This document shows, one piece after another, positions 1-64,000 of a DNA stretch of 64,000 nucleotides. The stretch is from NCBI GenBank assembly GCA_963575745.1, contig CAUYUJ010000026.1, forward strand, positions 62,001-126,000, given 5' to 3'. The position numbers were made by a program, and so were the translations under genes. This DNA comes from Prorocentrum cordatum (Eukaryota). The notes beneath the pieces are model-generated. The model did no database searches, was not told where the DNA came from, and saw only the letters and a list, made by a program, of their open reading frames with translations. The stretch's first letter is position 1. The number at the start of each line of letters is the position of its first letter.

Positions 1-706
1 GACCTCGTGGATGCTTCTTGGGGTCTCTTCGGAGGGCTCTCGGGAGCATCTGGGGAGAAGTTTTGAGGCCTCTGGGAAGCCTCTTAGGGCTTCCTGGGGG
101 CCTGTTGGGGGTTTTGGCAGCCCTTTTTTGGGCCTCTTGGGGGGCCTCTTGGGGGGCTCTTGGGGGGCTCTTGGGGGGCTTCCTGTGCGCCTCTTGGAGC
201 CGAGAGCTCGAAATGTCTGTTCGGGTTCCCTCTTGGGGCCCCCTCTTGGGGCCATCCTTGGGCCGTCTTGCAGGCCTCTTGGACCGTCTTAGGGCCATCT
301 TGGGCCATTCTTAAGGGACCCTCTCGGAGGCTTTTTGGGCCGTCTTGGAGCGATCGTGGGGTCCAGGGCGGCTGGCAGCTCGAAAAGGCGGTACCGCCCA
401 AATCGTCCGAAAACCTGCGTGAAATACGTGATACGTGTTTTTTGCGTCTTCGGGCCTTCTCGAAGTCCTCTTGGGACCCTCCTGGAGCGCTTCGTGGACC
501 GTCTTTGGACCAGCGTGGGCCATGTTGGAACGGCCTGAGGCCGTGGGGCGTGCCACTGGGAACTTGCTGGGACCTTGCCGGGCCCTTGCCGGGGTACTTG
601 TCGTCTGGGGACCCCCAGAGACCGCCACGCGCGTGCGAACTAGTAACTTTCTTGAACTCTAGCCGGAGATTTTAGCACGCCTCTGGCCTGTTGGGCCGGC
701 GAATTT
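1..706 (+). repeat. (CTCTTGGGG)n-rich interspersed element ending in hairpin + AATT; related tracts at 14845-15620 and, inverted, 62060-62700
   Basis: Degenerate 11-12 bp units; terminal CGCCTCTGGCCTGTTGGGCCGGCG-AATTTT. Confidence 0.6.
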
Positions 707-3381
707 TGTTTGCGGAAAGTGCCCCATAGTAATGAATTTGAATGAGAAGTCTGAATCGTGCCTAAACGCCATTCCTGGGACTACATCGCCGCGAGTCAAC
801 GTAATTTGCTGCGTCTTGGCAAGCCTAGATCGTGCCAGAAGACCGTTCCAGGGACATCAACACCGCGAATCAACGTGACTCTAGCGTCCTGGCAATCCTA
901 AGCCGCGCCAGAACACCATTCCTATCATACGAACCCATGCAACGGTTGCGAACTTTGAGGCGAATGTGCGCGGCGCTACGGCGAGAACCACATTTTGAAA
1001 AGGAGCAGCCCTCAATGCATCAAGCTGTTGCAAACACGCATGTGCGCGGCGCTAAAGCGACAGCCGCATCTTGAAAGCAGCCCGTCCTCAATTTGAGACC
1101 AATGCGCTCGGCGCTAAAATGAGAGCCGCATTTTGAAAGCGACCCACCGTCCATCCTTGAATCTGTTGCAATTGTGAAACTTCGGGTTCATCAATGGTGG
1201 GGAGATCTCCGGCGAAATGTCTGGCCCGCCCTACTGACGCGTCTGAGGGTGCGACAGGGAGGAGCGACAGGGAGGAGTTATCTATAAGGAATGTCAGGCC
1301 GCGTGGGCCCCTTTAAGCAGTGTGGCTCTAGCAATACAGGTTGTGCCATCTATGTGGAACCGCCCATGTGGTGCAATCGATGTTTTGCAATCTATTGTGT
1401 GCAGTATATGTTGTGCAACCTGTGTTGGCAGTACAAATGCTTCGATATAGGAAGGTCATCATATGTTGTGCAACATATGGAACAGTCTGTACGGTGCAAT
1501 TCGCCCTGCCGAAGTTGAAGTTGTCAGCCCCACTGCTCGCGCAGGCATTCCACCCACCCACCCGCATTTTTTTTTGCAACACACATTCGGCGGCGATTGC
1601 GATGAGTGCTTGGAGTTGGCTGGTGCATCTCTGCGGCCGTGCTTGCCCGCGCATGCTCGCGCGCTCAGCGGCCAGCTGGTGTGGCGCGACCGACGTGGCC
1701 GCGGTGGCGTTGACCGCTGGGCATTCCCCAGCGTGCACCTCAGTGCGAGTCGGGGTATCATGGCAACGTCGACAACGGCAGGCGCGATGATGATGGTAGC
1801 GATGCTGGTGATGATGATGAGGACAACGACGACGGCAAGGCCAGTGACCGCGCGGATGCTGATCGCGCCGACGACGATGACTGCGATTTCGCGTCGGTGA
1901 TTAAGGTTGAGGAGGGAGGTCGACATGCGCGCTCGGCCGGCGCGCGAGGGTGGCCCGCATGGTTTTATTTGACACGGATCGTGCCCCCCCCCCAGCGCGC
2001 GCACGCAAGTGCGTTCCAATGATTTCGGCGCGCGGCGCGAGGGGCCTGTTTGGCAGAATTTAGTACACATGAGAAACCGATGGTCGTATCAAGAATTCGC
2101 GGGAGTGCGAGCGCGTGCACATTTGAAAATTGATGTTGCATGTCCATGTGTTTGTTTATATGTTTTCGGGAATTTCGATTTTGAATTCCTTCCGAACCGT
2201 GGGGTCGTTGAAGGATTTTGGCATGCGCGCGCGGCGGCGCGCGCGTGTGCACTTCGTTTCATTTGTTGCAAACGGGTTCTGGTGACAGCACGCGAGCAAG
2301 GGCGTTCGAACGATTTTGATATGCGCGCGCGAGAGGCCCGCTTGGTAGCAACTAGCGAACAGTTTGAAACAACTTATTGTTGAATGGAGAATTCGCAATA
2401 TGCCGGGCGCGAACTTTTCATAACATTAATGTTGAAACAACCATGTATTTAACAACGTACGCTTTCGGGGCGCACGATTTTGACATCTTCTCGACACCTA
2501 AGATTTTGAAGGATTCCAGCATGCGCGCGCGACGACGCGCGAGTGTGCACTTTGTCATGTTGTTGCAAAGGTTGTTGAAACATTGATGATATTGGTAAGA
2601 AGCGAGTGCGCGCATATTTTTCCCATCGGATGAACGGGGGGGCGCGATACCAGCCTGCTTGGGGTGGTATGAATTCATACTTCGGATGGACGATGGGGCA
2701 GAATCATTTGCACAATGCAATACGAAAAGGGGAGCCGTGGATACCCGGGTGGTGTGTGGGGGGGGTAGATCCTAATTAAAAACAAATCAGTGTGGTGAAA
2801 TAAGTGGTTTGAGATTTTTGGGGTGCGTAACTCATATGTCGCGAACTATGCCTTAAAATATAGGTTGCCCAACAAATGTCGTACAACATATGTTGTGTAA
2901 TCATGGTGGGGCGGGGAAGGCGGCAACAGACCCTGTGACCGACAGACAGGTGAAGACGACAGGCGGCGACGAGGCAGCGACGGGGCGGCGACGCTGGCCA
3001 CATAGCCGCCAGACCGACGACACGGCCCAGACGACGGGCGGCGACGAGGTGGCGACGGGGCAGCGACGGCGACCACCCAGCCGCCAGACCTAAGACAGGG
3101 CCCGTTTCCTTCGAACAGGAGTTAGACCCCCTCAGTGCAAACACTGTTTGGGGAATGGCGTAGGCAGAGGAGGAGGAGGAGGAGGAGGAGGAGGAGGAGG
3201 AGGAGGAGGAGGAGGAGGAGGAGGAGGAGGAAGGAGAGGAGGAGGAGAAGGAGGAGGAGGAGGAGGAGAGTGAAGAGGGTGAGGAGGAAACGCAAGGGAG
3301 CAGCATCGAGCATCGGCTCGCGCAAGTCTTACTCTTGTTTGTTCTACTGGTGGTCTCGCTCTGCCTCTTGGTGCGCTGCAG

Positions 3382-3478
3382 GTGACGGGGTGCGACTGGC
3401 ACACGGACGGCCTAAGGCAGGGCCGCAAGCACCCGTTCACGCTCCTGGTCGGTGTGGCGCTCTCCGACACCACCGAAG
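3382..3478 (+). CDS. PhyH-family 2OG-Fe(II) dioxygenase, internal exon A (HxD motif)
   Basis: Translates VTGCDWHTDGLRQGRKHPFTLLVGVALSDTTEG (WHTD iron ligands, then the F-x-L-L-V-G-V-A-L-S-D strand). Acceptor GCAG|G at 3381, donor GAAG|GC at 3479. Joins in phase with 16150. Confidence 0.85.
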
Positions 3479-4417
3479 GCCCGATCCTTCGCGGCGCTCT
3501 GTGTTTTTTCTTGTGCGTGCGAGTATTTTCTTATTCTCGTGCCTACCGTCAGAGACTTTGGCTTAGCGTGTCGCTCCGCCGCCACGCTTTGGGCCCGGCG
3601 CGTTATCCTTTCTCCCATTCCCAGGCATCAACGTCCCGAGCTGTTCTCAGCCTCCCGCCCCGCGGAGCGGAGCGACACGCTACCCGCTCGCAGGGCATAG
3701 CGTGTCGCCGGGGCCGCCGCCACGACACGCTGAGCACAAGTCCCTGCTCGCATCGCTGCTCCCAGGGTCCAAGACTGCTCGTCTGGGAGGGCTGTGACCC
3801 CCTCCCTTTGGAGTGCGAAATTTGGCGTGTGTCCGTCCTTACCCAGAGATTCGATGTCGTGATTTGTTCAATGCGGGGTCCCCGAAGTCTCGACCCATTT
3901 CCCAGCACCAGTTTTTCATCCTGAGTCTATGTTTGACGCTCGGGGTGGCTACAGGCCGAAGATCGAGAAACACCTCCGACTCGATTTTTTCAGTGCGTTG
4001 GAGGTCTGGGCATCTCGCAACACCACTTCGAGTCTTCCGTGTCCGCTGATCCTCTTCCCGTGCCCGAAACCGGCGACACGCGTGCCCGCCCCTGCCAGGG
4101 CCTGCGGCGGCGGCGAAGGCCGGGGTGCCTGCTGCACAACGTCCGTGGCGGTGGCTCAGCGAAGCGCGCTCGGTGTGGCGACTCTTTCGGGCAGCGCCCA
4201 GAAGGCAGTCGCGTGCGACACCACTCCTCCTCCTCCTCCTCCTCCTCAGCCGCCGTTTCGCAGCGCGGGGAGGGACTTCGGCGCGCGAGGCGAGCCCGAC
4301 GAGCTACCGCGTTCACACGCGGGGCTGCAGCAGGGCAGGGGGCCGCGGGGAGGGGAGGGGAGGCATGTGTGGCGCGCGCATGTGGTGCACATCGTGGTGA
4401 GCAGCACGAACGTCATC

Positions 4418-5180
4418 ATGCGCGTTGTCACGTACAACCCCATGCACGCCTCGTACCACGATAGGATTACATATATAAGTACGACGCTGAAGGACTGGGA
4501 CGTCATTATCTTATCTGGTGCTAGTAATCGCGCCCTCGATGATCAGCCAGCCCAGCAGCACCATTTCGGACACCATTGGGGAGTCCAGCTTGGCTACAAA
4601 AAGGGGCGGCTGACTAGCTCGGCGTGCGGGGTCAGCTTTCTTGTCAAAAGTAACCTGCCCACGCAATCCCTCCACACGGTGATGAACCCCCCCGCAGAGC
4701 TTCAAGGTAGAGTAGGGGGCATCCGACTGCAGACAAAAAATCTCGACACGGCTATCTTTGGGGTGAAATTGCTCGCAAAATTACTAAGTGGCTGGACGAA
4801 CAGATTGACAAGCTGGGAGTCAGGACCAACATTATTGTCGGCGGCGACGTCAACTCAGATTTTGGAATTTCCCGAGATCGAGACGGCAGCGTCCAGACAA
4901 CTAAGAGTATCAGCCTCGGCGGCCATCGTCCTAAGCTTGAAAATCAGAACGGTCTCGAGTTCCGAGATTTTTGGTGAGCGCAACCAGTTATTCATAGCAT
5001 CGGCGAGTTGCAGAGTGAATGACACCTTCTTCGGCCCACCGGCGGTCAAAACCGCATCGACCACATTGCTTTCGCAGTAAATGCACGACTTCAGCTACGC
5101 CATTGCACAGCACTTACACCTGCTGGAAAAACTGCAAACTATCAAAGCTCGCGGCCACAGAGATCACGTCCCTGTTGGAT
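4418..5180 (+). pseudogene. APE/EEP endonuclease domain of LINE ORF (frameshifted)
   Basis: MRVVTYNP start, DVIILSG, CGVSFLV, IVGGDVN (GDVN at 4843-4854), RIDHI (5053-5067), RDHVPV (DH at 5162-5167). The canonical EEP motifs are in order but spread over different frames. Confidence 0.85.
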
Positions 5181-5444
5181 TCGAGTTATACATCAGCTTC
5201 TTCCATCATCGGTCTCAGAGACATCGAGAAGCTAGACCAGACCGAAGCGCTCTTATCATATGCCTGACGAAAATGCTACAAAAGAAGAGAGCTCTTCGAT
5301 CATATCGGCCAGAATATATCCGAAGTTGGGGAAGACTCTTTCCAGAAAGGCCGTCTACAAAAACCACCGGACGCATACTGGGGCATCTTCGGTCTGTGTG
5401 TCCGCCAGGCCTTACTCGAGACCTTTCCGGAGCAACCCCTGTAT

Positions 5445-7010
5445 GTGGACGACATGTATGAGCACATGCGCGAGTGCCGCATGCACATGCTGAGCAAGAG
5501 GAGGGAGATGAGGGAGCAGATGGTGGACAGCAAGGGAGAGGCGGAGTTTTTTAAGGTTTGCGAGGACCTTAAGGAGATCACAGCGTGTATAAAAAATAAG
5601 AAAGCAAAACCTCCTTCGGACGAGAGCGCGGATTTAGCAAATCAGATTTGGGAAGCATACGTGGAGAAACGCTATTCGGATCTGCATCAACTACGAGTGC
5701 TCTACCAGGGCAACGGCAGGGGGCCAAAACGTCGGTTTCACTACAGTCCCAGAACCAATTGGAATAACAAAACGCGGGAGGAGGAGTTGGGGAGGGCGGC
5801 CAAGGATGGAGGATTAGCAGGTGTAAAAATAAACTGGAAAGACGAGTTCAGTCACTATAGGTTCGACTGTGAGGATTCCGAGCTCGCCTATGTAGATGCT
5901 GATCTTCTCCACCTTGTACAAGAGGATCGACGTGCTATGCTACGGTACTGCCGACGTGCGGCAAAAAGACGTGCTTATCCAAGTTGGGGCCTACCCACGG
6001 AAGCAGTATGGTTACTCCTGCAGCCAGATGTCAACCTTGAGTCTCCAAATCAGTTGAGCGAGATGATTGCGCACAAGAATTACAGACAAGCTCAAAACAT
6101 TGAGGAGGAGGAGGAGGAGATGGAGAAGTTTACTACGGAGTACACATATAGGGTGGGCAGGAGGCTGTTGATGGGATGGACCAGGGGAGAGGGGCTCGGG
6201 GCTCTCGGACCAGATGGAGCCGCCAGACCACCAGAGGCACCGCCGGTGGGAGACATGCTGCAGTTCCGTCGGGAGGTGCGGGCAGGGCTTGGGAGCCGAC
6301 AGTCTGTTAGACAATTCTGTTTGACAATTCTGCCGTCGTCTCCCGTGTCGACCAGCGCGAGCGCCTGCCGCCGACGGGGCCTCGCCATTGAAGAGCAGCT
6401 GAGTGCTGAGACATACGTGTTTGAGAAGGTGCTGCAGGATTATCCTGTTCACATCCGCAGGTGCCAAGCCATGCCCCTGGGCAGCTACAGGTCCCTGAGC
6501 TTCTCGAGTGACAAAGCAAACGGCAAAAACAACATTTGTGGCAACCGCATAATGCATTGTTACGACGCCTTCTCCATGGCCTGGCACTCTGGGACCCCCT
6601 CCAGAACCACTGGCGCATGGGCACCTACATGGGCGCAGGGGGGGATAGCACACCGTAGCAGAGAGAGCAGCACCACAATCATCATGTGTAACAAGTGGAG
6701 GGCTGAGTGTAAAGAGAACAGCCCCATCGTGAGCAACTACGATTGCACTGACGCCTTTGCCGCTACAGAGAGACACCGACTTGAAGTGCAGGCAGAAGAG
6801 CAAGCTTGCCCCGAGGACGCACCATGCGCTGTCGCCAGTGTGCGCCAGCAGACGATGACCATAGAGACGTCCTATGACACTTTAGATATTCGTTCTATTA
6901 CGGGATCACAGATGGGATATACCACGGCACCTCGAGATTTTATGAATACCTACAACAAGGAGGTGGAGGAGTGGAGAATGGGGGGGCGGGGGCACGGAGA
7001 ACACATATTG
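5445..7010 (+). pseudogene. LINE reverse transcriptase, N-terminal part (subdomains 0-4) with embedded G-patch-like motif
   Basis: KRRAYPSWGLPTEAVW (0), DKANGK..GNRIMH (1), QGGIAHRSRE (2), YDCTDAF at 6738-6758 (3), GSQMGYTTAPRDF from ~6903 (4). G-patch-like VGRRLLMGWTRGEGLG...G...P...RAGLG at ~6150-6296. Confidence 0.8.
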
Positions 7011-7113
7011 TTTTTTCCCAACCATCCTGTGGTGTTGGGTCCTCGTTTTGAAGAGACAGCGCCCCGCGTCCCACCTCCTCCTCCTCCTCTCTCCTCCCCC
7101 TCCTCCCTCCTCC

Positions 7114-7159
<46 letters not shown>

Positions 7160-7217
7160 GTCATCATCATCATCATCATCATCATCGTCATTGTCATCGT
7201 CGTCATCGTCATCGTCA

Positions 7218-8095
7218 TCACCCACTTCGGCACACCCCTCACACGTTTCGTGGCCCCATAGGGAGCTCCACCGAAGGCCCGAGGGCTGCCGCCCGCATGC
7301 GTCCCCTACACCCATTTCGGCACACCCCTCACACGTTTCGTGGCCCCATAGGGAGCTCCACCGAAGGCCCCATGGCTGCCGTCCGCATGCGTCCCGCACA
7401 CCCATTTCGGCACACCCCTCACACGTTTCGTGGCCCCACAGGGAGCTCCACCGAAGGCCCCAGTGCTGCCGTCCGCATGCGTCCCGCACACCCATTTCGG
7501 CACACCCCTCACACGTTTCGTGGCCCCATAGGGAGCTCCACCGAAGGCCCCATGGCTGCCGTCCGCATGCGTCCCGCACACCCATTTCGGCACACCCCTC
7601 ACACGTTTCGTGGCCCCACAGGGAGCTCCACCGAAGGCCCCATGGCTGCCGTCCGCATGCGTCCCGCACACCCATTTCGGCACACCCCTCACACGTTTCG
7701 TGGCCCCATAGGGAGCTCCACCGAAGGCTCATGGCTGCCGTCCGCATGCGTCCCGCACACCCATGTCGGCACACCCCTCACACGTTTCGTGGCCCCATAG
7801 GGAGCTCCACCGAAGGCCCCAGTGATGCCGTCCGCATGCGTCCCGCACACCCATTTCGGCACACCCCTCACACGTTTCGTGGCCCCATAGGGAGCTCCAC
7901 CGAAGGCCCCATGGCTGCCGTCCGCATGCGTCCCGCACACCCATTTCGGCACACCCCTCACACGTTTCGTGGCCCCACAGGGAGCTCCACCGAAGGCCCC
8001 AGTGCTGCCGTCCGCATGCGTCCCGCACACCCATTTCGGCACACCCCTCACACGTTTCGTGGCCCCACAGGGAGCTCCGCCGAAGGTCCCAGTGG
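7218..8095 (+). repeat. 90-bp tandem array, ~10 units
   Basis: Unit CACCCATTTCGGCACACCCCTCACACGTTTCGTGGCCCCAYAGGGAGCTCCACCGAAGGCCCC...GCATGCGTCCCGCA; near-identical copies. Confidence 0.95.
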
Positions 8096-8132
8096 CGCAG
8101 TCCGGGACGCAAGGTCCCAGTGCGGGTCCCGG

Positions 8133-9556
8133 TCCTACCTGGGACGCAAGGCCGAGTGGGGCGCGGAGGAGCGGGAGTACGACCAGGTCGGCGGCGCCTT
8201 CGGCCGGATGCCCATCGTGATCCACCTGGGGGACTTCCTGCAGCTGAAGCCGACGGGAGGCAAGGTGTCGCTCATCTCCAGCTTCGAGGAACTGGCGGCG
8301 GCGGGCATCAACCTCGCACCAGAGTACCAGGCAGTGATGAAGCTCTTCTGCAACACGCCGCTGTGCTTCGAGCTCCAGGCGTCCAACCGCTTCAAGGACC
8401 CGAAACTCAGGGACCTCATGGCGTTCCTGCGCAAGCCGGGGAAGCAGGTCCCGCCGGCCATCCGGGCCACGTGGAACGCCATGCAGCTGAAACCCGATGA
8501 TCGTAGACTCCGGGAGGACAGGTTCCAGAACGGCCACATGATCGGGTCCTATTGGGACACCGTGGCGCGCTGGATGAACATGCGTGCCCAGCGGGACGCG
8601 GACGTCCTGAAGAAGCCTCTCTTCCTCGTGCAGGCCGCCGACAGGTCTGCCCCGACGATGAGCAGGAAGGACGCCGCCAAGATGATGAACTGTGCCAGCC
8701 CGAAGAACACCGGTGGCATGCGCGGACTGCTCCCCGGTGCACGTGGGCATGCGGATCCGGCTCCTGGAGGCGCTGGACCTCAAGAACGGCCTCGTCAAGG
8801 ATGCCGAGGGGCAGATCGTGCACATCGTCGTGGACCCTCGAGATCGGGGCGACGTCGACAAGGCCGAGAGAGACGGGGAGAAGAGGATCTATCTAAAGCA
8901 CTTGCCGCTGGGGTTCTGGGTGCGCATGGAGAAGTACGCGAGCGCGCCCTTCGTGGATGACCTCGAGCGCCACGACGAGAGCCTCACGGGGGACCTCGCG
9001 GGCCCGCTGGTGTTCATCGAGCCCCGCACGTCGGAGCCGTTCACCTTCCGCGCTTCCAAGGTCACCCGGACGGGCTTCCCGTTCTCGCACGGCAGGGTCA
9101 TCGCCACGGTGGCGTGCCAGGGGCGCACCATGCGAGAAGGCGACGGGGCGGGGGAACGGCGCTCCGGGGACGGCCAGACCTCCGAGGCGCGAGCAGTCCG
9201 CAGCCATCCTTCGGTCTTGTGGACTCTCGCCCTGGGCCGTCGGCTGCCTGGCGCACTGCTCCCTCGGCCGACGTCGCCCAGGCGTGATCCTGGACTGCGG
9301 CCGCCACGAGGTCGGGGACGGCGAGAAGGAGGACGACGACTGGTGGCTGGAGCTCTACGCGCTGCTCTCGCGCGCCACGCGCCACGAGGACCTCCTGCTC
9401 ATGCGGGTTCCGCGCGTCGAGTTCTTCCTGGCCGGGCCGCCGGAGGGCTTGCGCAAGCAGCTGGGGCAGTTTGCGGCGCGCGCGAAGCGGTGCAGGAGGG
9501 AGGCGACGGCCCTCGCCAGGGAGCTCGGCTTCACAGAGTTTATCCGCGAGGCCTGA
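8133..9556 (+). pseudogene. Pif1/SF1B-like DNA helicase, C-terminal half (RepHel-type), one frameshift and one intron
   Basis: FGRMPIVIHLGDFLQLKP (motif III), LQASNRFKD (IV), VGMRIRLLEALDLKNGLVKDAEG, RTGFPFSHGRVIATVACQGRT (V), LYALLSRAT (VI). Frameshift near 8735; GC-AG intron at 9140-9281. Walker A/B and the Rep domain are absent. Confidence 0.85.
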
Positions 9557-10351
9557 CCTGAGGAGCGGCCCGCCCCAGCCGCGCCTTCTCTTGGCTGTCC
9601 GACTGCTTGGCCTCGCGCCGCGGACGACTCGCGCGCGTCGCTTTGACCCTCTCGGGGCGATCAGCGCGCGTCGCGCAAACTCCGCATTGCGCTCTGCCCA
9701 GCGCGTCGCCCGCCCCTCGTCGCTCTGCCTGGCGGCCAGAGCCACGCGCGCTACGAGTCAGCCAGCAATCACTCTCTGATCCGCTCAGCGGACGAACCGC
9801 GCGCGTCACTGCGACCCCTTCGGGGCGACCAGCGCGCGTCGCGGGGGCTCCGCCTTGCGCCGCGCCCGCAGCCTTGGTCTTTGGAGTGCGCGGGCAAAGG
9901 AGATGGAAAAAATGAGGGGGGGAAGCGAGCGCGATCCTCGTGTGTGGCGTGCCGACATGGGCGTCGCGGCGCGCGGGCGCTGCCGTCGGGGTTCCCAGGG
10001 AAGCCCCCTGCAGAGGCGACGCTCAGAGTCACGAGTACCGAGAGTCACGCAGACCCAAACTGTTCACAGTCGTATACATACATTTACACTGGGCGTATCC
10101 ATGCACGCATTTATGCGAATAGAATCAATCGCGCGCAGATTCATCCATAATCAGACTCGCTCGCGATCCGACTCGCACGCGCTCGAGCTTTCATATTCGG
10201 ACCTATCGTCTTCGTTCGTGTTGTGTGCACTGCCACGCATTTCGGCGCACCCCTCATGCGGCTCGTGGCCCCATAGGGAGCGCCACCGAAGAAGATATTC
10301 ACAATTGCGGTACTCTCAACTGCATATGGTTGGGTCCTTCGCCAGGCTAAT

Positions 10352-10618
10352 TTAACTGCCGGCCCTCGCCAATCCGAGCTACCCCCTATAGACGCCCAGC
10401 TGAGCGTGTTCATGGACGATATCACGAAGAGCACAGTTATTGAGGAGGGGGCATCAGCGGCTAAGGTCACAGACGTTCTGAACGGTAGCGCATCTAGATT
10501 AGAGAGCTGCCTGGCCAATGGGCAGTGGACGCTCAACCCTGCTAAGGCGAATCATCTGCTTGATCCGCAGGGGGGGGGGGGGGGCGACGCTATCAGACAG
10601 CGCGCCGATTGAGACGAT
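10352..10618 (+). pseudogene. LINE RT catalytic segment (FMDD) between two insertions
   Basis: LTAGPRQSELPPIDAQLSVFMDDITK...WTLNPAK. It is in frame with the 5445 ORF once 7011-10351 is removed. Confidence 0.8.
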
Positions 10619-10619
10619 A

Positions 10620-12165
10620 AATTAGCATGGCGAAGGACCCAACCATATGCAGTTGAGAGTACCGCAATTGTGAATATCTTCTTCGGTGGCGCTCCCTATG
10701 GGGCCACGAGCCGTATGAGGGGTGTGCCGAAATGCGTGGCAGTGTACACAACACGAACGAAGACGATAGGTCCGAATATGAAAGCTTGAGCGCGTGCGAG
10801 TCGGATCGCGAGCGAGTCTGATTATGAATGAATCTGCGCGCGATTGATTCTATTCGCATGAATGCGTGCATGGATACGCCCAGTGTAAATGTATGTATAC
10901 GACTGTGAACAGTTTGGGTCTGCGTGACTCTCGGTACTCGTGACTCTGAGCGTCGCCTCTGCAGGGGGCTTCCCTGGGAACCCCGACGGCAGCGCCCGCG
11001 CGCCGCGACGCCCATGTCGGCACGCCACACACCTGGTGTGCGGGACGCATGCGGACGGCAGCACTGGGGCCTTCGGTGGAGCTCCCTGTGGGGCCACGAA
11101 ACGTGTGAGGGGTGTGCCGAAATGGGTGTGCGGGGCGCATGCGGACGGCAGCCATGGGGCCTTCGGTGGAGCTCCCTATGGGGCCACGAAGCGTGTGAGG
11201 GGTGTGCCGAAATGGGTGTGCGGGACGCATGGACGTGGGGCAGCACTGTGTGAGGGGTGTGCCCGGTTGGGGCCTTCGGTGGAGCTCCCTATGGGGCCAC
11301 GAAACGTGTGAGGGGTGTGCCGAAATGGGTGTGCGGGACGCATGCGGACGGCAGCCATGGGGCCTTCGGTGGAGCTCCCTATGGGGCCACGAAACGTGTG
11401 AGGGGTGTGCCGAAATGGGTGTGCGGGACGCATGCGGACGGCAGCACTGGGGCCTTCGGTGGAGCTCCCTGTGGGGCCACGAAACGTGTGAGGGGTGTGC
11501 CGAAATGGGTGTGCGGGACGCATGCGGACGGCAGCCATGGGGCCTTCGGTGGAGCTCCCTGTGGGGCCACGAAACGTGTGAGGGGTGTGCCGAAATGGGT
11601 GTGCGGGACGCATGCGGACGGCAGCACTGGGGCCTTCGGTGGAGCTCCCTGTGGGGCCACGAAACGTGTGAGGGGTGTGCCGAAATGGGTGTGCGGGACG
11701 CATGCGGACGGCAGCCATGGGGCCTTCGGTGGAGCTCCCTATGGGGCCACGAAACGTGTGAGGGGTGTGCCGAAATGGGTGTGCGGGGCGCATGCGGGCG
11801 GCAGCCATGGGGCCTTCGGTGGAGCTCCCTATGGGGCCACGAAACGTGTGAGGGGTGTGCCGAAATGGGTGTGCGGGACGCATGCGGACGGCAGCGCTGG
11901 GGCCTTCGGTGGAGCTCCCTGTGGGGCCACGAAACGTGTGAGGGGCGTGCCGAAATTGGTGTGCGGGGCGCATGCGGGCGGCAGCCATGGGGCCTTCGGT
12001 GGAGCTCCCTATGGGGCTACGAATCGTGTGAGGGGTGTGCCGAGAGCAGAGGCAAGGAGGGGGAGGAGGGAGGAGGGCGAGGAGAGGAGGAGGAGGAGAG
12101 GAGGTGGGACGCGGGGCGCTGTCTCTTCAAAACGAGGACCCAACACCACAGGATGGTTGGAAAAA
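10620..12165 (-). mobile_element. Helitron2/Helentron-like non-autonomous element, family 1 copy B
   Basis: Same termini as copy A, reverse-complemented (AATTAGCATGGCGAAGGACCCAACCAT...GGATGGTTGGAAAAA). 10620-11030 is the inverse of 9940-10352. 90-bp array; AA/TT insertion context. Confidence 0.8.
11035..12042 (-). repeat. 90-bp tandem array, ~11 units (inverse of 7218-8095)
   Basis: GGGGCCTTCGGTGGAGCTCCCT recurs at a 90-bp period, with one aberrant unit near 11230-11270. Confidence 0.95.
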
Positions 12166-13330
12166 GCGCGACAGGGTAAAGCTCTTGGAGAAATGCGCGC
12201 ACTAGGGCCGCACTTGCCGAGCGGGCAGGGCATGTTAAGCGAGGTTCTTCGGAGGCGCCAGGCTGCCCGTCAGGCTTGGCGACCGTGCGGATGCTCCCCG
12301 ACGTCCTCCACAGCTAAATGCATCCGCCGATCTATGTTCCAGGCATTCGTGGTAGAATCAGCGTTGAGTGGATTATTCGCCTTCGTGATCCCAGAGAAGT
12401 TCGTCGGCATCTTAGACCAGGCCCTTGGGAAGTTCGCGCGGGCTTGATCCAAAGGGGAGATGAGCTGGGAGACGGGGGAGGGGGGAAAGCGCTGCAGGAC
12501 CACAACATACGTGTTCAGAGCCCGGGGGGTCCCAAGTTGCGCAACACAGTTGAGAGTTAGTCGTATTCGAAATTGCCTCCGATGGGCGAAGTATCCAGAT
12601 GATCATCAGGCGGTAGTTGCTGCTGTGTTTAGCACCGCTTGGATGGGCCAGGCCCCCCGATTATCAGCCGACTTTCGAGTATGTAGCGACTCGACTCCTT
12701 GGGCGAAACAATAACTTACCGACCTCGATCACCTTGCATCTGTCGGCCCCGCGTTTGCCGAATGGTACCGAGCGAGGGGTGACGACGTCCGCCTGCTGCG
12801 AAGAGGGGGCCCAGAGAACGAGATGTTTTTGGAAACGGACCCTGCGTACTTGAACGCCATCGAGAGGCACGGGGAGGTGGAGAGCGACATAGAGGGGGGT
12901 GAGGAGCAGACGATGGAGGAGTACTCTAAACCCTACTGGTGCGACCACGCGAAGGAGGAGGGGGGGGGGAGAGAGGCGACCTGTGGGAAAAGGTTCACGA
13001 GTGCAGCAGGTCTGATTGCCCACCGTCGCGAGGCACATGGAGTTACCCCTCTCTGGAGCAAAATCATTATCACCAACCGGTGCCCTTGGTGCAAGAGCTG
13101 TTTCGTGAATAGAGCAGGCGCGCGGGGCCGCGGCAGAAGGGCCGCCCTGAGATTCGGCAAGTGCTTCATGGATCAGTCGAAGCGGGGCCGCGAACTTGAG
13201 ATCCCCGAAGTCCTGGACTGTGGCGTCTGTTCCTTCTCGGCTCAAAACTTTGAGAGTTTCCAGGGGCGCGTTCGCCAGCATCTGCCAGGTCCACAGTCGG
13301 TCGTCGAATCATTTGCACCGGATAGCGGGG
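12166..13330 (+). pseudogene. LINE RT thumb and C-terminal C2H2-type zinc fingers (frameshifted)
   Basis: RALGPHL (YLG-equivalent), EVLRRRQAARQAW, FQAFVVESALSG, TPWAKQ. Then C...CGKRFTSAAGLIAHRREAH (12940-13038), CPWC (13081) and CGVC...RQH (13219). Confidence 0.75.
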
Positions 13331-13336
13331 GCGAGG

Positions 13337-14113
13337 ATGGCGCGGAGAGCGAAGAGGCAGGCAGGAGACGGTCCTGGCGAAGAACGGGACAAGAAGGAGG
13401 CCATGCAGGAGTTGTCGCGCGGCACGGGCGGCAAGGCGAGAGACGGCGAGATCGCAGACATGCGGGGGGCCTTGGTGACGGTGCAGAAGTTGATGCTGCG
13501 CAACAGCCAGGAGAACAGAGACCAGATCAACGGGATTTTCGACTTCTGGCTGGTCCCAGGATCGTCGAGCATGGTCGCCGCTGGGGCCGACGCAGGCCAA
13601 GACTACAACAACGCGGTGAAGAAGATGGGCCGCGGGCGCGGACAAGGGCCCCCGCGCGTGCACATCGCACTGTCGGTGGTGGAACAGGCGGCGGAGGTGC
13701 TCGACCAGGGGGGCAAGTTGCAGGCGGAGAGCAAGGCCATCCTCACGGAGTGGGTGGGCATGGCCAACGGGGAGCACGGGCAGAGGCTCGTGGACGCGAC
13801 GTTCAGCATGTTCAGGATCAAGAAGGCCTACCAGCGCGAGAGCGACATGGAGGAGATGTTCAAGGTCATGTTCGGGATCAGGCCGCTGGTGGACTTCAAG
13901 ACGGCGCTCAGGCTCGGGCAGGCAATTCCAGAGGCCGTGGCTCAGGTACGCCAATTTCAACCAGCGCTCCTTCGAGAGGCCCTGAACCACGCGTGGTTCC
14001 TGCCAAAAGGCGCGACGCCGATGGGGGCAGGGCGGAAAACAGAGCTGGAGAGGGTGGTGGAGGCGCAGCTGAAGCAGCTAGTGAAACAGGGCACCCTGAC
14101 GAAGAAGCAGTAG
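13337..14113 (+). CDS. Intact 258-aa ORF downstream of RT within the retroelement; function unknown
   Basis: ATG at 13337 to TAG, uninterrupted, strong GC3 codon bias and protein-like composition (VQKLMLRNSQENRD...FWLVP...YNNAVK...GPPRVHI...FRIKKAY). Lies between the zinc fingers and the 3' UTR/tail. Confidence 0.65.
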   Translation: MARRAKRQAGDGPGEERDKKEAMQELSRGTGGKARDGEIADMRGALVTVQKLMLRNSQENRDQINGIFDFWLVPGSSSMVAAGADAGQDYNNAVKKMGRGRGQGPPRVHIALSVVEQAAEVLDQGGKLQAESKAILTEWVGMANGEHGQRLVDATFSMFRIKKAYQRESDMEEMFKVMFGIRPLVDFKTALRLGQAIPEAVAQVRQFQPALLREALNHAWFLPKGATPMGAGRKTELERVVEAQLKQLVKQGTLTKKQ

Positions 14114-16149
14114 TTGTAAGGCGTAGGCACAGCCAGGTCGTGATAGAAATTGCTCACGACCCGAGGCGACAGCAGATACCCAGGAGTTTGGCAGCAGGTG
14201 GCAGCGAGCATGCGACGAAACTCTTGCAGCAGGTAAGAGAATATCGCAGCGAGCTACGCACTTTACTTCAGTTTGACAGTCTTAGACATGATGCCGCCTC
14301 TGGCGGCAACGGCGCGCCTCCATAGAGAGGTAGCAGGCGCCTGAGCTATAGGGGGGAGACGGCTCAGGCCCAGGGCATCCCCTAGCTGAGCTAGGGATGG
14401 CCCTGGGCCTCCACGGCCGCCCTCCTTTTTCATGCCCCGAGGGATCTTCCCCGCCGACGGGGCATCGTGCGCGGTCCTTGCGCCGCCGCGTCGCCTCTTG
14501 CCGCGGCGGCCTGCTGAACCTGCAGGCGGCCCAGCCTCCATATGTAACGGAGGGGCTACCGATCAGTTGAGAGATGACAGACTGATGGCCCCCGACTGAG
14601 CACCACCACCACCACCACCACCACCTCCTCCTCCTCCTCCTCTTTCTCCTCCTCCTCCTCCTCCTCCTCCTCCTCCTCTTTCTCCTCCTCCTCTTCCTCC
14701 TCTTTCTCTTTCCTCCTCCTCCTCCTCTTCCTCTCCTCCTCCTCCTCCTCTTCCCGTCCTCCTCCTCCTCCTCCACCTCCTGCTCCTCCTCCTCCTCCTC
14801 CTCCTCCTCCTCGTCCTCCTCCTCCTCTCTTATTTGACACCTCTCGCCGACGAGCTCTCAGGGGGACTATTTGGGCCGCCTTGGGGCTTTCGTGGGCTCC
14901 TGTGCGGTAGTCCCGGGGGTCCCCTGGGGCCCTGTTCGGTGGTCTTGGGGCCCTCTTGGGCCGTCTTGGGTACATTTTGGCTGCCTGGGGGGTCTCTTGG
15001 GGCCGTCGTGGAGTCATTTTCGGACATTATTGGGCCCGGTTAGGCCGTCTTGGGTCCCCTCGGATGCCCTCTTGGGCCAGCTGGGGACTTTCTTGGGGCT
15101 GTCCTGGGCCGTCTACGGGCCCTATTGTGACGAGCGAACAACACACACCGATACCCACAGGAGCGTCGGAAGGAGGAGGACTGGCCATGGGTATGGGTGC
15201 GGGTTGTCGGCCCCTGGGGGAAGCTCCCGTTCGAGCGGGGACCCCCATCCGACAACACGCGCCCATAGCCCCCTCCGCCCCCCCTATGGGTATGGGTGCG
15301 TGTTGTTCGATCGTCATATTGTGGCTCTCAGTGAGCTTCTGTGGGCCTTTGAAGACCGCAAGTGGGCCAATCTTTGACCGAAGGGCGTAGAAAACGGAAA
15401 ATATTCAGCAAACAAAAGGACATCAGCAATTCTGGCTTCTCGAAGGCCTCCTGGAAAGCGTCTTTGGGGTGTCTCAGGCCTGTTGGTGTCCTCTTGGGGC
15501 ATATTGGGCGCTTCTCAGTGGCCGTTGGGTGCGTCTTGACGCGATGCTGAACCACCTTGGCGGCCTTGGTGGTCTTCCTGGGCCGTCTTGAAAGACTCGG
15601 AGTGCCTTGGAGAGCCCCAGGGAGGCGAGGGGCCGCCCAGGAAACCTCGGGAGATGGGGCCCATGCGCGCAGGTGGACGTGGGGAGAGGGGGGGATGGGC
15701 CCCGCAGAAGACCAACCGGAACTCTGCCCTGCAGCTCTCGGCATGCTACCATGCCTCGACGTGCCAGGGGGAGAGGTGGCGGGTTTTGGCGTCGCCTTCG
15801 CTCGCTGTGTGTCTTGGAAAGCTCTGATCCCGTCGATTGCCCGCATGGTTCCAGCGGCAGCCGAACGCGCTGCAAGTGCGGACAACGGGCGAGAGACGAC
15901 GGACGGCGGACGACGGACAAGGCAGATGGACGACCGACGAAAAAACACGGACGCAACGACGACGACGACGACGGACGACGACCACGACGACGACGGTTGA
16001 CGACGGACGACGGACGACGGACGACGGACGACGGACGATGGACGACGGAGGAGGGACGACGGTCCACGGCGACGACGACGGACGACGACCACGGACGACG
16101 GACGACGACGGACGACGGCCGACAAGCACGACGGACGCGACGATTCGAG

Positions 16150-16226
16150 GCGATCAGGGCAACCTGTGCGTGTGGCCGGGGAGCCACCACCGCCTGCACG
16201 AGATGTCCCGGTGGCCCGACGCGAAG
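16150..16226 (+). CDS. PhyH-family dioxygenase, exon B (GNLCVWPGSH)
   Basis: (G)DQGNLCVWPGSHHRLHEMSRWPDAK matches the PhyH G-x-L-x-V-x-P-G-S-H motif. CGAG|GC acceptor, GAAG|GC donor; phase-compatible with both neighbours. Confidence 0.85.
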
Positions 16227-17175
16227 GCGGCCACCCCCTGCTCTTTCAGCGGAGATGGTCTTGGCTTGCGCCGCGGCTCGAAGGAGGGTTTCGAGGCAGT
16301 AAAGCTGCACGACCATGTCATGTCGGAGCTCCGCGCAGAGCTCCGACAGTTGATGCTCCTGCCGCTTTTTTTCGGCGGCGGGCCCAGGGGGGAAGAGATA
16401 AGGGGCGGGCCTTCTCAGCAGGCTCGGAGGTCCCCATGCCTTCTGAGATGTTTTCTAAGCCTTCCCTGAAAACACTAAAACAACTTCTCATAAGACCGGA
16501 GGGTTTCTGAGAAGCCCGCCGCGTCCTGAGAGGGCCTTCTCCTTCTTACTTTTACTTCCCCCCTAGCTCGCCGCCGAGTTTGTTTTGCTCTTCTTAGGCC
16601 TCTGGGAGGCCCCTGCGCCGCCGCGGCGGGGGGTTCCTTTTTGAGTTCGGGCCCGGGCGCGCCCATGGAACTGGCCCAGGGGCCGATTTCTGAGCCCCTC
16701 CGATTGGCTGCGCGCAGAGTGACGGGGGTAGGGGGAGGGGGGAAAGGCTTCGTAGAAGGAGGCCGCTTCTTAGAAGGCGCCTGCCCCTACATCTACAGAC
16801 AAGGCCCGCACCTTCCTTCTAAGAGGCAGGGGTGCTTCTAAGAAGCCTTCCCCCCCCCTCCCGCTACCCCCCTCTGCGCGCCGCCGATCCGAACCCAGAC
16901 CCCATGGCCTCGTGACAAAAACACGACGGACGGGCCTTTAACATTTTCTAGGGTTCTGGAGGCCCTCATATTGGACCCTAGAAGGGGCTGTCTCGCACGG
17001 CTCGGAGGGAGCAGGGCGGCTCCAGGGACGTCTCGAGACCCATGGGGGGGGGGCGGTCCTCGCAAACGGAGGTTCCCCGCGGATCTTTCTGGGGTCGGCG
17101 CCGGAAGCCCCTCATCACACCACAGGCGGCGCCTTGTGTCGTCGGCGCCTCCAGCGCGCGGATCACTCTTTGTGA

Positions 17176-17244
<69 letters not shown>

Positions 17245-17280
17245 TTGTTGTTGTTGTTGTGGTTGTGGTTGTGGTTGTGG

Positions 17281-17334
<54 letters not shown>

Positions 17335-18020
17335 TTGTTGTTGTTGTTGTTGTTGCTGTTGTTGTTGCTGTCGCTACCTGAAGCGGCCGAGGACCGTGCC
17401 CGCGCTGCGAGGGCGCTCTTCCTTTCAACTCACAAGGCTGTGCAGTAAGTCTTTGGACGCTGTGCTGCGCGGAAGCACGAGTGATATATTTATATGTGTA
17501 TATGTATGTATGTATGTATGTATATATATATATATATATGTAAGTGTATATATATATGCCGCTCTCCACAGTCAGGGAGGGCGGCACGCGCTCCGAGGCA
17601 GGGCGCGTCCTGGACAGAAGGTCGCGGGAGGAAAAACCACCAGGACCAGACAATCGGCGTTTCTTAAACGGCCCTGGGCGTTCACGAAACAGCCCTGCCC
17701 TGCTTGATTCCTGCCTTGGGTGCGTTTACGAAAGGGCTTCGCGTGTCGGGTTGCTCATGATCGGGGTGGATCTTCTGCCCTCTATCCTGGCCAGGAAAGG
17801 CGGCGCGCAACACGCCTCCTGTGGCGGCAGAGGCGTGTGCTGTTCGGCCGCAGGCGCCGAGGCCGCGGGGAGGGCACACCACGGGCGGCGCGGCGGCAGA
17901 GCGGCAGCGGCGGCCGCGGCAGTGGGACGCGAAGGTCAGGCGCAGTGAAGTCAGCAGCCCGACCGAAGGTAGAATTTGAGTCGGGCGTGCCCCTCTACAG
18001 GAGGCATGCTCAAAAAAAGT

Positions 18021-20015
18021 AAATTGTTCACTGCGTGGAGCTCCCCATATGTGCATCTATTCGCATGGACCTGTCCGCCGTGAATGTCTAGGCGCAAGAG
18101 CTTTCGAATATAAACGGGCTTCAGTTGTGACGGTCTGGTCATGAATCTAACTGAGGATGAATTGGAGTATGAATGAGCCTCAGTAGTACGAGCGCGTCTC
18201 TGCGCATGAGCCTGGGTCCTCCTGGGGCCTCCTGGGGCCTCCTGAAACCTACTGGGGCTTCCTGGGGCCTCCAGGAGCTTCTTGGGGCCTCCTGGGGCCT
18301 CCTGGGACCTCCTAGGGAGGATTCGTGCCCCACGAGAGGCTCAATCTATAGGAATATACGTACGTAAAATATTGCGGATTGGAGCCACAGGAGAAGGGGG
18401 CAATCTATAGGAACACGCGTAAAACACCAAGGACTCGTGCCCCAGGAGAGGCCCTATAGGAACATAAGTATTCAGGAGAAGGACAATCTATATAAACATA
18501 CGTATAACATCAAGGATTCGTGCTTCAGGTGAGGCCCAATCTATAGGAGCATACGTAAAACAAATGGGATTGGAGCCACTCCTGTTGCCTTCTGAGGCCT
18601 CCTGCTCCTGGGGCCTCTCGGGGCCTCCTGTTGCCTTCCGAGACCTCCTGGCGCTTCCTCTGGCCTCCTGGGGCCTCCTGTGGCTTCCTGAAGCCTCCCG
18701 GAGCTTCCTGGGGCCTCCTAGAGCCTCTTGGGACATCCTGTGGCCTCTTGAGTCTTTCTGTGGCCTCCTGGTGCCTCCTGGGACCTCATGTGGTCTCCTG
18801 GGGCCTCTTAGAGCCTGTTGGAGCCTCTTGTGGCATCCTGGCGAGAATCTGTGCCAACGAGTCTGGCCACCGATCAAGACATCCTCAAAATCTGGTCCAC
18901 CTGGGGGGTGAAAATGGGCGCCTCGCTCGAGACATCCTCCAATCTGCTCCGAAAGCGAAGGATGATGGGACAGAAAATAGTCAAACCGCTTGAGGCATCC
19001 CCACAAAACGGCCGCGAACGGGACCGTGAGATAACCCTTGGCGGCTCCCCTTAGGGGGGTGAAAGTGAGCGCCTCGCTCGAGACATCCTCCTTTTCTGCT
19101 CCGACAGCAAAGGATGTTGGGACAGAAAACAGGCAAACCGATTGAGGCATCCCCACAAATCGGCCGCGAACGGGACCGTGAGATATCCCCTGGCGGCTCC
19201 CCTTAGGGGGGTGAAAATGAGCGCCTCGCTCGAGACATCCTCCAAATCTGCTCCGAAAGCGAAGGATGTTGGGACAGAAAACAGGCAAACCGCTTGAGAC
19301 ATTCCCACAAAATGGCCGCGAACGGGAACGTGAGATAACCCCTGGCTCCTCCCCTTAGGGGGGTGAAAGTGAGCGCCTCGCTCGAGACATCCTCCTTTTC
19401 TGCTCCGACAGCAAATGATGTTGGGACAGAAAACAGGCAAACCGATTGAGGCATCCCCACAAATCGGCCGCGAACGGGACCGTGAGATAACCTCTCGGCG
19501 GCTCCCCTTAGGGGGGTGAAAATGAGCGCCTCGCTCGAGACATCCTCCACATATGCTCCGAAAGCAAAGGATGTTGGGACAGAAAACAGTCAAACCGCTT
19601 GAGACATCCCCACAAAACGGCCGCGAACGGGAACGTGAGATAACCCCTGGCTGCTCCCCTTAGGGGGTGCAAATGGGCGCCTCGCTCGAGACGTCCTCCA
19701 AATCTGCTCCGAAAGCGAAGGATTTGGGACAGAAAACAGGCAAACCGCTTGAGGTATCCCCACAAAACGGCAGCGAACGGGGCGCGCGTGAGTCTCAGCA
19801 TGAGTAAGTCTGAGTAGGAGTAGGTCTGAGTATGAGTAGGTCTGAGTATGAGTAGTTTGGTGTGTGAGAGTAAGTCTGGGTATGAGTAAGTCTGAGTGTG
19901 AGTCAGTCTGTGTATGAGTAAGTCTGGGTATGAGGAGGAGAGGGGAGGAGAAAGAGAAGGAGGAGAAGTCGGCGGCGTCCAAGAAATAAGAAGAACCATA
20001 TTAGGATATGGGGAA
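18021..20015 (-). mobile_element. Helitron2/Helentron-like element, family 2 (copy D) with 152-bp array
   Basis: On the - strand: 5' TTCCCCATAT... and subterminal ATATGGGGA-GCTCCACGCAGTGAACAATTT. Same terminal architecture as family 1 but different sequence. Contains a 10-bp (TGAGTAAGTC)n tract and a 152-bp array. Confidence 0.6.
18890..19785. repeat. 152/153-bp tandem array, ~6 units
   Basis: CCCTTAGGGGG recurs at ~19048, 19200, 19352, 19505 and 19657; two unit variants alternate in part of the array. Confidence 0.95.
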
Positions 20016-21258
20016 TTAGCCTGGCGAAGGACACAACCATATGCAGCTGTGAGTACCGCAGTTGTGAATATCGTCCTCGGTGGAGCTCCGTATGGGGCCA
20101 CGAACTGCGTGAGGGGCCTGCCACAGTGGTGGTGGTGGTGGGGAACCGCATGCGGGCACCCCTGCTGGGGCCTGCGGTGGAGCTCCCTATGGGGCCACGA
20201 AGCGCTGCCCTGGGTGGGGGAACCGCATGCGGGCACCCCCACTGGGGCCTACGGTGGAGCTCCCTGTGGGGCCACGAAACGTTGCCCTGGGTGGGGGAAC
20301 CGCATGCGGGCACCCCCGCTGGGGCCTAAGGTGGGGCTTCCTATGGGGCCACGAAGCGCTGCCCTGGGTGGGGGAACCGCATGCGGGCACCCCCACTGGG
20401 GCCTTCGGTGGAGCTCCCTATGGGGCCACGAAGCGCTGCCCTGGGTGGGGGAACCGCATGCGGGCACCCCCACTGGGGCCTACGGTGGAGCATGGTGGAG
20501 CTCCACTGGGGCCTTCGGTGGAGCTCCCTATTGCTACGAAACGCTGCCCTGGGTGGGGGAACCGCATGCGGCACCCCCACTGGGGCCTTCGGTGGAGCTC
20601 CCTATGTGGCCACGAAACCCTGCCTGGGTGGGGAACCGCAATGCGGGCACACCCACTGGGGCCCAACGGTGGAGCCCCCTAGGGGGCCACTAAGCGCTGC
20701 CCTGGGTGGGGAACCGCATGCGGGCACCCCCAACTGGGGCCTTTCGGTGGAGCTCCCTATGGGGGCCACGAAACGCTGCCCTGGTTGGGGAGACTCAATG
20801 TGAATCACACCCCCACTGGGGCCTTCGGTGGAGCTCCCTATGGGGCCTCGAACCGTGTGAGGGGTGTGACGACATGGGCGGTGGGGACGATGATGATGAC
20901 GATGATGATGAGGAGGATGTGGATGAGGATGATGCTGCATATGATGATGCTGATGGATGATGGGTGATGGTGATGATTGGTGACGATGGGGGGGAAGGGG
21001 GGTGATGAATGATGTGATGAATGATGATGATGATGAGATGAGATTGATGATGATGATGATGAGATGGGATGATGATGAATATGATGAAGGAATGATGATG
21101 ATGATGAGGATGATGATGATGATGATGGAGTGCGGAGAGCAAAGGCAAGGAGGGGGAGAGAGAGGGGCGGGGAGGAGGAAGGAAGGAGGAATGAGGTGGG
21201 ACGCGGGGCGCTGTCTCTTCAAAGCGAGGACCCAACACCACAGAATGGTTGGGAAAAA
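20014..21258 (-). mobile_element. Helitron2/Helentron-like non-autonomous element, family 1 copy C (77-bp array)
   Basis: AATTAGCCTGGCGAAGGACACAACCATATGC at 20014 and ...CCCAACACCACAGAATGGTTGGGAAAAA ending at 21258. (GAT)n microsatellite and 77-bp tandem units. Confidence 0.8.
20075..20870 (-). repeat. 77-bp tandem array sharing a ~35-bp core with the 90-bp array
   Basis: TGGGGCCT at 20166, 20243, 20320, 20397 and onward; core GGGGCCTTCGGTGGAGCTCCCTATGGGGCCACGAA. Confidence 0.9.
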
Positions 21259-23807
21259 TAGTCGGAATAGTCTGGGGACGATTTCTTTCGTTTTTTTGTT
21301 TGTTCGTGTGTGTGTGTGTGTGCGCGAGACTATTTTTCATGCTTTTCGTCCAAGACCCGCCTGCAGGGGGACATGCCCGACTACAGATATAATGCGAGCG
21401 CTGCGAACTCGCTTCGGACTGGAGCCAGGCTCGGCCTCGCCGCGCTGGCTTCGGAGGAGGCCAGAGTCCACGACACTATCAGCTGGCGCGGAATCAGCAT
21501 CAATGGGAGAAAGCCGAGGTGGAGGTGCAGGAGCAGGGAGATGCCGTAGAGGGAGGCGGGAGGAGGAAGATGTGAAGGAGGAGAGGAGGATGAGGAGGAG
21601 GAGGAGGAGGGAGGAGGAGGAGGAGGAGGGGTATCGAGTTTTTGTTGCTTGTAGTTTTGTATGCTGTTTGCTTTCCCCCGCCTCCCCCCCCCTTGAGGCC
21701 CCCTTCCTTCCCCGCTCCTCTGCCTCCTCTTCCCTCCTGGAGTCACCGCCTCGGAGCGGTTGAAAGAAGCCTCTTCAAGAACTGTGCGCCGATGCTGAGC
21801 TTCGTGCCAGCACCGTTGCAGTTCATGCCCCTTTCACGCCTCCGTGGGCCCTGAGTTCCGGCGTTGCGAAGCCAGGCCAGGTCCTCACAAGGGGTCACAG
21901 CCCTGTCCCCGAGATCCTGGCGTCGCAATTTTTCCCGCAGCGGCGATCTTGCCTTCCTTCGGGCCCCGGGACATTCACGGATCGATCTGGCTCGAAACAT
22001 GCAGCAGAAAGATGGGGTCCAGGGCTTCGGTGGAGTGTTCTAGCGATGTTGCATCTTTTTCGCAACGTCGGATCTCAGGGGCGCGACGCTGGTTCTGGCC
22101 CACCACGCATCGGCGTGACGAGCTAACCGCGTCCCTGGGAGGAGGAGGAGGAGGAGGAGGAGGAGGAGGAGGAGGAGGAGGAGGAGGAGGAGGAGGAGGA
22201 GGAGGAGGAGGAGGAGGAGCGTCAAGGCCCTGAGCATTTTCCCCGCCCCGCGGCGCGGCGCGACGCGCTGTCAGCCTGCACAGCGTTTCGCCGCCAGCGC
22301 CGACGCGACGCCTTGAGCAAACAGGTCTTGACCGTAGCTGTACTGCCATGGTGCACAGACCGCATCGAGCGGTCCGACCAAGATTCGGCCGCATAGCGTG
22401 TCTGAGCGATGTGATCTTGAGAAGCAGTTGCGCTCTCGTTGTGCGCAGGTGGTAGCAGCTTTGAAGAATTCTGCGCGGCGCCACGGCGAGCTCACGTTTT
22501 TGAGAACTAACTGGCCTCCGTCAGCGTAGCCGTTGGATGCTTAAGCGAATCGTTCGGCTCATGATATCGGGCGATTGCCATGTTTGTTGGACGGTTCGAT
22601 GGATGGTTCGATCTGTGGTATTGTTTGATGATTCGAGCTTTGTGCTGATAAATGCCACGACGGTTTAGGCGGTATCCGTATTTTGAAATTCATCCGCTCT
22701 CCATCCAAACGCCATTACCACCAGGCCACATTCGACCAGGGCAGTCCTTTCAAGTCCTGTCTGGCTACTCTTAGATGCGGCTTCAAAACGTATGCTATCG
22801 TGAGAAAAGGCGCGACTGGTTTTGCTCATGTCTCCGTGGCTCCACCACGGTTCCGAGAGGCCAGGAGGAGGAGGAGGAGGAGGAGGAGGAGGAGGAGGAG
22901 GAGGAGGAGGAGGAGCAGGAGCAGGAGCAGGAGGAGGAGGAGGAGGAGGAGGAGGAGGAGGAGGAGTTCGTAGCTGGCCTTCGCGGCGAGAACGAGACAG
23001 CGCTGTCGCATGGTCAGCCCACGCTTCCTCGTATGCGGCATGTTCGCGCCGTGTTGAGATCGCGGCGACCCGTCGCGGGCGTTCAAGGCTGAACGCCGCC
23101 AGTGGCCTCGAACCGGCCGATGTCGAACCAACTTTATCGGAAGGCCGCGATCGTTCGAGGCTGCACGATGCGCGCGGTGTCAGCAACCCGACGCCGACTC
23201 CATCGCTGCGTGAACCTGCTGCGCTCCTCGTGGCCCCCGACCTGCCCGCCTGACGACTCGCCTCGCGGCTATCCCACCACCACACTGCGGAGCCACCTCG
23301 CGGCCAGCTCGAGGCTGCACCACCCCCGTTGCGCCGATGCCAGCGCCCCGAGAGTTTGCGCGCCGGGTCGGGCAGTTCTGCGGCCCCTGTGATCCGACGT
23401 CGCGAACAAGAATGCAACGCTGCAAGCAATCGCGACGGGAGCCCCGGACCCCATCTTGCTGCGTCAGTCTCGGAGCCTGATCGGGCCGTGAGGGCCCCGA
23501 GGCCCGAGGCCCGAGAGAAAACGCCCGTTGTGGAGGAGGCGGAGGAGGAGCAGGGAGGAGGAGGGAGGAGGAGGGAGGAGGAGGAGGAGGAGGAGGAGGA
23601 GGAGGAGGAGGAGGAGGAGGAGGAGGAGGAGGAGGAGGAATTGCAGAGCCGACCTCGGCTCCCCTGAGCTCCTTGCCGCCCCCCCCCCCCCCCCGGGGGC
23701 GTCCCTTGCGATGCCCAGAGGCCGCCGCTCGGAGGCGCCCCCAAAGCCGCGCGGCAAGACCACACCCTGTGGTGGGTCAGTGGGGATTGGCCCAGGCCTC
23801 GGAAAAA

Positions 23808-24376
23808 CGTAGCGAGCGCTGGCCACCGCCTCGGCCTCCGCCCAGTGTTCTAAGTTTGCGGTGGGTCTGATGAGTTGCACTTGGACCGCAGTCTCCTCCG
23901 CACGTGCTTACTGAAAATAGGGTCAACGCCTCCGCCTCCGCGCAGTGTTCAAGGTTCGCGGTGGGTCTGATGAGCTGCACCTCGACCGCAGTCTCCTCCG
24001 CACGTGCTTCCTGAAAATAGCGAGCGCTCGGGCCACATTCGTCGGTCAACGCCTCCGCCTCCGCCCGGTGTTCAAAGTTGGCGGTGGGTCTGATGAGCTG
24101 CACTTCGACCGCAGTCTCCTCCGCACGTGCTTACTAAAAATAGCGAGCGCTCACGCCACATTCGTCGGTCAGCGCCTTCGCCTCCGCCCAGTGTTCAAAG
24201 TTTGCGGTGGGTCTGATGAGCTGCACTTGGACCGCAGTCTCCTCCGCACGTGCTTACTAGAAATAGCGAGCGCTCGCTCCACATTCGTCGGTCAACGCCT
24301 CCGCCTCCGCGCAGTGTTCAAGGTTGGCGGTGGGTCTGATGAGTTGCGCTTCGACCGCAGTCTCCTCCGCGCGTGC
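23808..24376. repeat. 123-bp tandem array (~4.7 units)
   Basis: GTGGGTCTGATGAG at 23861, 23961, 24084, 24207 and 24330; one unit has a 23-bp deletion. Confidence 0.95.
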
Positions 24377-24735
24377 CAACTTTGTGAGTTTGGGGGATGG
24401 GGAGTGTCCACTAGTTGTTTCCCTTAGCCGCCGCACGGTTTTTGGACTTGGGTCGTTCTTCGAGGAAGTCTCGGGCATTTTGGGCCTCCGAGGTCCCAAA
24501 ACCGTGCAGTCACGGACCGTGCGGCGAGGTTGCTGGCCATTCGGAGGTCACCGCAAGGCCTGTCACTACACTGCTTTGTGACCCCCAAGCCGCTCACTCC
24601 TACGGGCTCTCGAGGCGTGTGCCCAGACGCTGTGACTCCTGGCCGCGGCGACGCCACCAGGCTCGAGCGCAAGCGCGTGGCGGTTGTACACGTGCAGGCC
24701 CGTGCCCTTCCTGCCCGCAGGGCTCGCCAGACGAC

Positions 24736-25795
24736 ATGGACCTGGACTCCTCGCCGCAGCCGCTGCGGACGCGCGCCGAGTGCCCGCTGGGCCACCGACT
24801 GAAGCACTTCCTCGCCGGCAAGGGCACCCACACGTGCGACGGGTGTGCGGACGGGCAGCCCAAGCCCGACGGCTCCAGCATGTGGGGGTGCCGCGCGTGC
24901 GACTTCGACGTCTGCTGCGCCTGCCAGGAGCAGCTGGCGAGCCAGCACGCGTGGCGCACGCCCTCCGGGCGCGGCCGCGCAAGCCCCGAGCCTGGGCAGC
25001 TGGGGCGCGCCATGGAGGGCACCTGCGGCGGCAGCGGCCGCCTCGGCAGCGGGCGCCCCCCCGCCACGCCAGCGGCGTCGCAGCGGCCCTCCCTGGCCCT
25101 GACGGCCTCGGCGGCGCCCGATCGCGAGGGCCGCAGCCCGCAGGGCACACCGGCCGGCGACTCGTCGCGGGCGCCCGTCGGGCCGCACCACGCCGCCTGG
25201 AGCCGGGCGGTGGACGTGGAGCAGGCCCTGACGGGCTCGCTGCGGAACGTCCGCGAGCTCCACGGCCGCAGGCGGCAGGCTCTCCAGGAGGCGGCGCGCG
25301 GGGCGTGGGGCAGGGGGGCCCGCGACCTGGAGGCCGCCACGGAGAGGGGCGTGCTGGAGGAGGCGCGCCGGCAGAGCCGGGGGCTGGCCGCCGCCGAGCT
25401 GGGCGCGGCGGAGCTCGCCCAGCGCGCGCGGCAGAGCGAGCGCGGGGCCGCGCTGCGGGCGCTGGCGGCCAGCGAGCGGGCCGCGGAGGCGGTGCGGCTC
25501 GCGCGTGTGGCCGAGGCGGAGCAGTCGGCGCACATCGAGCGCCAGGCCCGCGAGGCGATCGCGTCCCTTCAGGGGCACGTGGAGGAGGCTCGCCGCGCCG
25601 CCGACCAGAGGCGCAGCTTTGCCCGGCAGCTGGAGGCGGAGGGCATGACCAGGGCCGCGAGGGATCTGGAGGTGGCCGAGGCGCGGGCGGCCAGGGCGGA
25701 GCGCGAGGCGGCCAGCGAGATGGCCGTCGCGGAGGTGGCCGCCGACCACCGCCTCGATGCGCTGTCCCACGCGCTGTCGGTGCTTGGTCGCTCAG
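24736..25795 (+). CDS. Nested gene exon 1: N-terminal Cys/His zinc-finger-like domain, then Ala/Glu/Arg coiled coil
   Basis: MDLDSS...CPLGHRL...CDGC...MWGCRACDFDVCCAC (C1/DC1/ZZ-like), then helical sequence with strong GC3 bias. Donor TCAG|GA at 25796. Start codon inferred. Confidence 0.7.
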
Positions 25796-26004
25796 GAGAT
25801 GTAGGCCTCCCAGATGGGGTCAGAGTAGACGGGGTCGGGGGATCGCGCCGCATCCTCGATGTATCGGCGATGCGCCTCGATGTGGGCCCCGAGTTTCTCC
25901 GAGCCGAAGTCGCCGACGCATCGCCGATACATCGGTGATGCATCGCCGGTGCGGCGCGATCCTCCGACGCCGTCTGCTCCAAGCCCATCCGGGAGGCCCC
26001 TGAG
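25796..26004 (+). mobile_element. Introner-like 209-bp GA-AG intron made almost entirely of a palindromic MITE
   Basis: Imperfect ~50-bp TIRs bounding 25804-25998; AGGAG direct repeat at both junctions; second, inverted copy at 55935-56131. Confidence 0.7.
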
Positions 26005-27899
26005 GAGCAGAGCAGTCCGAGGGGAGCCCGCAGGAGCTCCGGCAGGCAGGCACGTCGCGCCTCGCGGCCGAGGCGAGTGCAGGTGTCCAGGCAGAGGTGA
26101 GGGCTGCAGTGAGGCTGCGCGAGGGTGTCGTGTCCGAGATACAGGCCGAGGTCGCCGATGCAGAAGCTTCCCGGAAAGCTGCGCTTGCTCGGGTAGCTGC
26201 TGCCGAGTCAGCTCAGGCCGAGGAGGTCGAGTCTTCACGTCGCTTTGAGCTGGAAGTCAGGAGCAGGAGTGCGATACTCTTGGCCTCGGAGATGGCCCAA
26301 GCTAGGGAGGAAGTCAGCGCGCTCGTGGCTCATAAGGAGCAGCTGGGGGAGAATGCTGCTAACACCTTGCATGCGGCTGCAGAGTCAATCAAAGAAATAG
26401 AGGCGTCAACTTCTGAATTAATTCACGAGGCGAGTGAGCGCGAGGAAGCGGCCAGTGTTCGGCTTGCTGCGCTCTTAGCATACAGGCAAGAGGAGATGGA
26501 GATGTTCGAGGCCAGCATAATAGCTGAAGACCAGGCGGGGCTTGCGGAACAGGAGGAGGCCGAGGAGTCAGAGATTCAAAGGTTCTCGCATATAGAGAGC
26601 CGTTCCGAAGAAGCGGAGAGAGTGCATGTTGAAGAGGTCACCGAGATGGAAGCGGCCAAGACGTGCGCCCTTGCTGCAGCAAGCGAACGCGCCGTGACCG
26701 CGTCGCAGTGGAGAGCATCAGTATTGGCATCCATTCGCTTGGATCGTCGCCGCTCGCTCCAACCACTGGAGGCCATTGCTGAGGCCCAGGCTGCAGAGGC
26801 TTCACGGCTGGAGGCGGAGGCAGAGCTGGCCAGCGACCGTGCGGCAGCGTCGAAGAGGAACGCAGAGCTGGCCATCAGGGATCTTCGGAGCCAAACTGCT
26901 CAGCACGTTCGAGCATGCATCTTGCGTGGGGCCGCGATCAAGCGAACCATGGACGAGATTGCAGACCAAACCTCCGCAGCTGCAGCTGAGGCCGCGGAGG
27001 AGGTGGCGTCCACGAAACTGAACGCCATAGTTTCAGTTGAGGCTGAAGAGCAGATCTGCGCTCGACGGGTGCAATCAGCGGAAGCTCGTGTGGCGGCTGC
27101 CACGAGGGCGGCGACGTCATGTGAAAGCAGCATGGAGGTAGCTCTGCTTGCGGCTGAGGAGAAGATCACATCCATCCGAGAAGAGGCTGAAGAATCGGAA
27201 AAGCAGGTGCAGGATTCTCTGGACCAGGAGCTGCTGGCGGCTCGAACGCGCTTGGCAGCAGCTGAGACAGAGGAGGCGGCCAGCATGGATGCTGTGCGTG
27301 CAGAGGTGGCTCACCAGCAGGCCGCTCATGCTGCCTCCATGGACCAGCTCGAGGCTGTGCTCGCCGAGACAGCGGCCGCCGACCAGCGTGCGCAGATTTG
27401 GAACCGGGAAGCCGATGCAGAGAGAGCAGCTGCTGCCCAGGTCGAGGCCGACAGCGAGCGCGCCGCTGCGCGCCTGGCAGCGCGACTGGCTTCCCTGCGC
27501 GCTGCCAGCGAGGAAGAGGTGAGCGCCGCGCTTGCCCTGGCGGACCGCCAGGTGCGAGCGGCGGAGGACAGGGCCCGGGCAGCGGAGCGCGAGGAGGCGG
27601 CCAGCGTGGCTCGCACTCGGGAGCTCGAGAGTGCCGCGGCGGCGGCCGAGGAGGCCGGCGCTCGGCGGGTGGAGGCCCTGGAGGAGGGCGCGGAGGCCGA
27701 GGTGCGCGCCTGGCGGGCGCGCTACGAGGAGGCCGAGCAGGCTCTGGCGGCGTCCCTGGCGCAGTCGATGGGCCACGAGCGGGTCTCCGCCTGCATCTTC
27801 GGGCGGGCGCGGGCGGCGCCCGGCGCCGCGGCCCTGGGCCCCTCGCAGCCGCAGACGCCGGCCTCGCAGCCCCGGACCCCGGGTGCCGCAGGCTCGTGA
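26005..27899 (+). CDS. Nested gene exon 2: long Ala/Glu-rich coiled-coil protein (984 aa spliced total)
   Basis: Open from 26004 to the TGA at 27899. Acceptor CCTGAG|G; removing 25796-26004 joins it in frame to exon 1 (GRSG|AEQSE). Confidence 0.75.
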
Positions 27900-28625
27900 G
27901 GCGTGGCGGGGGGCGAGTGCCGCCTTTTTTCCTGCGCGAGCCGCGGGCACTCTCGGTGCAAAGGCAGGGGCGGCACCGCAGACTGATCGCAGCCGTGCAG
28001 CAGCTCGCTATGCTGGCTGGTGTACCTTATGGGCTCTCGCGCGAGCGGCAGGACACCGCACAACACCGCCCACCAAACCACCCCAACCCAACCCGAAGGC
28101 CTCAATGTGCCTTCCATTTCCAGTGGGGGGGGCGGGGAACATGGAGAAAACAGATGGAACCCGTACCCCCCCCCACTCCGAAATTGGGGTCAAATGGGGG
28201 TCTTCGGGTTGGGTTGGGGTGGGCTGGTAGGACGCCGCACATGCCGCCTCCCCGCTTGGAGGCGGCGCCCTCTTGGCAGCCGCAGGCGGGCCGCGGCTGC
28301 GGGAGGCGGCCGGAGGGGACGGGCAACCCAGGCAGGATCAGCACGGAGGCGGTTCCCCGCGTCTGGTGAGGAGCCGGGCCTTCGAGTGGGGGGGTGGGCT
28401 AGCAGGCAGTGGGGTTCAGCGCACACGGGGCTCGGCCCGCGCGCCGGATCCTGCGCAGCCAGATTTCGGCCGAGCTGGATTTGGGAGACGCTCGCGGCCC
28501 CAGGGGTCGTCTCACATCTTGGCTGAGCTGGGCTTGGGGATCCCCCCCAGAATTGCAGCGCAGTTTTTCTGAATTGGTCGAGCCAGGTTTGCGCTGAACC
28601 GGGTTAGTCCACGCCCGAGAGGGGC

Positions 28626-28808
28626 CGGCGGCGAGCGAGAAGGAGAAGGCCTTCTCAGAAGGCTCGGAAGTCCCCCGGCCTTCTGAGAAGTTTTCTTATC
28701 CTTCACCAGAGACAGAAGAAAGCTTCTCAGAAGGCGCGAGGGCTTCTGAGAAGTCCCGCCACCTGAGAAGGCCTTCTCCTTCTTATTCCCCCTCTTCGCT
28801 CGCCGCCG
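28626..28808. mobile_element. ~190-210 bp MITE family (TIR CGGCGGCGAGCGAG); other copies at 16372-16577, 31184-31390, 33617-33819, 53766-53974, 54731-54933
   Basis: Terminal CGGCGGCGAGCGA / TCGCTCGCCGCCG with internal CTTCTCAGAAG/CTTCTGAGAAG quasi-palindromes; six recognisable copies in both orientations. Confidence 0.8.
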
Positions 28809-31800
28809 AAGGGAAACCCCGAAGCAAGACTGTCCCCCTTTTCAAAAGTGATGCAACTCGTCCTGCCCCCCAGAGCCCCCAGGGAGACCACTGGAGCGCC
28901 CAGAACGTCGGAAACCGTTCACAAACGACCGAGGACCTCCAACAGACCCCAGACATCCGCCGATGTCATTTTGTCAACCCGCGGCCCCAGAGGTCTCGAC
29001 CCCTTCCCCAGGGGTGTTTTTTCGTCCCGGGTCCATCTTTGATGGTCCCCGGGCTCGATAACGGGCCCCGGAGGCCGAAAACCAGGAGAAACCGCCGGAC
29101 GGAAAAGATCATCTCGTCGGATCTCTGGGTGACGGGTGTGATCAGTGACCAGTGGGGTGGGGAAGGGGGGGGGGCCGATCGGGGGCCGTTCACGTCGCGG
29201 TTCGCGCCGGCGCGGTCCGAGAATGCCTTGGACTGGCCTGTTTCCAGGTGGTGCTGGCGCGAACCGCGACGTGGCCAGGGGGCCCGTGGGGGGGTGGGAG
29301 GGGAAGGAGGCAAGCTAGGTGCGGAAGCGCCTTATCTGACGTCCTGCCCCTCCCTCCCATCCCTTGCCATGGCGTTACATCCTTTCCCTCCCTCCCATCC
29401 CTACCATCCGACTGGCGAACAGAGAGGAGATCTACGCCATTAGCGTAGATCTCTCTGTTCGCGCAGTCGGATGTCGTAGCATGGCGTAGCATTACGTGGG
29501 GGGGGAGTGCGGGTGGAGGGGGGGGCGGGGAGGGCGCGCTCCTGCAGCCCGCCCCCCAGGGGCTTTCAGAGGACGGGTCCGTGCACCACGGCACCCGTCC
29601 ACCACGGCCACCCTGGGCCCCCAGGACGGTGCTTAGACTTCTGGCGGGCTGCGCTTTTCCCCAACGGCGCTTCGCTCGAGGGTTCTGTTAAAGGCAGAGA
29701 CACCACAGAAGAGTCCAACAGAGGGCTCGGGGAGTCCGAGACCGCCCAGACGGGCAGCCGTCCGGCGGCCGAGCGGCAGACGTTTCACTTGAGTCTTCCT
29801 CGCAAAGTATCCAGGTGCTCTCGCCTCAGTGCCAGCTACCAGCTACATGTTTGGTGCGGACAGCCCCGACCCTTGTCAAACACACACGAAGGTGCACATG
29901 GCCGAATCTGGACCTCCCACTCCTCGACCCGCCTCTCCACCCTCGCTGCTATTGATGGGTGCCCTGCCGGGGTGACTCTGTCTCCCGACTCGGGCGCTCT
30001 GTTCCTTCGGCCTCCTGGGGTCCAGGGGGGGTGGGGCGCTCTCGGGCCCCCGGGGGCGCCAGCCCCAGGGATGAGGTCGAGGCCTCTTCCCGAAGGTCCG
30101 GCTGTGCGCAGGCCTTCCCGGCCTTGGCTGGAAGGGCGCGCGCGCCGTGCTTCGGTAGCAAAGCATGGGAGCCCTCGTAATTAGTTTTTGTTGTTGGGGG
30201 GGGGCATTGTATGTACATGCACATAAATATTTGTATACATATATATATATATGTATATATATACATATATATGTACATACATACACATATATATATGTTC
30301 ATATATATATGTATTCATAGAACCATTCGCGTCGATCAATGCCTGGTAGTCGATGAGTTCGCGTCGATTTGCAGCCAACCCGCATGGTGAGGATGATCGG
30401 TTTTCCAAGGTTGCCCTTGCATCCTTGCCCTTCGGCCCATCCTTGGCCGCTTTCGCTGGCCGCGCCCCGCTCGCGAAGTGTCGGCACGGCCTTTCAAGGC
30501 CCTTGCATCCGTATCGCGCGTCCTGATTATACGGGTTGACTGCAGCGTCGATTAGCGTCGATGCAGCGTCGATTTGGCGTCGGCTAGCGTCGACTCGCAG
30601 GAGGCAGCAAGAGGGTATGGGAGGCACCCGTGAGTTTTGAAGATGAAGAACGGCACACGCCTGCACTCTCGACGCTCCGCGCGGACTTCTTGGATCTGCT
30701 CTGGCCCCCCTGGCGGTGCCCGTGGCGGCGCCTCCGGCGCAGGCCCTGGCGCGCCGCGCGCCAGGGAGGGGGGCCCAGCGCGGATCCCAGAAATATCCGC
30801 GCGGACCGTCGAAGTTTGTGTGTTATGCCGTTCTCTCTTCTTTTCGAGTTGCCACAGGAAGAAAGATATCCGCCGCTCTCAGCCACATCGGCCAGGGGGG
30901 GAAGCAACACACCGGCAAAGGCACTCGTCGATTCCCAAGAGAAGATGGGAGAATATGGGAAGTGGGGGGGAAGACGAAAGTTGAGAAAATATAGGAAACT
31001 ATAAGGGATCCTGGGCCCAGGGCTGTTCGGGGGTTGCTAAGGGTGCCCCTGACCCAAGGTGCCCCTTGCTGTTCGGTCCATCTTGGACCCCTCGGGGCAC
31101 TCTGGGCAGCGTGATGGGGTGCTCTGGAGGCCATGGGGGCCTCCCTGGGAATCCTGGGGGCACCTTGAGCCAGGGGCACTTCTATCGGCGGCGAGCGAGG
31201 TGGGAAGCGAGAAGGGGTGGGCCTTCTCAGAAGTCTCGGAAGTCCCCCGGCCGTCTGAGAGGTGCTCTGAGCCTTCCCCGAAGACAGGCCGACGCTTCTC
31301 GCCAGAAGGCGCGGGGGCTTCTGAGAAGCCCCGCCGCCCTTTGCGAGGGCCTTCTCCCTCTCACTGTTCCGCCCCTCGCCCGCCGCCGATTTCAGCAGCA
31401 CCCGGGCCGAGCCACAGCACCGTGCCAGGGCCCGCGGATGGCAGGGCGTCGAAGCGGCGCTCGGGCGCGCCCGCCCCGCGGCAGGCTGCGCGGCACGGGC
31501 CGCCTCTGGCGGGCGCCGCGGCGCCGTGGGCGCGCGGCACGGCCGTTGGCGGCGCGCGGCTCCTCGGAAGCCGCGGCGGTGACGTACTGGCGGTGACGAA
31601 CAGCACACTCACACACACACACACACAGGAGGGTCCAAGGTAGGAGGAGTGGCTACCCAGAGATCCGAAGATCTGTTTTTTTCAATCCGGCGGTTCCTCC
31701 TGGATTTCGGCCTCCGGAGCTCATTAACGGGCCCGGCGACCATCAAAAATGGATCCGGGACGAAAAACCAGCCCCGTGGGATGGGTCGGGGCCTCTGGGG

Positions 31801-32299
31801 CCGCGGATTCGAGAATCACATCGGCGGATGTCTGGTTATGGGTATGGGTGCGGGTTGTCGGACCCTGGGGGAGGCTCCCGTTCGAGCGGGGACCCCCGTC
31901 CAGGGCTCATTTCGATTCCTCCGATTCGATCCGATTCGATTTCGATGGCTTCCGATTCCGATCCGATTCGGCTTCGGATTGCGATGTGGACTCCGATTCC
32001 TTAAAGTGGAGGCCTACTAGCTTGCCGATGCCTGCCGATCAGACTTTTCCCGGCTCGGCTGCGGATCTCCGCCGATCCGATTCATTTCGACGCCGATCCG
32101 ACTCATCGATTCGATTCTGGGCTCCCCTGCCCATCCGACAATACGCGCACCCACGGCCCACCTCCGTCCCTCCCCGTGGGTGTGGGTGCGTGTTGGTCGT
32201 TGGTCCGCGTGGGAGGCTCGGCGGCGGGGCGCCTCGAATTCAACGGAGGCTGGGAGCGCGGCGGCAAGGGACCTGCGGCGTTCGAGCAGGATATCGACG

Positions 32300-33226
32300 A
32301 CATACATATATATAAATATGTATGTATTTGTGCATACAACTTACATATGTGTGCATGCATGCATGCATAGATGCATGCACACATACATACATGCTTGCAT
32401 TCAAACATACATACCTACACGCGTACACATACACACATGCATGCATGTATGCGTACATACACACAATCATACACATACACACAACCATAAACGTACATAC
32501 ATACATACATACATGCATGCATACATACATACAAACATACATGTATACACATACATACATACATGCATGCATACATATACACATACATACATACATACAT
32601 GCATGCATGCACGCATACACACATACATACATACATACATCCACACACACACACACACATCAATACATACACATACATACATACACATCTACACACTTCC
32701 ATACTTTCATACATACATACAGCATACATACATACATACATACATACATACATACATACATACATACATACGTACGTACATACATACATACATACATACA
32801 TACATACACACATACATACATACATTTATACATACATACATACATTTATACATACATACACACATACATGCAAACACATACATACACACATCCATACATA
32901 CATACACGCATACGTACATACGTACATACATTTATGCACACATGCATCCACATATACACGCATACATACATGCATGCATGCATGCATGCATGTATACACA
33001 CATACACACGTACACATATGCACAAACAATCATACATACATACATACATACATACATACATGCATGCATGCATGCATGCATGCATACATACATACATACA
33101 TACATACAGACATCCACACCCACACACACATACTTACATCCAATCATCCATCCATCTCTACATGCATGTATGCATACATCCATACAGACATACATGCACA
33201 TATGCTTATACATATATGTATATATG

Positions 33227-33258
<32 letters not shown>

Positions 33259-33268
33259 GATATGTGTG
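32300..33268. repeat. (ATAC)n/(ATGC)n microsatellite, ~970 bp
   Basis: Direct reading. Confidence 0.97.
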
Positions 33269-35387
33269 TATCCTTTAGTTTTTGCAAGCCGGGGTGGGTG
33301 GGGACCCCCCCCCCGCTCCCCTCCCAAATTGGACTCCAACTGGGCCCCCCCAGACATCCTTGCCAAAGGTCCCCCAGCTCGTCCGGGACCTCCCAGGGCG
33401 CTTAGCCGGGTCCTTCCAGCAGGCCCCATGCGATCAGAGCGGTGATCAGAGAGGCCGAAGAGAGACCCAAGACAGCACAAGAGCGCTCCAAGAAGGACCC
33501 AGATGGCCTCCAGAGGCCACCTAGACAGCCCAGGAGGCCCTCAACAGGGCTCCCAGAATGCAGAAATCCCTTCATTCCCTGAGAAAGCCGTGCATTTCCA
33601 GCACATACATTTGTGGTCGGCGGCGAGCGAGAGGGGAACAGTGAGCAGGAAAAGGCCTTCTCAGAAGGCGGCGGGCCTTCTCAGAAGCCCCCGCGCCTTC
33701 TGAGAAGTGCCTTCTGCGTCTTCGGGGAAGGCTTAGAAAACTTCTCAGAAGGCCGGGGGACTTCCGAGCCTTCTGAGAAGGTCTTCTCCTTCTCACCGTC
33801 CACCCCTCTCTCGCCGCCGTCGATTGTTCCGTCGAACGTACAGCAGATACGTAGACTGTTTGTAAATCCTACGAAACATCTATGTATTTGTCGCAGAGCC
33901 GGCGAACATTGCAATTGTTGGGTCAGTCATTTCTGTAGTCGATCTTTTACTCGAGGCGTGCGGGGGTCACGGTGTGCTCACGTCCTCGTCGGGGAGGAGT
34001 CCCGGACTGGCGGTTTGGGCTTGCATGCGGGGGGCGCGCGGAGCAGAAAAGAGCTGCCCTACTCGTCGTCGCCGCTGCCGTCGTCAGCGCTGCTGCTGCC
34101 GCCACCGGCGTCGTCGCCGCCGTCGGCGTCGCCGCCGTCGTCGTCGTCGTCGTCGTTCTCGTCGTCGTCGTCGTCGTCGTTCTCGTCGTCGTCGTCGTCC
34201 TCACCAGCGCAACGTTCGAAGGGGATGGGCTCAGGGGGGTAGCATGTACTACCCCTTGTCGCGCATTCATCGCTGATGGGGGCCCGATAGCCCACCCAGC
34301 CTGGTAATTGGCTGAGGAGGTTCGAACGGGCTTTTCGTTGAAATGATCTAATTATGGGGAAACTTCGAGGCCAATGCTTTTACAAAGTTCTACTTCAACG
34401 TTGCTAGGATTCGGAAGCTTGGAAACAGTTTGGATAAAGTTTGACGGCCAAGAATGTCCGAATATCCGTAGCGCGCGTGTGGTATTTTCGCGAACTCCCG
34501 AATGTGTGTTCGAACTGTTTCCGAACTTTGTCCAAACTTTCTTTGACCTTCTTCAGAATTTAGACACTTGGATCGAACTTTCCCTACACTTGTTCTTGAT
34601 CCTCTTCCAAACTCTGCTAAGATATTTTCCGCTTTTTTCGAACTCCCCCTGAAGGCTTGAACTTTTTTCGAGCTCTTCCTTTCCTTGGTTTCCGAACTCG
34701 AACTTCTGGCCCTCCCTCCGCCCGAGCTCATGGCCTGACTCTATCTCTCTCCAGGAAATCCTCCTTTTTCCCCCATCAGCCAGCTCCGAGCCCAGCCCAA
34801 GAACGTGCGCATTCGCTGTTGGCCGCCTGTCGCCGCGAGCCAGTCCCCGCCTGTCGTTGCCCCTCACGGACGCCCCCGAGCCCGAGCCGTGACAGAAATC
34901 ACGACGGGAGGCGTTCGGCCATTTTCGGCCTCCTCATGACGCCAACATCGCAGAGCGGATTCCGTTCGGAAAGCAATTTCGTTTCGGATTTCGAAGTGAC
35001 TTTCGTGTGGACTTCTTTGGCCAGGAATGAAGACTATCAAACATCCCCGTGAGATTCACTTTGTTTTTCGCTTGCCGTTTCGGTGTTATGCGTTGACAGG
35101 AATCCGTTCAGAAATCCGCTGCAGCACGTCAGCAAGTTCGATGCAGTGAGCCTCTGGGGGCCCTCGCCCGGCACCGGGACCGTGCACACACGGTTCGGGG
35201 ACGGAACGCCGCCTCGGCCGCCGGGCCGCCGTCGCCGCCGCTGCCGCCGCCGTCGTCGTCGTCACCGTCGTCGCTGTCGTCGTCGTCGTCGTCGTCGTCG
35301 TTCTCGTCGTCGTGGTGCGTCGTGGTGTGTCGCGGCGGCGGCGGCCGGCGCCGGTGGCGCCAGGCGGCCCGCTGCCCCCCTGAGCAG

Positions 35388-35464
35388 GTGCAGCGGGAGC
35401 GCGGCCCGGAGCCCGCCGACGGCGCCCTGCCCGACCTCGGGGCGCCCGAGCAGCTTCGCCTGAG
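35388..35464 (+). CDS. PhyH-family dioxygenase, exon C
   Basis: VQRERGPEPADGALPDLGAPEQLRL(R). GCAG|G acceptor, with an in-frame alternative start at 35364. CTGAG|GC donor; the final AG plus G of the next exon makes Arg, giving LRLRPGDVVLAH. Confidence 0.75.
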
Positions 35465-35563
35465 GCCGGCGCCGTCGGCGCCGTCGTGGTCGCCGTCGTC
35501 GGCGTCGTCGTCGTCGTCGTCGGCGTCGTCGGCGTCGTCGGGTGGCGTCGTCGTCGTCGGTTG

Positions 35564-35605
<42 letters not shown>

Positions 35606-37194
35606 GGCGGCGTCGTCGTCGTCGTCGTCGGGCGGCGTCGCGCGGGGCCCGTTCTCTTGAGGGCTGCTTGCTCCTTTCTCCTCCTCCTCCTTGCGTCTCT
35701 CCTCCTCCTCCTTCTCCTCCTCCTCCTCCTCCTCCTCCTCCTCCTCCTCCTCCTCCTCCTCCTCCTCCCCCTTGCCATTCCTCCTCCTCCTGCTCCTCCC
35801 TCCTGTCGGAGGTCCCCAGAGGTCTCTGTGGGAAGCGAGCTCCTCCTGTATCTCCTCCACTCCCTCCTCCTGCTCCTCTTCCTCCTGCTGCTTCTGCTGA
35901 TGCTGATCCCCTCCTCCTCCTCCTCCTCCTCCTCCTCCTCCTCCTCCTCCTCCTCCTCCTCCTCCTCTCTCTCCTCGTTCTCCTCTTACGTCCTCCTCAA
36001 CCTTTGTCGGAGCCAGATCCATCCGCGAGGGCTTCCGGGCCTGAGTCCAGACGGAAATTCTTGATGCGACGAAACGTGCGACGCCTGGATCTCAGGGTCC
36101 TCCTCCTTTTCCTGCTCTCCGTCTCCTCCTCGTCCTCATCCTCGGCCTCCTCCTCATCCTCCTCCTCGTCCTCCTCCTCCTCCTTCTACTCCCTCCTCCT
36201 CCACCTCCTCCTCCTTTTCTTCCCTCCTCTGTCCCTCTCCTCCTTGTCCTCCTCCTCCTCCTCCTCCTCCCCCTCTTATCCTCCTCCTCCTAGCCCTTCA
36301 TCCCCGAGAGGTCGGGGGTGACCGAGCGCACTTCGAAGGGGCGCAGCTCGGCCGAGCCATCGCGGCGATGGGATATTCTGGGCCAGGCTTCTCCAGAGGG
36401 CGTCGGCTTCGTGGTCGTGATGCTTCTCGAGGTGGACGGTCAAGAGGCGGCGAGGTCCGTGGTGTTCTCCAGCTGTGCGCAGGTGGACAGGGGTTGGTTG
36501 CAAGGCAACTCGCGAGCGCAATGGAAGTGCGAGTCCGCTCTGCTCGGGGGGTGCCTGCTGTTCGAGCGGCGGGCCCCGCGCTTCGCCTGGTATGGGCTCG
36601 CGGGTCGCCCTGCCTGGCAGGCCGTGCGGCGCGCTGCCCTGCGAGGCCGTGCTCGGGCGGCGCACGGTGCTCGGGCGCGGCAGTGCATGAGCGTGCCTCG
36701 ACTGGGTGGAGCTCGGTTTGCGACACCGTCAACGACCGCGGTCTTCGAGACGGCCGTGTCTGCGCAGGCAGACGGCGCGATCGTGTCAACGCTGCTGCTC
36801 ACGAGGCCAGACTGATGGTAGCTTCGCCTGGGGTGGTGACGAAGGTGGCAGGGTGCCTCTCCTGCAGGAGGTCGTCGAGCGTGCACGCCCAGCGTTAGAT
36901 AGTAGATAGCGTCATCCACTGGAAGGGTCCTGGAAGGCGCCTCGACGTGGTCGGCTGGCTGCTCGGGAAGGCCTCCGAGCATCGAGGAGCTGCGAGCTGG
37001 GCGGGCGGGATGGGGGGTGCCTTGCCCTCTCACTGCGCTGGGTCTTCTTTGCTCCTGTGCACGAGCCTGGTGCGGGGGTTGGTCGCTCCCCCTTTGCGCC
37101 CGTGGTGGCGAGCGTTTCCCTCGGCAATCGATGTAGTCAGTCTCAGTCCCGGCTTCCTCCTCCTCCTCCTCCTCCTACAACCCTCTTCCTGTCG

Positions 37195-37425
37195 CATTCG
37201 TTTTCAAACTGCGGCTCTCGCTTTAGCGCCATGCGCACTCGTGTTCAAATTTTGCAGCAGTTTCACGGATGGAGGGCGGCACGTTTTCAACATGCGGCTC
37301 GCCTCAGCGACCCGTACGTTTGTGTTCAAAGTTGGCAGCAGTGTCAAGCATGAAGGGCGTCTCGTTTTCAACATGTGGCTCTCGCTTCAGCGCCGCGTGC
37401 ATTCGTGTTGAACGTTTGCAGCAGT
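37195..37425. repeat. Diverged short tandem units (TTTTCAACATG.GGCTC.C...AGCG); inverted relative at ~960-1140
   Basis: Three units here; the reverse-complement motif GCGCTA..GCGAG..CC.CATTTTGAAA recurs three times at 960-1140. Confidence 0.6.
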
Positions 37426-37639
37426 GTCGAAGGTTCGTATGGTTGAGTTCGCAGGAGTGGTGTTCTGCCACTGTCAGGACGCAACAGTTACGTTGATTCG
37501 CGATGCAGCAGTCATGGTGATTCGCGGCGGTGAGGTCCCAGGAGTGGTGCACTGGTACGGTTGAGGGTTCTCAGACGGTTGTCTTCCAATGGGGCACTTC
37601 AGCAATTTACATTCATGCTTGTAGAAACCTGTGACAAAG

Positions 37640-39480
37640 GAACAGTCGCGCGGCACCTGGCCAACAAGTCACCAAGAGGGGACGGTGGCAAGCAGCCACA
37701 GGCCCCATGGCAGCCATCCAGCTGACCCTGGAGCTCATAGGTTGGGAGGCCAGCGAAATCGACCTATGGACTGACCACCTGGGCGAGCAGTGGCATATCA
37801 GCAACCACGAACTGGCCATCCTCACCGAGTTCGAGGACGCCATCAAGGTTGCTGCGGAGGCCTGCCTGTGGAAGCAGGCCAGCAGACACCCCGAGGGACA
37901 ATTGCCTTCAAAACGGAGCCGACGTCCGGGGAATCCAAGCCAGTGCTCGCCACTTCCGCAAGCTCGAGAGGCACTTGAGGGCTGGGGCGCTGGAGACAGC
38001 AGCATGCGCCGCGATATGGACCAACCAGAAGAGCTACGCAGCGGGGTGCAAGGCGTTACCTGCGTGCACACGCTGCGGAATGGGCGCGGGCGACGCCCCG
38101 CTGCACCGCATCTACGAGCGCCCCGCCACCCAGGCCATAAACCACCCGTGGACCGAGCGCACGGCCAACTTGTATGCCAGGGCGGTTGCGGTGAGAGACG
38201 ATCCCATGGAGATGGCATTTTCGGTGCGAGGACTACTGTCAAAGCCCATGTGCCCAGTGGGGCCCCCGCCAACATGGGGCAGTTTGACCGATGACGACGT
38301 ATGGACGGTTGGCGGCGAGCACCTCGACTGGACGAATGGCATTATCGCAGCCACAAGGGCATTCACCGATGGCTCGGTCACCACCTGCGACAAGCGGTTG
38401 GCCAGGGCAGGATGGGGAGTGGCACTTGAGCTACCACCTGGGCGCAGCGGCTACTGCCCACGCGCCTCGTACCCTGGCTGTTTCGGCATGCGCGATGGCG
38501 CGCAGACCATCGGTGCAGCCTGGCTTGCAGCCATTTACTGGACGGTGCGACTTGCCAGAGGGCCACTCACCATCTTCGCGGACTCGCAGATGGTCGCCAA
38601 TGGCTGGCGCAGCTACAACTGCATGTTGCCCGCGAGGCCCCTCGCAAGATGGTGGGCGGTGATCCGAGCTGCCATAGCGGCCAGGGATAGCGGCATTCAG
38701 GACGTCTACGTCCACGGGCGTTGCTCGCACGTAGGCATCCCCACCATCCAGCGCACCAAGGAGCCAATGGCCGCCACCAGGGGCGACGGGATCGCCGACG
38801 CGTGCGCCCAGAGAGGGGCAGAGATGGCGGCCAACCTCATTGCCCCGCAGGTAGCTGTCCTCGCAGAACGAGAACGACTGCTCCGCAGGATGCACCAGCG
38901 CATCGGCGCGGCCATTGCGCGCGTCGCGGGGGTCGACCCCCCCGGTCTCCAGCGAGACAGGCGCGCAGGAATGAATGGCCAGTCGTTCCAGCGCGGCAAA
39001 GAGCTAGAGGAGGCCACAGGGCACTGCGTGCACAAAGCGCTCCGACGCCAAGTGGGTGTGCCTCGGTTGCGGCAAGGGCCCGGGCGAATTCTCCCTCGCA
39101 AATTGGATGCAGAGCCGCGCGTGCAGCTCGATGCCTGCCCTGGCCAACATGCACGGCAACGCCGCGCGCGCGCCGACGAGGGCGAGTGCGCCAAGCTGCT
39201 GCGGCACGGGGTCATGCGCATCTCGCGCAACCTCAGCTATATGCAGGGCCGCTGCTGGTGCTGGACGCGCGGTGCCATGGCATCCTCAGCGACAGATGGC
39301 CGCTGCCGCATCCTGATGCTGAAGGAACCGTGCAGAGGATGGAAAACACCTACCGCGAAGCTCGACCGGTTACGTGGAGCGAGGACGCCAAAGCTAGGGA
39401 AATCGTCTTGGCCCGACGGGGCCCCGGCGCCGGCGGGCCACCTCCGACATCGGAACGGCAGAGGCACCAAACTAGAAGTG
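37640..39480 (+). pseudogene. 3' part of a second non-LTR retrotransposon: post-RT region, Cys/His knuckle, RNase H domain
   Basis: GPMAAIQLTLELIGW...LWKQASRH; CTRCG...D..LHRIYE (38065-38121); RNase H AFTDGS (FTDGS at 38362), RAGWGV, QTIGAAWLAA (catalytic Glu replaced), IFADSQ, SH, GDGIADACAQRGA (ends ~38820). Several frameshifts. Confidence 0.8.
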
Positions 39481-42400
39481 CGACGGCGGGCAAGGGCGGC
39501 AAACAGATCATGGGGAAACATCGGGGACTCCACAGGCAAGCAGTTCGCGGTGGCACGGGCGAGGACCATCCACAGGGCGCGCGCCCAACAGGTAAGGGCA
39601 CCGCCGACGAGGAGACCAACCCGAGCCAAGTACCTGTTGCACCGTGCGGGCGCAGAAGGGCGGCCACTCCTGAGATGCTGCCGCGGAAGACGGCGAGGCG
39701 CGCGATGGCCGACGGCGAGGCTGGACCAGCTTCCCCGCAGCTTCCAGGGCCACGCGGGCTACCAGACGGAAGTGGGTCGCGAAGCCAGGCTCGGGCAGAG
39801 CAGGCTGAGGAGACGTTGGAGGAGGCGCTGCCAGGGTGCCAGCGACCGCCGCGTCAGGAGGGAGACAAGGGCTGGCTGGCTGCCAAGCAGAACCCAGTGC
39901 AGGATCACCGCGGCGCCGACCGACCACCTGCCGACGTGGGGCACCCTCCGCCCGCGGTGCCCGAGCGGGGCCGGGCCGTGCGCGATTGCCAGGACATGCG
40001 GCATGATCTGCGAGACTGGGCCGCCCAGTGGTTTGAGGGCTACGTCCTCCAGGTGTCCGACGAAGCCAGCTGCCGGGAACAGTGCGAAGCACTCCTTGGT
40101 GCGATGCTGCGAGGAGGGGGCGACCTTCCGCTGCGGGCCATCCTGCAGAGCTGATCCCCCTGGTCGGCCGCCGGCCCCGATCTTGCCAGATCTGTAGGCC
40201 AGCGCATGGAGGCGGAGCGCAGGGCGACGCGAGGCCTACTTCGCCGGGCTCTTCGAGGCCGCGCCTGAAGATCGATGGCGGCTCGTTGAGCGGCATGGGC
40301 GGGCGCTGGAGGACATTCGGGCGATGTTCCGCCGAATGCTATCAAGACGGCGCGCCGGGCTGACTGGGGCCAAGAGTTCCACGGCAGGGGTGGCAGTGGG
40401 CGAGGGCGCCGCGGAACCAGCTCGAAGGCCCCAGACCGCGCCGACAGCAGGCGGCAGCATCGCCCCATTGCAAGCAGCTCAGATCCGACTCAACCACGCC
40501 GAGGGTGGAGCTGCGAGCGACGGTGCGACTGACTTGAAGGGGCTGGAGGCTGCGAGGGACAGCGGCGAGCGCGGCGCGGCGGTGAGCGCGGCGACGTCCT
40601 CTTCGGGGCGGCGGGCGCCCTCGTCGAGGCCCCCCCTGGCCCGCGAGCCGTCGTGGCGGGACCTGCGCCGCGAGGTGCTGCGGTTGTGACGGCCGCTGTG
40701 CGGCCGGGTCGGGGGGGGCCGCGGCGTCCTCCTCCTCCGCGTCATGGACGTGACCTACGAGGCCCTCAGCACGGACTGGGTCCTGGTGAGTGCGGGGGGG
40801 GGGGGGGGCTGGCGAGGGGAGGTGAACCTGCGGCGTAGTGGACAGTCGCGGGGGCTACCATTGCAGCGCGCGTGGGTCGGGGCCGAGCCTGTGCCGGGTC
40901 AACCTGGGCAGTGTCGAGCACGGCGTAGTTGAGAGTCATAGCGGGCTACCGTCGCAGTGCACGTGCCTCGGAGCTGCCGCGGCACCAGGTCAGCCGCCTC
41001 GCCAGGGATCACTTCTCCATGGCCTGTTCGCAGCAACCTGAGGAAGCCCCTGGTCAGAGGGGCACCTCAGGAATGCAGTCGCCGCGTGGGGCGGGGGGCG
41101 TCAGGGCGCAAAGTCCTGAGGGCCCCCCCGTGCAGGGGAACGTCTCAGGCTCAATGTCGCCACGTGGAGCTGGAGCCTCGAGGGAAGGCCACGCTGCGCG
41201 GCCATGGGCGCTCGCGAGCATGCTGGTTGACGTCGCCGCCAGCGGGGGGGCGCCCGCGGCGGGGCGCCTGGCGACCTCCAGGCAGAGGGTGTCAACCGCC
41301 GCTGCCGCCCCGCATCGCTGGCCCAGGGCCCTCGGCCCTGCTGCAGCGAGCCCAGCGCTGCAACGGGCAGCGGGCCACCCGCGGCGGCTACAGACTACCG
41401 CGCCCGCCAGGCGGAGCAGCGGCTCGGGCGATCCATGGGCGGGCTGGCGGACTTGGCGGGGCATTGGGCCCCCGGCATGGCGCGAAGAGAAGCAGGCTGC
41501 ATCTCGTGGGTGGTGCGCTGCGTTGAGGAGATGACCGAGTTCCTTGCCGCCAAGCCCTTCCACGCCTCATGCGAGAAGATGGCGCCGATCGGAGCCGCGC
41601 GCGCGGCGCTGGCGCGCGCGGGAGCTGCGCGAGGAAGCCCGGCGAAGCGGGCGCCCTGCCCGCGAAGCCGCCGCCGGCAGCCGCGCGTGCGAGATCCTGG
41701 GGCCGCTCCCAGAGCAGAGGCGCAGGCCGCCCCGGCCCGCTTAAGCCTTCCCCCTCGCCCTCGAGCTCGCAGCCGCGGGCGATGGGGCAGCCGAGGGGCG
41801 CGGCCGGCGCGGGCGAAGGCGCCGCAGGCTGACGCAGCAGGCCGCAGCGCGGCGCCCCTCCTTCTGCTGGTGGAGGACGAGGCTGCCAGGGTGCCCGCGG
41901 GCCCCCCGCGCGCCGCTGGCGCGTGGCGGGGGGGCGAGCCGCCGTTGGATGGGTGGCGCGGGCGGGGCCTCGGCAGCCAGGGGGGGCGGCGCGTCGGTCA
42001 GGGCGGGGCGGGGGGCAGCTCGCTGAGCGCCCTGAACCCCCCCCAAACCAGGGGCAGCCGCGCGACCGCCCCATGGGCCGCGAGGAGGAGCGGCGCCCAG
42101 CAGGAGAGGGGCGCGACCTGGAGGTCGGGGAAGAGCAGCCGGAGCGGCGCCCCGAGGGCCCCCTGCCGCGCGTGGAGGTCCTCGCAGCCCCTTCCAGGCG
42201 GCGCGCAGTGGCGAGCGGCAGGCGGCCGCCGCCGCGGCTCTCAGACGGCGGGGAGGCGCCGCCAGCGCGGCGCCCCGCGGGGCCACCGCCGCGCCCATGG
42301 GGCCCATGCAGCCCCCCCGGGCCGGCGGTGCTCGGCAGCAAACAGAGCAGATCCGACCCGACCTCGCCAAGGGCGGAGCTGCGCGGGAGTGCGCGACCGA

Positions 42401-45301
42401 CCCCTGCGCGCAGGACGCCGAGAACGACGCTGGGCCGCTACGGCGCCGACTCATGCAATTGGCCAGTGCTTTCGTGATTTACGGAGAGAGGGGGTGTGGA
42501 CCGAGACGTGCATCAGCACGGTCATGAACGCCCTGCGCGCCCCCATGTTCGGGCCGTTCTTCACGGGAGTGGGCGATGAAGCTGCTGGGTGTGAACGGCG
42601 GCGATGGGCGGCTTGCCAGCGCGCGGATCCATGGCAGGCCACCTCTGATAAACAGGTGAGGAAACAACAGGCAACGCCTACAAGTCCTCGAGGGAAAAGA
42701 GTACGAACGTGAACTTGTAGCACACCAAACTCAAGAACTGCTGGCCTCACCCTCGAGAGCGCAGGAGCGGGCGGAACATCGTGGAGGCGCCGATCACCCA
42801 GCAGATGCAGGCGGCTCAGCCAATGCCGAGCAGGTCGAGATCACCGAGGAGGATGCGGCCAGCACTTGCGAGCAGGGCAGCGCAGCAGGGGCCGAAGGCC
42901 AGCCGCGGATTGAAGTCGTTGACGTCGACAATTGGCCTCCCCGCAGGCAGGCGGATGGGGCCCGGCCAGGTGCGGAAGGAGACGGCTTCTACCAGGACAA
43001 CTTCAGCAATGCTGATGACCCACGTTGTGAGGCTGGAGCAGGGGGTGCAGAAGAAGGAGGACGCGGAGCTGGTGGAGCCCATGCAGGGTAATAATAGCAG
43101 CCAGCCAGCCTATCGTCGCCCTGGCCATCGGGATCGTCGACGGAGAGCCCCACTGGTGACAAGTGGAGCTCAGACAGCAGTGCTTGCAAGGGGAGAGTCA
43201 GGCCTGGCGTCGCAGATGCGATCGACCACCTACACGCGCCGTGCCAACTCGCTCCGAGATGCAGTCCAGGAGCTTGAGCAGCTGTTGACGGACGCCCGCA
43301 ACGAGCAGTCGGGGCAGGGCGGTGGCCAGAGTGACCAGCATGTAGCAGAACTCGGCGAGGGCCACATGGGGCAGGCTGAGGCCAGCCACGGTAACCATGG
43401 TGGAAGAGGTGGGGAACGCGGAGCCGAGCAGAGTGGCGCCGAAGGCGGGGCGGCTGGCCTCGCCGTGGGCGCAGCGCTGACAGTCGCAGCAGTCGGAGTG
43501 GTCGCAGAGGAGACATCGACAGTTCCGCAGCAGGCAGCTGGGCGCAAACGCACCACCAGTGGCCAGGGCGCGGCCAGGGGCAGCGAGGCGGCCAGGACGA
43601 CTGGAGGGGGCCATGCAGGCCAGCAGCCACAGGGGCCAGTCCGCGTGGGGGCCGCAGCTCGGGCAGAATGGCGAACCAGCCTGGTCAGCGCAGCTGGCGA
43701 GGGGCTGCATGTTGGCGGCTGGCGCGAGAGCAGGCGGCCGCAGCGCCGCAGCTGCCCGCTGGCCGACGGACATGGGGCCAAGCGCGTCGGCGCGCGGCGT
43801 GCAGAGCTCGGCGGGCCATCCATCCGCCTCCTCTTGTGGGGCAAGGCCCAGTTCGGTACAGCACGCCAGAGCCCAGAGCAGGAGAGAGGAGGGGGCGGCG
43901 CAGACGGCCGCCGCCGCGCGCCGAGGAGGCAACCGCGGCAGTGCGGGGGCGCGGGACGGCCGCGCGCCGCGCACGGCACGGGCGCGTGTGAGAGCTCGGC
44001 TGGGGTGGGGGGGCACGACGCTTGCCCCCCCACCCAAAAAACTGCTCCAAAGCTGCTCCCTCCCCTGTCCCTCTCCTCCTTTTCCTCCTAGCCCTTTCGC
44101 CCCGAGAGTTGGGGGGTGGCAGGTCTGTCCGCCCGCCCGCTGCTGCCGCTGCCGCCGAGCTTGTCGTGGACACCTGGACTCCTTCTCTTCTTGGTCTTCC
44201 GGAACAGTTTTTTCAGACGGTTTTTCCGATGATGAGTTCTTTTGGGGCGACTTCCTCCGGAAGAGTTCTTCCTTCCGGGCGACTTTTTCCGATGGTGATG
44301 TTTTTTTGGGGCGCCTTCTTTCGGGCCTTGTCCCGGTCCCCTTTGCTTCTGGAGTGTTGCCCGCTCCTCCTCCTCTCGCTCGCTCACCGCTGCCTTCCGG
44401 CCCACGGCGCCGACCCGGCGCCCGAGCGGCGGGAAACGGGGCACCCTGCGCGCCCGGCCCGCGCCGTCGCCCCTCGGGCGAGCTCCGGCCCGAGGCCCTC
44501 GACGTCGAGGCCCTCGACGTCCCCGAGGCCCTCGACGTCCCCGAGGCCCTCGACGTCCCCGACGTGCTCGCGTCGTCGTCCCCGACGTCCCCGACGTCGG
44601 GGACGACGACGTCCCCGACGTGCTCGCGTCGTGAGAAGTTGAGGACGGAGGCTTTCCGTCGTTCTCGGCCTCGGGGGGCCCTTGCCGGGCCCCGGGGCCG
44701 TCCCAAAATGGCTTAGGATGAAAGGCCTCTCCAGGGGCAAGGGTCGGCACTTCAAGGGATCGCGTATTGAAGACGAAGCAGAAAGTGACGAAGCATCTCC
44801 GCGTGGAATTCTTCAATCATTCGTTTGGAGGGCTGTGGACCTTCTCGTTCCTCTGGGATGTCGCGTGTTTTCGATCGTGAGCGCGCTGCGACGGGCACGT
44901 CGGTTCGGAGGCGAATCGCGGTGGCAACTGTTTGCTTGGGCAGGGCGCGTGGGGGCGGCATACACACCCCGACCGTGAAGGGTGGCGTGGCGCTTTCGCC
45001 GATGGACGTGGCACCCATGATGAGAGGAGACGCGCCCGCTCCGGAGTCCCCCTGGGAGCCACTTTCTCGAGAACCAGCTCCCTTGGAGCGCCGCACCTCG
45101 CTCGACAGGACAACCCGGCCTGCCCGGGCGCCGATGGCCTCCGTGTGCCGAACGCGGGCAGCTTTCGCCCCCCCGGGGGCTCTGCAGCACGCGTGGCACT
45201 GCCCAGCAACATCGCACGAAGGCCACTCGCGTGCACCGTTTCCCATCACGTCTGGGCCAGACTCCGCTGCCGCCGTCCGGGCCGTCGGCGCCCGCGAGCA
45301 G

Positions 45302-45380
45302 GCCCGGCGACGTGGTGCTGGCGCACTGCGAGCTGGCGCACTGCGGCGGCCCGCTGCTCGGGCCGGACGTGCGCTACATG
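45302..45380 (+). CDS. PhyH-family dioxygenase, exon D (distal His, 2OG-binding Arg)
   Basis: PGDVVLAHCELAHCGGPLLGPDVRYM fits the PhyH PGDV...H-x-GG...R motif. GCAG|G acceptor, ATG|GC donor. First and last exons of the gene were not found in the window. Confidence 0.8.
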
Positions 45381-45844
45381 GCTCGCCGCCCCGCCGCCGC
45401 CGCCGGGCGCGGAGGAGGCCGTGCTGCACTGTGGGCGAGGCAGGGAAACGGGAGGGAGGGGGGGGAGAGGAATGGAGGGGAGGGAGGGAGGGAAGGAGGG
45501 AGGCATGAGGCTCGGACGAGAGTGATGTCATGCCGCGGTTGGCTTGGGGGGCCCCTCGCCGCGTGGTGGGTCGATGGGGGCTCGGGGTCGCCGCGCGGCT
45601 CTGGGGCTCGGGTCGTTCTCCGAGTACGCGTCTCGGGCGGCTGGGGTCCCCAGGGTCTTAAAAAACCGTGCGGCGAGGTAGTTGGGGGTTCCAAGGTCAC
45701 CACGCGGTCCGTCACCACACGGTTTTGGGGCCCCGAAAAGGGGGGATACCGTGTTGCCTCGAGACGCAGACCCCCCTCCGAGTCGTGAAAACATGCCCAG
45801 CGCGATCCCAACTAGGGGAACGCTTCCCATTACATGGGCGCAGT

Positions 45845-46480
45845 GCTCGGCATTGCTTGGCATTGCTTGGCATTGCTTGGCATTGCTTGGCATTGCTTGG
45901 CATTGCTTGGCGTTGCTTGGCGTTGCTTGGCATTGCTTGGCATTCCTTGGCGTGGCTTGGTAATGATTGGGGAACCCAGGGAACCCGGGGGAACCCGAAG
46001 TACCCAGGGAACCCGAGGAACCTGGGGAAATCGAGGAACCCAGGGAACCGGAGGAACCCGAGGAACCCGAGGAGCCCGGGGAACCCGGGGAACCCAGGGA
46101 ACCCGAGGAAGGACCCGAGGAACCCGAGGAACCCGAGGAACCCGAGGAACCAGGGGAACCTGGGGAACCCAGGGAACCCGAGGAAGGACCCGAGGAACCC
46201 GAGGAATCCGAGGAACACGGGGAGCCCAGGGAACCCGAGGAACCCGGAGAACCCAGGGAACCGGAGCAACCCGAGGAGCCCGAGGACGGAGAACCCAGGT
46301 AACCCGAGGACCCCGAGGAATGACCCGAGGAACCCAGGGAACCGGAGGAACCCGAGGAACCCGAGGAGCCCGGGGAACCCGGGGAACCCAGGGAACCCGA
46401 GGAAGGACCCGAGGAACCCGAGGACCCCGAGGAACCCGAGGAGCCGGAGAAACCCGAGGAACCCGAGTAACCCGGGGAAC
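45845..46480. repeat. (CATTGCTTGG)n 10-bp array followed by (GAACCCGAG)n 9-bp array
   Basis: Direct reading: 45845-45960 and 45970-46480. Confidence 0.95.
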
Positions 46481-46625
46481 TTCGGGGCAACGGACAAAGT
46501 AAGCCACCGAGGCATCAAACTTGGACCAAGCAAGAACCCAGGAGGCAGGCCTACTGGGGGAATCCAGACGGGAGGTCTTTGACCATGTCCGGCCTTTTTG
46601 GGCCCTCGCCAGGCCCTGGGTTTAG

Positions 46626-46788
46626 GTCGGGCATGTCCCCCTACAGGCGGGTTTTGGACGAAAGATTCCCAAATAGTCCAACAAGTATTCAAACATGATC
46701 AAAAATAGGAAGCGAATCGCCCCATATTTTGTTTTGACTATTTCCGAAGAGGGCGCGCCCCCATCGCCTGTAGAGGGACACGCCCGAC
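46626..46788. mobile_element. Intact ~165-bp MITE, same family as 17979-21382; diverged copy at ~51509-51655
   Basis: TIRs GTCGGGCATGTCCCCCTACAGGCG / CGCCTGTAGAGGGACACGCCCGAC; AT-rich interior. Confidence 0.7.
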
Positions 46789-47235
46789 TTAACCCAGGGT
46801 CCGTCAAGACACGACTGAGGATGGACGCCGCAGCGGCCGCTGGGCGCGGAGGATTCCGCGCTGCCTGGCCGGTGCTTTCCCGGAGATCAGGGCGTTGCAC
46901 TTCTTTCATGCTGGGCTCTTTTTCGCCTGGCTGCGGGCCTCGGGGCCATCACATGCAGATCTGTTTCGAAGCGTGCTGCAGAAGCATGGCGTCCATGTGT
47001 GGTTTTTTGGCTATGGTCGAGTGCAGTATCTGATCTTGCCAGTGTGACAACTGACGTGTGTCTCCAACCTATGGAGACTTGCTTGTCGCTTGTTTTTCCC
47101 TGGGGAGGTACATCCCTGAGCTTGCTCAGGATTGCTCAAGCAACGAATGCTCCTCCTCCTCCTCCCCCTCCTCCTCCTCCTCCGCCCCCTCCTCCTCCTC
47201 CTCCTCCTTCTCCTCCTCCTCCTTCAGTTACCAGC

Positions 47236-47260
47236 TTGGCTCGAGCCAGTTTTGCTCGAA
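47236..47260 (+). other. Degenerate tandem dinoflagellate spliced-leader relic
   Basis: TTGGCTCGAGCCAGTTTTGCTCGAA vs TTGGCTCAAG+CCATTTTGGCTCAAG: 20/25 identities, ~63 bp upstream of an ATG. Confidence 0.55.
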
Positions 47261-47323
47261 CCCCAAGCCAGCACCACAGGAACTCCCCGCTCCGACCACG
47301 TCCTCGCCTTTCGCGCATCTGGC

Positions 47324-48082
47324 ATGGAGCGGGAGCCCAGGCGCCGTCGTCCTAATCGCACTGCAGCTGAGCGCCGAGCTCAGTATGCTCGCGCGAACGG
47401 ACGGGCGGTCATGAGGCTCCTGCACGCGTTCACGGAGGTGGAGCAGCACAGGGGCCAAGGCTTGACTCGCCTTGCCAGTGCGCTCCGCCAGGCACTGGTT
47501 GCTGATCATGCTGACCCTGCCGATCGAGTCCATCCTGAGCCTCTCCCTGGTCGGGCGCCCGAGGGCGACCTGGCTGGCGCATCGCCTGCAACAGCGGCAG
47601 CCGCCCCGCCCCTATCTCTCCCACCAGAGGCCCCGAGGGGATTGGCTGCTCTGAGGGGGGACAGCGAGGCGGTGCCGACAGGTGGTGCGATGAAGGGCGA
47701 AGCCCCAGTTGGCGACTCTCTACCGCAGCAGCAAGCTTCAGCGCCTGCCGACATGCAGGCTGGACCGCCTCCTGTCGACTGTCGCGAGAGGGTGAGCGGC
47801 GCGGGTTCGCACGATCCTCCACAGCAGAGCCCTGCCGACGTGGCGGCAGGCGCCGCGTGGCAGAGGCGGAGAGCAGCATTGGTAGCCGATGGTCTCCTTC
47901 TGGCTCAGGGGCGAGGAGCTGTTGCTGCAGCCGCTCCAGTTCGGCCGAGCAGAGGAGCCATCCCGATCTCGTGTGAGGCGGCTGCCGCGTTGAATCGGAT
48001 GACGGCGCAGCCTGGGCAGCCACATGCAGCGTCGTCTTCGTCTCCTTCAGGCAGCAGCCCTGACAATTGCAAGCAACAGTAG
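47324..48082 (+). CDS. Intronless 252-aa ORF: basic helical N-terminus, low-complexity middle, C-terminal CKQQ (CaaX-like)
   Basis: MEREPRRRRPNRTAAERRAQYARANGRAVMRLLHAFTEVEQHRG...DNCKQQ*; preceded by a spliced-leader relic. Confidence 0.6.
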   Translation: MEREPRRRRPNRTAAERRAQYARANGRAVMRLLHAFTEVEQHRGQGLTRLASALRQALVADHADPADRVHPEPLPGRAPEGDLAGASPATAAAAPPLSLPPEAPRGLAALRGDSEAVPTGGAMKGEAPVGDSLPQQQASAPADMQAGPPPVDCRERVSGAGSHDPPQQSPADVAAGAAWQRRRAALVADGLLLAQGRGAVAAAAPVRPSRGAIPISCEAAAALNRMTAQPGQPHAASSSSPSGSSPDNCKQQ

Positions 48083-51000
48083 CTGTTCACTTTCTCTGCG
48101 TATGTGGTTGGAATTTTCGCTCAGGCATTTTGCTGGGCCACCTCAAGAATGTCTGTCTCTTCAACATCGTATTCGTGGTCTTCGCAGCGCTGTATTCTGG
48201 CTGAGCCTGGCCCAGGCCCAGAGGGCAAGCAAGGCGCCCCACTTTGTATGGTTCGCTTTTCCTGTTACGTGTGCCTCAATCGATGTGTCAGAAGCGGCAG
48301 AGTGGGTTTCATCTTGAGGGCAATATGCTAAGCGGTGTTTCGCAAATTTGGGCGCATTTATACTCTTTGGCATCGAAGGGGCCTTGGCTGCATTCTGGCT
48401 GAGCCTGGCCCAGGCCCGCAGGGCAAGCAAGGCGATATTATTTTCTTGTGTGGGAATGTATGTTCGCTGTTTGCTTGGTGTCAAGATGCGTTCTGGTGTT
48501 CAGTTTGTTTTCGAGTATCTCATCCCGCACCTGGGCGTCGGCAGCTGGAGGGACATGAGCGTCACACGCAATATGGTGAACGGCTACTCTGTCCTGGTGC
48601 GGGGCTTCCTGATCGTCGCGTCCCTCGTCGTGGTCAGGGGGTGGAGTGCTCCATGTATCGATTGCTTCGCAATCTCTCCGAGGTCCTCTGAGCGGGCGAG
48701 GCTTAATCGTAACCGACACAGTCGCAATATCCGTAACTCCGTAACTCCTGCCCCCCTCCCCCCCCCATCGTTGCCCCCCCCCCCCCCCCGTGCACCCAAA
48801 CAGGAAGAGGGAGGGGGAAGGCTGGGAGGGGGGCGGGATGACCTGGTGGAGGGAGGACAGAGGATCGCACGTGTACCGCCCTGCACGCCGAGTCCTTTCG
48901 GGGCGTGGGCGGCGCCCTGCACGGCAGCGGCCAAGCGCGCGCGCGGGCCAGCGCCTGGGCGCACACCCCGAGGATGGGGCGCCTGCGGTGGGGCCGCTCT
49001 CCAAGCCTGCCCGCGGCAGCGCCTGCAGAACGCTGGCGCGGAGAGCGAGGAGCGAGTCTGCGAGGCCGGCACGCTGCGTCGCGAGGGCGGGGCAGCACAG
49101 GCACTGATAGAAGGTGTGCACCACCGCAGCCAAACTGCGCGCCGAGTCCTCTCAGGGCATGGGCCGCGCGAGCGCGCGGGGCCCCTGGAGGGCAGCGGCC
49201 TGGCGCGCGGGCGCGGGCGACTGCTTGGACGCACCCTCCAACAAGGGGCGCCCGCGGGGGGGGGCCGCTTGGAGCCGTGCCCAGGCTCAAGCCTTTCGAT
49301 TCGTGGCGAAGGTCTGCTGGGCGGTCGCGACTTGGCGCGACCACTTCAGTGCAGCGGGACGGGGGCGAAGAAGAGGGCAGAACATCAACCCCCAAATAAT
49401 AAGCACCCCGACAAGCGAAGCCGTTTAGTAAACGCACCCATGGAAGGAACCGAGGGCAGGGCTGTTTAGTGAATGCCCAGGGCCGTTTAGTAGACGCCGA
49501 TTGTCGGGGTCGGTGTTTTTTTTTCCTCCCTTGGCGAGGGGAGGGGGGTCTCGGTCGCTGCGGCGTGCGGTCGCTGCGGCGTGCGCTGTCGGGCCGCGGA
49601 TCGTGGAAGTTCGCTGGGGTCGAGCGTGCGCAGGAGATTGGCAAGGGCCACTCTCGCCACTGCGGGCGCGGCGGACCGCGATCCTGCACTGGCGGGGCGA
49701 AGCCGAGGCGCAGGGGGCACGAGCTGCGGTGGGGGCGCAGGTCGGGTGGCCGGGGGCCATTCGAGTTGGAGCCAGTGGCATGCTGAGCACAAGCCGCAAG
49801 CCTGAGGCTGCGCATCCGCCCAGTGGGTGACGCCAACTGCACCGCCAGGGAAAGACACGCAGCGAGGGTTTGAGGTCTACAGTGCTAGCTCAACCACGAG
49901 GAACCTTCCGCAGGAAACCCAACCCTGAGACCGCAAGGACGTCCACTGATTCTTGCCGTGGGAGTGTCCTTCTTCCCATGGCAGAACCGTCGAAACCCCA
50001 GAGACCCAGGGCACCCTGGGGGCAAGCAGGGCGCTTCTTGGCATGGGCTTCCCACTGCAGGACGAGCGGTGGCGCCCCCACTGCAGCTCGCACCTGCGGG
50101 AGGGGCGAGCAAAAACCGACGCGGCCATCTGCGCCTCGGGGAGCGGAGCGGACCTCCCCGAGGCGCCTCGAGGGCGGGGCCGGGCGCGCGCTGCCCCCCC
50201 CCCCCCGCGGACCCGGGGACCCGACGGCGCGAACCGATGCACGGCCGTGCACAGATCACGACCCGAGCTGCATGTTGCCCCCCGCGCACTTCAGGAGCAC
50301 ATCCCAGAAACGATCTCGAGCACCCGGAGAGAAGTGTCGAAAGCGTGCCGAAACAGCGTCGGACGAGTGTCTCTCCCCCAGGGCCCGCCACGTGAAAACC
50401 TGAGAGTTTCGGTATTCATTTCTGGTGTTCGAAAGTCTTTCTGGTGATCGAGGCTAAAGTAAGTTGGGACATCATAAATCGGGGATGGACAGACCCCCCT
50501 TTAGTAAAACGTGGTTTAGTGAAAACGACCTGAGGCCCAAACCTGGCGGGCGCAAGCCTGAAAAATAACGGCCACGGCGCCCTCTCGAGAACCGAAAACG
50601 GACAATTCACTAATCGACGTGTCACTGTTGGGGGTTCTGTCCACTCCCGAATAAGCCGAGCCCCGGAGACCCCGTCTCCCTGCACCCTCCGAGCTGGACC
50701 GATCCGTGAGGCCGTTGAAGGAAAAAGGACTCTGCATCGAGAACTGGGGGGCCACTTCGAATACACCCCCCCCGCACCCCCCCGGCCTTGATATTGAGCA
50801 GCTGGTCCCAGAGATGAGCGGCCGGGACAAGAGTTGCACCCAAGGTCTCGATCGCAAAAACGAGCTCCCATGTGAAGGCCGGGGGGTGGCTGGGGGGGAG
50901 TTCGGTCATCCGTCGTCGGAGCGCTGCTGATGCACAGTTCTTTCCCTCAGCCGGAAGGCCTTCGGGGGCCCTCAGCGACGCGAGAGCGCCCCAGCTCGAG

Positions 51001-54000
51001 AGCAGTGCGACGCCAGAGGCCAGGGGTCGAGCAGGGGATCGGCTGCAGAACTGGTGTACCCCGAAACCGGTTCTCACGCCGAGTCTTCAGCACCGATACT
51101 TTTTTGATTCGCGGCCCGCGAGGAAAAGTCCAGAGGGCGGTGTGAACGAGGCTGGGACACAGCGCGCGGGAAAGCAGATAATTAACGGCGCAGCACGTAT
51201 GCCGGCCAAGAAGAAGCAGCTGAGCATGTTTCAGCACTGATACGCAGGGTGACCGTAGATCTACGAACGTCTTACGCATGTTCCGTGGACTCGACGAACA
51301 AAAGTCAGTCCTGGGGCGAATCGGTTCTGTGGTCGATCCCCTGCCCGAAAGGGGCACGCGCAGCAGCGGCCCGTGCCCCTGCCCACCCGGGCGGTCGTGC
51401 TCGGGCCAGGCAGGGGGCGAGCGGCCCGCGCGGCGAGCGCGCCTCGGGCCGCGCTTCTGATGCCCTTTTCCCTTCCAACCGACCCTGGGGTCAAGGTCGG
51501 GCGGCCCGAGTCGGGCGTGTCCTCCTGCATGCGGATCTGGAAGGACAGATCAAGAAGGCAAATAATAAGCAGAAGAGAGTCGAAGCATCGTCCCCAAACT
51601 GCTTGTTGACTGCTCTTCGAATCTTCCTCCCGTGGAGTGGCAAGCCCGACTTAACCCTGGGGGCCGTGATGGGCCGCGTTGGCCAGGGCCCGTCGGGCCG
51701 CCACGCACGAACCGGAGGAAAAGACAACAACGGCACGAAAATGAACTTTCAGAGATTCGCGCGAAGTTCTTTGATCTGCGGTGGACCTCCCTCCCTCCCT
51801 CTCTGGCGCGCGGAGCGCGCCAGGGGCCGGCGCCTCCGGCGCCGCCAGGGAGGTCCAGCACCACCTTCTCGATGTCGCGAGCGCGGGCTGGCGGATGCGG
51901 TAGCCGCGGTTGGCGAACGGCTGGCCAGGGGCGCAGCCGACGCCCGAGCGCCTGCAGCAGACAGAGACAGCTCCTCCGCCACAACGGCAGGCTTTTTGCC
52001 TTGCTCGCGCGCATCCTACGCGCCGCAGCGCCCGAGGGCGAGGGCGGGAGCCGGCCCCGCAGGGCGCAGGGCTGGCCGAGGGCTCCGACGGCCCTCGACC
52101 ATCCGCAGCACGGAGTCCCCCCCCCGTCTCCCCGCCCCGCGGCCGACGCGCCTCACGGCGCTCGCGGAAGCGCGAGGCGCAGGCGCCGTCGCGGACGCGC
52201 CTGAAGCGGCCCCGCTCGCCGCGCCCTCAGCGGCGGAGGCGGGGGCGAGTGGCACCTCCCCGGCCGTGGCGGCCAGCGCCGCAGCCGACGCCGAGCAGCT
52301 CGGCGGGGACGGGCAGGGCCGCGAGGGGGGCTCTCTGGCGACGCGGCGCGCCCCCGCACGCCGCGGCAGCTGGCAAGTGCCAGGCACGCTCGCGCCGTGA
52401 CCAAACCACGGCGGGAAATTGGTGGCCGCTTCGGCCTCTGGGGGCCCTCGCCCGGCCCTGAGACCGTCACAACCCGGCTCGAGACGAAAAGCCGTCCCCG
52501 GGGAAGGGGTCGGGACTTCCAGGGACTCAGCATTCAACAAATCAAGACATCGCATGCCTGGGGCTTGCAACACCAGGGTTCAACCCGGAAGCAGTCCCTT
52601 AGCAATCACCTTCCCAGCAGGTCAACATAATAGGTCAACACGGAACCGAGCTGAGATGGGCTGGCGATGGGCGCCGCGGGGAATACGCCCATCTGGCCCA
52701 CCGCAGCCACAACGAAAAGGCACCGCACGCAGCAAGGCTCCCCAAGCCCGCGAGCCCAGGAGGCGTTACCACACGCCCGGCTGCGACAACCAGCGGAGAA
52801 TCAAGACAAGAAGGCCACAATCACCTCTCCCCTTGGATCCCCTTGGGGCAATCCGGCTGGAACAGCTTGAGCTGGTAGGGTGGCACAGTGGACGCATTGG
52901 CGTCAGCACGCAAACCCACCGTCCAACGTACCTGCTCGAAGGCTGCCGGACTCTTTAGGCGGCGGCGGTAGGAAGATCGCGCCGCGGCCGAAGTGGCAAC
53001 CGGGCCGCGCAGGCGCTGACTACACGCCAGAAGGCGCGCGGAGGGAGGAAGGGAGGCGGCCTCGAAGGGGGGAAAGGAAGGAGTGTAAGAAGAATAAGAC
53101 GAATCATATTAATGAGAAGAAAACTAATAAGAAGGATACTACCAATAATAACACGAAAACTATTACTAATAAGAATCGTAAAAAGATAACGAAAAGGAAA
53201 CAACTGCGTAAACAGATGGATTCGACGTTCTGCGAGGCTTTCCTGGATCGGCGCTGGACCCCCCTCGGCCAGAGGCGGCCGCCAAGGTAGCCCAACGCCG
53301 ATCCGAGAAATCCGCGCGGGGCTTCGACAATCTGAACATTCAGAGCTTGTCTTGTGTTTTCCTCGAGGGAGGGCGCACCCAGAGCGTGCCATTCTTCGGG
53401 TGCAGTGCTGCCGCGTGCATTTTTCCTTTCGAGAGAACGCGCTCTTCGGGGGCAGTGCTGCCGTTTTTTTTTTTTTTTTTTTTTTGCTGTTTCGCGTTCT
53501 TCCCTCGAAGGAGGGTGCGCACTCCGAACGTGCCACTCTTCGGGTGCAGTGCTGCCGCTTTTCCGCTGTGTGTGTGTGTGTCCTTCCCTCGAAGGGGACG
53601 GCTCCCTCCGCACGTGCCATTCTCCGGGTGCCGTGCTGTTGGCGGCCTCGGGCTCGAGGGCCTACCCCGGGCGCGCCGCGCCCGACGGCGGGCGAGCGAC
53701 TTCGCCCCGGGGGGGGCGGCACTGCGGCCCCCCATGCGGGGCAGCAGCGGCAAGGGGAAGGACCGTCGGCGGCGAGCGAGGGGGGGGAAAGCGAGGAGGA
53801 GAGGGCCTTCTCTCTCAGGAGGCTCGGAGGTCCCCCGGCCTCGTGCGAGAAGTTTTGTGAGCCTTCCCCGGAGACAGACGAAAACTTCTCCGAAGGCGCG
53901 AGGGCTTCTGAGAAGTCCCGCCGCCTTCCGAGAAGGCCTTCTCCTTCCCAGCTCCCCCCCTCGCTCGCCGCCGAGGCGGGCGCGCTTGGGCGACGATTGG

Positions 54001-55934
54001 GCGTGGGGGCGACCAGAGGGAGGGAAGACGGGTGCACCTTCCGGGCCCTGAAGGGCCCTCCGTGGGCCCCAAAGGGCCCCCCCTGCAGGGACCCGCGAGG
54101 GCCCCTCTTCCGCAGCCCTCGCTGCCCCTCGCCGAGGTCATCGCCCCCCCCCCTTGCGCGACGCCCGAGACGCGCCTTCGTGCCTCGCACCGGGCGGCAC
54201 CCGCGGGCCAGCCCCGAGGCCCCCCGTGGAGGGTTCATTTCTTTCCAGCAGGGGATCGCAGCCAGGCGAGGCAGCGCATCCTCCGGTCCGTATCCGAGCG
54301 ACGCTCGATCGGCGGGCAGCCGGCGCAGCGCGCCTCACTGGAGGCGAGGGCGCTGACGCGCGGATTCACGCGGGCAGCTTGCGCGCCAGTGTCGGGGACG
54401 ACGACCCCGACTTTTGGCGTCGCCCACCTGTCTGATGGGGAGGATGCAGCATGCCCGAACCGATGCAAACTGCCCGTGTCGCGGAATATTCCCTGCCGAG
54501 GGGGACGAGGATACGCATGGAGGCGAGGACCCCGTGGATGGGCGGAAGCGGAACGAGCGGCAGAAACATACACTTTCGACGGCCCGCGCGGCTCTCCTCG
54601 ATCGGCGCTGCACCTCCCCGCCGCCGGCTCGCGCAGCTCGCCCGGGGCGGCGCGGGGGGGGCACAGCGCAGATGCGAGGACGCCGCGCGGACCTTCGAAC
54701 CTGCAAGCTCTTGCAGTGTCTGCTTCTTGTTGGCGGCGAGCCCCGGGGGGGAGGCGAGGAGGGGCGGGCCTTCGCAGAGGGCTCGGCAGTCCCAGGGCCT
54801 CCCGAGAAGTTTTGCTGAGCCTTCCCCGAAGGCGCAGAACACATCCCGGAAGGCGCGAGGGCTTCTGAGCAGTCCCGCCGCCTTCCGAGAAGGCCTTCTC
54901 CTTCTCATTTCTCCCCCCCTCGCTCGCCACCGATTGGTGGAACTTGCGGCCCTCGGCAGGGCCGTCCTGGCGAGTCCACCCACCGGCGGGGGCCGGCGAA
55001 GCGGGGGCAGGGCTGGGCAATCGCCATGTGTGAAGGGGAACTGGGACACACAAGTAAATCCACGCAAATAAAAAGATTCCCCGTATTTTCCCATATTTTC
55101 TGGGTTTCTGTCTTCCCCCCCACTGTCCATATTTTCTAATATTTTCTGGGGAATCGAGAATTCATTGTGTCTGTGTGTTTTTTCCCCTCCTGAAGATTGA
55201 CATGATACTCTTTAGCGAAACGCTCCTCAGTGAAACCTTGCAGGGGCACCCCCCATGCGTGCACGGCACCGCGTTCAGAGTGCACCCCCCCGGGCGGGGT
55301 GGTTCATCGACGTCCGATAACTTCCGAATGTATCTGGCGCGACGCGCATCGATCAGCGAAACCGACCGGGGACTACCCTGGAAAACACTCGGATGCAACT
55401 GTCGAATGCCGTTCTCGAAATGTCCGAGTCCCGGGAGGTGGGGCCCGCCGAGTCCAAAGTTCGGAGGCAACTCATGGGAGCCTCCCATACCATCTTGTCG
55501 GCTCTTGCGAATCAACGCTGGTCGACGCTATCTCATCGACTCCCAAACGCAAATCGACGCTAGTCGACTCTAAAGACGGAATTTTAGACGAGCGCGTTCC
55601 ACTACTCGCCAAGTGACTACTCGCAAATGGCCTGGATCTGCCGCGGGGGATCTACGATAAATTACATCGACGCAGACATGTGTTTCTCGGACGTTTGCGA
55701 GTAGTCGCTTTGCGAGTGATGGAACGAGCTCGGTGAAATTGAGAGGGTATGTCCAGCTCCCACGATTTGCTGCCGAACCAGTGACCCCCGCGGCCAGGGG
55801 CCACTGGGCCGCACTCGGCCCTCACGCAGGGCAGGCGCACCCGCACGCTGCCGAGCGCAGAGGGTGGGCTGGCAGCGGCGCGCGTGCTCCCGCCTCTGGG
55901 CCGGCGAGGCGCGGTGGGCGGACCCACGCGGCCA

Positions 55935-56131
55935 GAGGCCTCCTAGGTGGGGTCGGAGTAGCTGGGGTCGGAGGATCGCGCCGCATCGCCGATGCATCGG
56001 CGACGTCGGCGATGCTTCGGCGACGTCGGCATGAAGCAAGTCGGGCCCCACACCGAGCCAAATCGCCGATGCATCGACGGTGCGGCGCGACCCTCCGGCC
56101 CCGGCTGCTCCAACCTCCTCTGGGAGGCCTC
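55935..56131. mobile_element. MITE, inverted copy of the element at 25804-25998
   Basis: GAGGCCTCC...GGGGTCGGAGTAGCTGGGGTCGGAGGATCGCGCCGCA and its inverse at the other end; the interior matches the reverse complement of the intronic copy. Confidence 0.75.
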
Positions 56132-56534
56132 GAGCGGCGACGGGCCCCCGCCCGCTCGACGCGGGGCTTCGGCGGAGCGGCCCCGGCGACGCGCCGTCCG
56201 TCCGGCCTCGGCCGGCGCCCTGGGGAGGGGCGGGGAATCTGCCGCCCAGGAGTGCCTGGGCGGAGCGGGCGCCGGCACCGTGCCAGAGAGGCGAGCGGGT
56301 GGGGTGGGGGGCGGGGAGCTGGCCATCGCTCGGACGTCCATTCCCCGTGCTTTTTTCGGTCTCGTGCGTGGCTTTTCCGCCAGACGGTCGAGGATGCTCC
56401 TCGAAGGTCCTCGCCGAGAAAAAAATATGCACACGTCCGAGCGATGCCAGGGGAAGAGGCCGCTTTCGGCCTCGGCCCCTGGCGGCTCCCGCCCTGCTCT
56501 GCGGGAGCGAGGAAGGACACGAGCAGGAGAGCTC

Positions 56535-56672
56535 GGCGGCCCGCGCGGACTTCCTCGGATCGGCGCTGGACCCCCCTCCCTAAGTAGCGCGCGGAGCGCG
56601 CCAGGGGCGGCGCCGGAGGCGCCGCCAGGGGGGTCCAGCGCGGATCCGAGGAATCCGCGCGGACCTCCGAGT
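56535..56672. mobile_element. Palindromic MITE-like repeat (CCGCGCGGA...GGATC...CTGGACCCCC); relatives at ~30670-30812, ~51755-51860, ~53222-53328
   Basis: Inverted ends CCGCGCGGACTTCCTCGGATC / GATCCGAGGAATCCGCGCGG; similar blocks recur at the listed positions. Confidence 0.6.
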
Positions 56673-57069
56673 TTTTTCATGTTTGTGCCATTCTTCGTGC
56701 CCCTAGTTTCGGCTCCATCGGCCCGTTTCGGCCTCGGCCCCTGTCGGCTTCGGCCCGTTTCGGCTTTGGCCCGCGTCGCTCCCCGGCGCTCCTCCAGGGA
56801 AGACATATAAAGCAGCTGCGACAGCGACTGAGCCCCGACGGACCGCGCGAGGCAGCTGCGACAGCGACCGCCGCCCCGGTGCACGCAGGGCCCAGGAGAA
56901 GGCTGTGCCACGCGGCTTCCCCAGCGCACCAGGTCACAGCGGCGCAAGGGAGAGAAAAAAGGTTGGGAGGAAACTTAGATCAGTAATCGAGCAGGTGATC
57001 GACTACAGAATTGATTTACCCAAGTGTTCGCCGAACCTGATGGACAAATACGTAGTGTGTGTGTGTGTG

Positions 57070-57116
<47 letters not shown>

Positions 57117-59173
57117 AGATTCGAGAACAAGTCTGCGCATTTTCCGTAGACTCGACCAAGAAGCGTCTCTTGGGCAACACAATTCTGAAGTCGATCCCCT
57201 ACTCGAAGTGGGGCGCTCCTCCTGCGACTCCCCCATCCCAAGATCGGCTATCTTCGCGCTGTCTGCCTCGCTGCCTCCCATCGGGCCACAACTGCGGGCC
57301 GCCCGGCCGTGCGCCACGGACAGAAAGCGAGCGGACTGGCAGCGCGGGCAAACTCCCCTTTCGGACTCACACGCAGCCTCTCCGTGCAACGAGAGGGAGG
57401 CAGGGCTCGTCGCTGTCGAGGGGGCGCGTCTCCTCAGCCTCCTGGCGCTCCTCCCTCGAGTGCCAGAGAGGCCGAAACGCCAACGACCCACAGGCACCCA
57501 GACCCACTGTCTATCACGAGCGCCAGCTCCTCCTCGTCCTCGTCGTCGCTCCTCTCCCCACCCGAGGACAGAGGGGGACGGCGAACGGAGGACAGGGCCG
57601 GCGATGACGAGGGCTGTTCATGGATGGGTCATATCAACGTTGACCGAGTTCTCCGAAGTCCCAAGGGATCCGAGCGGGGAGACAGGAGGGAAGAACGAAG
57701 ACGGCGACGGAACCATCGCAAGCCGAACCTGGGTGTCACGCGAAACGTGAATAACTCTTCCGCCAAGCTCCTCTGCTGGCGTCCGCCGCGGAACTCGTTC
57801 GCTGTCTACTTTCGTAGATCTTTCGCCAGCTCTCACTGATCAGCCAAGATACGATATCATTTTCGTGGGATGGCTCGACAGGGAGGCAACGAAATAACAA
57901 TGCTGCAGCAATTGATCTAGCTGGCCAGACTGCCGATACTAAATCTCAGACATGCCTGGATGCCCCTGGGCGTCAGGAAAAGATGCGCGGCGTCGACATT
58001 TTTCTCTGACAAGGGGGGCGTACATGTGGCATCAAGAACCCTGAGAACTCTAGGAGCGTCACAGGCGGAACAGGATGTAATAAGAACAACTCATGAATAT
58101 GAGAGAAGAGGGATGCCCAAAAGGGTGACGAAAAAAACTGTGACGATAGGCGTGATGCCGCGTCAACGGTCGCTCCACGTGCACACCTGATCGATCGCAC
58201 ACTGGGCAGCCGATATGCGGACGCCAGATGCTGTGAGGCCACGCTCCAGCAAGTGGCCGCGGGGCGGCCGCACCATCTGCGGGTGCGGGCCTTGGGCATA
58301 TGCTCTCGACGCACGCAGGACAACACGGCAACAACTGAAACGGCCCCGCGCACCGCGCCGCAGCAACAACGGCCAATGCTTCGAACAAAACGTTCCGTGC
58401 GACGACCGAAGCAACGACCGATGCCGCTTGCGACTCGCCAACTCCACTAATCTTTGAACAGACGTCTACGCTTTTTGGAGCGCTCGTGTCCAGACGGACG
58501 AGCGGACTCTTCGCGCATGTTCTTATCGGGTGTCGAATTGACGGGCATGGATTGATTGTGATCCATTGTCAAGTCGTTCAACATGTCACTTTACTCAACG
58601 CTGCTGCCTCCCATACTTTCCAACCTCCCACCCGCACACCGCTTTCTCCCGATGACGGCGAAGATCGTCAACAACTGTACCGTGTGCTGGCCCAAGAAAC
58701 AAGCCCATTCCGTTCACCAGCCCACTCACAATCGCCTTCTTCTCTAGATGCTCTTGGCACTTTAGTCGGCTCCAGAAGAGCCTGCCCTATGGATGCGCGC
58801 AACTACCGCGAACCCATTTACTGTGAATACTGATGGCCTGTGAGGGGGCAGGCCGGGAGCCGTGCATCTCATGATGGCACGAGTGTCAGAAGAAGGTGCA
58901 CGCCTCTAGATTCAGGAGTCAGTGGCGTTCGCCGTGGTCACTCCTCACTGACCAACGAATGCTGTGATGGCTTCGAGATAAGAGCCCCTTTTTTGAGTGG
59001 TCAGAGTGAAATCGAGTTGTGCGTTCGTTTCTGTGTGTGTGTGTGTGTGTGTGTGTGACGCCCCCCGGCCGTCGCTTCGTTGTCTCCTCCTCCCTTCTTG
59101 CATGGTGGCACAATTGCCTTGACGGCAGCCCCATTTTGCTTCCTCGCCAGCAGTGACTCTGCCTAGCCGCCGA

Positions 59174-59230
<57 letters not shown>

Positions 59231-61559
59231 TGTGTGTGTTTGTGTGCGTGTGTGCGTGCGCGCGCGTTTTCTTTTTGTGTGTGTGTGTGTGTGTTTGTGT
59301 TTGTTTGTTTGTTTGTTTGTTTGTTTGTTTGTTTGTTAGTGTGTGTGTGTGTGTTCGTGCGTGATCGCGCCTCTCTCACACGCCGAGTTTTGGTCCCAGT
59401 TCTCACGCGCCGAGATAAGATCGCCGTTCTCTCACACGCCGAATTTTTAAGTCTTCAATTCTCACATGCCTCGTCGAGTTTGCGATCTGATTTTCATGGC
59501 CCTGCCTTTCTCTCAGCAGAATATGGTTCTGCACATGTGAGTGGGTTATGGGCCGTACTCGGGGTGCACGGCCTCGCTGACCGCTGCATCATGCCTGCAA
59601 TCGCTCGCGGTTGACGGCTCGGCGTCTGTCATTCGTCTGGTGGAGTCCAAGTTCAGGCCAGCGCTCAAGCCTCCCCAGAGCAGGTGCACGAGATCTCGGG
59701 CCTGGGCACTCGCTTGCCTGGGGAAAGAATAAACATCATCTCGGACGCGCCCTCGAGAAGCCTCATATTGGCTTCAGACTTGTGCAGGATTGGATCCTGA
59801 AACATCCTCGACGACGATTTCATACCACTTCCGGTGTGCTGGAAGCGGTGAGGAGGTTTCGGGCCTGCGGCAGTTGGACCGCAGTCACCAGTTTTGCAAT
59901 TATGCTTTATTTTCCAACTCCGTCACCTGGCAGCAGTCCATGCATTGAGATGCCGATTCTTCGGTGTTATGCCTCTGATGGGATTGACAGGGGATCCCAT
60001 CTGATCAGACGCATCTTCAATCAAATCCTAGCTGCGACGTTTGGGCAGGACGACAAATTATCTAATGTTGTTTGCCCCTCTCCACAGAGCAGCCTACGCA
60101 ACCGTCCAGCCCGCAGCCCAATACGTCCTCGGGTAGTACATGGCCTACCTGGACAAGTTACTCCCACACAACCGAGCTCAACATACCTAACCCTGGGCGG
60201 TGCGGATTCTACGACAACCTACGCTGTTCACACTGCTGGGCCACATGATCTACGGCGTCCACGACAACCGATGGCGCCTCCGACTTGCTGAGCTAGCTCG
60301 CACAATCTATCGACCACGCGCGGCCAAAGTCGTAGCGACGCGGCGTATGTTCTGGCTCACGCGGCGTATGCTCTGGTTCTGGCCCACTGGGTGCACTGAA
60401 CACGTATACGACGAGGGAGAAACCCCATTCGGAAAGCTGAACAAGAAGGCTACTGTGCACCGTTGGCCTGGCGATGGGGGGTAAATGATGGCCCGAATCT
60501 CAGCTGGCCTCACAGACACGTACCTCTTCTATTTTGCATCTTCTGTCGGAGATGGCCAATGCACCTGCGACTGGTCTTCGATGGTGCCTAAGCAGTCGCA
60601 TGCTCTTCTGGCACCTCCACACGCAAGTCCATGGCAGCCATATTCAAAGAGCCAATGATCGACACCTCCAACGACCTGCAACGCCTCTTTCTGGCTTTCA
60701 GACCCTCCTCGCGTTTGCGAGGATACGACTGCTCGCGCTCTGGACCGACCTCCTCCTGGCAGCAACCCGCTCGCCTTTTCATACCACTCCTGACGCACAC
60801 CGACAGCGTTCAATACTTACTCCCTTGTTACAAAATTGTCCTGTGACAGATTTTGGTGGCACGGCCGTCGGGATATTACATGACCGCACTTCGGATTTTT
60901 CAGCCCCACCTGCTTGCAACCACGCAAGCAGTGGACGGCCATGCACATGTGGACGTCCACTACCTCCTTATCGCCGTGCCGATGGTGCTGACGGTTGTCC
61001 ACGATCGGGCCTTGTATACGAGTGGACGCCGTCTTCAGCAAGAAATCCACCATCTTTCCCTTGCGTTCCCTGCAAGAGTATCCTATATGCCGGCCAGGCC
61101 GAACCATAGTTCCTTGTATCAAACCATGGATCCCGTGGCCGTCCTACGGATGCAGTGCCAATGGGGCATACGCTCGAGGAACTCGATGAGTCCGCGGCAA
61201 CGTGCGACACAATGCGACACTTAGGCGGACCTGTCCAATTTCTGAGTACGACGTGACAAGAACCCGTAAATACAAACACTGGTTAGGGAACCAAATGCAC
61301 CATACACAAGAGATACCATCATCCAGTGCGCACCCCGAGCCGGGTCGGGCATCTCTCCTTCCAAATGGTATACACGGCAATCACTTTTTGATGAGATGTG
61401 CGAGACCCGATGGGATAATTCAACGCGATCCGCCCGCACCCTCGAATCCCAATGTCGGGTACAGTTTCCGCTCTTCCATCATCATTTCAAGTATCCATCA
61501 CTTCGTTTGAGTTGTAGACGTAACCGTGCGCTTTTCAACACGAAAGCTCGAATGTCAAG

Positions 61560-61607
61560 CATCTATGCGTATGTATGTATGTCTGTCTGTATGTATGTAT
61601 GTATGCC

Positions 61608-61650
<43 letters not shown>

Positions 61651-61950
61651 GTCTGTCTGCCTGCCTGTCTGCCTGCCTGTCTGTCTCTCTGTCTCTGTCT
61701 GTCTGCCTGTCTGTCTGTCTGTCTGTCTGTCTGTCTGCCTGTCTATATGTATGTCTGTCTGTCTACCTGCCTGTCTGCCTGCCTGCCTGCCTGCCTGCCT
61801 GCTTGCCTGCCTGCCTGTCTCTGTCTGTCTGTCTGTCTGTCTGTCAGTCAGTCAGTCAGTCTGTCTGTCTGTCTGTCTGTCTGTCTTCTGTCTGTCTGTA
61901 TGTATTTATGTATGCAGATATGTAGGTATGTAAGTATGTTGTATGTGTAT
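61560..61950. repeat. (CTGT)n/(CCTG)n microsatellite
   Basis: Direct reading. Other simple repeats: (GGA)n 3168-3290, 22138-22218, 22864-22965, 23540-23640; (CCT)n 14625-14828, 35680-36290; (GTT)n 17175-17370; (GAC)n-type 15890-16120, 35230-35640; (GT)n 57055-57114, 59030-59355. Confidence 0.95.
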
Positions 61951-64000
61951 GAATACGCATCCGCCACCGTGCCCTTGAGGTACGAGTTGGAGTGCCCGCA
62001 GGTCCTTTGCCTCATCCCCTGAGCCTCAGTCCTCCATCCTGAGGATTCTTTAAGGGGCCTGGACCTCGAGCTCTCACATGTCTTGGCGCATGCCCTCTTG
62101 GGCGCGTCGCGTTTTGGCGCGTGCCTTCTTCGGGAACCAAGAGGGCCCCACGACCGGCCAAGAAGGCCCCGAATCGTCGCACGATCGTTCCAAGACGCCC
62201 AAGATGGCCCCAAGAAGCCTGTGTGGCGCCCTGAGAGAGCCTTCCCAAGAGGGCCCCGAAAGGCCAGCATCATCTGCTTCCTCTAGGGCTTTCAAAATGT
62301 TTGTTGGGTCCTCGACTCTCCGAGGTTCCGACGCTCCAAGACGTCCCAAGAGTCCCCCAAAGCCGCCCCATGACGGCCCAAGAGGCCCTCAGGAGGGCCC
62401 CAAAGATGGCCCAAGAGGGCTCCAAGACGGCCCCAGAGAGAGGCGCCCAAGACGGCTCAAGAGAGCCCCAAGCACGAATCGATCATCCGAGTCGTCCGCT
62501 CCAAGAGGCCCCCAGAGGCTCCATGAGGGCCACACGAGGCCACCAAAGGGCCCCAAGAGATCCCCTAAGAGGTCCCCAAGACGCCCCAAGAAACCTCAAA
62601 ACGGCATCCAAAAAGCATTAACCCGGCCTCCTGAAGGTCTCCGAGAGGCCATGAGAGGCCTACCACGACATCCGAACGAACATCCTAGAGGCCTACGACC
62701 CGTGACGAAAATATTGTGGCGGGATGGTCCGACGGCCATTAGATATATGTACGCACGCGCGCATTGGCCAGCATAACTGGCTTCGGTTTTGCAAAGGATT
62801 TCTCACAGCCAGTGGATGAACATGTATGTCATGGGCAAGTGCCTTGTCGATGTTGGTGTTTATCTGCTTGCGCGGCCTTTCGCATGGACTAGATATAGCA
62901 CTTGCAGCGTCATTGCACGCGCGCTCACACTACAGCCGTGGCCTCTGGTACGAAGGAGTTGCTTCACGATGCGAAATATTATGAATGATTCAGAAACTGT
63001 ATGTTCGGGTGTGTGCGTGGAAGTGTCCCCGCCGCGCACGTAGATATATGCTACTCTTACTCTACTCGACCCTACACTCACTGCTCTTTTCTTTTGGGCT
63101 CCACCTCACTATGCTCGACGCAACTCGAATAGGTTCGAACGAAACTGCTGTACTCGACTCGACTCTGCGCTATTCTACTCTAGCTTGCCCGACACTGCTC
63201 GACAGGCGTTCACAAGCATGCCTAGGTCTGCCAGACTAGCCATACGTATACTGGTCCCGCGGGGGCGGGTACCCAACTGACCCTGACGGACAAGTAAGAT
63301 CTCGTGAAGCTGCTCGCACATCGCAAGTCTTTCGGAAAGCACCCCAAACAACTTCAACAAATCCTAGTTCCGCTTGGAATCTCTTCCAGACCTCTGCAAA
63401 GACCCTTTGAATTTTCTTGGGCAATCTCGGAATCGCCTGGAACCCTACTGGCCCGTCCGGAGAACTTCCTCGGACGGTACTGACCCGTCTTGGAACGCCG
63501 CTGGAGCACTCTTGGGCGCCTCATGCACCCCAAGAAGCTGAGTGGAGGAGAACAGCGAACGTTTCTTTGCTCGTTCGGTTATGGCGAACACACTCTCTCT
63601 CTCTTTCTCTCCCAACCAAACTGCACCCTCTTAAATCAAATCCAGGCGAGAACCACTTCGTACAGCCCGTCGTGTGAAGAACCTTTCGTTGTTCGAGGCC
63701 AACGAGATCTCCCCCTTCAAACTCGGCATTCGCTCTTATAACCGGATGGAAACCGCTTCGTACGACGAACTGGTTTCATTTCGGGAGTCGGGCTCGCGCC
63801 AGCGAATCATAACAACGAAGACCACCACGCCTTGTGACCAGCGGCGGGTAATCGCAACGACGCGAGCCACCGGGGCTGGGGACCGGCAGCGGCGAACCGC
63901 AACAAGGGAGGCCACCGGGGCTGGAGACCAGCGCCGGCGAATCAGAACAATGATGGCCAACTGGACCCGAGACAAACGACGTCGAATTGTAGCATTAAAG

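Follow-up and report, generated by a model that had tools for sequence, protein, structure and literature searches.

LINE retrotransposons usually carry ORF1 followed by ORF2, or ORF2 alone, an order that is explained by the preference of scanning ribosomes for the first ORF. An accessory gene placed last therefore needs another expression route, and a trans-splicing host offers one. Where two ORFs are present, as in L1, CR1/L2, Jockey and I elements, ORF1 lies 5′ of the endonuclease (EN) and encodes RRM, CCHC, PHD or esterase domains (PMC4120745). Elements of the RTE clade lack ORF1 and consist of an APE-RT ORF and a simple-repeat tail. The Ingi/L1Tc elements of trypanosomes also lack ORF1 and live in a leader-trans-splicing host; PMC5814959 describes L1Tc as having one ORF with C2H2 fingers at its end, an RNase H, a poly(A) tail and an HDV-like ribozyme. 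An extra ORF 3′ of the reverse transcriptase (RT) is found in LTR elements with an ORF3 downstream of pol (PMC5718144), and in the LTR element Cer1 of C. elegans a short mRNA is SL1 trans-spliced while the full-length RNA is not (PMC3315495). Those elements have LTRs and an upstream Gag. Silkworm SART1 reportedly contains a third ORF. A review gives it two (PMC4700185).

We analysed a window of 64,000 nucleotides from Prorocentrum cordatum, in which the unit at 4248-14625 is, on balance, best explained as a dead copy, complete or nearly complete, of an APE-type LINE from a dinoflagellate lineage. This unit sits inside a (CCT)n tract. Its EN and RT are followed by three zinc fingers and then, in the +1 frame, by a distinct ORF of 258 aa; the unit closes with a structured 3′ UTR that runs into a (CAC)8 tail. 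The parts are:

4225-4247, forward strand: left (CCT)n tract, the likely insertion target; a longer (CCT)n array recurs at 14624-14827
4248-4417, forward strand: putative 5′ UTR of 170 nt, too short for an ORF1; a second copy, read as P0153, matches at 4364-4492
4418-5190, forward strand: putative APE-type endonuclease with five frameshifts; seven motifs in the expected order over alternating frames
5268-7011, forward strand: linker and RT domains 0-4 in a single open frame, matched by tblastn to the RT of metagenome locus L001
7012-10352, forward strand: insertion A, Helentron/HINE-like, with a 90-bp tandem array and a helicase-like remnant; ends placed to within a few T; taking it out restores the RT frame
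10353-10616, forward strand: RT domains 5-6 with FMDD and a stop at 10610, in the frame left after removing the insertions
10617-12163, reverse strand: insertion B, of the same family as A; its ends and those of A are 98% alike
12164-12942, forward strand: RT domain 7, thumb and linker, with stops at 12445 and 12712; matches in L001, P0095 and P0099
12943-13283, forward strand: three C2H2-type zinc fingers, partly decayed, like the fingers in L001
13309-13336, forward strand: candidate internal splice acceptor, weak here, formed by a pyrimidine-richer tract and an AG 11 nt upstream of the ATG
13337-14113, forward strand: 3′ accessory ORF, 258 aa, stop-free, +1 to the RT frame, GC3 0.85, pI 9.8
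13337-14325, forward strand: open, Arg/Gly-rich run-on of the RT-finger frame across the 3′ ORF, ending in TAG at 14323-14325
14114-14600, forward strand: structured 3′ UTR, main hairpin at 14350-14426 by folding; a diverged contig (13970-14319) joins it to the 3′ ORF, and its start is common to P0153
14601-14625, forward strand: (CAC)8 tail, followed by (CCT)n

An accessory gene behind the RT gene is an unusual order for LINEs. The unit resembles the RTE clade in layout, with no ORF1, an APE-RT ORF (APE by motifs only) and a simple-repeat tail, and its thumb and finger region appears RTE-like; it differs from RTE elements in having a conserved second ORF 3′ of RT and three C-terminal fingers. 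Also by layout it is like Ingi/L1Tc, in which a single AP-RT ORF ends in C2H2 fingers. Unlike L1Tc it has a (CAC)n tail and a separate 3′ ORF. The thumb-finger segment of L001, free of stops, did not match RNase H, and up to E 1 Rfam gave no match to an HDV-like ribozyme, a search that a decayed or divergent ribozyme could escape. Common to this unit and the two-ORF LINEs is a basic accessory protein with a long helix encoded on the EN-RT RNA, whereas the accessory ORF is here placed 3′ and overlaps ORF2, and its sequence gives no match to their ORF1 domains. The position of the extra ORF recalls the ORF3-bearing LTR elements, and leader trans-splicing of a short mRNA, as in Cer1, is the route proposed below; in contrast to both, this unit has neither terminal repeats nor an upstream ORF. 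No precedent for the layout appears in the accessible portions of 10.1101/788562, PMC3956500, PMC7998251, PMC5006619 and PMC11453091. Our literature search, which covered main texts, did not find it described, and such a family may already be catalogued in element tables.

The EN start codon at 4418 lies 170 nt past the left (CCT)n tract, consistent with the initial annotation that no ORF1 precedes it. Because the EN frame extends upstream to an ATG at 3929, an in-frame extension of 163 codons that crosses the left CCT tract and has no credible Pfam match, the 5′ boundary is defined solely by the microsatellite. On this boundary also depends the absence of an upstream ORF1; positions 2000-4417 contain two forward-strand ATG ORFs of 80 or more codons, neither with a credible Pfam match. 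(CCT)n flanks the unit on both sides, and a target-site duplication would merge into this array. Blastn of the 5′ against the 3′ end gave no shared match, and Rfam returned nothing at gathering level, the 5′ UTR included. The hairpins and (CAC)n end that had been annotated were recovered, as the 3′ UTR contains a 38-bp hairpin at 14350-14426 and folds better than 100/100 shuffles (z -4.3), with (CAC)8 behind it. The unit thus lacks terminal repeats and ends in a simple-repeat tail, as expected of a LINE. It is also interspersed in multiple copies: diverged contigs of run X1, 80-99% alike, cover the RT end, 3′ ORF and UTR, and P0153 is 76% alike at the protein level.

The seven EN motifs suggest an APE-type endonuclease; the frameshifted EN pieces did not score in Pfam or PDB, and the EN start is conserved in P0153. 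Assignment of the RT relies on L001, which aligns with 5268-7011 (tblastn E 5e-20, 30% over 185 aa) and with 12164-12942 (27% over 372 aa, E 8e-23). The L001 RT is in turn recognized as Pfam RVT_1 at E 9.4e-6, under the curated cut-off, and in the ESM Atlas it matches clusters of RVT_1 (0.94-0.95); the word-index homologue search returned no longer forms of it, and its PDB search was empty. An RT with a D..DD core is evident from the L001 alignment and from the FMDD at 10409-10420, which is flanked by the two insertions. The FMDD motif had been proposed as an active site marking the lineage; it is present here but does not hold as a lineage mark, as L001 has FADD. The zinc fingers at 12943-13283 reach only E 0.021 against Pfam zf-C2H2.

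Removal of both insertions, as the initial annotation had suggested, restores an RT-finger frame with three stops and zero frameshifts, and for 2/2 insertions excision at T|T suffices. Within insertion A, the sequences at 8139-9556 are presumably helicase-like motifs; the remnant has no Pfam match, and no Rep domain was found. The terminus of insertion B has a summed depth of about 111,000 in run X1, compared with 3-4 for exact-match contigs. Insertions A and B have an 8-bp inverted repeat near both ends and a T-flanked target without duplication. Helentron-associated elements (HINE/DINE-1) likewise combine a short subterminal inverted repeat, a T-rich target with T on either side, no target duplication and internal tandem repeats (PMC4067079), the difference being that the inverted repeat of A and B is 8 bp, not 12-15.

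The central claim of the initial annotation, that an accessory protein is encoded 3′ of RT in a LINE lineage, is borne out by other copies. In 3/3 confirmed independent metagenome loci (L001-L003) a zinc finger lies immediately upstream of the homologue, whose ATG is in the +1 frame; L001 additionally has RT and thumb upstream, and L002 and L003 show the last finger only, without RT. ORF2 parts were found in four of 160 homologous proteins (P0095, P0099, P0154 and P0153, with P0099 and P0154 forming one cluster), N-terminal to the domain in all four. P0153, a spliced gene model and the sole other copy showing both EN and 3′ ORF, reads EN start, linker, RT, 3′ ORF, UTR, which is the order of the window. 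A 93%-alike contig spans 13199-13489 (291 nt) with 21 differences and no gap, and thus the +1 offset is no private lesion of this copy. Across loci the 3′ ORF starts 1-18 codons past the last finger. Homologues unlinked to RT, which had been named as counter-evidence, were never met where context is visible; 156/160 homologues came without genomic context, so some of them may be host genes. These data support the 3′ ORF as a conserved component of the LINE lineage, positioned behind the RT-zinc-finger gene in every case with visible context, and we are highly confident of the layout and its conservation across the lineage. In the lineage standard, a 5′ UTR would lead into EN-RT-zinc fingers and a +1-frame accessory ORF of ~250 aa, with a structured 3′ UTR and then a simple-repeat tail behind it.

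We also considered whether a host gene or retrogene was caught once by 3′ transduction and became the 3′ ORF, or whether this ORF is a mere neighbor of this LINE copy. Its GC3 is host-like and most homologues lack context, but the same position and frame recur in elements with only about 30% likeness between their RTs, the family shows the diversity of a mobile-element gene (mean column identity 9%), and UTR and tail come after the 3′ ORF, all of which renders such an origin extremely improbable. Indeed, this explanation is already largely refuted.

The family of the 3′ ORF is diverse and widespread, with 144 representatives of median length 242 aa (104/144 are 180-350 aa long), of which 20 begin with M-x(0-3)-W. 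Conserved positions are Y90 (120/129), H101 (105/123), H107 (98/126), H109 (94/126), E116, R61 and R239; there is no conserved Cys in the family alignment. A transcriptome assembly of Polykrikos contains a 234-aa stand-alone homologue product, and two homologues carry the label of the green alga Pyramimonas, which counts against a dinoflagellate-only range. With the window 3′ ORF as query, the word-index search found no homologue (longer forms gave one match among 8000 scored) and the ESM Atlas no usable match. P0085, which fails the family HMM, was rejected as a member, and P0109 as a full homologue since only 34 residues match. None of 22 pattern matches in viral contigs was confirmed. Of 16 in GTDB one passed tblastn (L004); this one fails the family HMM and runs antisense to a gene for an amino-acid ABC transporter, and it was left out before loci were counted.

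The 258-aa ORF at 13337-14113 is stop-free and lies inside the unit, with UTR and tail behind it, as first annotated. The accompanying observation, that this ORF is intact while EN and RT are decayed, stands as a description but not as selective preservation, which we rejected: at the RT's own nonsense rate the 3′ ORF would have escaped every stop with a probability of about 0.55, so a stop-free frame is expected by chance. In addition, the window ORF carries H101R, H107R, P233R and A113S at family-conserved positions, two conserved histidines thereby being lost, and 12/17 listed differences to other copies fall on codon positions 1-2. The copy would have gone into the (CCT)n tract and afterwards decayed neutrally, its 3′ ORF included.

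The RT-finger frame does stay open across the 3′ ORF to 14325, as had been noted, although this openness is borderline beyond chance (P 0.05-0.07, codon shuffles), and we saw no homology between loci in the run-on frame. As the ORF2 frame stops 237-330 codons beyond the 3′ ORF ATG, a stop-restart mechanism cannot yield the product. Judged from the homologue lengths, the shared start motif, the GC3 contrast with ORF2, the Polykrikos product and the confident predicted fold, the 3′ ORF is probably made as a protein of its own. Dinoflagellate mRNAs are generally leader-trans-spliced. An AG lies 2-11 nt upstream of the ATG, all within 30 nt, in 4/4 loci, and the best pyrimidine share averages 0.68 over these four loci against 0.47 at 142 control ATGs (resampling p about 0.001), in a test devised post hoc with n=4, where His, Leu and Pro codons past the finger raise pyrimidines regardless. 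The window acceptor has a share of 0.60, attained by 27.5% of the 142 control ATGs, and L001 is equally weak. No spliced-leader remnant was seen in the window DNA or in homologue N-termini. We tentatively favor internal spliced-leader trans-splicing as the most likely expression route, with a weak acceptor signal: the host leader would be joined at the internal acceptor just upstream of the ATG to give a short capped mRNA, and the unspliced full-length RNA would serve as ORF2 message and template.

Alternatively, a programmed +1 frameshift or cis-splicing could join the 3′ ORF to ORF2p as the C-terminal domain of an EN-RT-finger-X fusion. This is consistent with the +1 offset in 4/4 loci, with a 3′ ORF frame that is open for 43-62 codons before the ATG in the window, L001 and L002, and with the existence of fused protein models. 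However, the four junctions share no slippery motif (9 invariant columns), the start motif is conserved, GC3 differs sharply between the 3′ ORF (0.85/0.82/0.75 in three loci) and ORF2 (0.59-0.70), and the fused models named above, predicted automatically, also include unrelated host domains, such as exostosin in P0153. A fusion therefore appears improbable. Still less probable is expression from an internal promoter or ribosome entry site within the finger-coding sequence, with no dedicated trans-splice acceptor; the lack of a leader remnant and the weak acceptor signal at 2/4 loci would fit it, but not the AG 2-11 nt before the ATG at every locus, and even a promoter-driven RNA would need an acceptor given the general trans-splicing of dinoflagellate mRNAs.

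Structure prediction, which had been proposed for the 3′ ORF, gave a confident fold (pLDDT 88 for the whole, 94.5 for the core) but no relative: a basic disordered N-terminus and a long helix are followed by a compact alpha/beta core with the Tyr and three conserved His. Pfam gave no match for the window 3′ ORF and one unrelated weak match among 130 members, 0/130 matching ORF1 types (RRM, CCHC, PHD, esterase), and the PDB profile search was empty. Fold searches of PDB and BFVD returned no match at E <= 0.001, which does not prove the fold new. The core model reached Z 4.8 at best, with weak ferredoxin-like rows at Z 3-4, and the whole model matched generic helix pairs only (Z 7.0 over about 60 residues). 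A HUH nuclease, considered from a PPHxH motif, was rejected as the motif opens a helix in the model, not a strand.

Of the roles considered, that of ORF1p, an abundant protein that coats RNA or acts as chaperone in the element's particle, seems to us the likeliest, although this is suggested by position, charge and size only, since no known ORF1 domain matched and no Cys is conserved. A rather unlikely alternative is that this separate protein of the same element is a metal-binding enzyme or a host-modulating cargo (e.g. anti-silencing) using the Tyr and three His. Y90, H101, H107, H109, E116, R61 and R239 do resemble a site, the protein is unlike known ORF1 domains, chaperone activity might already come from the C-terminal fingers, as shown for L1Tc (PMC5814959), and LTR elements are known to carry cargo ORFs downstream (PMC5718144). 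On the other hand, the predicted core gave no enzyme fold (best Z 4.8), and the basic disordered N-terminus and a median pI of 9.0 suit nucleic-acid binding. Such a protein would be kept in the way that some LTR elements keep an extra ORF3 gene.

Extending the ORF1p-like role, it is possible, if doubtful, that the lineage is an undescribed and diverse dinoflagellate LINE clade in which the ORF1-equivalent has moved behind the RT, has a new fold and is overproduced via internal trans-splicing from a subgenomic mRNA, with the unspliced RNA being copied into the genome. If this is true, host RNA processing would have reshaped the gene order of a retrotransposon. The linkage to RT also assigns to mobile elements a family of more than 140 dinoflagellate-type 'dark' proteins, whose fold has no match, and shows that some public dinoflagellate gene models are chimeras with such elements.

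The element is a LINE copy whose 5' boundary rests on a microsatellite. The following features, in window positions, define its endonuclease (EN), its reverse transcriptase and zinc-finger gene (RT; ORF2) and the accessory 3' ORF.

4248-14625, forward strand: LINE unit, (CCT)n directly before it; (CAC)8 end, then further (CCT)n
4418, forward strand: endonuclease ATG, opening the EN reading frame
7012-10352, forward strand: insertion A, interrupting the RT
10617-12163, reverse strand: insertion B, of the same family as A, interrupting the RT
13337-14113, forward strand: 3' ORF, 258 aa, +1 frame relative to the RT-finger frame

Seven putative EN motifs occur in order over five frame changes, and the EN pieces gave no score against Pfam or PDB. 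When insertions A and B are removed, a single frame extends over 5268-14325 with three internal stops and zero frameshifts. The window RT aligns with that of metagenome locus L001 at E 5e-20 and the thumb-finger parts align at E 8e-23; the L001 RT matches RVT_1 at E 9.4e-6, below the curated cut-off. Because L001 has FADD, the FMDD that the initial annotation had proposed as a lineage mark is not a mark of the family. The 3' UTR fold beats 100/100 shuffles (z -4.3). Beyond the 5' boundary, a 163-codon ATG ORF (3929-4417, GC3 0.74) crosses the left CCT tract in frame with EN and has no credible Pfam match. Between RT domains 0 and 1 lie ~130 additional in-frame codons (~6012-6450), missing in L001 and weakly matching G-patch (E 0.088); they may represent a domain of a subfamily or a nested fragment.

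The insertions belong to one Helentron/HINE-like family with three members sharing common ends (7012-10352, forward; 10617-12163 and 20014-21258, reverse), two of which sit 264 nt apart in one RT. The summed depth of their terminus in sequencing run X1 is about 111,000 versus 3-4 for exact-match contigs, and the terminus is thus an extremely abundant repeat. Insertion A holds a GC3-rich, frameshift-broken helicase-like remnant (8139-9556) with presumably PIF1-type motifs and no Pfam match. A separate interspersed repeat, 75-77% alike, has six window sites:

16372-16580, 28634-28810, 31185-31392, 33617-33819, 53766-53975, 54722-54933: ~200-nt repeat copies

The 258-aa ORF noted initially after the fingers is present, and its proposed tie to the RT-finger element was borne out. 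A metagenome scan reduced 141 pattern hits to three confirmed loci (L001, L002 and L003), all of which pass the 3' ORF family HMM; a fourth candidate, L004, turned out to be spurious and is not counted. In all three the zinc finger ends 1-18 codons upstream of the homologue ATG, and, as in the window, that ATG lies in the +1 frame relative to the finger. Upstream of the homologue, L001 has RT, thumb and fingers, and L002 and L003 have the last finger only. The sequence 5' of the last finger in L002 (1-337) is unlike the thumb region, and this suggests that L002 may be an internally deleted derivative retaining the 3' ORF. ORF2 parts occur in four of 160 homologous proteins, two of the four forming one cluster and the remaining 156 being without context, and lie N-terminal to the 3' ORF domain in each. 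The closest long relative, P0153 (a P. cordatum gene model, 76% alike), runs EN start, linker, RT, 3' ORF, UTR start, matching the window order. A contig from run X1, possibly the window's own source, bridges 13199-13489 with 21 differences and no gap, and a second bridges the 3' ORF end and the UTR. The same offset in the metagenome loci and the gapless, diverged X1 contig show that the +1 frame is not a lesion of the window copy. These data establish the element's layout and the linkage of the 3' ORF, which is part of the LINE.

The 3' ORF is a genuine protein family. With phmmer, 144 representatives reach E <= 0.001 and 27 of them 1e-10, with a median homologue length of 242 aa and 104/144 at 180-350 aa. 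R61, Y90, a G-x-G-H-x-x-G-x-P-H-x-H motif and P-x-x-x-L-E-R close to the end are conserved. In the AlphaFold2 model (pLDDT 88; core 94.5) a disordered N-terminus leads into a 35-residue helix, which is followed by an alpha/beta core. Pfam, PDB sequences and fold libraries contained no match, though this is not proof that the fold is new. Among 30 homologues, taxon labels name Prorocentrum cordatum (5), Polykrikos kofoidii (1) and Pyramimonas (1), with 23 unlabelled, and we infer a dinoflagellate host. Two EukProt homologues carry a Pyramimonas label: P0004 is 80% alike to the window 3' ORF and P0155 groups with P. cordatum models. Contamination, mislabelling or transfer could account for these labels. 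Four public P. cordatum models (P0153, with an exostosin domain; P0108, named RING-type E3 ligase; P0013; P0116) join the 3' ORF to unrelated sequence and are likely annotation chimeras.

The intact 3' ORF had been set against a decayed EN/RT. It indeed has no stop, yet selective preservation does not follow: only 0.6 stops are expected at the RT nonsense rate, giving P(intact) = 0.55, and H101R, H107R, P233R and A113S indicate that this copy is decaying as well. The RT-finger frame is open across the 3' ORF to 14325, as first described, at a level barely beyond chance (P 0.05-0.07). This frame is wholly or mostly open in the window (13337-14325), L001 (2442-3154, interrupted near its end) and L002 (338-1125), with probabilities across the three of 0.05, 0.07 and 0.009 (L002 <= 0.009). 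It would give ORF2p a long Arg/Gly-rich tail, and no homology was seen between the window, L001 and L002 peptides.

We infer that the 3' ORF is made as a separate protein from the stand-alone homologue sizes, from the 20/144 homologues that begin M-x(0-3)-W, from a GC3 above that of ORF2 in three loci, and from a stand-alone homologue product in a transcriptome assembly. Fusion to ORF2p by +1 frameshifting, which we rank behind the enzyme or cargo function considered below, would fit the constant offset, but the junctions have no slip motif in common. Stop-dependent re-initiation cannot make the separate protein, since the ORF2 stop lies 237 codons past the 3' ORF ATG in L001 and beyond the 3' ORF end in the window and L002. 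Dinoflagellate mRNAs receive a spliced leader, and AG stands 2-11 nt upstream of the ATG in all four loci, namely the window, L001, L002 and L003. The best pyrimidine share before AG averages 0.68 there versus 0.47 at 142 control ATGs (p about 0.001), in a test designed post hoc with n=4, two weak loci and codon content as a possible bias. No leader remnants occur in window DNA or homologue N-termini. Tentatively, at slightly under an even chance, the host leader would be trans-spliced at an internal acceptor before the 3' ORF ATG, for which the LTR element Cer1 of C. elegans offers a precedent (PMC3315495).

Two-ORF LINEs place ORF1 upstream, whereas the window element has no upstream ORF1. 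RRM, CCHC, PHD or esterase domains, the ORF1 types described in PMC4120745, are not found by sequence in the 3' ORF, and the RNase H of L1Tc, a trypanosome Ingi-clade LINE (PMC5814959), has no match in the stop-free thumb-finger segment of L001. Among the open-access full texts covered, none describes a non-LTR element whose RT is followed by a conserved ORF. An ORF3 may be present in SART1. The 3' ORF protein may be an ORF1p-like RNA coat, a reading that falls a little short of probable and draws on charge (pI 9.8; family median 9.0), size and the lack of another accessory ORF in the element; the main rival, an enzyme or cargo function, would involve the Tyr/His cluster. The element works like an ORF1-less APE LINE with one added gene, and in layout it resembles RTE or Ingi.

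Follow-up and report, generated by a model that had tools for sequence, protein, structure and literature searches.

MITE-like foldback elements at AGGA-N sites as probable GA-AG introns in a transcript of Prorocentrum cordatum

Two segments of a gene of the dinoflagellate Prorocentrum cordatum, one in the coding region and one in the 3'UTR, are absent from assembled transcripts of that gene, and each of them is largely made up of a foldback element with long terminal inverted repeats (TIRs) that is bounded by a 5-nt direct repeat of the form AGGA-N. In our judgement it is probable that both elements are MITE-type transposons, and that their insertions at AGGA-N sites at once became introns with GA-AG borders. 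The exact GA..AG register, removal by the spliceosome and the order of events, in which the insertion created the intron, are what we infer here. If correct, the gene provides a base-resolved example of a transposon insertion that turned into an intron immediately and is unseen in mRNA. Two such events in a single transcript, from unrelated element families, would suggest a genome that readily turns MITE insertions into introns. All coordinates given below refer to the window, i.e. the whole stretch of 64,000 nucleotides (64 kb) that was analysed.

Segments skipped in the transcripts

The features of the two skipped segments are the following.

Intron 1: 25796..26004, plus strand, 209 nt (GA..AG register), missing in assembled transcripts
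Left AGGAG copy: 25794-25798, plus strand, 5-nt direct repeat read as a target-site duplication
Right AGGAG copy: 26003-26007, plus strand, read as supplying the AG acceptor and the following G
Element A, copy 1: 25799-26002, no strand assigned, MITE-like foldback element of 204 nt without an ORF
Intron 2: 28052..28230, plus strand, 179 nt in the GA..AG register, in the 3'UTR, foldback element B

Contigs of the runs X6, X1 and X3, and the raw stranded reads of run X24, were compared with positions 24400-30200 of the window (5.8 kb). X6 is polyA RNA-Seq, the type of X1 was guessed to be RNA and that of X3 is unrecorded; the contigs represent three studies, with libraries of 2014, 2020 and 2025, and the transcript runs that carry the gene bear marine labels. 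The original prediction was that the 209-nt segment is removed from transcripts, with retention of the segment or the use of other junctions named as the contrary outcomes. Contigs of three of the four runs (X6, X1 and X3) join position 25793 to position 26003, an exact skip of 209 nt that can slide over 5 nt (AGGAG), and no alternative junctions at this site are listed in the contigs of the runs compared. The contigs with this joint are 2118 nt (X6, depth 44.2), 2079 nt (X1) and 1763 nt (X3) long, and have 4, 0 and 7 differences from the window, respectively. With identity to the window at all of its positions (2079/2079), the X1 contig stems from this locus or from an identical one. Taken together, the RNA contigs cover 24662-25793 in pieces and 26003-28049 colinearly. 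A false join caused by the 5-nt repeat is impossible when contigs are assembled from 31-letter words, which we take to be the word length of the Logan assemblies.

Read depth in X6 is in agreement with this skip. The values in bins 25758-25951 and 25952-26145 are 8.21 and 32.6, which equal 44.2 x 36/194 and 44.2 x 143/194, i.e. the exonic share of the spliced contig, implying that copy 1 of element A has no coverage in this run. In X1, bin 25758-25951 has about 3.7 depth units beyond what the spliced contig explains. X6, X1 and X3 alike have no coverage in six of the 30 bins (28862-29637 and 29832-30200), and as DNA would cover these bins, X1 and X3 behave as RNA. No junction reads were found among the 72 raw RNA reads of X24, of which 59 lie only partly on the stretch (depth < 3). 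Across the gene, first mates of X24 map to the minus strand; assuming the usual library type, this indicates RNA of the plus strand.

Six registers are possible at the joint, and only two of these end in AG, namely 25796-26004 (GA..AG) and 25799-26007 (AT..AG); on the minus strand there is no AG-ending register at this site. The GA..AG register is the sole one with both a G-initial donor and an AG acceptor, its context is CAG/GA...AG/GA (the slash marks the border between exon and intron), and it is the only register at intron 1 that fits the splice rules of dinoflagellates. These are the borders originally proposed, with AG/GA at both exon borders. Another possibility would be splicing at inner GC..AG sites of the terminal palindromes (25805..25995, 191 nt), but no joint of this kind is listed for the runs compared, and on our reading the bases thereby retained would put a TGA in frame. 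A further joint, from 27008 to 27635 (626 nt, TC..GC), has a shorter side of 21 nt in all three runs and occurs in other contigs, and was attributed to partial similarity to other transcripts rather than to an intron.

The second skip is located 3' of the stop codon, where contigs of X1 and X3 join position 28049 to position 28229, skipping 179 nt, and this joint also slides over 5 nt. The TIR arms of element B (28069-28132 and 28168-28231) have a length of 64 nt and are 75% complementary; element B is unrelated to element A. The predicted RNA fold of element B has an energy of -118.9 kcal/mol (z = -7.8). It is flanked by AGGAC at 28050-28054 and 28229-28233, which forms part of a 13-nt imperfect direct repeat, AGGAC[A/G]CCGCACA. 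For intron 2, no register other than GA..AG has an AG acceptor, whichever strand is read, and the context is again CAG/GA...AG/GA. As the TIR extends into the ...TAG/G end, the acceptor may be the element's own. No further copy of element B was found in the 64-kb window.

Both of the clean joints in the 5.8 kb compared (2/2) thus coincide with TIR hairpins bounded by AGGA-N. For comparison, AGGH starts at 103 of the 3572 positions of the transcript region (2.9%), and at 1.67% of all positions of the window. Flanking repeats of the AGGH type are absent at four other inverted repeats of the window (9940-11032, 15119-15325, 33618-33819 and 55589-55732).

The element A family and its host gene

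The segment that is skipped as intron 1 was described at the outset as almost entirely a TIR-bounded palindrome with AGGAG direct repeats at both junctions, and both parts of this description hold. The arms of copy 1 (25804-25872 and 25930-25998) comprise 69 nt each and are 81% complementary. The ends carry the terminal palindrome AGGCCT(CC), and the centre contains 11-nt TCGCCGATGCA-like repeats. The RNA fold of 25786-26014 has an energy of -162.5 kcal/mol (z = -12.8), none of 200 shuffled sequences folds as well, and the whole element folds as a single hairpin. By its short length, the absence of a coding frame and its terminal inverted repeats, element A is a MITE. A Pfam search of the 146 ORFs of at least 180 aa in the window, which is only 64 kb long, identified no transposase family; all matches were of low complexity or below threshold.

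A second copy of the element had been predicted as an inverted copy at 55935-56131. It is indeed present, with slightly different limits, and its orientation is less simple than predicted.

Element A, copy 2: 55933-56133, no strand assigned, 201 nt, identified by its BLAST match to copy 1
GCGGC flanking repeat of copy 2: 55928-55932 and 56134-56138, exact 5-nt direct repeat

In the BLAST comparison within the window, 25803-26002 matches 56130-55933 with 79.5% identity over 200 nt (E = 4e-46), and the element has two copies in the 64 kb, with splicing seen for copy 1. The inverted orientation holds for the centre, where the copies are 76.5% identical when inverted versus 60.4% in the same orientation, but the outer arms slightly favour the same orientation (84% and 81%, versus 79% and 77% when inverted). 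The loop may therefore have flipped between the copies. Alignment of the four arms over 68 columns revealed 10 private changes in copy 1 (per 136 nt of arms) and 7 in copy 2, and three columns distinguish left from right arms in both copies. These private changes and arm-specific columns suggest that the ancestor of element A was not a perfect palindrome, and that the copies are not young. When metagenomes were scanned for an 18-letter pattern taken from the conserved arm, at least 120 loci were found; BLAST searches with both copies gave matches of seed length (19-50 nt), with no family member among the matches listed.

Five-bp duplications are typical of a few DNA-transposon superfamilies. 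Both copies of element A have an exact 5-nt repeat at 3-4 nt outside the AGGCCT palindrome, i.e. AGGAG in copy 1 and GCGGC in copy 2. Since 8.8% of random site pairs have a 5-nt repeat at 0-6 nt from both ends by chance alone, each of these repeats is weak by itself; it is the register shared by both copies (2/2) that supports a 5-bp target duplication. The flanks of copy 2 show no codon periodicity, the DNA there is apparently non-coding, and GCGGC does not resemble a splice site. This suggests that insertion of family A is not restricted to AGG sites.

The coding sequence that is interrupted by intron 1 consists of two parts.

Exon 1, coding sequence: 24736..25795, plus strand, starting at the first ATG of the ORF and ending directly before intron 1
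Exon 2, coding sequence: 26005..27899, plus strand, ORF with its stop codon at 27897-27899

The original prediction had noted that two ORFs in different frames fuse when 209 nt are removed. The upstream ORF (24415..25938, plus strand) belongs to coordinate class 1 and the downstream ORF (26004..27899, plus strand) to class 0, and a script that joined 24736..25795 to 26005..27899 returned 984 codons followed by a single terminal stop, in accordance with this claim. Intron 1 is in phase 1 and interrupts a Gly codon after its first base. The exact fusion is, however, no independent evidence for splicing, because deletion of a transposon together with one copy of its target duplication automatically returns the frame that existed before the insertion.

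Codon periodicity is strong in exon 1 (GC1/2/3 of 0.80/0.63/0.95) and clear in exon 2 (0.75/0.54/0.69). The class with the lowest GC is that of coordinates with mod 3 = 2 before the element and mod 3 = 1 after it, a shift equal to the 2-nt frame change that is expected from the offset of the ORFs. The downstream frame has no internal stops in 631 codons, versus 8-16 in the remaining five frames. In support of splicing, these 631 codons have stayed open while the arms of copy 1 have accumulated their 10 private changes.

The N-terminus of the exon 1 product is Cys-rich, and a coiled-coil-like stretch rich in Ala and Glu comes after it; the product of exon 2 is coiled-coil-like as well. No protein relatives of exon 2 could be detected among 8000 scored candidates, nor in a library of 1.84 billion proteins. 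Pfam gave nothing significant for exon 1, with C1_2 as the best match (E = 0.31); a lenient scan of both exons returned C1_2 and LAIKA (E = 0.21), which are both below threshold and were disregarded. Judged by sequence comparison, the host gene is an apparent orphan. Between the RNA contigs and the window, exon 2 has two synonymous and six non-synonymous differences, so that purifying selection is not evident.

The window is GC-rich nuclear DNA, and its GC content varies from 0.47 to 0.74 per 2-kb bin. The gene for a U2 snRNA, including the sequence that binds the branch point, is located at 46986-47157, which identifies the window as eukaryotic DNA. A 15-nt motif of the spliced leader, allowing up to 2 mismatches, has no match in the window, although for a single stretch of 64 kb this result counts neither way.

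Origin of the introns and alternative explanations

We propose that element A is a foldback DNA transposon of the non-autonomous type, that it duplicates 5 bp of its target, and that one copy inserted at an AGGAG site inside a coding exon of the putative orphan coiled-coil gene. The duplicated target, AG/GAG, would then be present on both sides of the element: on the left it would supply the AG at the end of the exon and the GA donor, and on the right the AG acceptor and the following G. The host spliceosome could excise 25796-26004 as a GA-AG intron, given that dinoflagellates accept GT, GC and GA donors, and excision would return exactly the reading frame from before the insertion. In the pre-mRNA, the stem of about 70 bp formed by the element would probably juxtapose the two splice sites. 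A parallel event is envisaged in the 3'UTR, where the unrelated foldback element B would have inserted at an AGGAC site. Intron gain by transposition, which had been put forward before the transcripts were compared, is supported by the TIRs and by the 5-nt flanking repeats that are found on both copies of family A.

The skipped segments could in principle also be produced during reverse transcription (RT). Mature RNA would then keep the MITE within a disrupted or decaying gene, and the enzyme would jump across the hairpin from one AGGAG copy to the other, and likewise at element B. The available text on such falsitrons characterizes them by a non-canonical border, direct repeats on either side and a strong structure in between (PMC10275267), and the present segments have all three of these published hallmarks: a non-GT donor, 5-nt direct repeats and very stable hairpins (-162.5 and -118.9 kcal/mol). 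The predominance of non-synonymous variants in exon 2 (six, against two synonymous) and the lack of relatives of the host gene also count in favour of an artefact. The hallmarks do not discriminate, however, since they are common to true introns derived from target-site duplications. Moreover, an RT jump needs no particular repeat, and falsitrons, according to the same partial account, can use any repeat sequence and usually form a minority of the cDNA (PMC10275267); here, both hairpins are bounded by AGGA-N, the exon/intron motif of dinoflagellates, although AGGH starts at few positions of the transcript region, and the splice motif is found in both repeats. Artefacts of this kind are usually partial, whereas the skipped form is the sole form assembled in three libraries, and the element is uncovered in the polyA library. 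The open downstream frame of 631 codons, with its clear codon periodicity, also speaks against an artefact. We therefore regard an RT artefact as unlikely. Nevertheless, as these introns bear all hallmarks of RT template switching, evidence that is independent of RT is needed, both here and for this class of introns as a whole.

Alternatively, the transcripts could derive from an allele or paralogue, or from strains, in which elements A and B never inserted, while the copy in the window is silent or disrupted. A precise absence from one target duplication to the other is exactly what an empty site looks like, and in these RNA-type contigs spliced RNA is indistinguishable from it. Dinoflagellate genes are often multi-copy, and the contigs of X6 and X3, with their 4 and 7 differences from the window, may come from other strains or copies. 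Against this, the 2079 nt of the X1 contig show no difference from the window, whereas the arms of element A have aged (10 private changes per 136 nt), so that an empty copy would be expected to differ from the window too. In addition, two independent insertions would both have to be missing from all three sources, no paralogue of the host gene is present within the 64-kb window, and the AGGA-N borders of both elements would be left to coincidence. Transcription from an insertion-free copy is thus distinctly unlikely. A real removal in the cell without ordinary splice-site recognition, in which the foldback stem directs cutting and rejoining at its base, has been proposed for Amoebophrya, where, according to the parts of the publication available, inverted and direct repeats go together with variable splice dinucleotides and a distinct mechanism has been suggested (PMC7789003). 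Both segments are long, near-perfect hairpins with their base at 3-17 nt from the joints, as such a mechanism would require. Nevertheless, both joints fit AG/GA...AG/GA, so that the known spliceosome of dinoflagellates suffices, a U2 snRNA gene with its branch-point-binding sequence lies in the window itself, and there is no case here with borders that the spliceosome could not use; the chance that this explanation applies is remote. A variant in which the 64-69-bp stem aligns the two duplication copies and leads to excision whatever the repeat, with GA-AG as a by-product of where insertions survived, is highly improbable. If true, it would mean that part of the GA-donor introns of dinoflagellates result from structurally guided excision, and are not spliceosomal introns of the usual kind.

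Comparison with known introner systems

Introners have been described in many taxa, as reported in the sections available of Gozashti et al. 2022 (PMC9860276) and of a 2025 PNAS paper (PMC12130899). For Amoebophrya A25 and A120, the accessible part of Farhat et al. 2021 (PMC7789003) gives inverted repeats of 8-20 nt and direct repeats of 3-5 nt over the intron borders. The elements described here resemble these introners, in so far as that text characterizes them, in forming a hairpin that joins the exon borders, in their border-overlapping direct repeats, and in being MITE-like without a transposase (PMC7789003). They differ in their much longer arms (64-69 nt versus 8-20 nt) and in their borders, which are GA-AG in both cases, whereas the Amoebophrya borders are described there as having inconsistent dinucleotides, with U1 not found (PMC7789003).

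The Introners of Symbiodinium and S. microadriaticum, as presented in the excerpts available (PMC9860276; Roy et al.), likewise have TIRs and a short target-site duplication (TSD) from which one or both splice sites are co-opted, and GA and GC donors are tolerated. Symbiodinium Introners are described there with a 4-bp duplication and a 3' splice site of their own, unlike element A, in which both sites lie outside the TIRs and within the duplication. The Symbiodinium pattern may apply to element B, whose TIR reaches into the ...TAG/G end.

For P. cordatum itself, the available text of Dougan et al. (bioRxiv 10.1101/2022.07.25.501386) reports introner elements that were defined by searching the 30 nt next to intron ends for a pattern, and not as families, in a genome with a GC content of 59.7% overall and 65.9% in genes. 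The present elements agree with that description in their GC-rich setting (47-74% per 2-kb bin here), in having inverted repeats together with direct repeats of 3-5 nt, and in their GA donors, since GA and GC donors are allowed in the gene models there.

The closest structural counterparts are the ILEs of dinoflagellates with TIRs and short duplications, which are described in the part of the preprint of Roy et al. that was available (bioRxiv 10.1101/2020.10.14.339549). In Polarella glacialis, according to this text, classes 13 and 14 have a 4-nt TSD, AGGH, that gives both splice sites, and class 12 has a 5-nt TSD, NAGGH or NNAGG. GA donors are reported there to be over-represented in recently gained dinoflagellate introns, and the consensus is given as an exonic AG, a donor G(T/C/A), an acceptor AG and then an exonic G(A/C/T); the limits of similarity between ILEs extend from 5 nt into the exon to 10 nt into the intron. 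For element A, similarity between the copies stops within the intron (25796-26004), at 7 nt from the donor border and 2 nt from the acceptor border, which lies within these limits. As AG/GAG and AG/GAC, respectively, are found on both sides of elements A and B, both resemble ILEs in that the splice sites are carried by the element or recruited from the target duplication. Like the P. glacialis ILEs, each would be a genic non-autonomous TIR element whose AGGH duplication yields a GH donor and an AG acceptor and restores the exon, with a GA donor as in young introns and an AG/GH exon context on both sides. This likeness is one of structure. A family of ILEs in the strict sense has many copies, each serving as an intron; two copies of element A were seen here in the 64-kb window, whereas P. 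glacialis has more than 100 per class. Furthermore, both cases described here have GA donors, whereas class 14 is described in the text available as preferring GT donors. In contrast to class 12, the 5-nt duplication is in the AGGHN register, which the preprint text, as far as available, does not list. The mechanism as such has already been published for dinoflagellates, and the value of the present cases lies in confirmation and cataloguing; in addition, they may represent a family with a 5-bp TSD in the AGGHN register in a very GC-rich species.

Orientation and borders of the foldback elements

The two copies of element A, the foldback MITE-like element present within intron 1 of the host gene (copy 1, 25799-26002) and again at 55933-56133 (copy 2), can be aligned in either orientation. 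Their centres (25860-25942 and 55992-56074) match at 76.5% when one is inverted, compared to 60.4% in the same orientation. For the outer arms, the uninverted alignment is slightly the better of the two, and 3 of the 68 arm columns distinguish left from right arms in both copies. On sequence grounds, and in a small sample of two copies, this pattern suggests that recombination between the arms has flipped the loop. At copy 2, the two flanks (55901-55932 and 56134-56165) are mutually complementary at 21 of 32 positions, versus 8 of 32 for copy 1; copy 2 may be nested in a further palindrome, or it may descend from a longer ancestral element.

Around element B, the unrelated foldback element in intron 2, which lies in the 3'UTR, the direct repeat can be followed over 13 nt, with a mismatch at one position (AGGAC[A/G]CCGCACA, at 28050-28062 and 28229-28241). 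Since loose ends of raw reads also place the left border of this family near 28064, the duplication may be about 10-13 bp instead of 5 bp.

A third type of palindromic element, family C, occurs in six copies of about 200 nt in the 64-kb window, with termini of the form TCGGCGGCGAGCG... and cores of the GGCCTTCTCAGAAGGC type. The copies show 77-86% identity to the reference copy.

Copies of palindromic family C
16373-16577, family C copy
28637-28809, family C copy
31186-31389, family C copy
33618-33819, family C copy, reference for the identity figures
53756-53974, family C copy
54732-54933, family C copy

No clear target duplication could be read in the flanks of these copies. One copy lies immediately 3' of the host gene, in a region where numerous partial pieces of RNA contigs accumulate together with loose ends of reads.

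Composition and RNA signal of the host gene

Third-position GC differs sharply between the two coding exons of the host gene, being 0.95 in exon 1 (24736-25795) and 0.69 in exon 2 (26005-27896). Within exon 2, RNA depth is elevated at 26548-26727 and 27493-27697 in all three contig runs (X6, from polyA RNA-Seq, X1 and X3), and each of them has the same loose ends before 26548 and 27493. Other transcripts therefore have short segments in common with this coiled-coil gene, and the doubtful contig junction 27008->27635 fits the same picture.

Other features of the window

Further repeats, a long open frame and a U2 snRNA gene could be identified elsewhere.

Additional features
5268-8957, + strand, 1230-codon open frame, probable mobile-element helicase
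9940-10354 and 10618-11032, arms of a large inverted repeat (415 nt, 98% complementary, spacing 263 nt)
18903-19781, 20140-20852, 23827-24376 and 32354-33195, tandem arrays and a (CATA)n tract
46986-47157, + strand, U2 snRNA gene (full length, 48 bits)

An AGGH flanking repeat, the target-duplication motif of some dinoflagellate Introner-like elements, was looked for at the inverted repeat (9940-11032) and is absent. The tandem arrays have units of 152 nt (5.8 copies), 77 nt and 100/123 nt, the (CATA)n tract spans about 840 nt, and the 123-nt array ends some 360 nt upstream of the host gene ATG.

For the C-terminal 211 residues of the open frame there are 19 relatives, with E values between 2.5e-82 and 4.4e-10; PIF1, AAA_19 or Helitron_like_N domains are present in several of them. 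In the central part of the frame, tandem peptide repeats follow a run of Ser residues. The frame probably encodes a helicase of a Helitron-type or PIF1-like mobile element. The U2 snRNA match exceeds the gathering score of 46, and its GUAGUA branch-point-binding stretch is intact.
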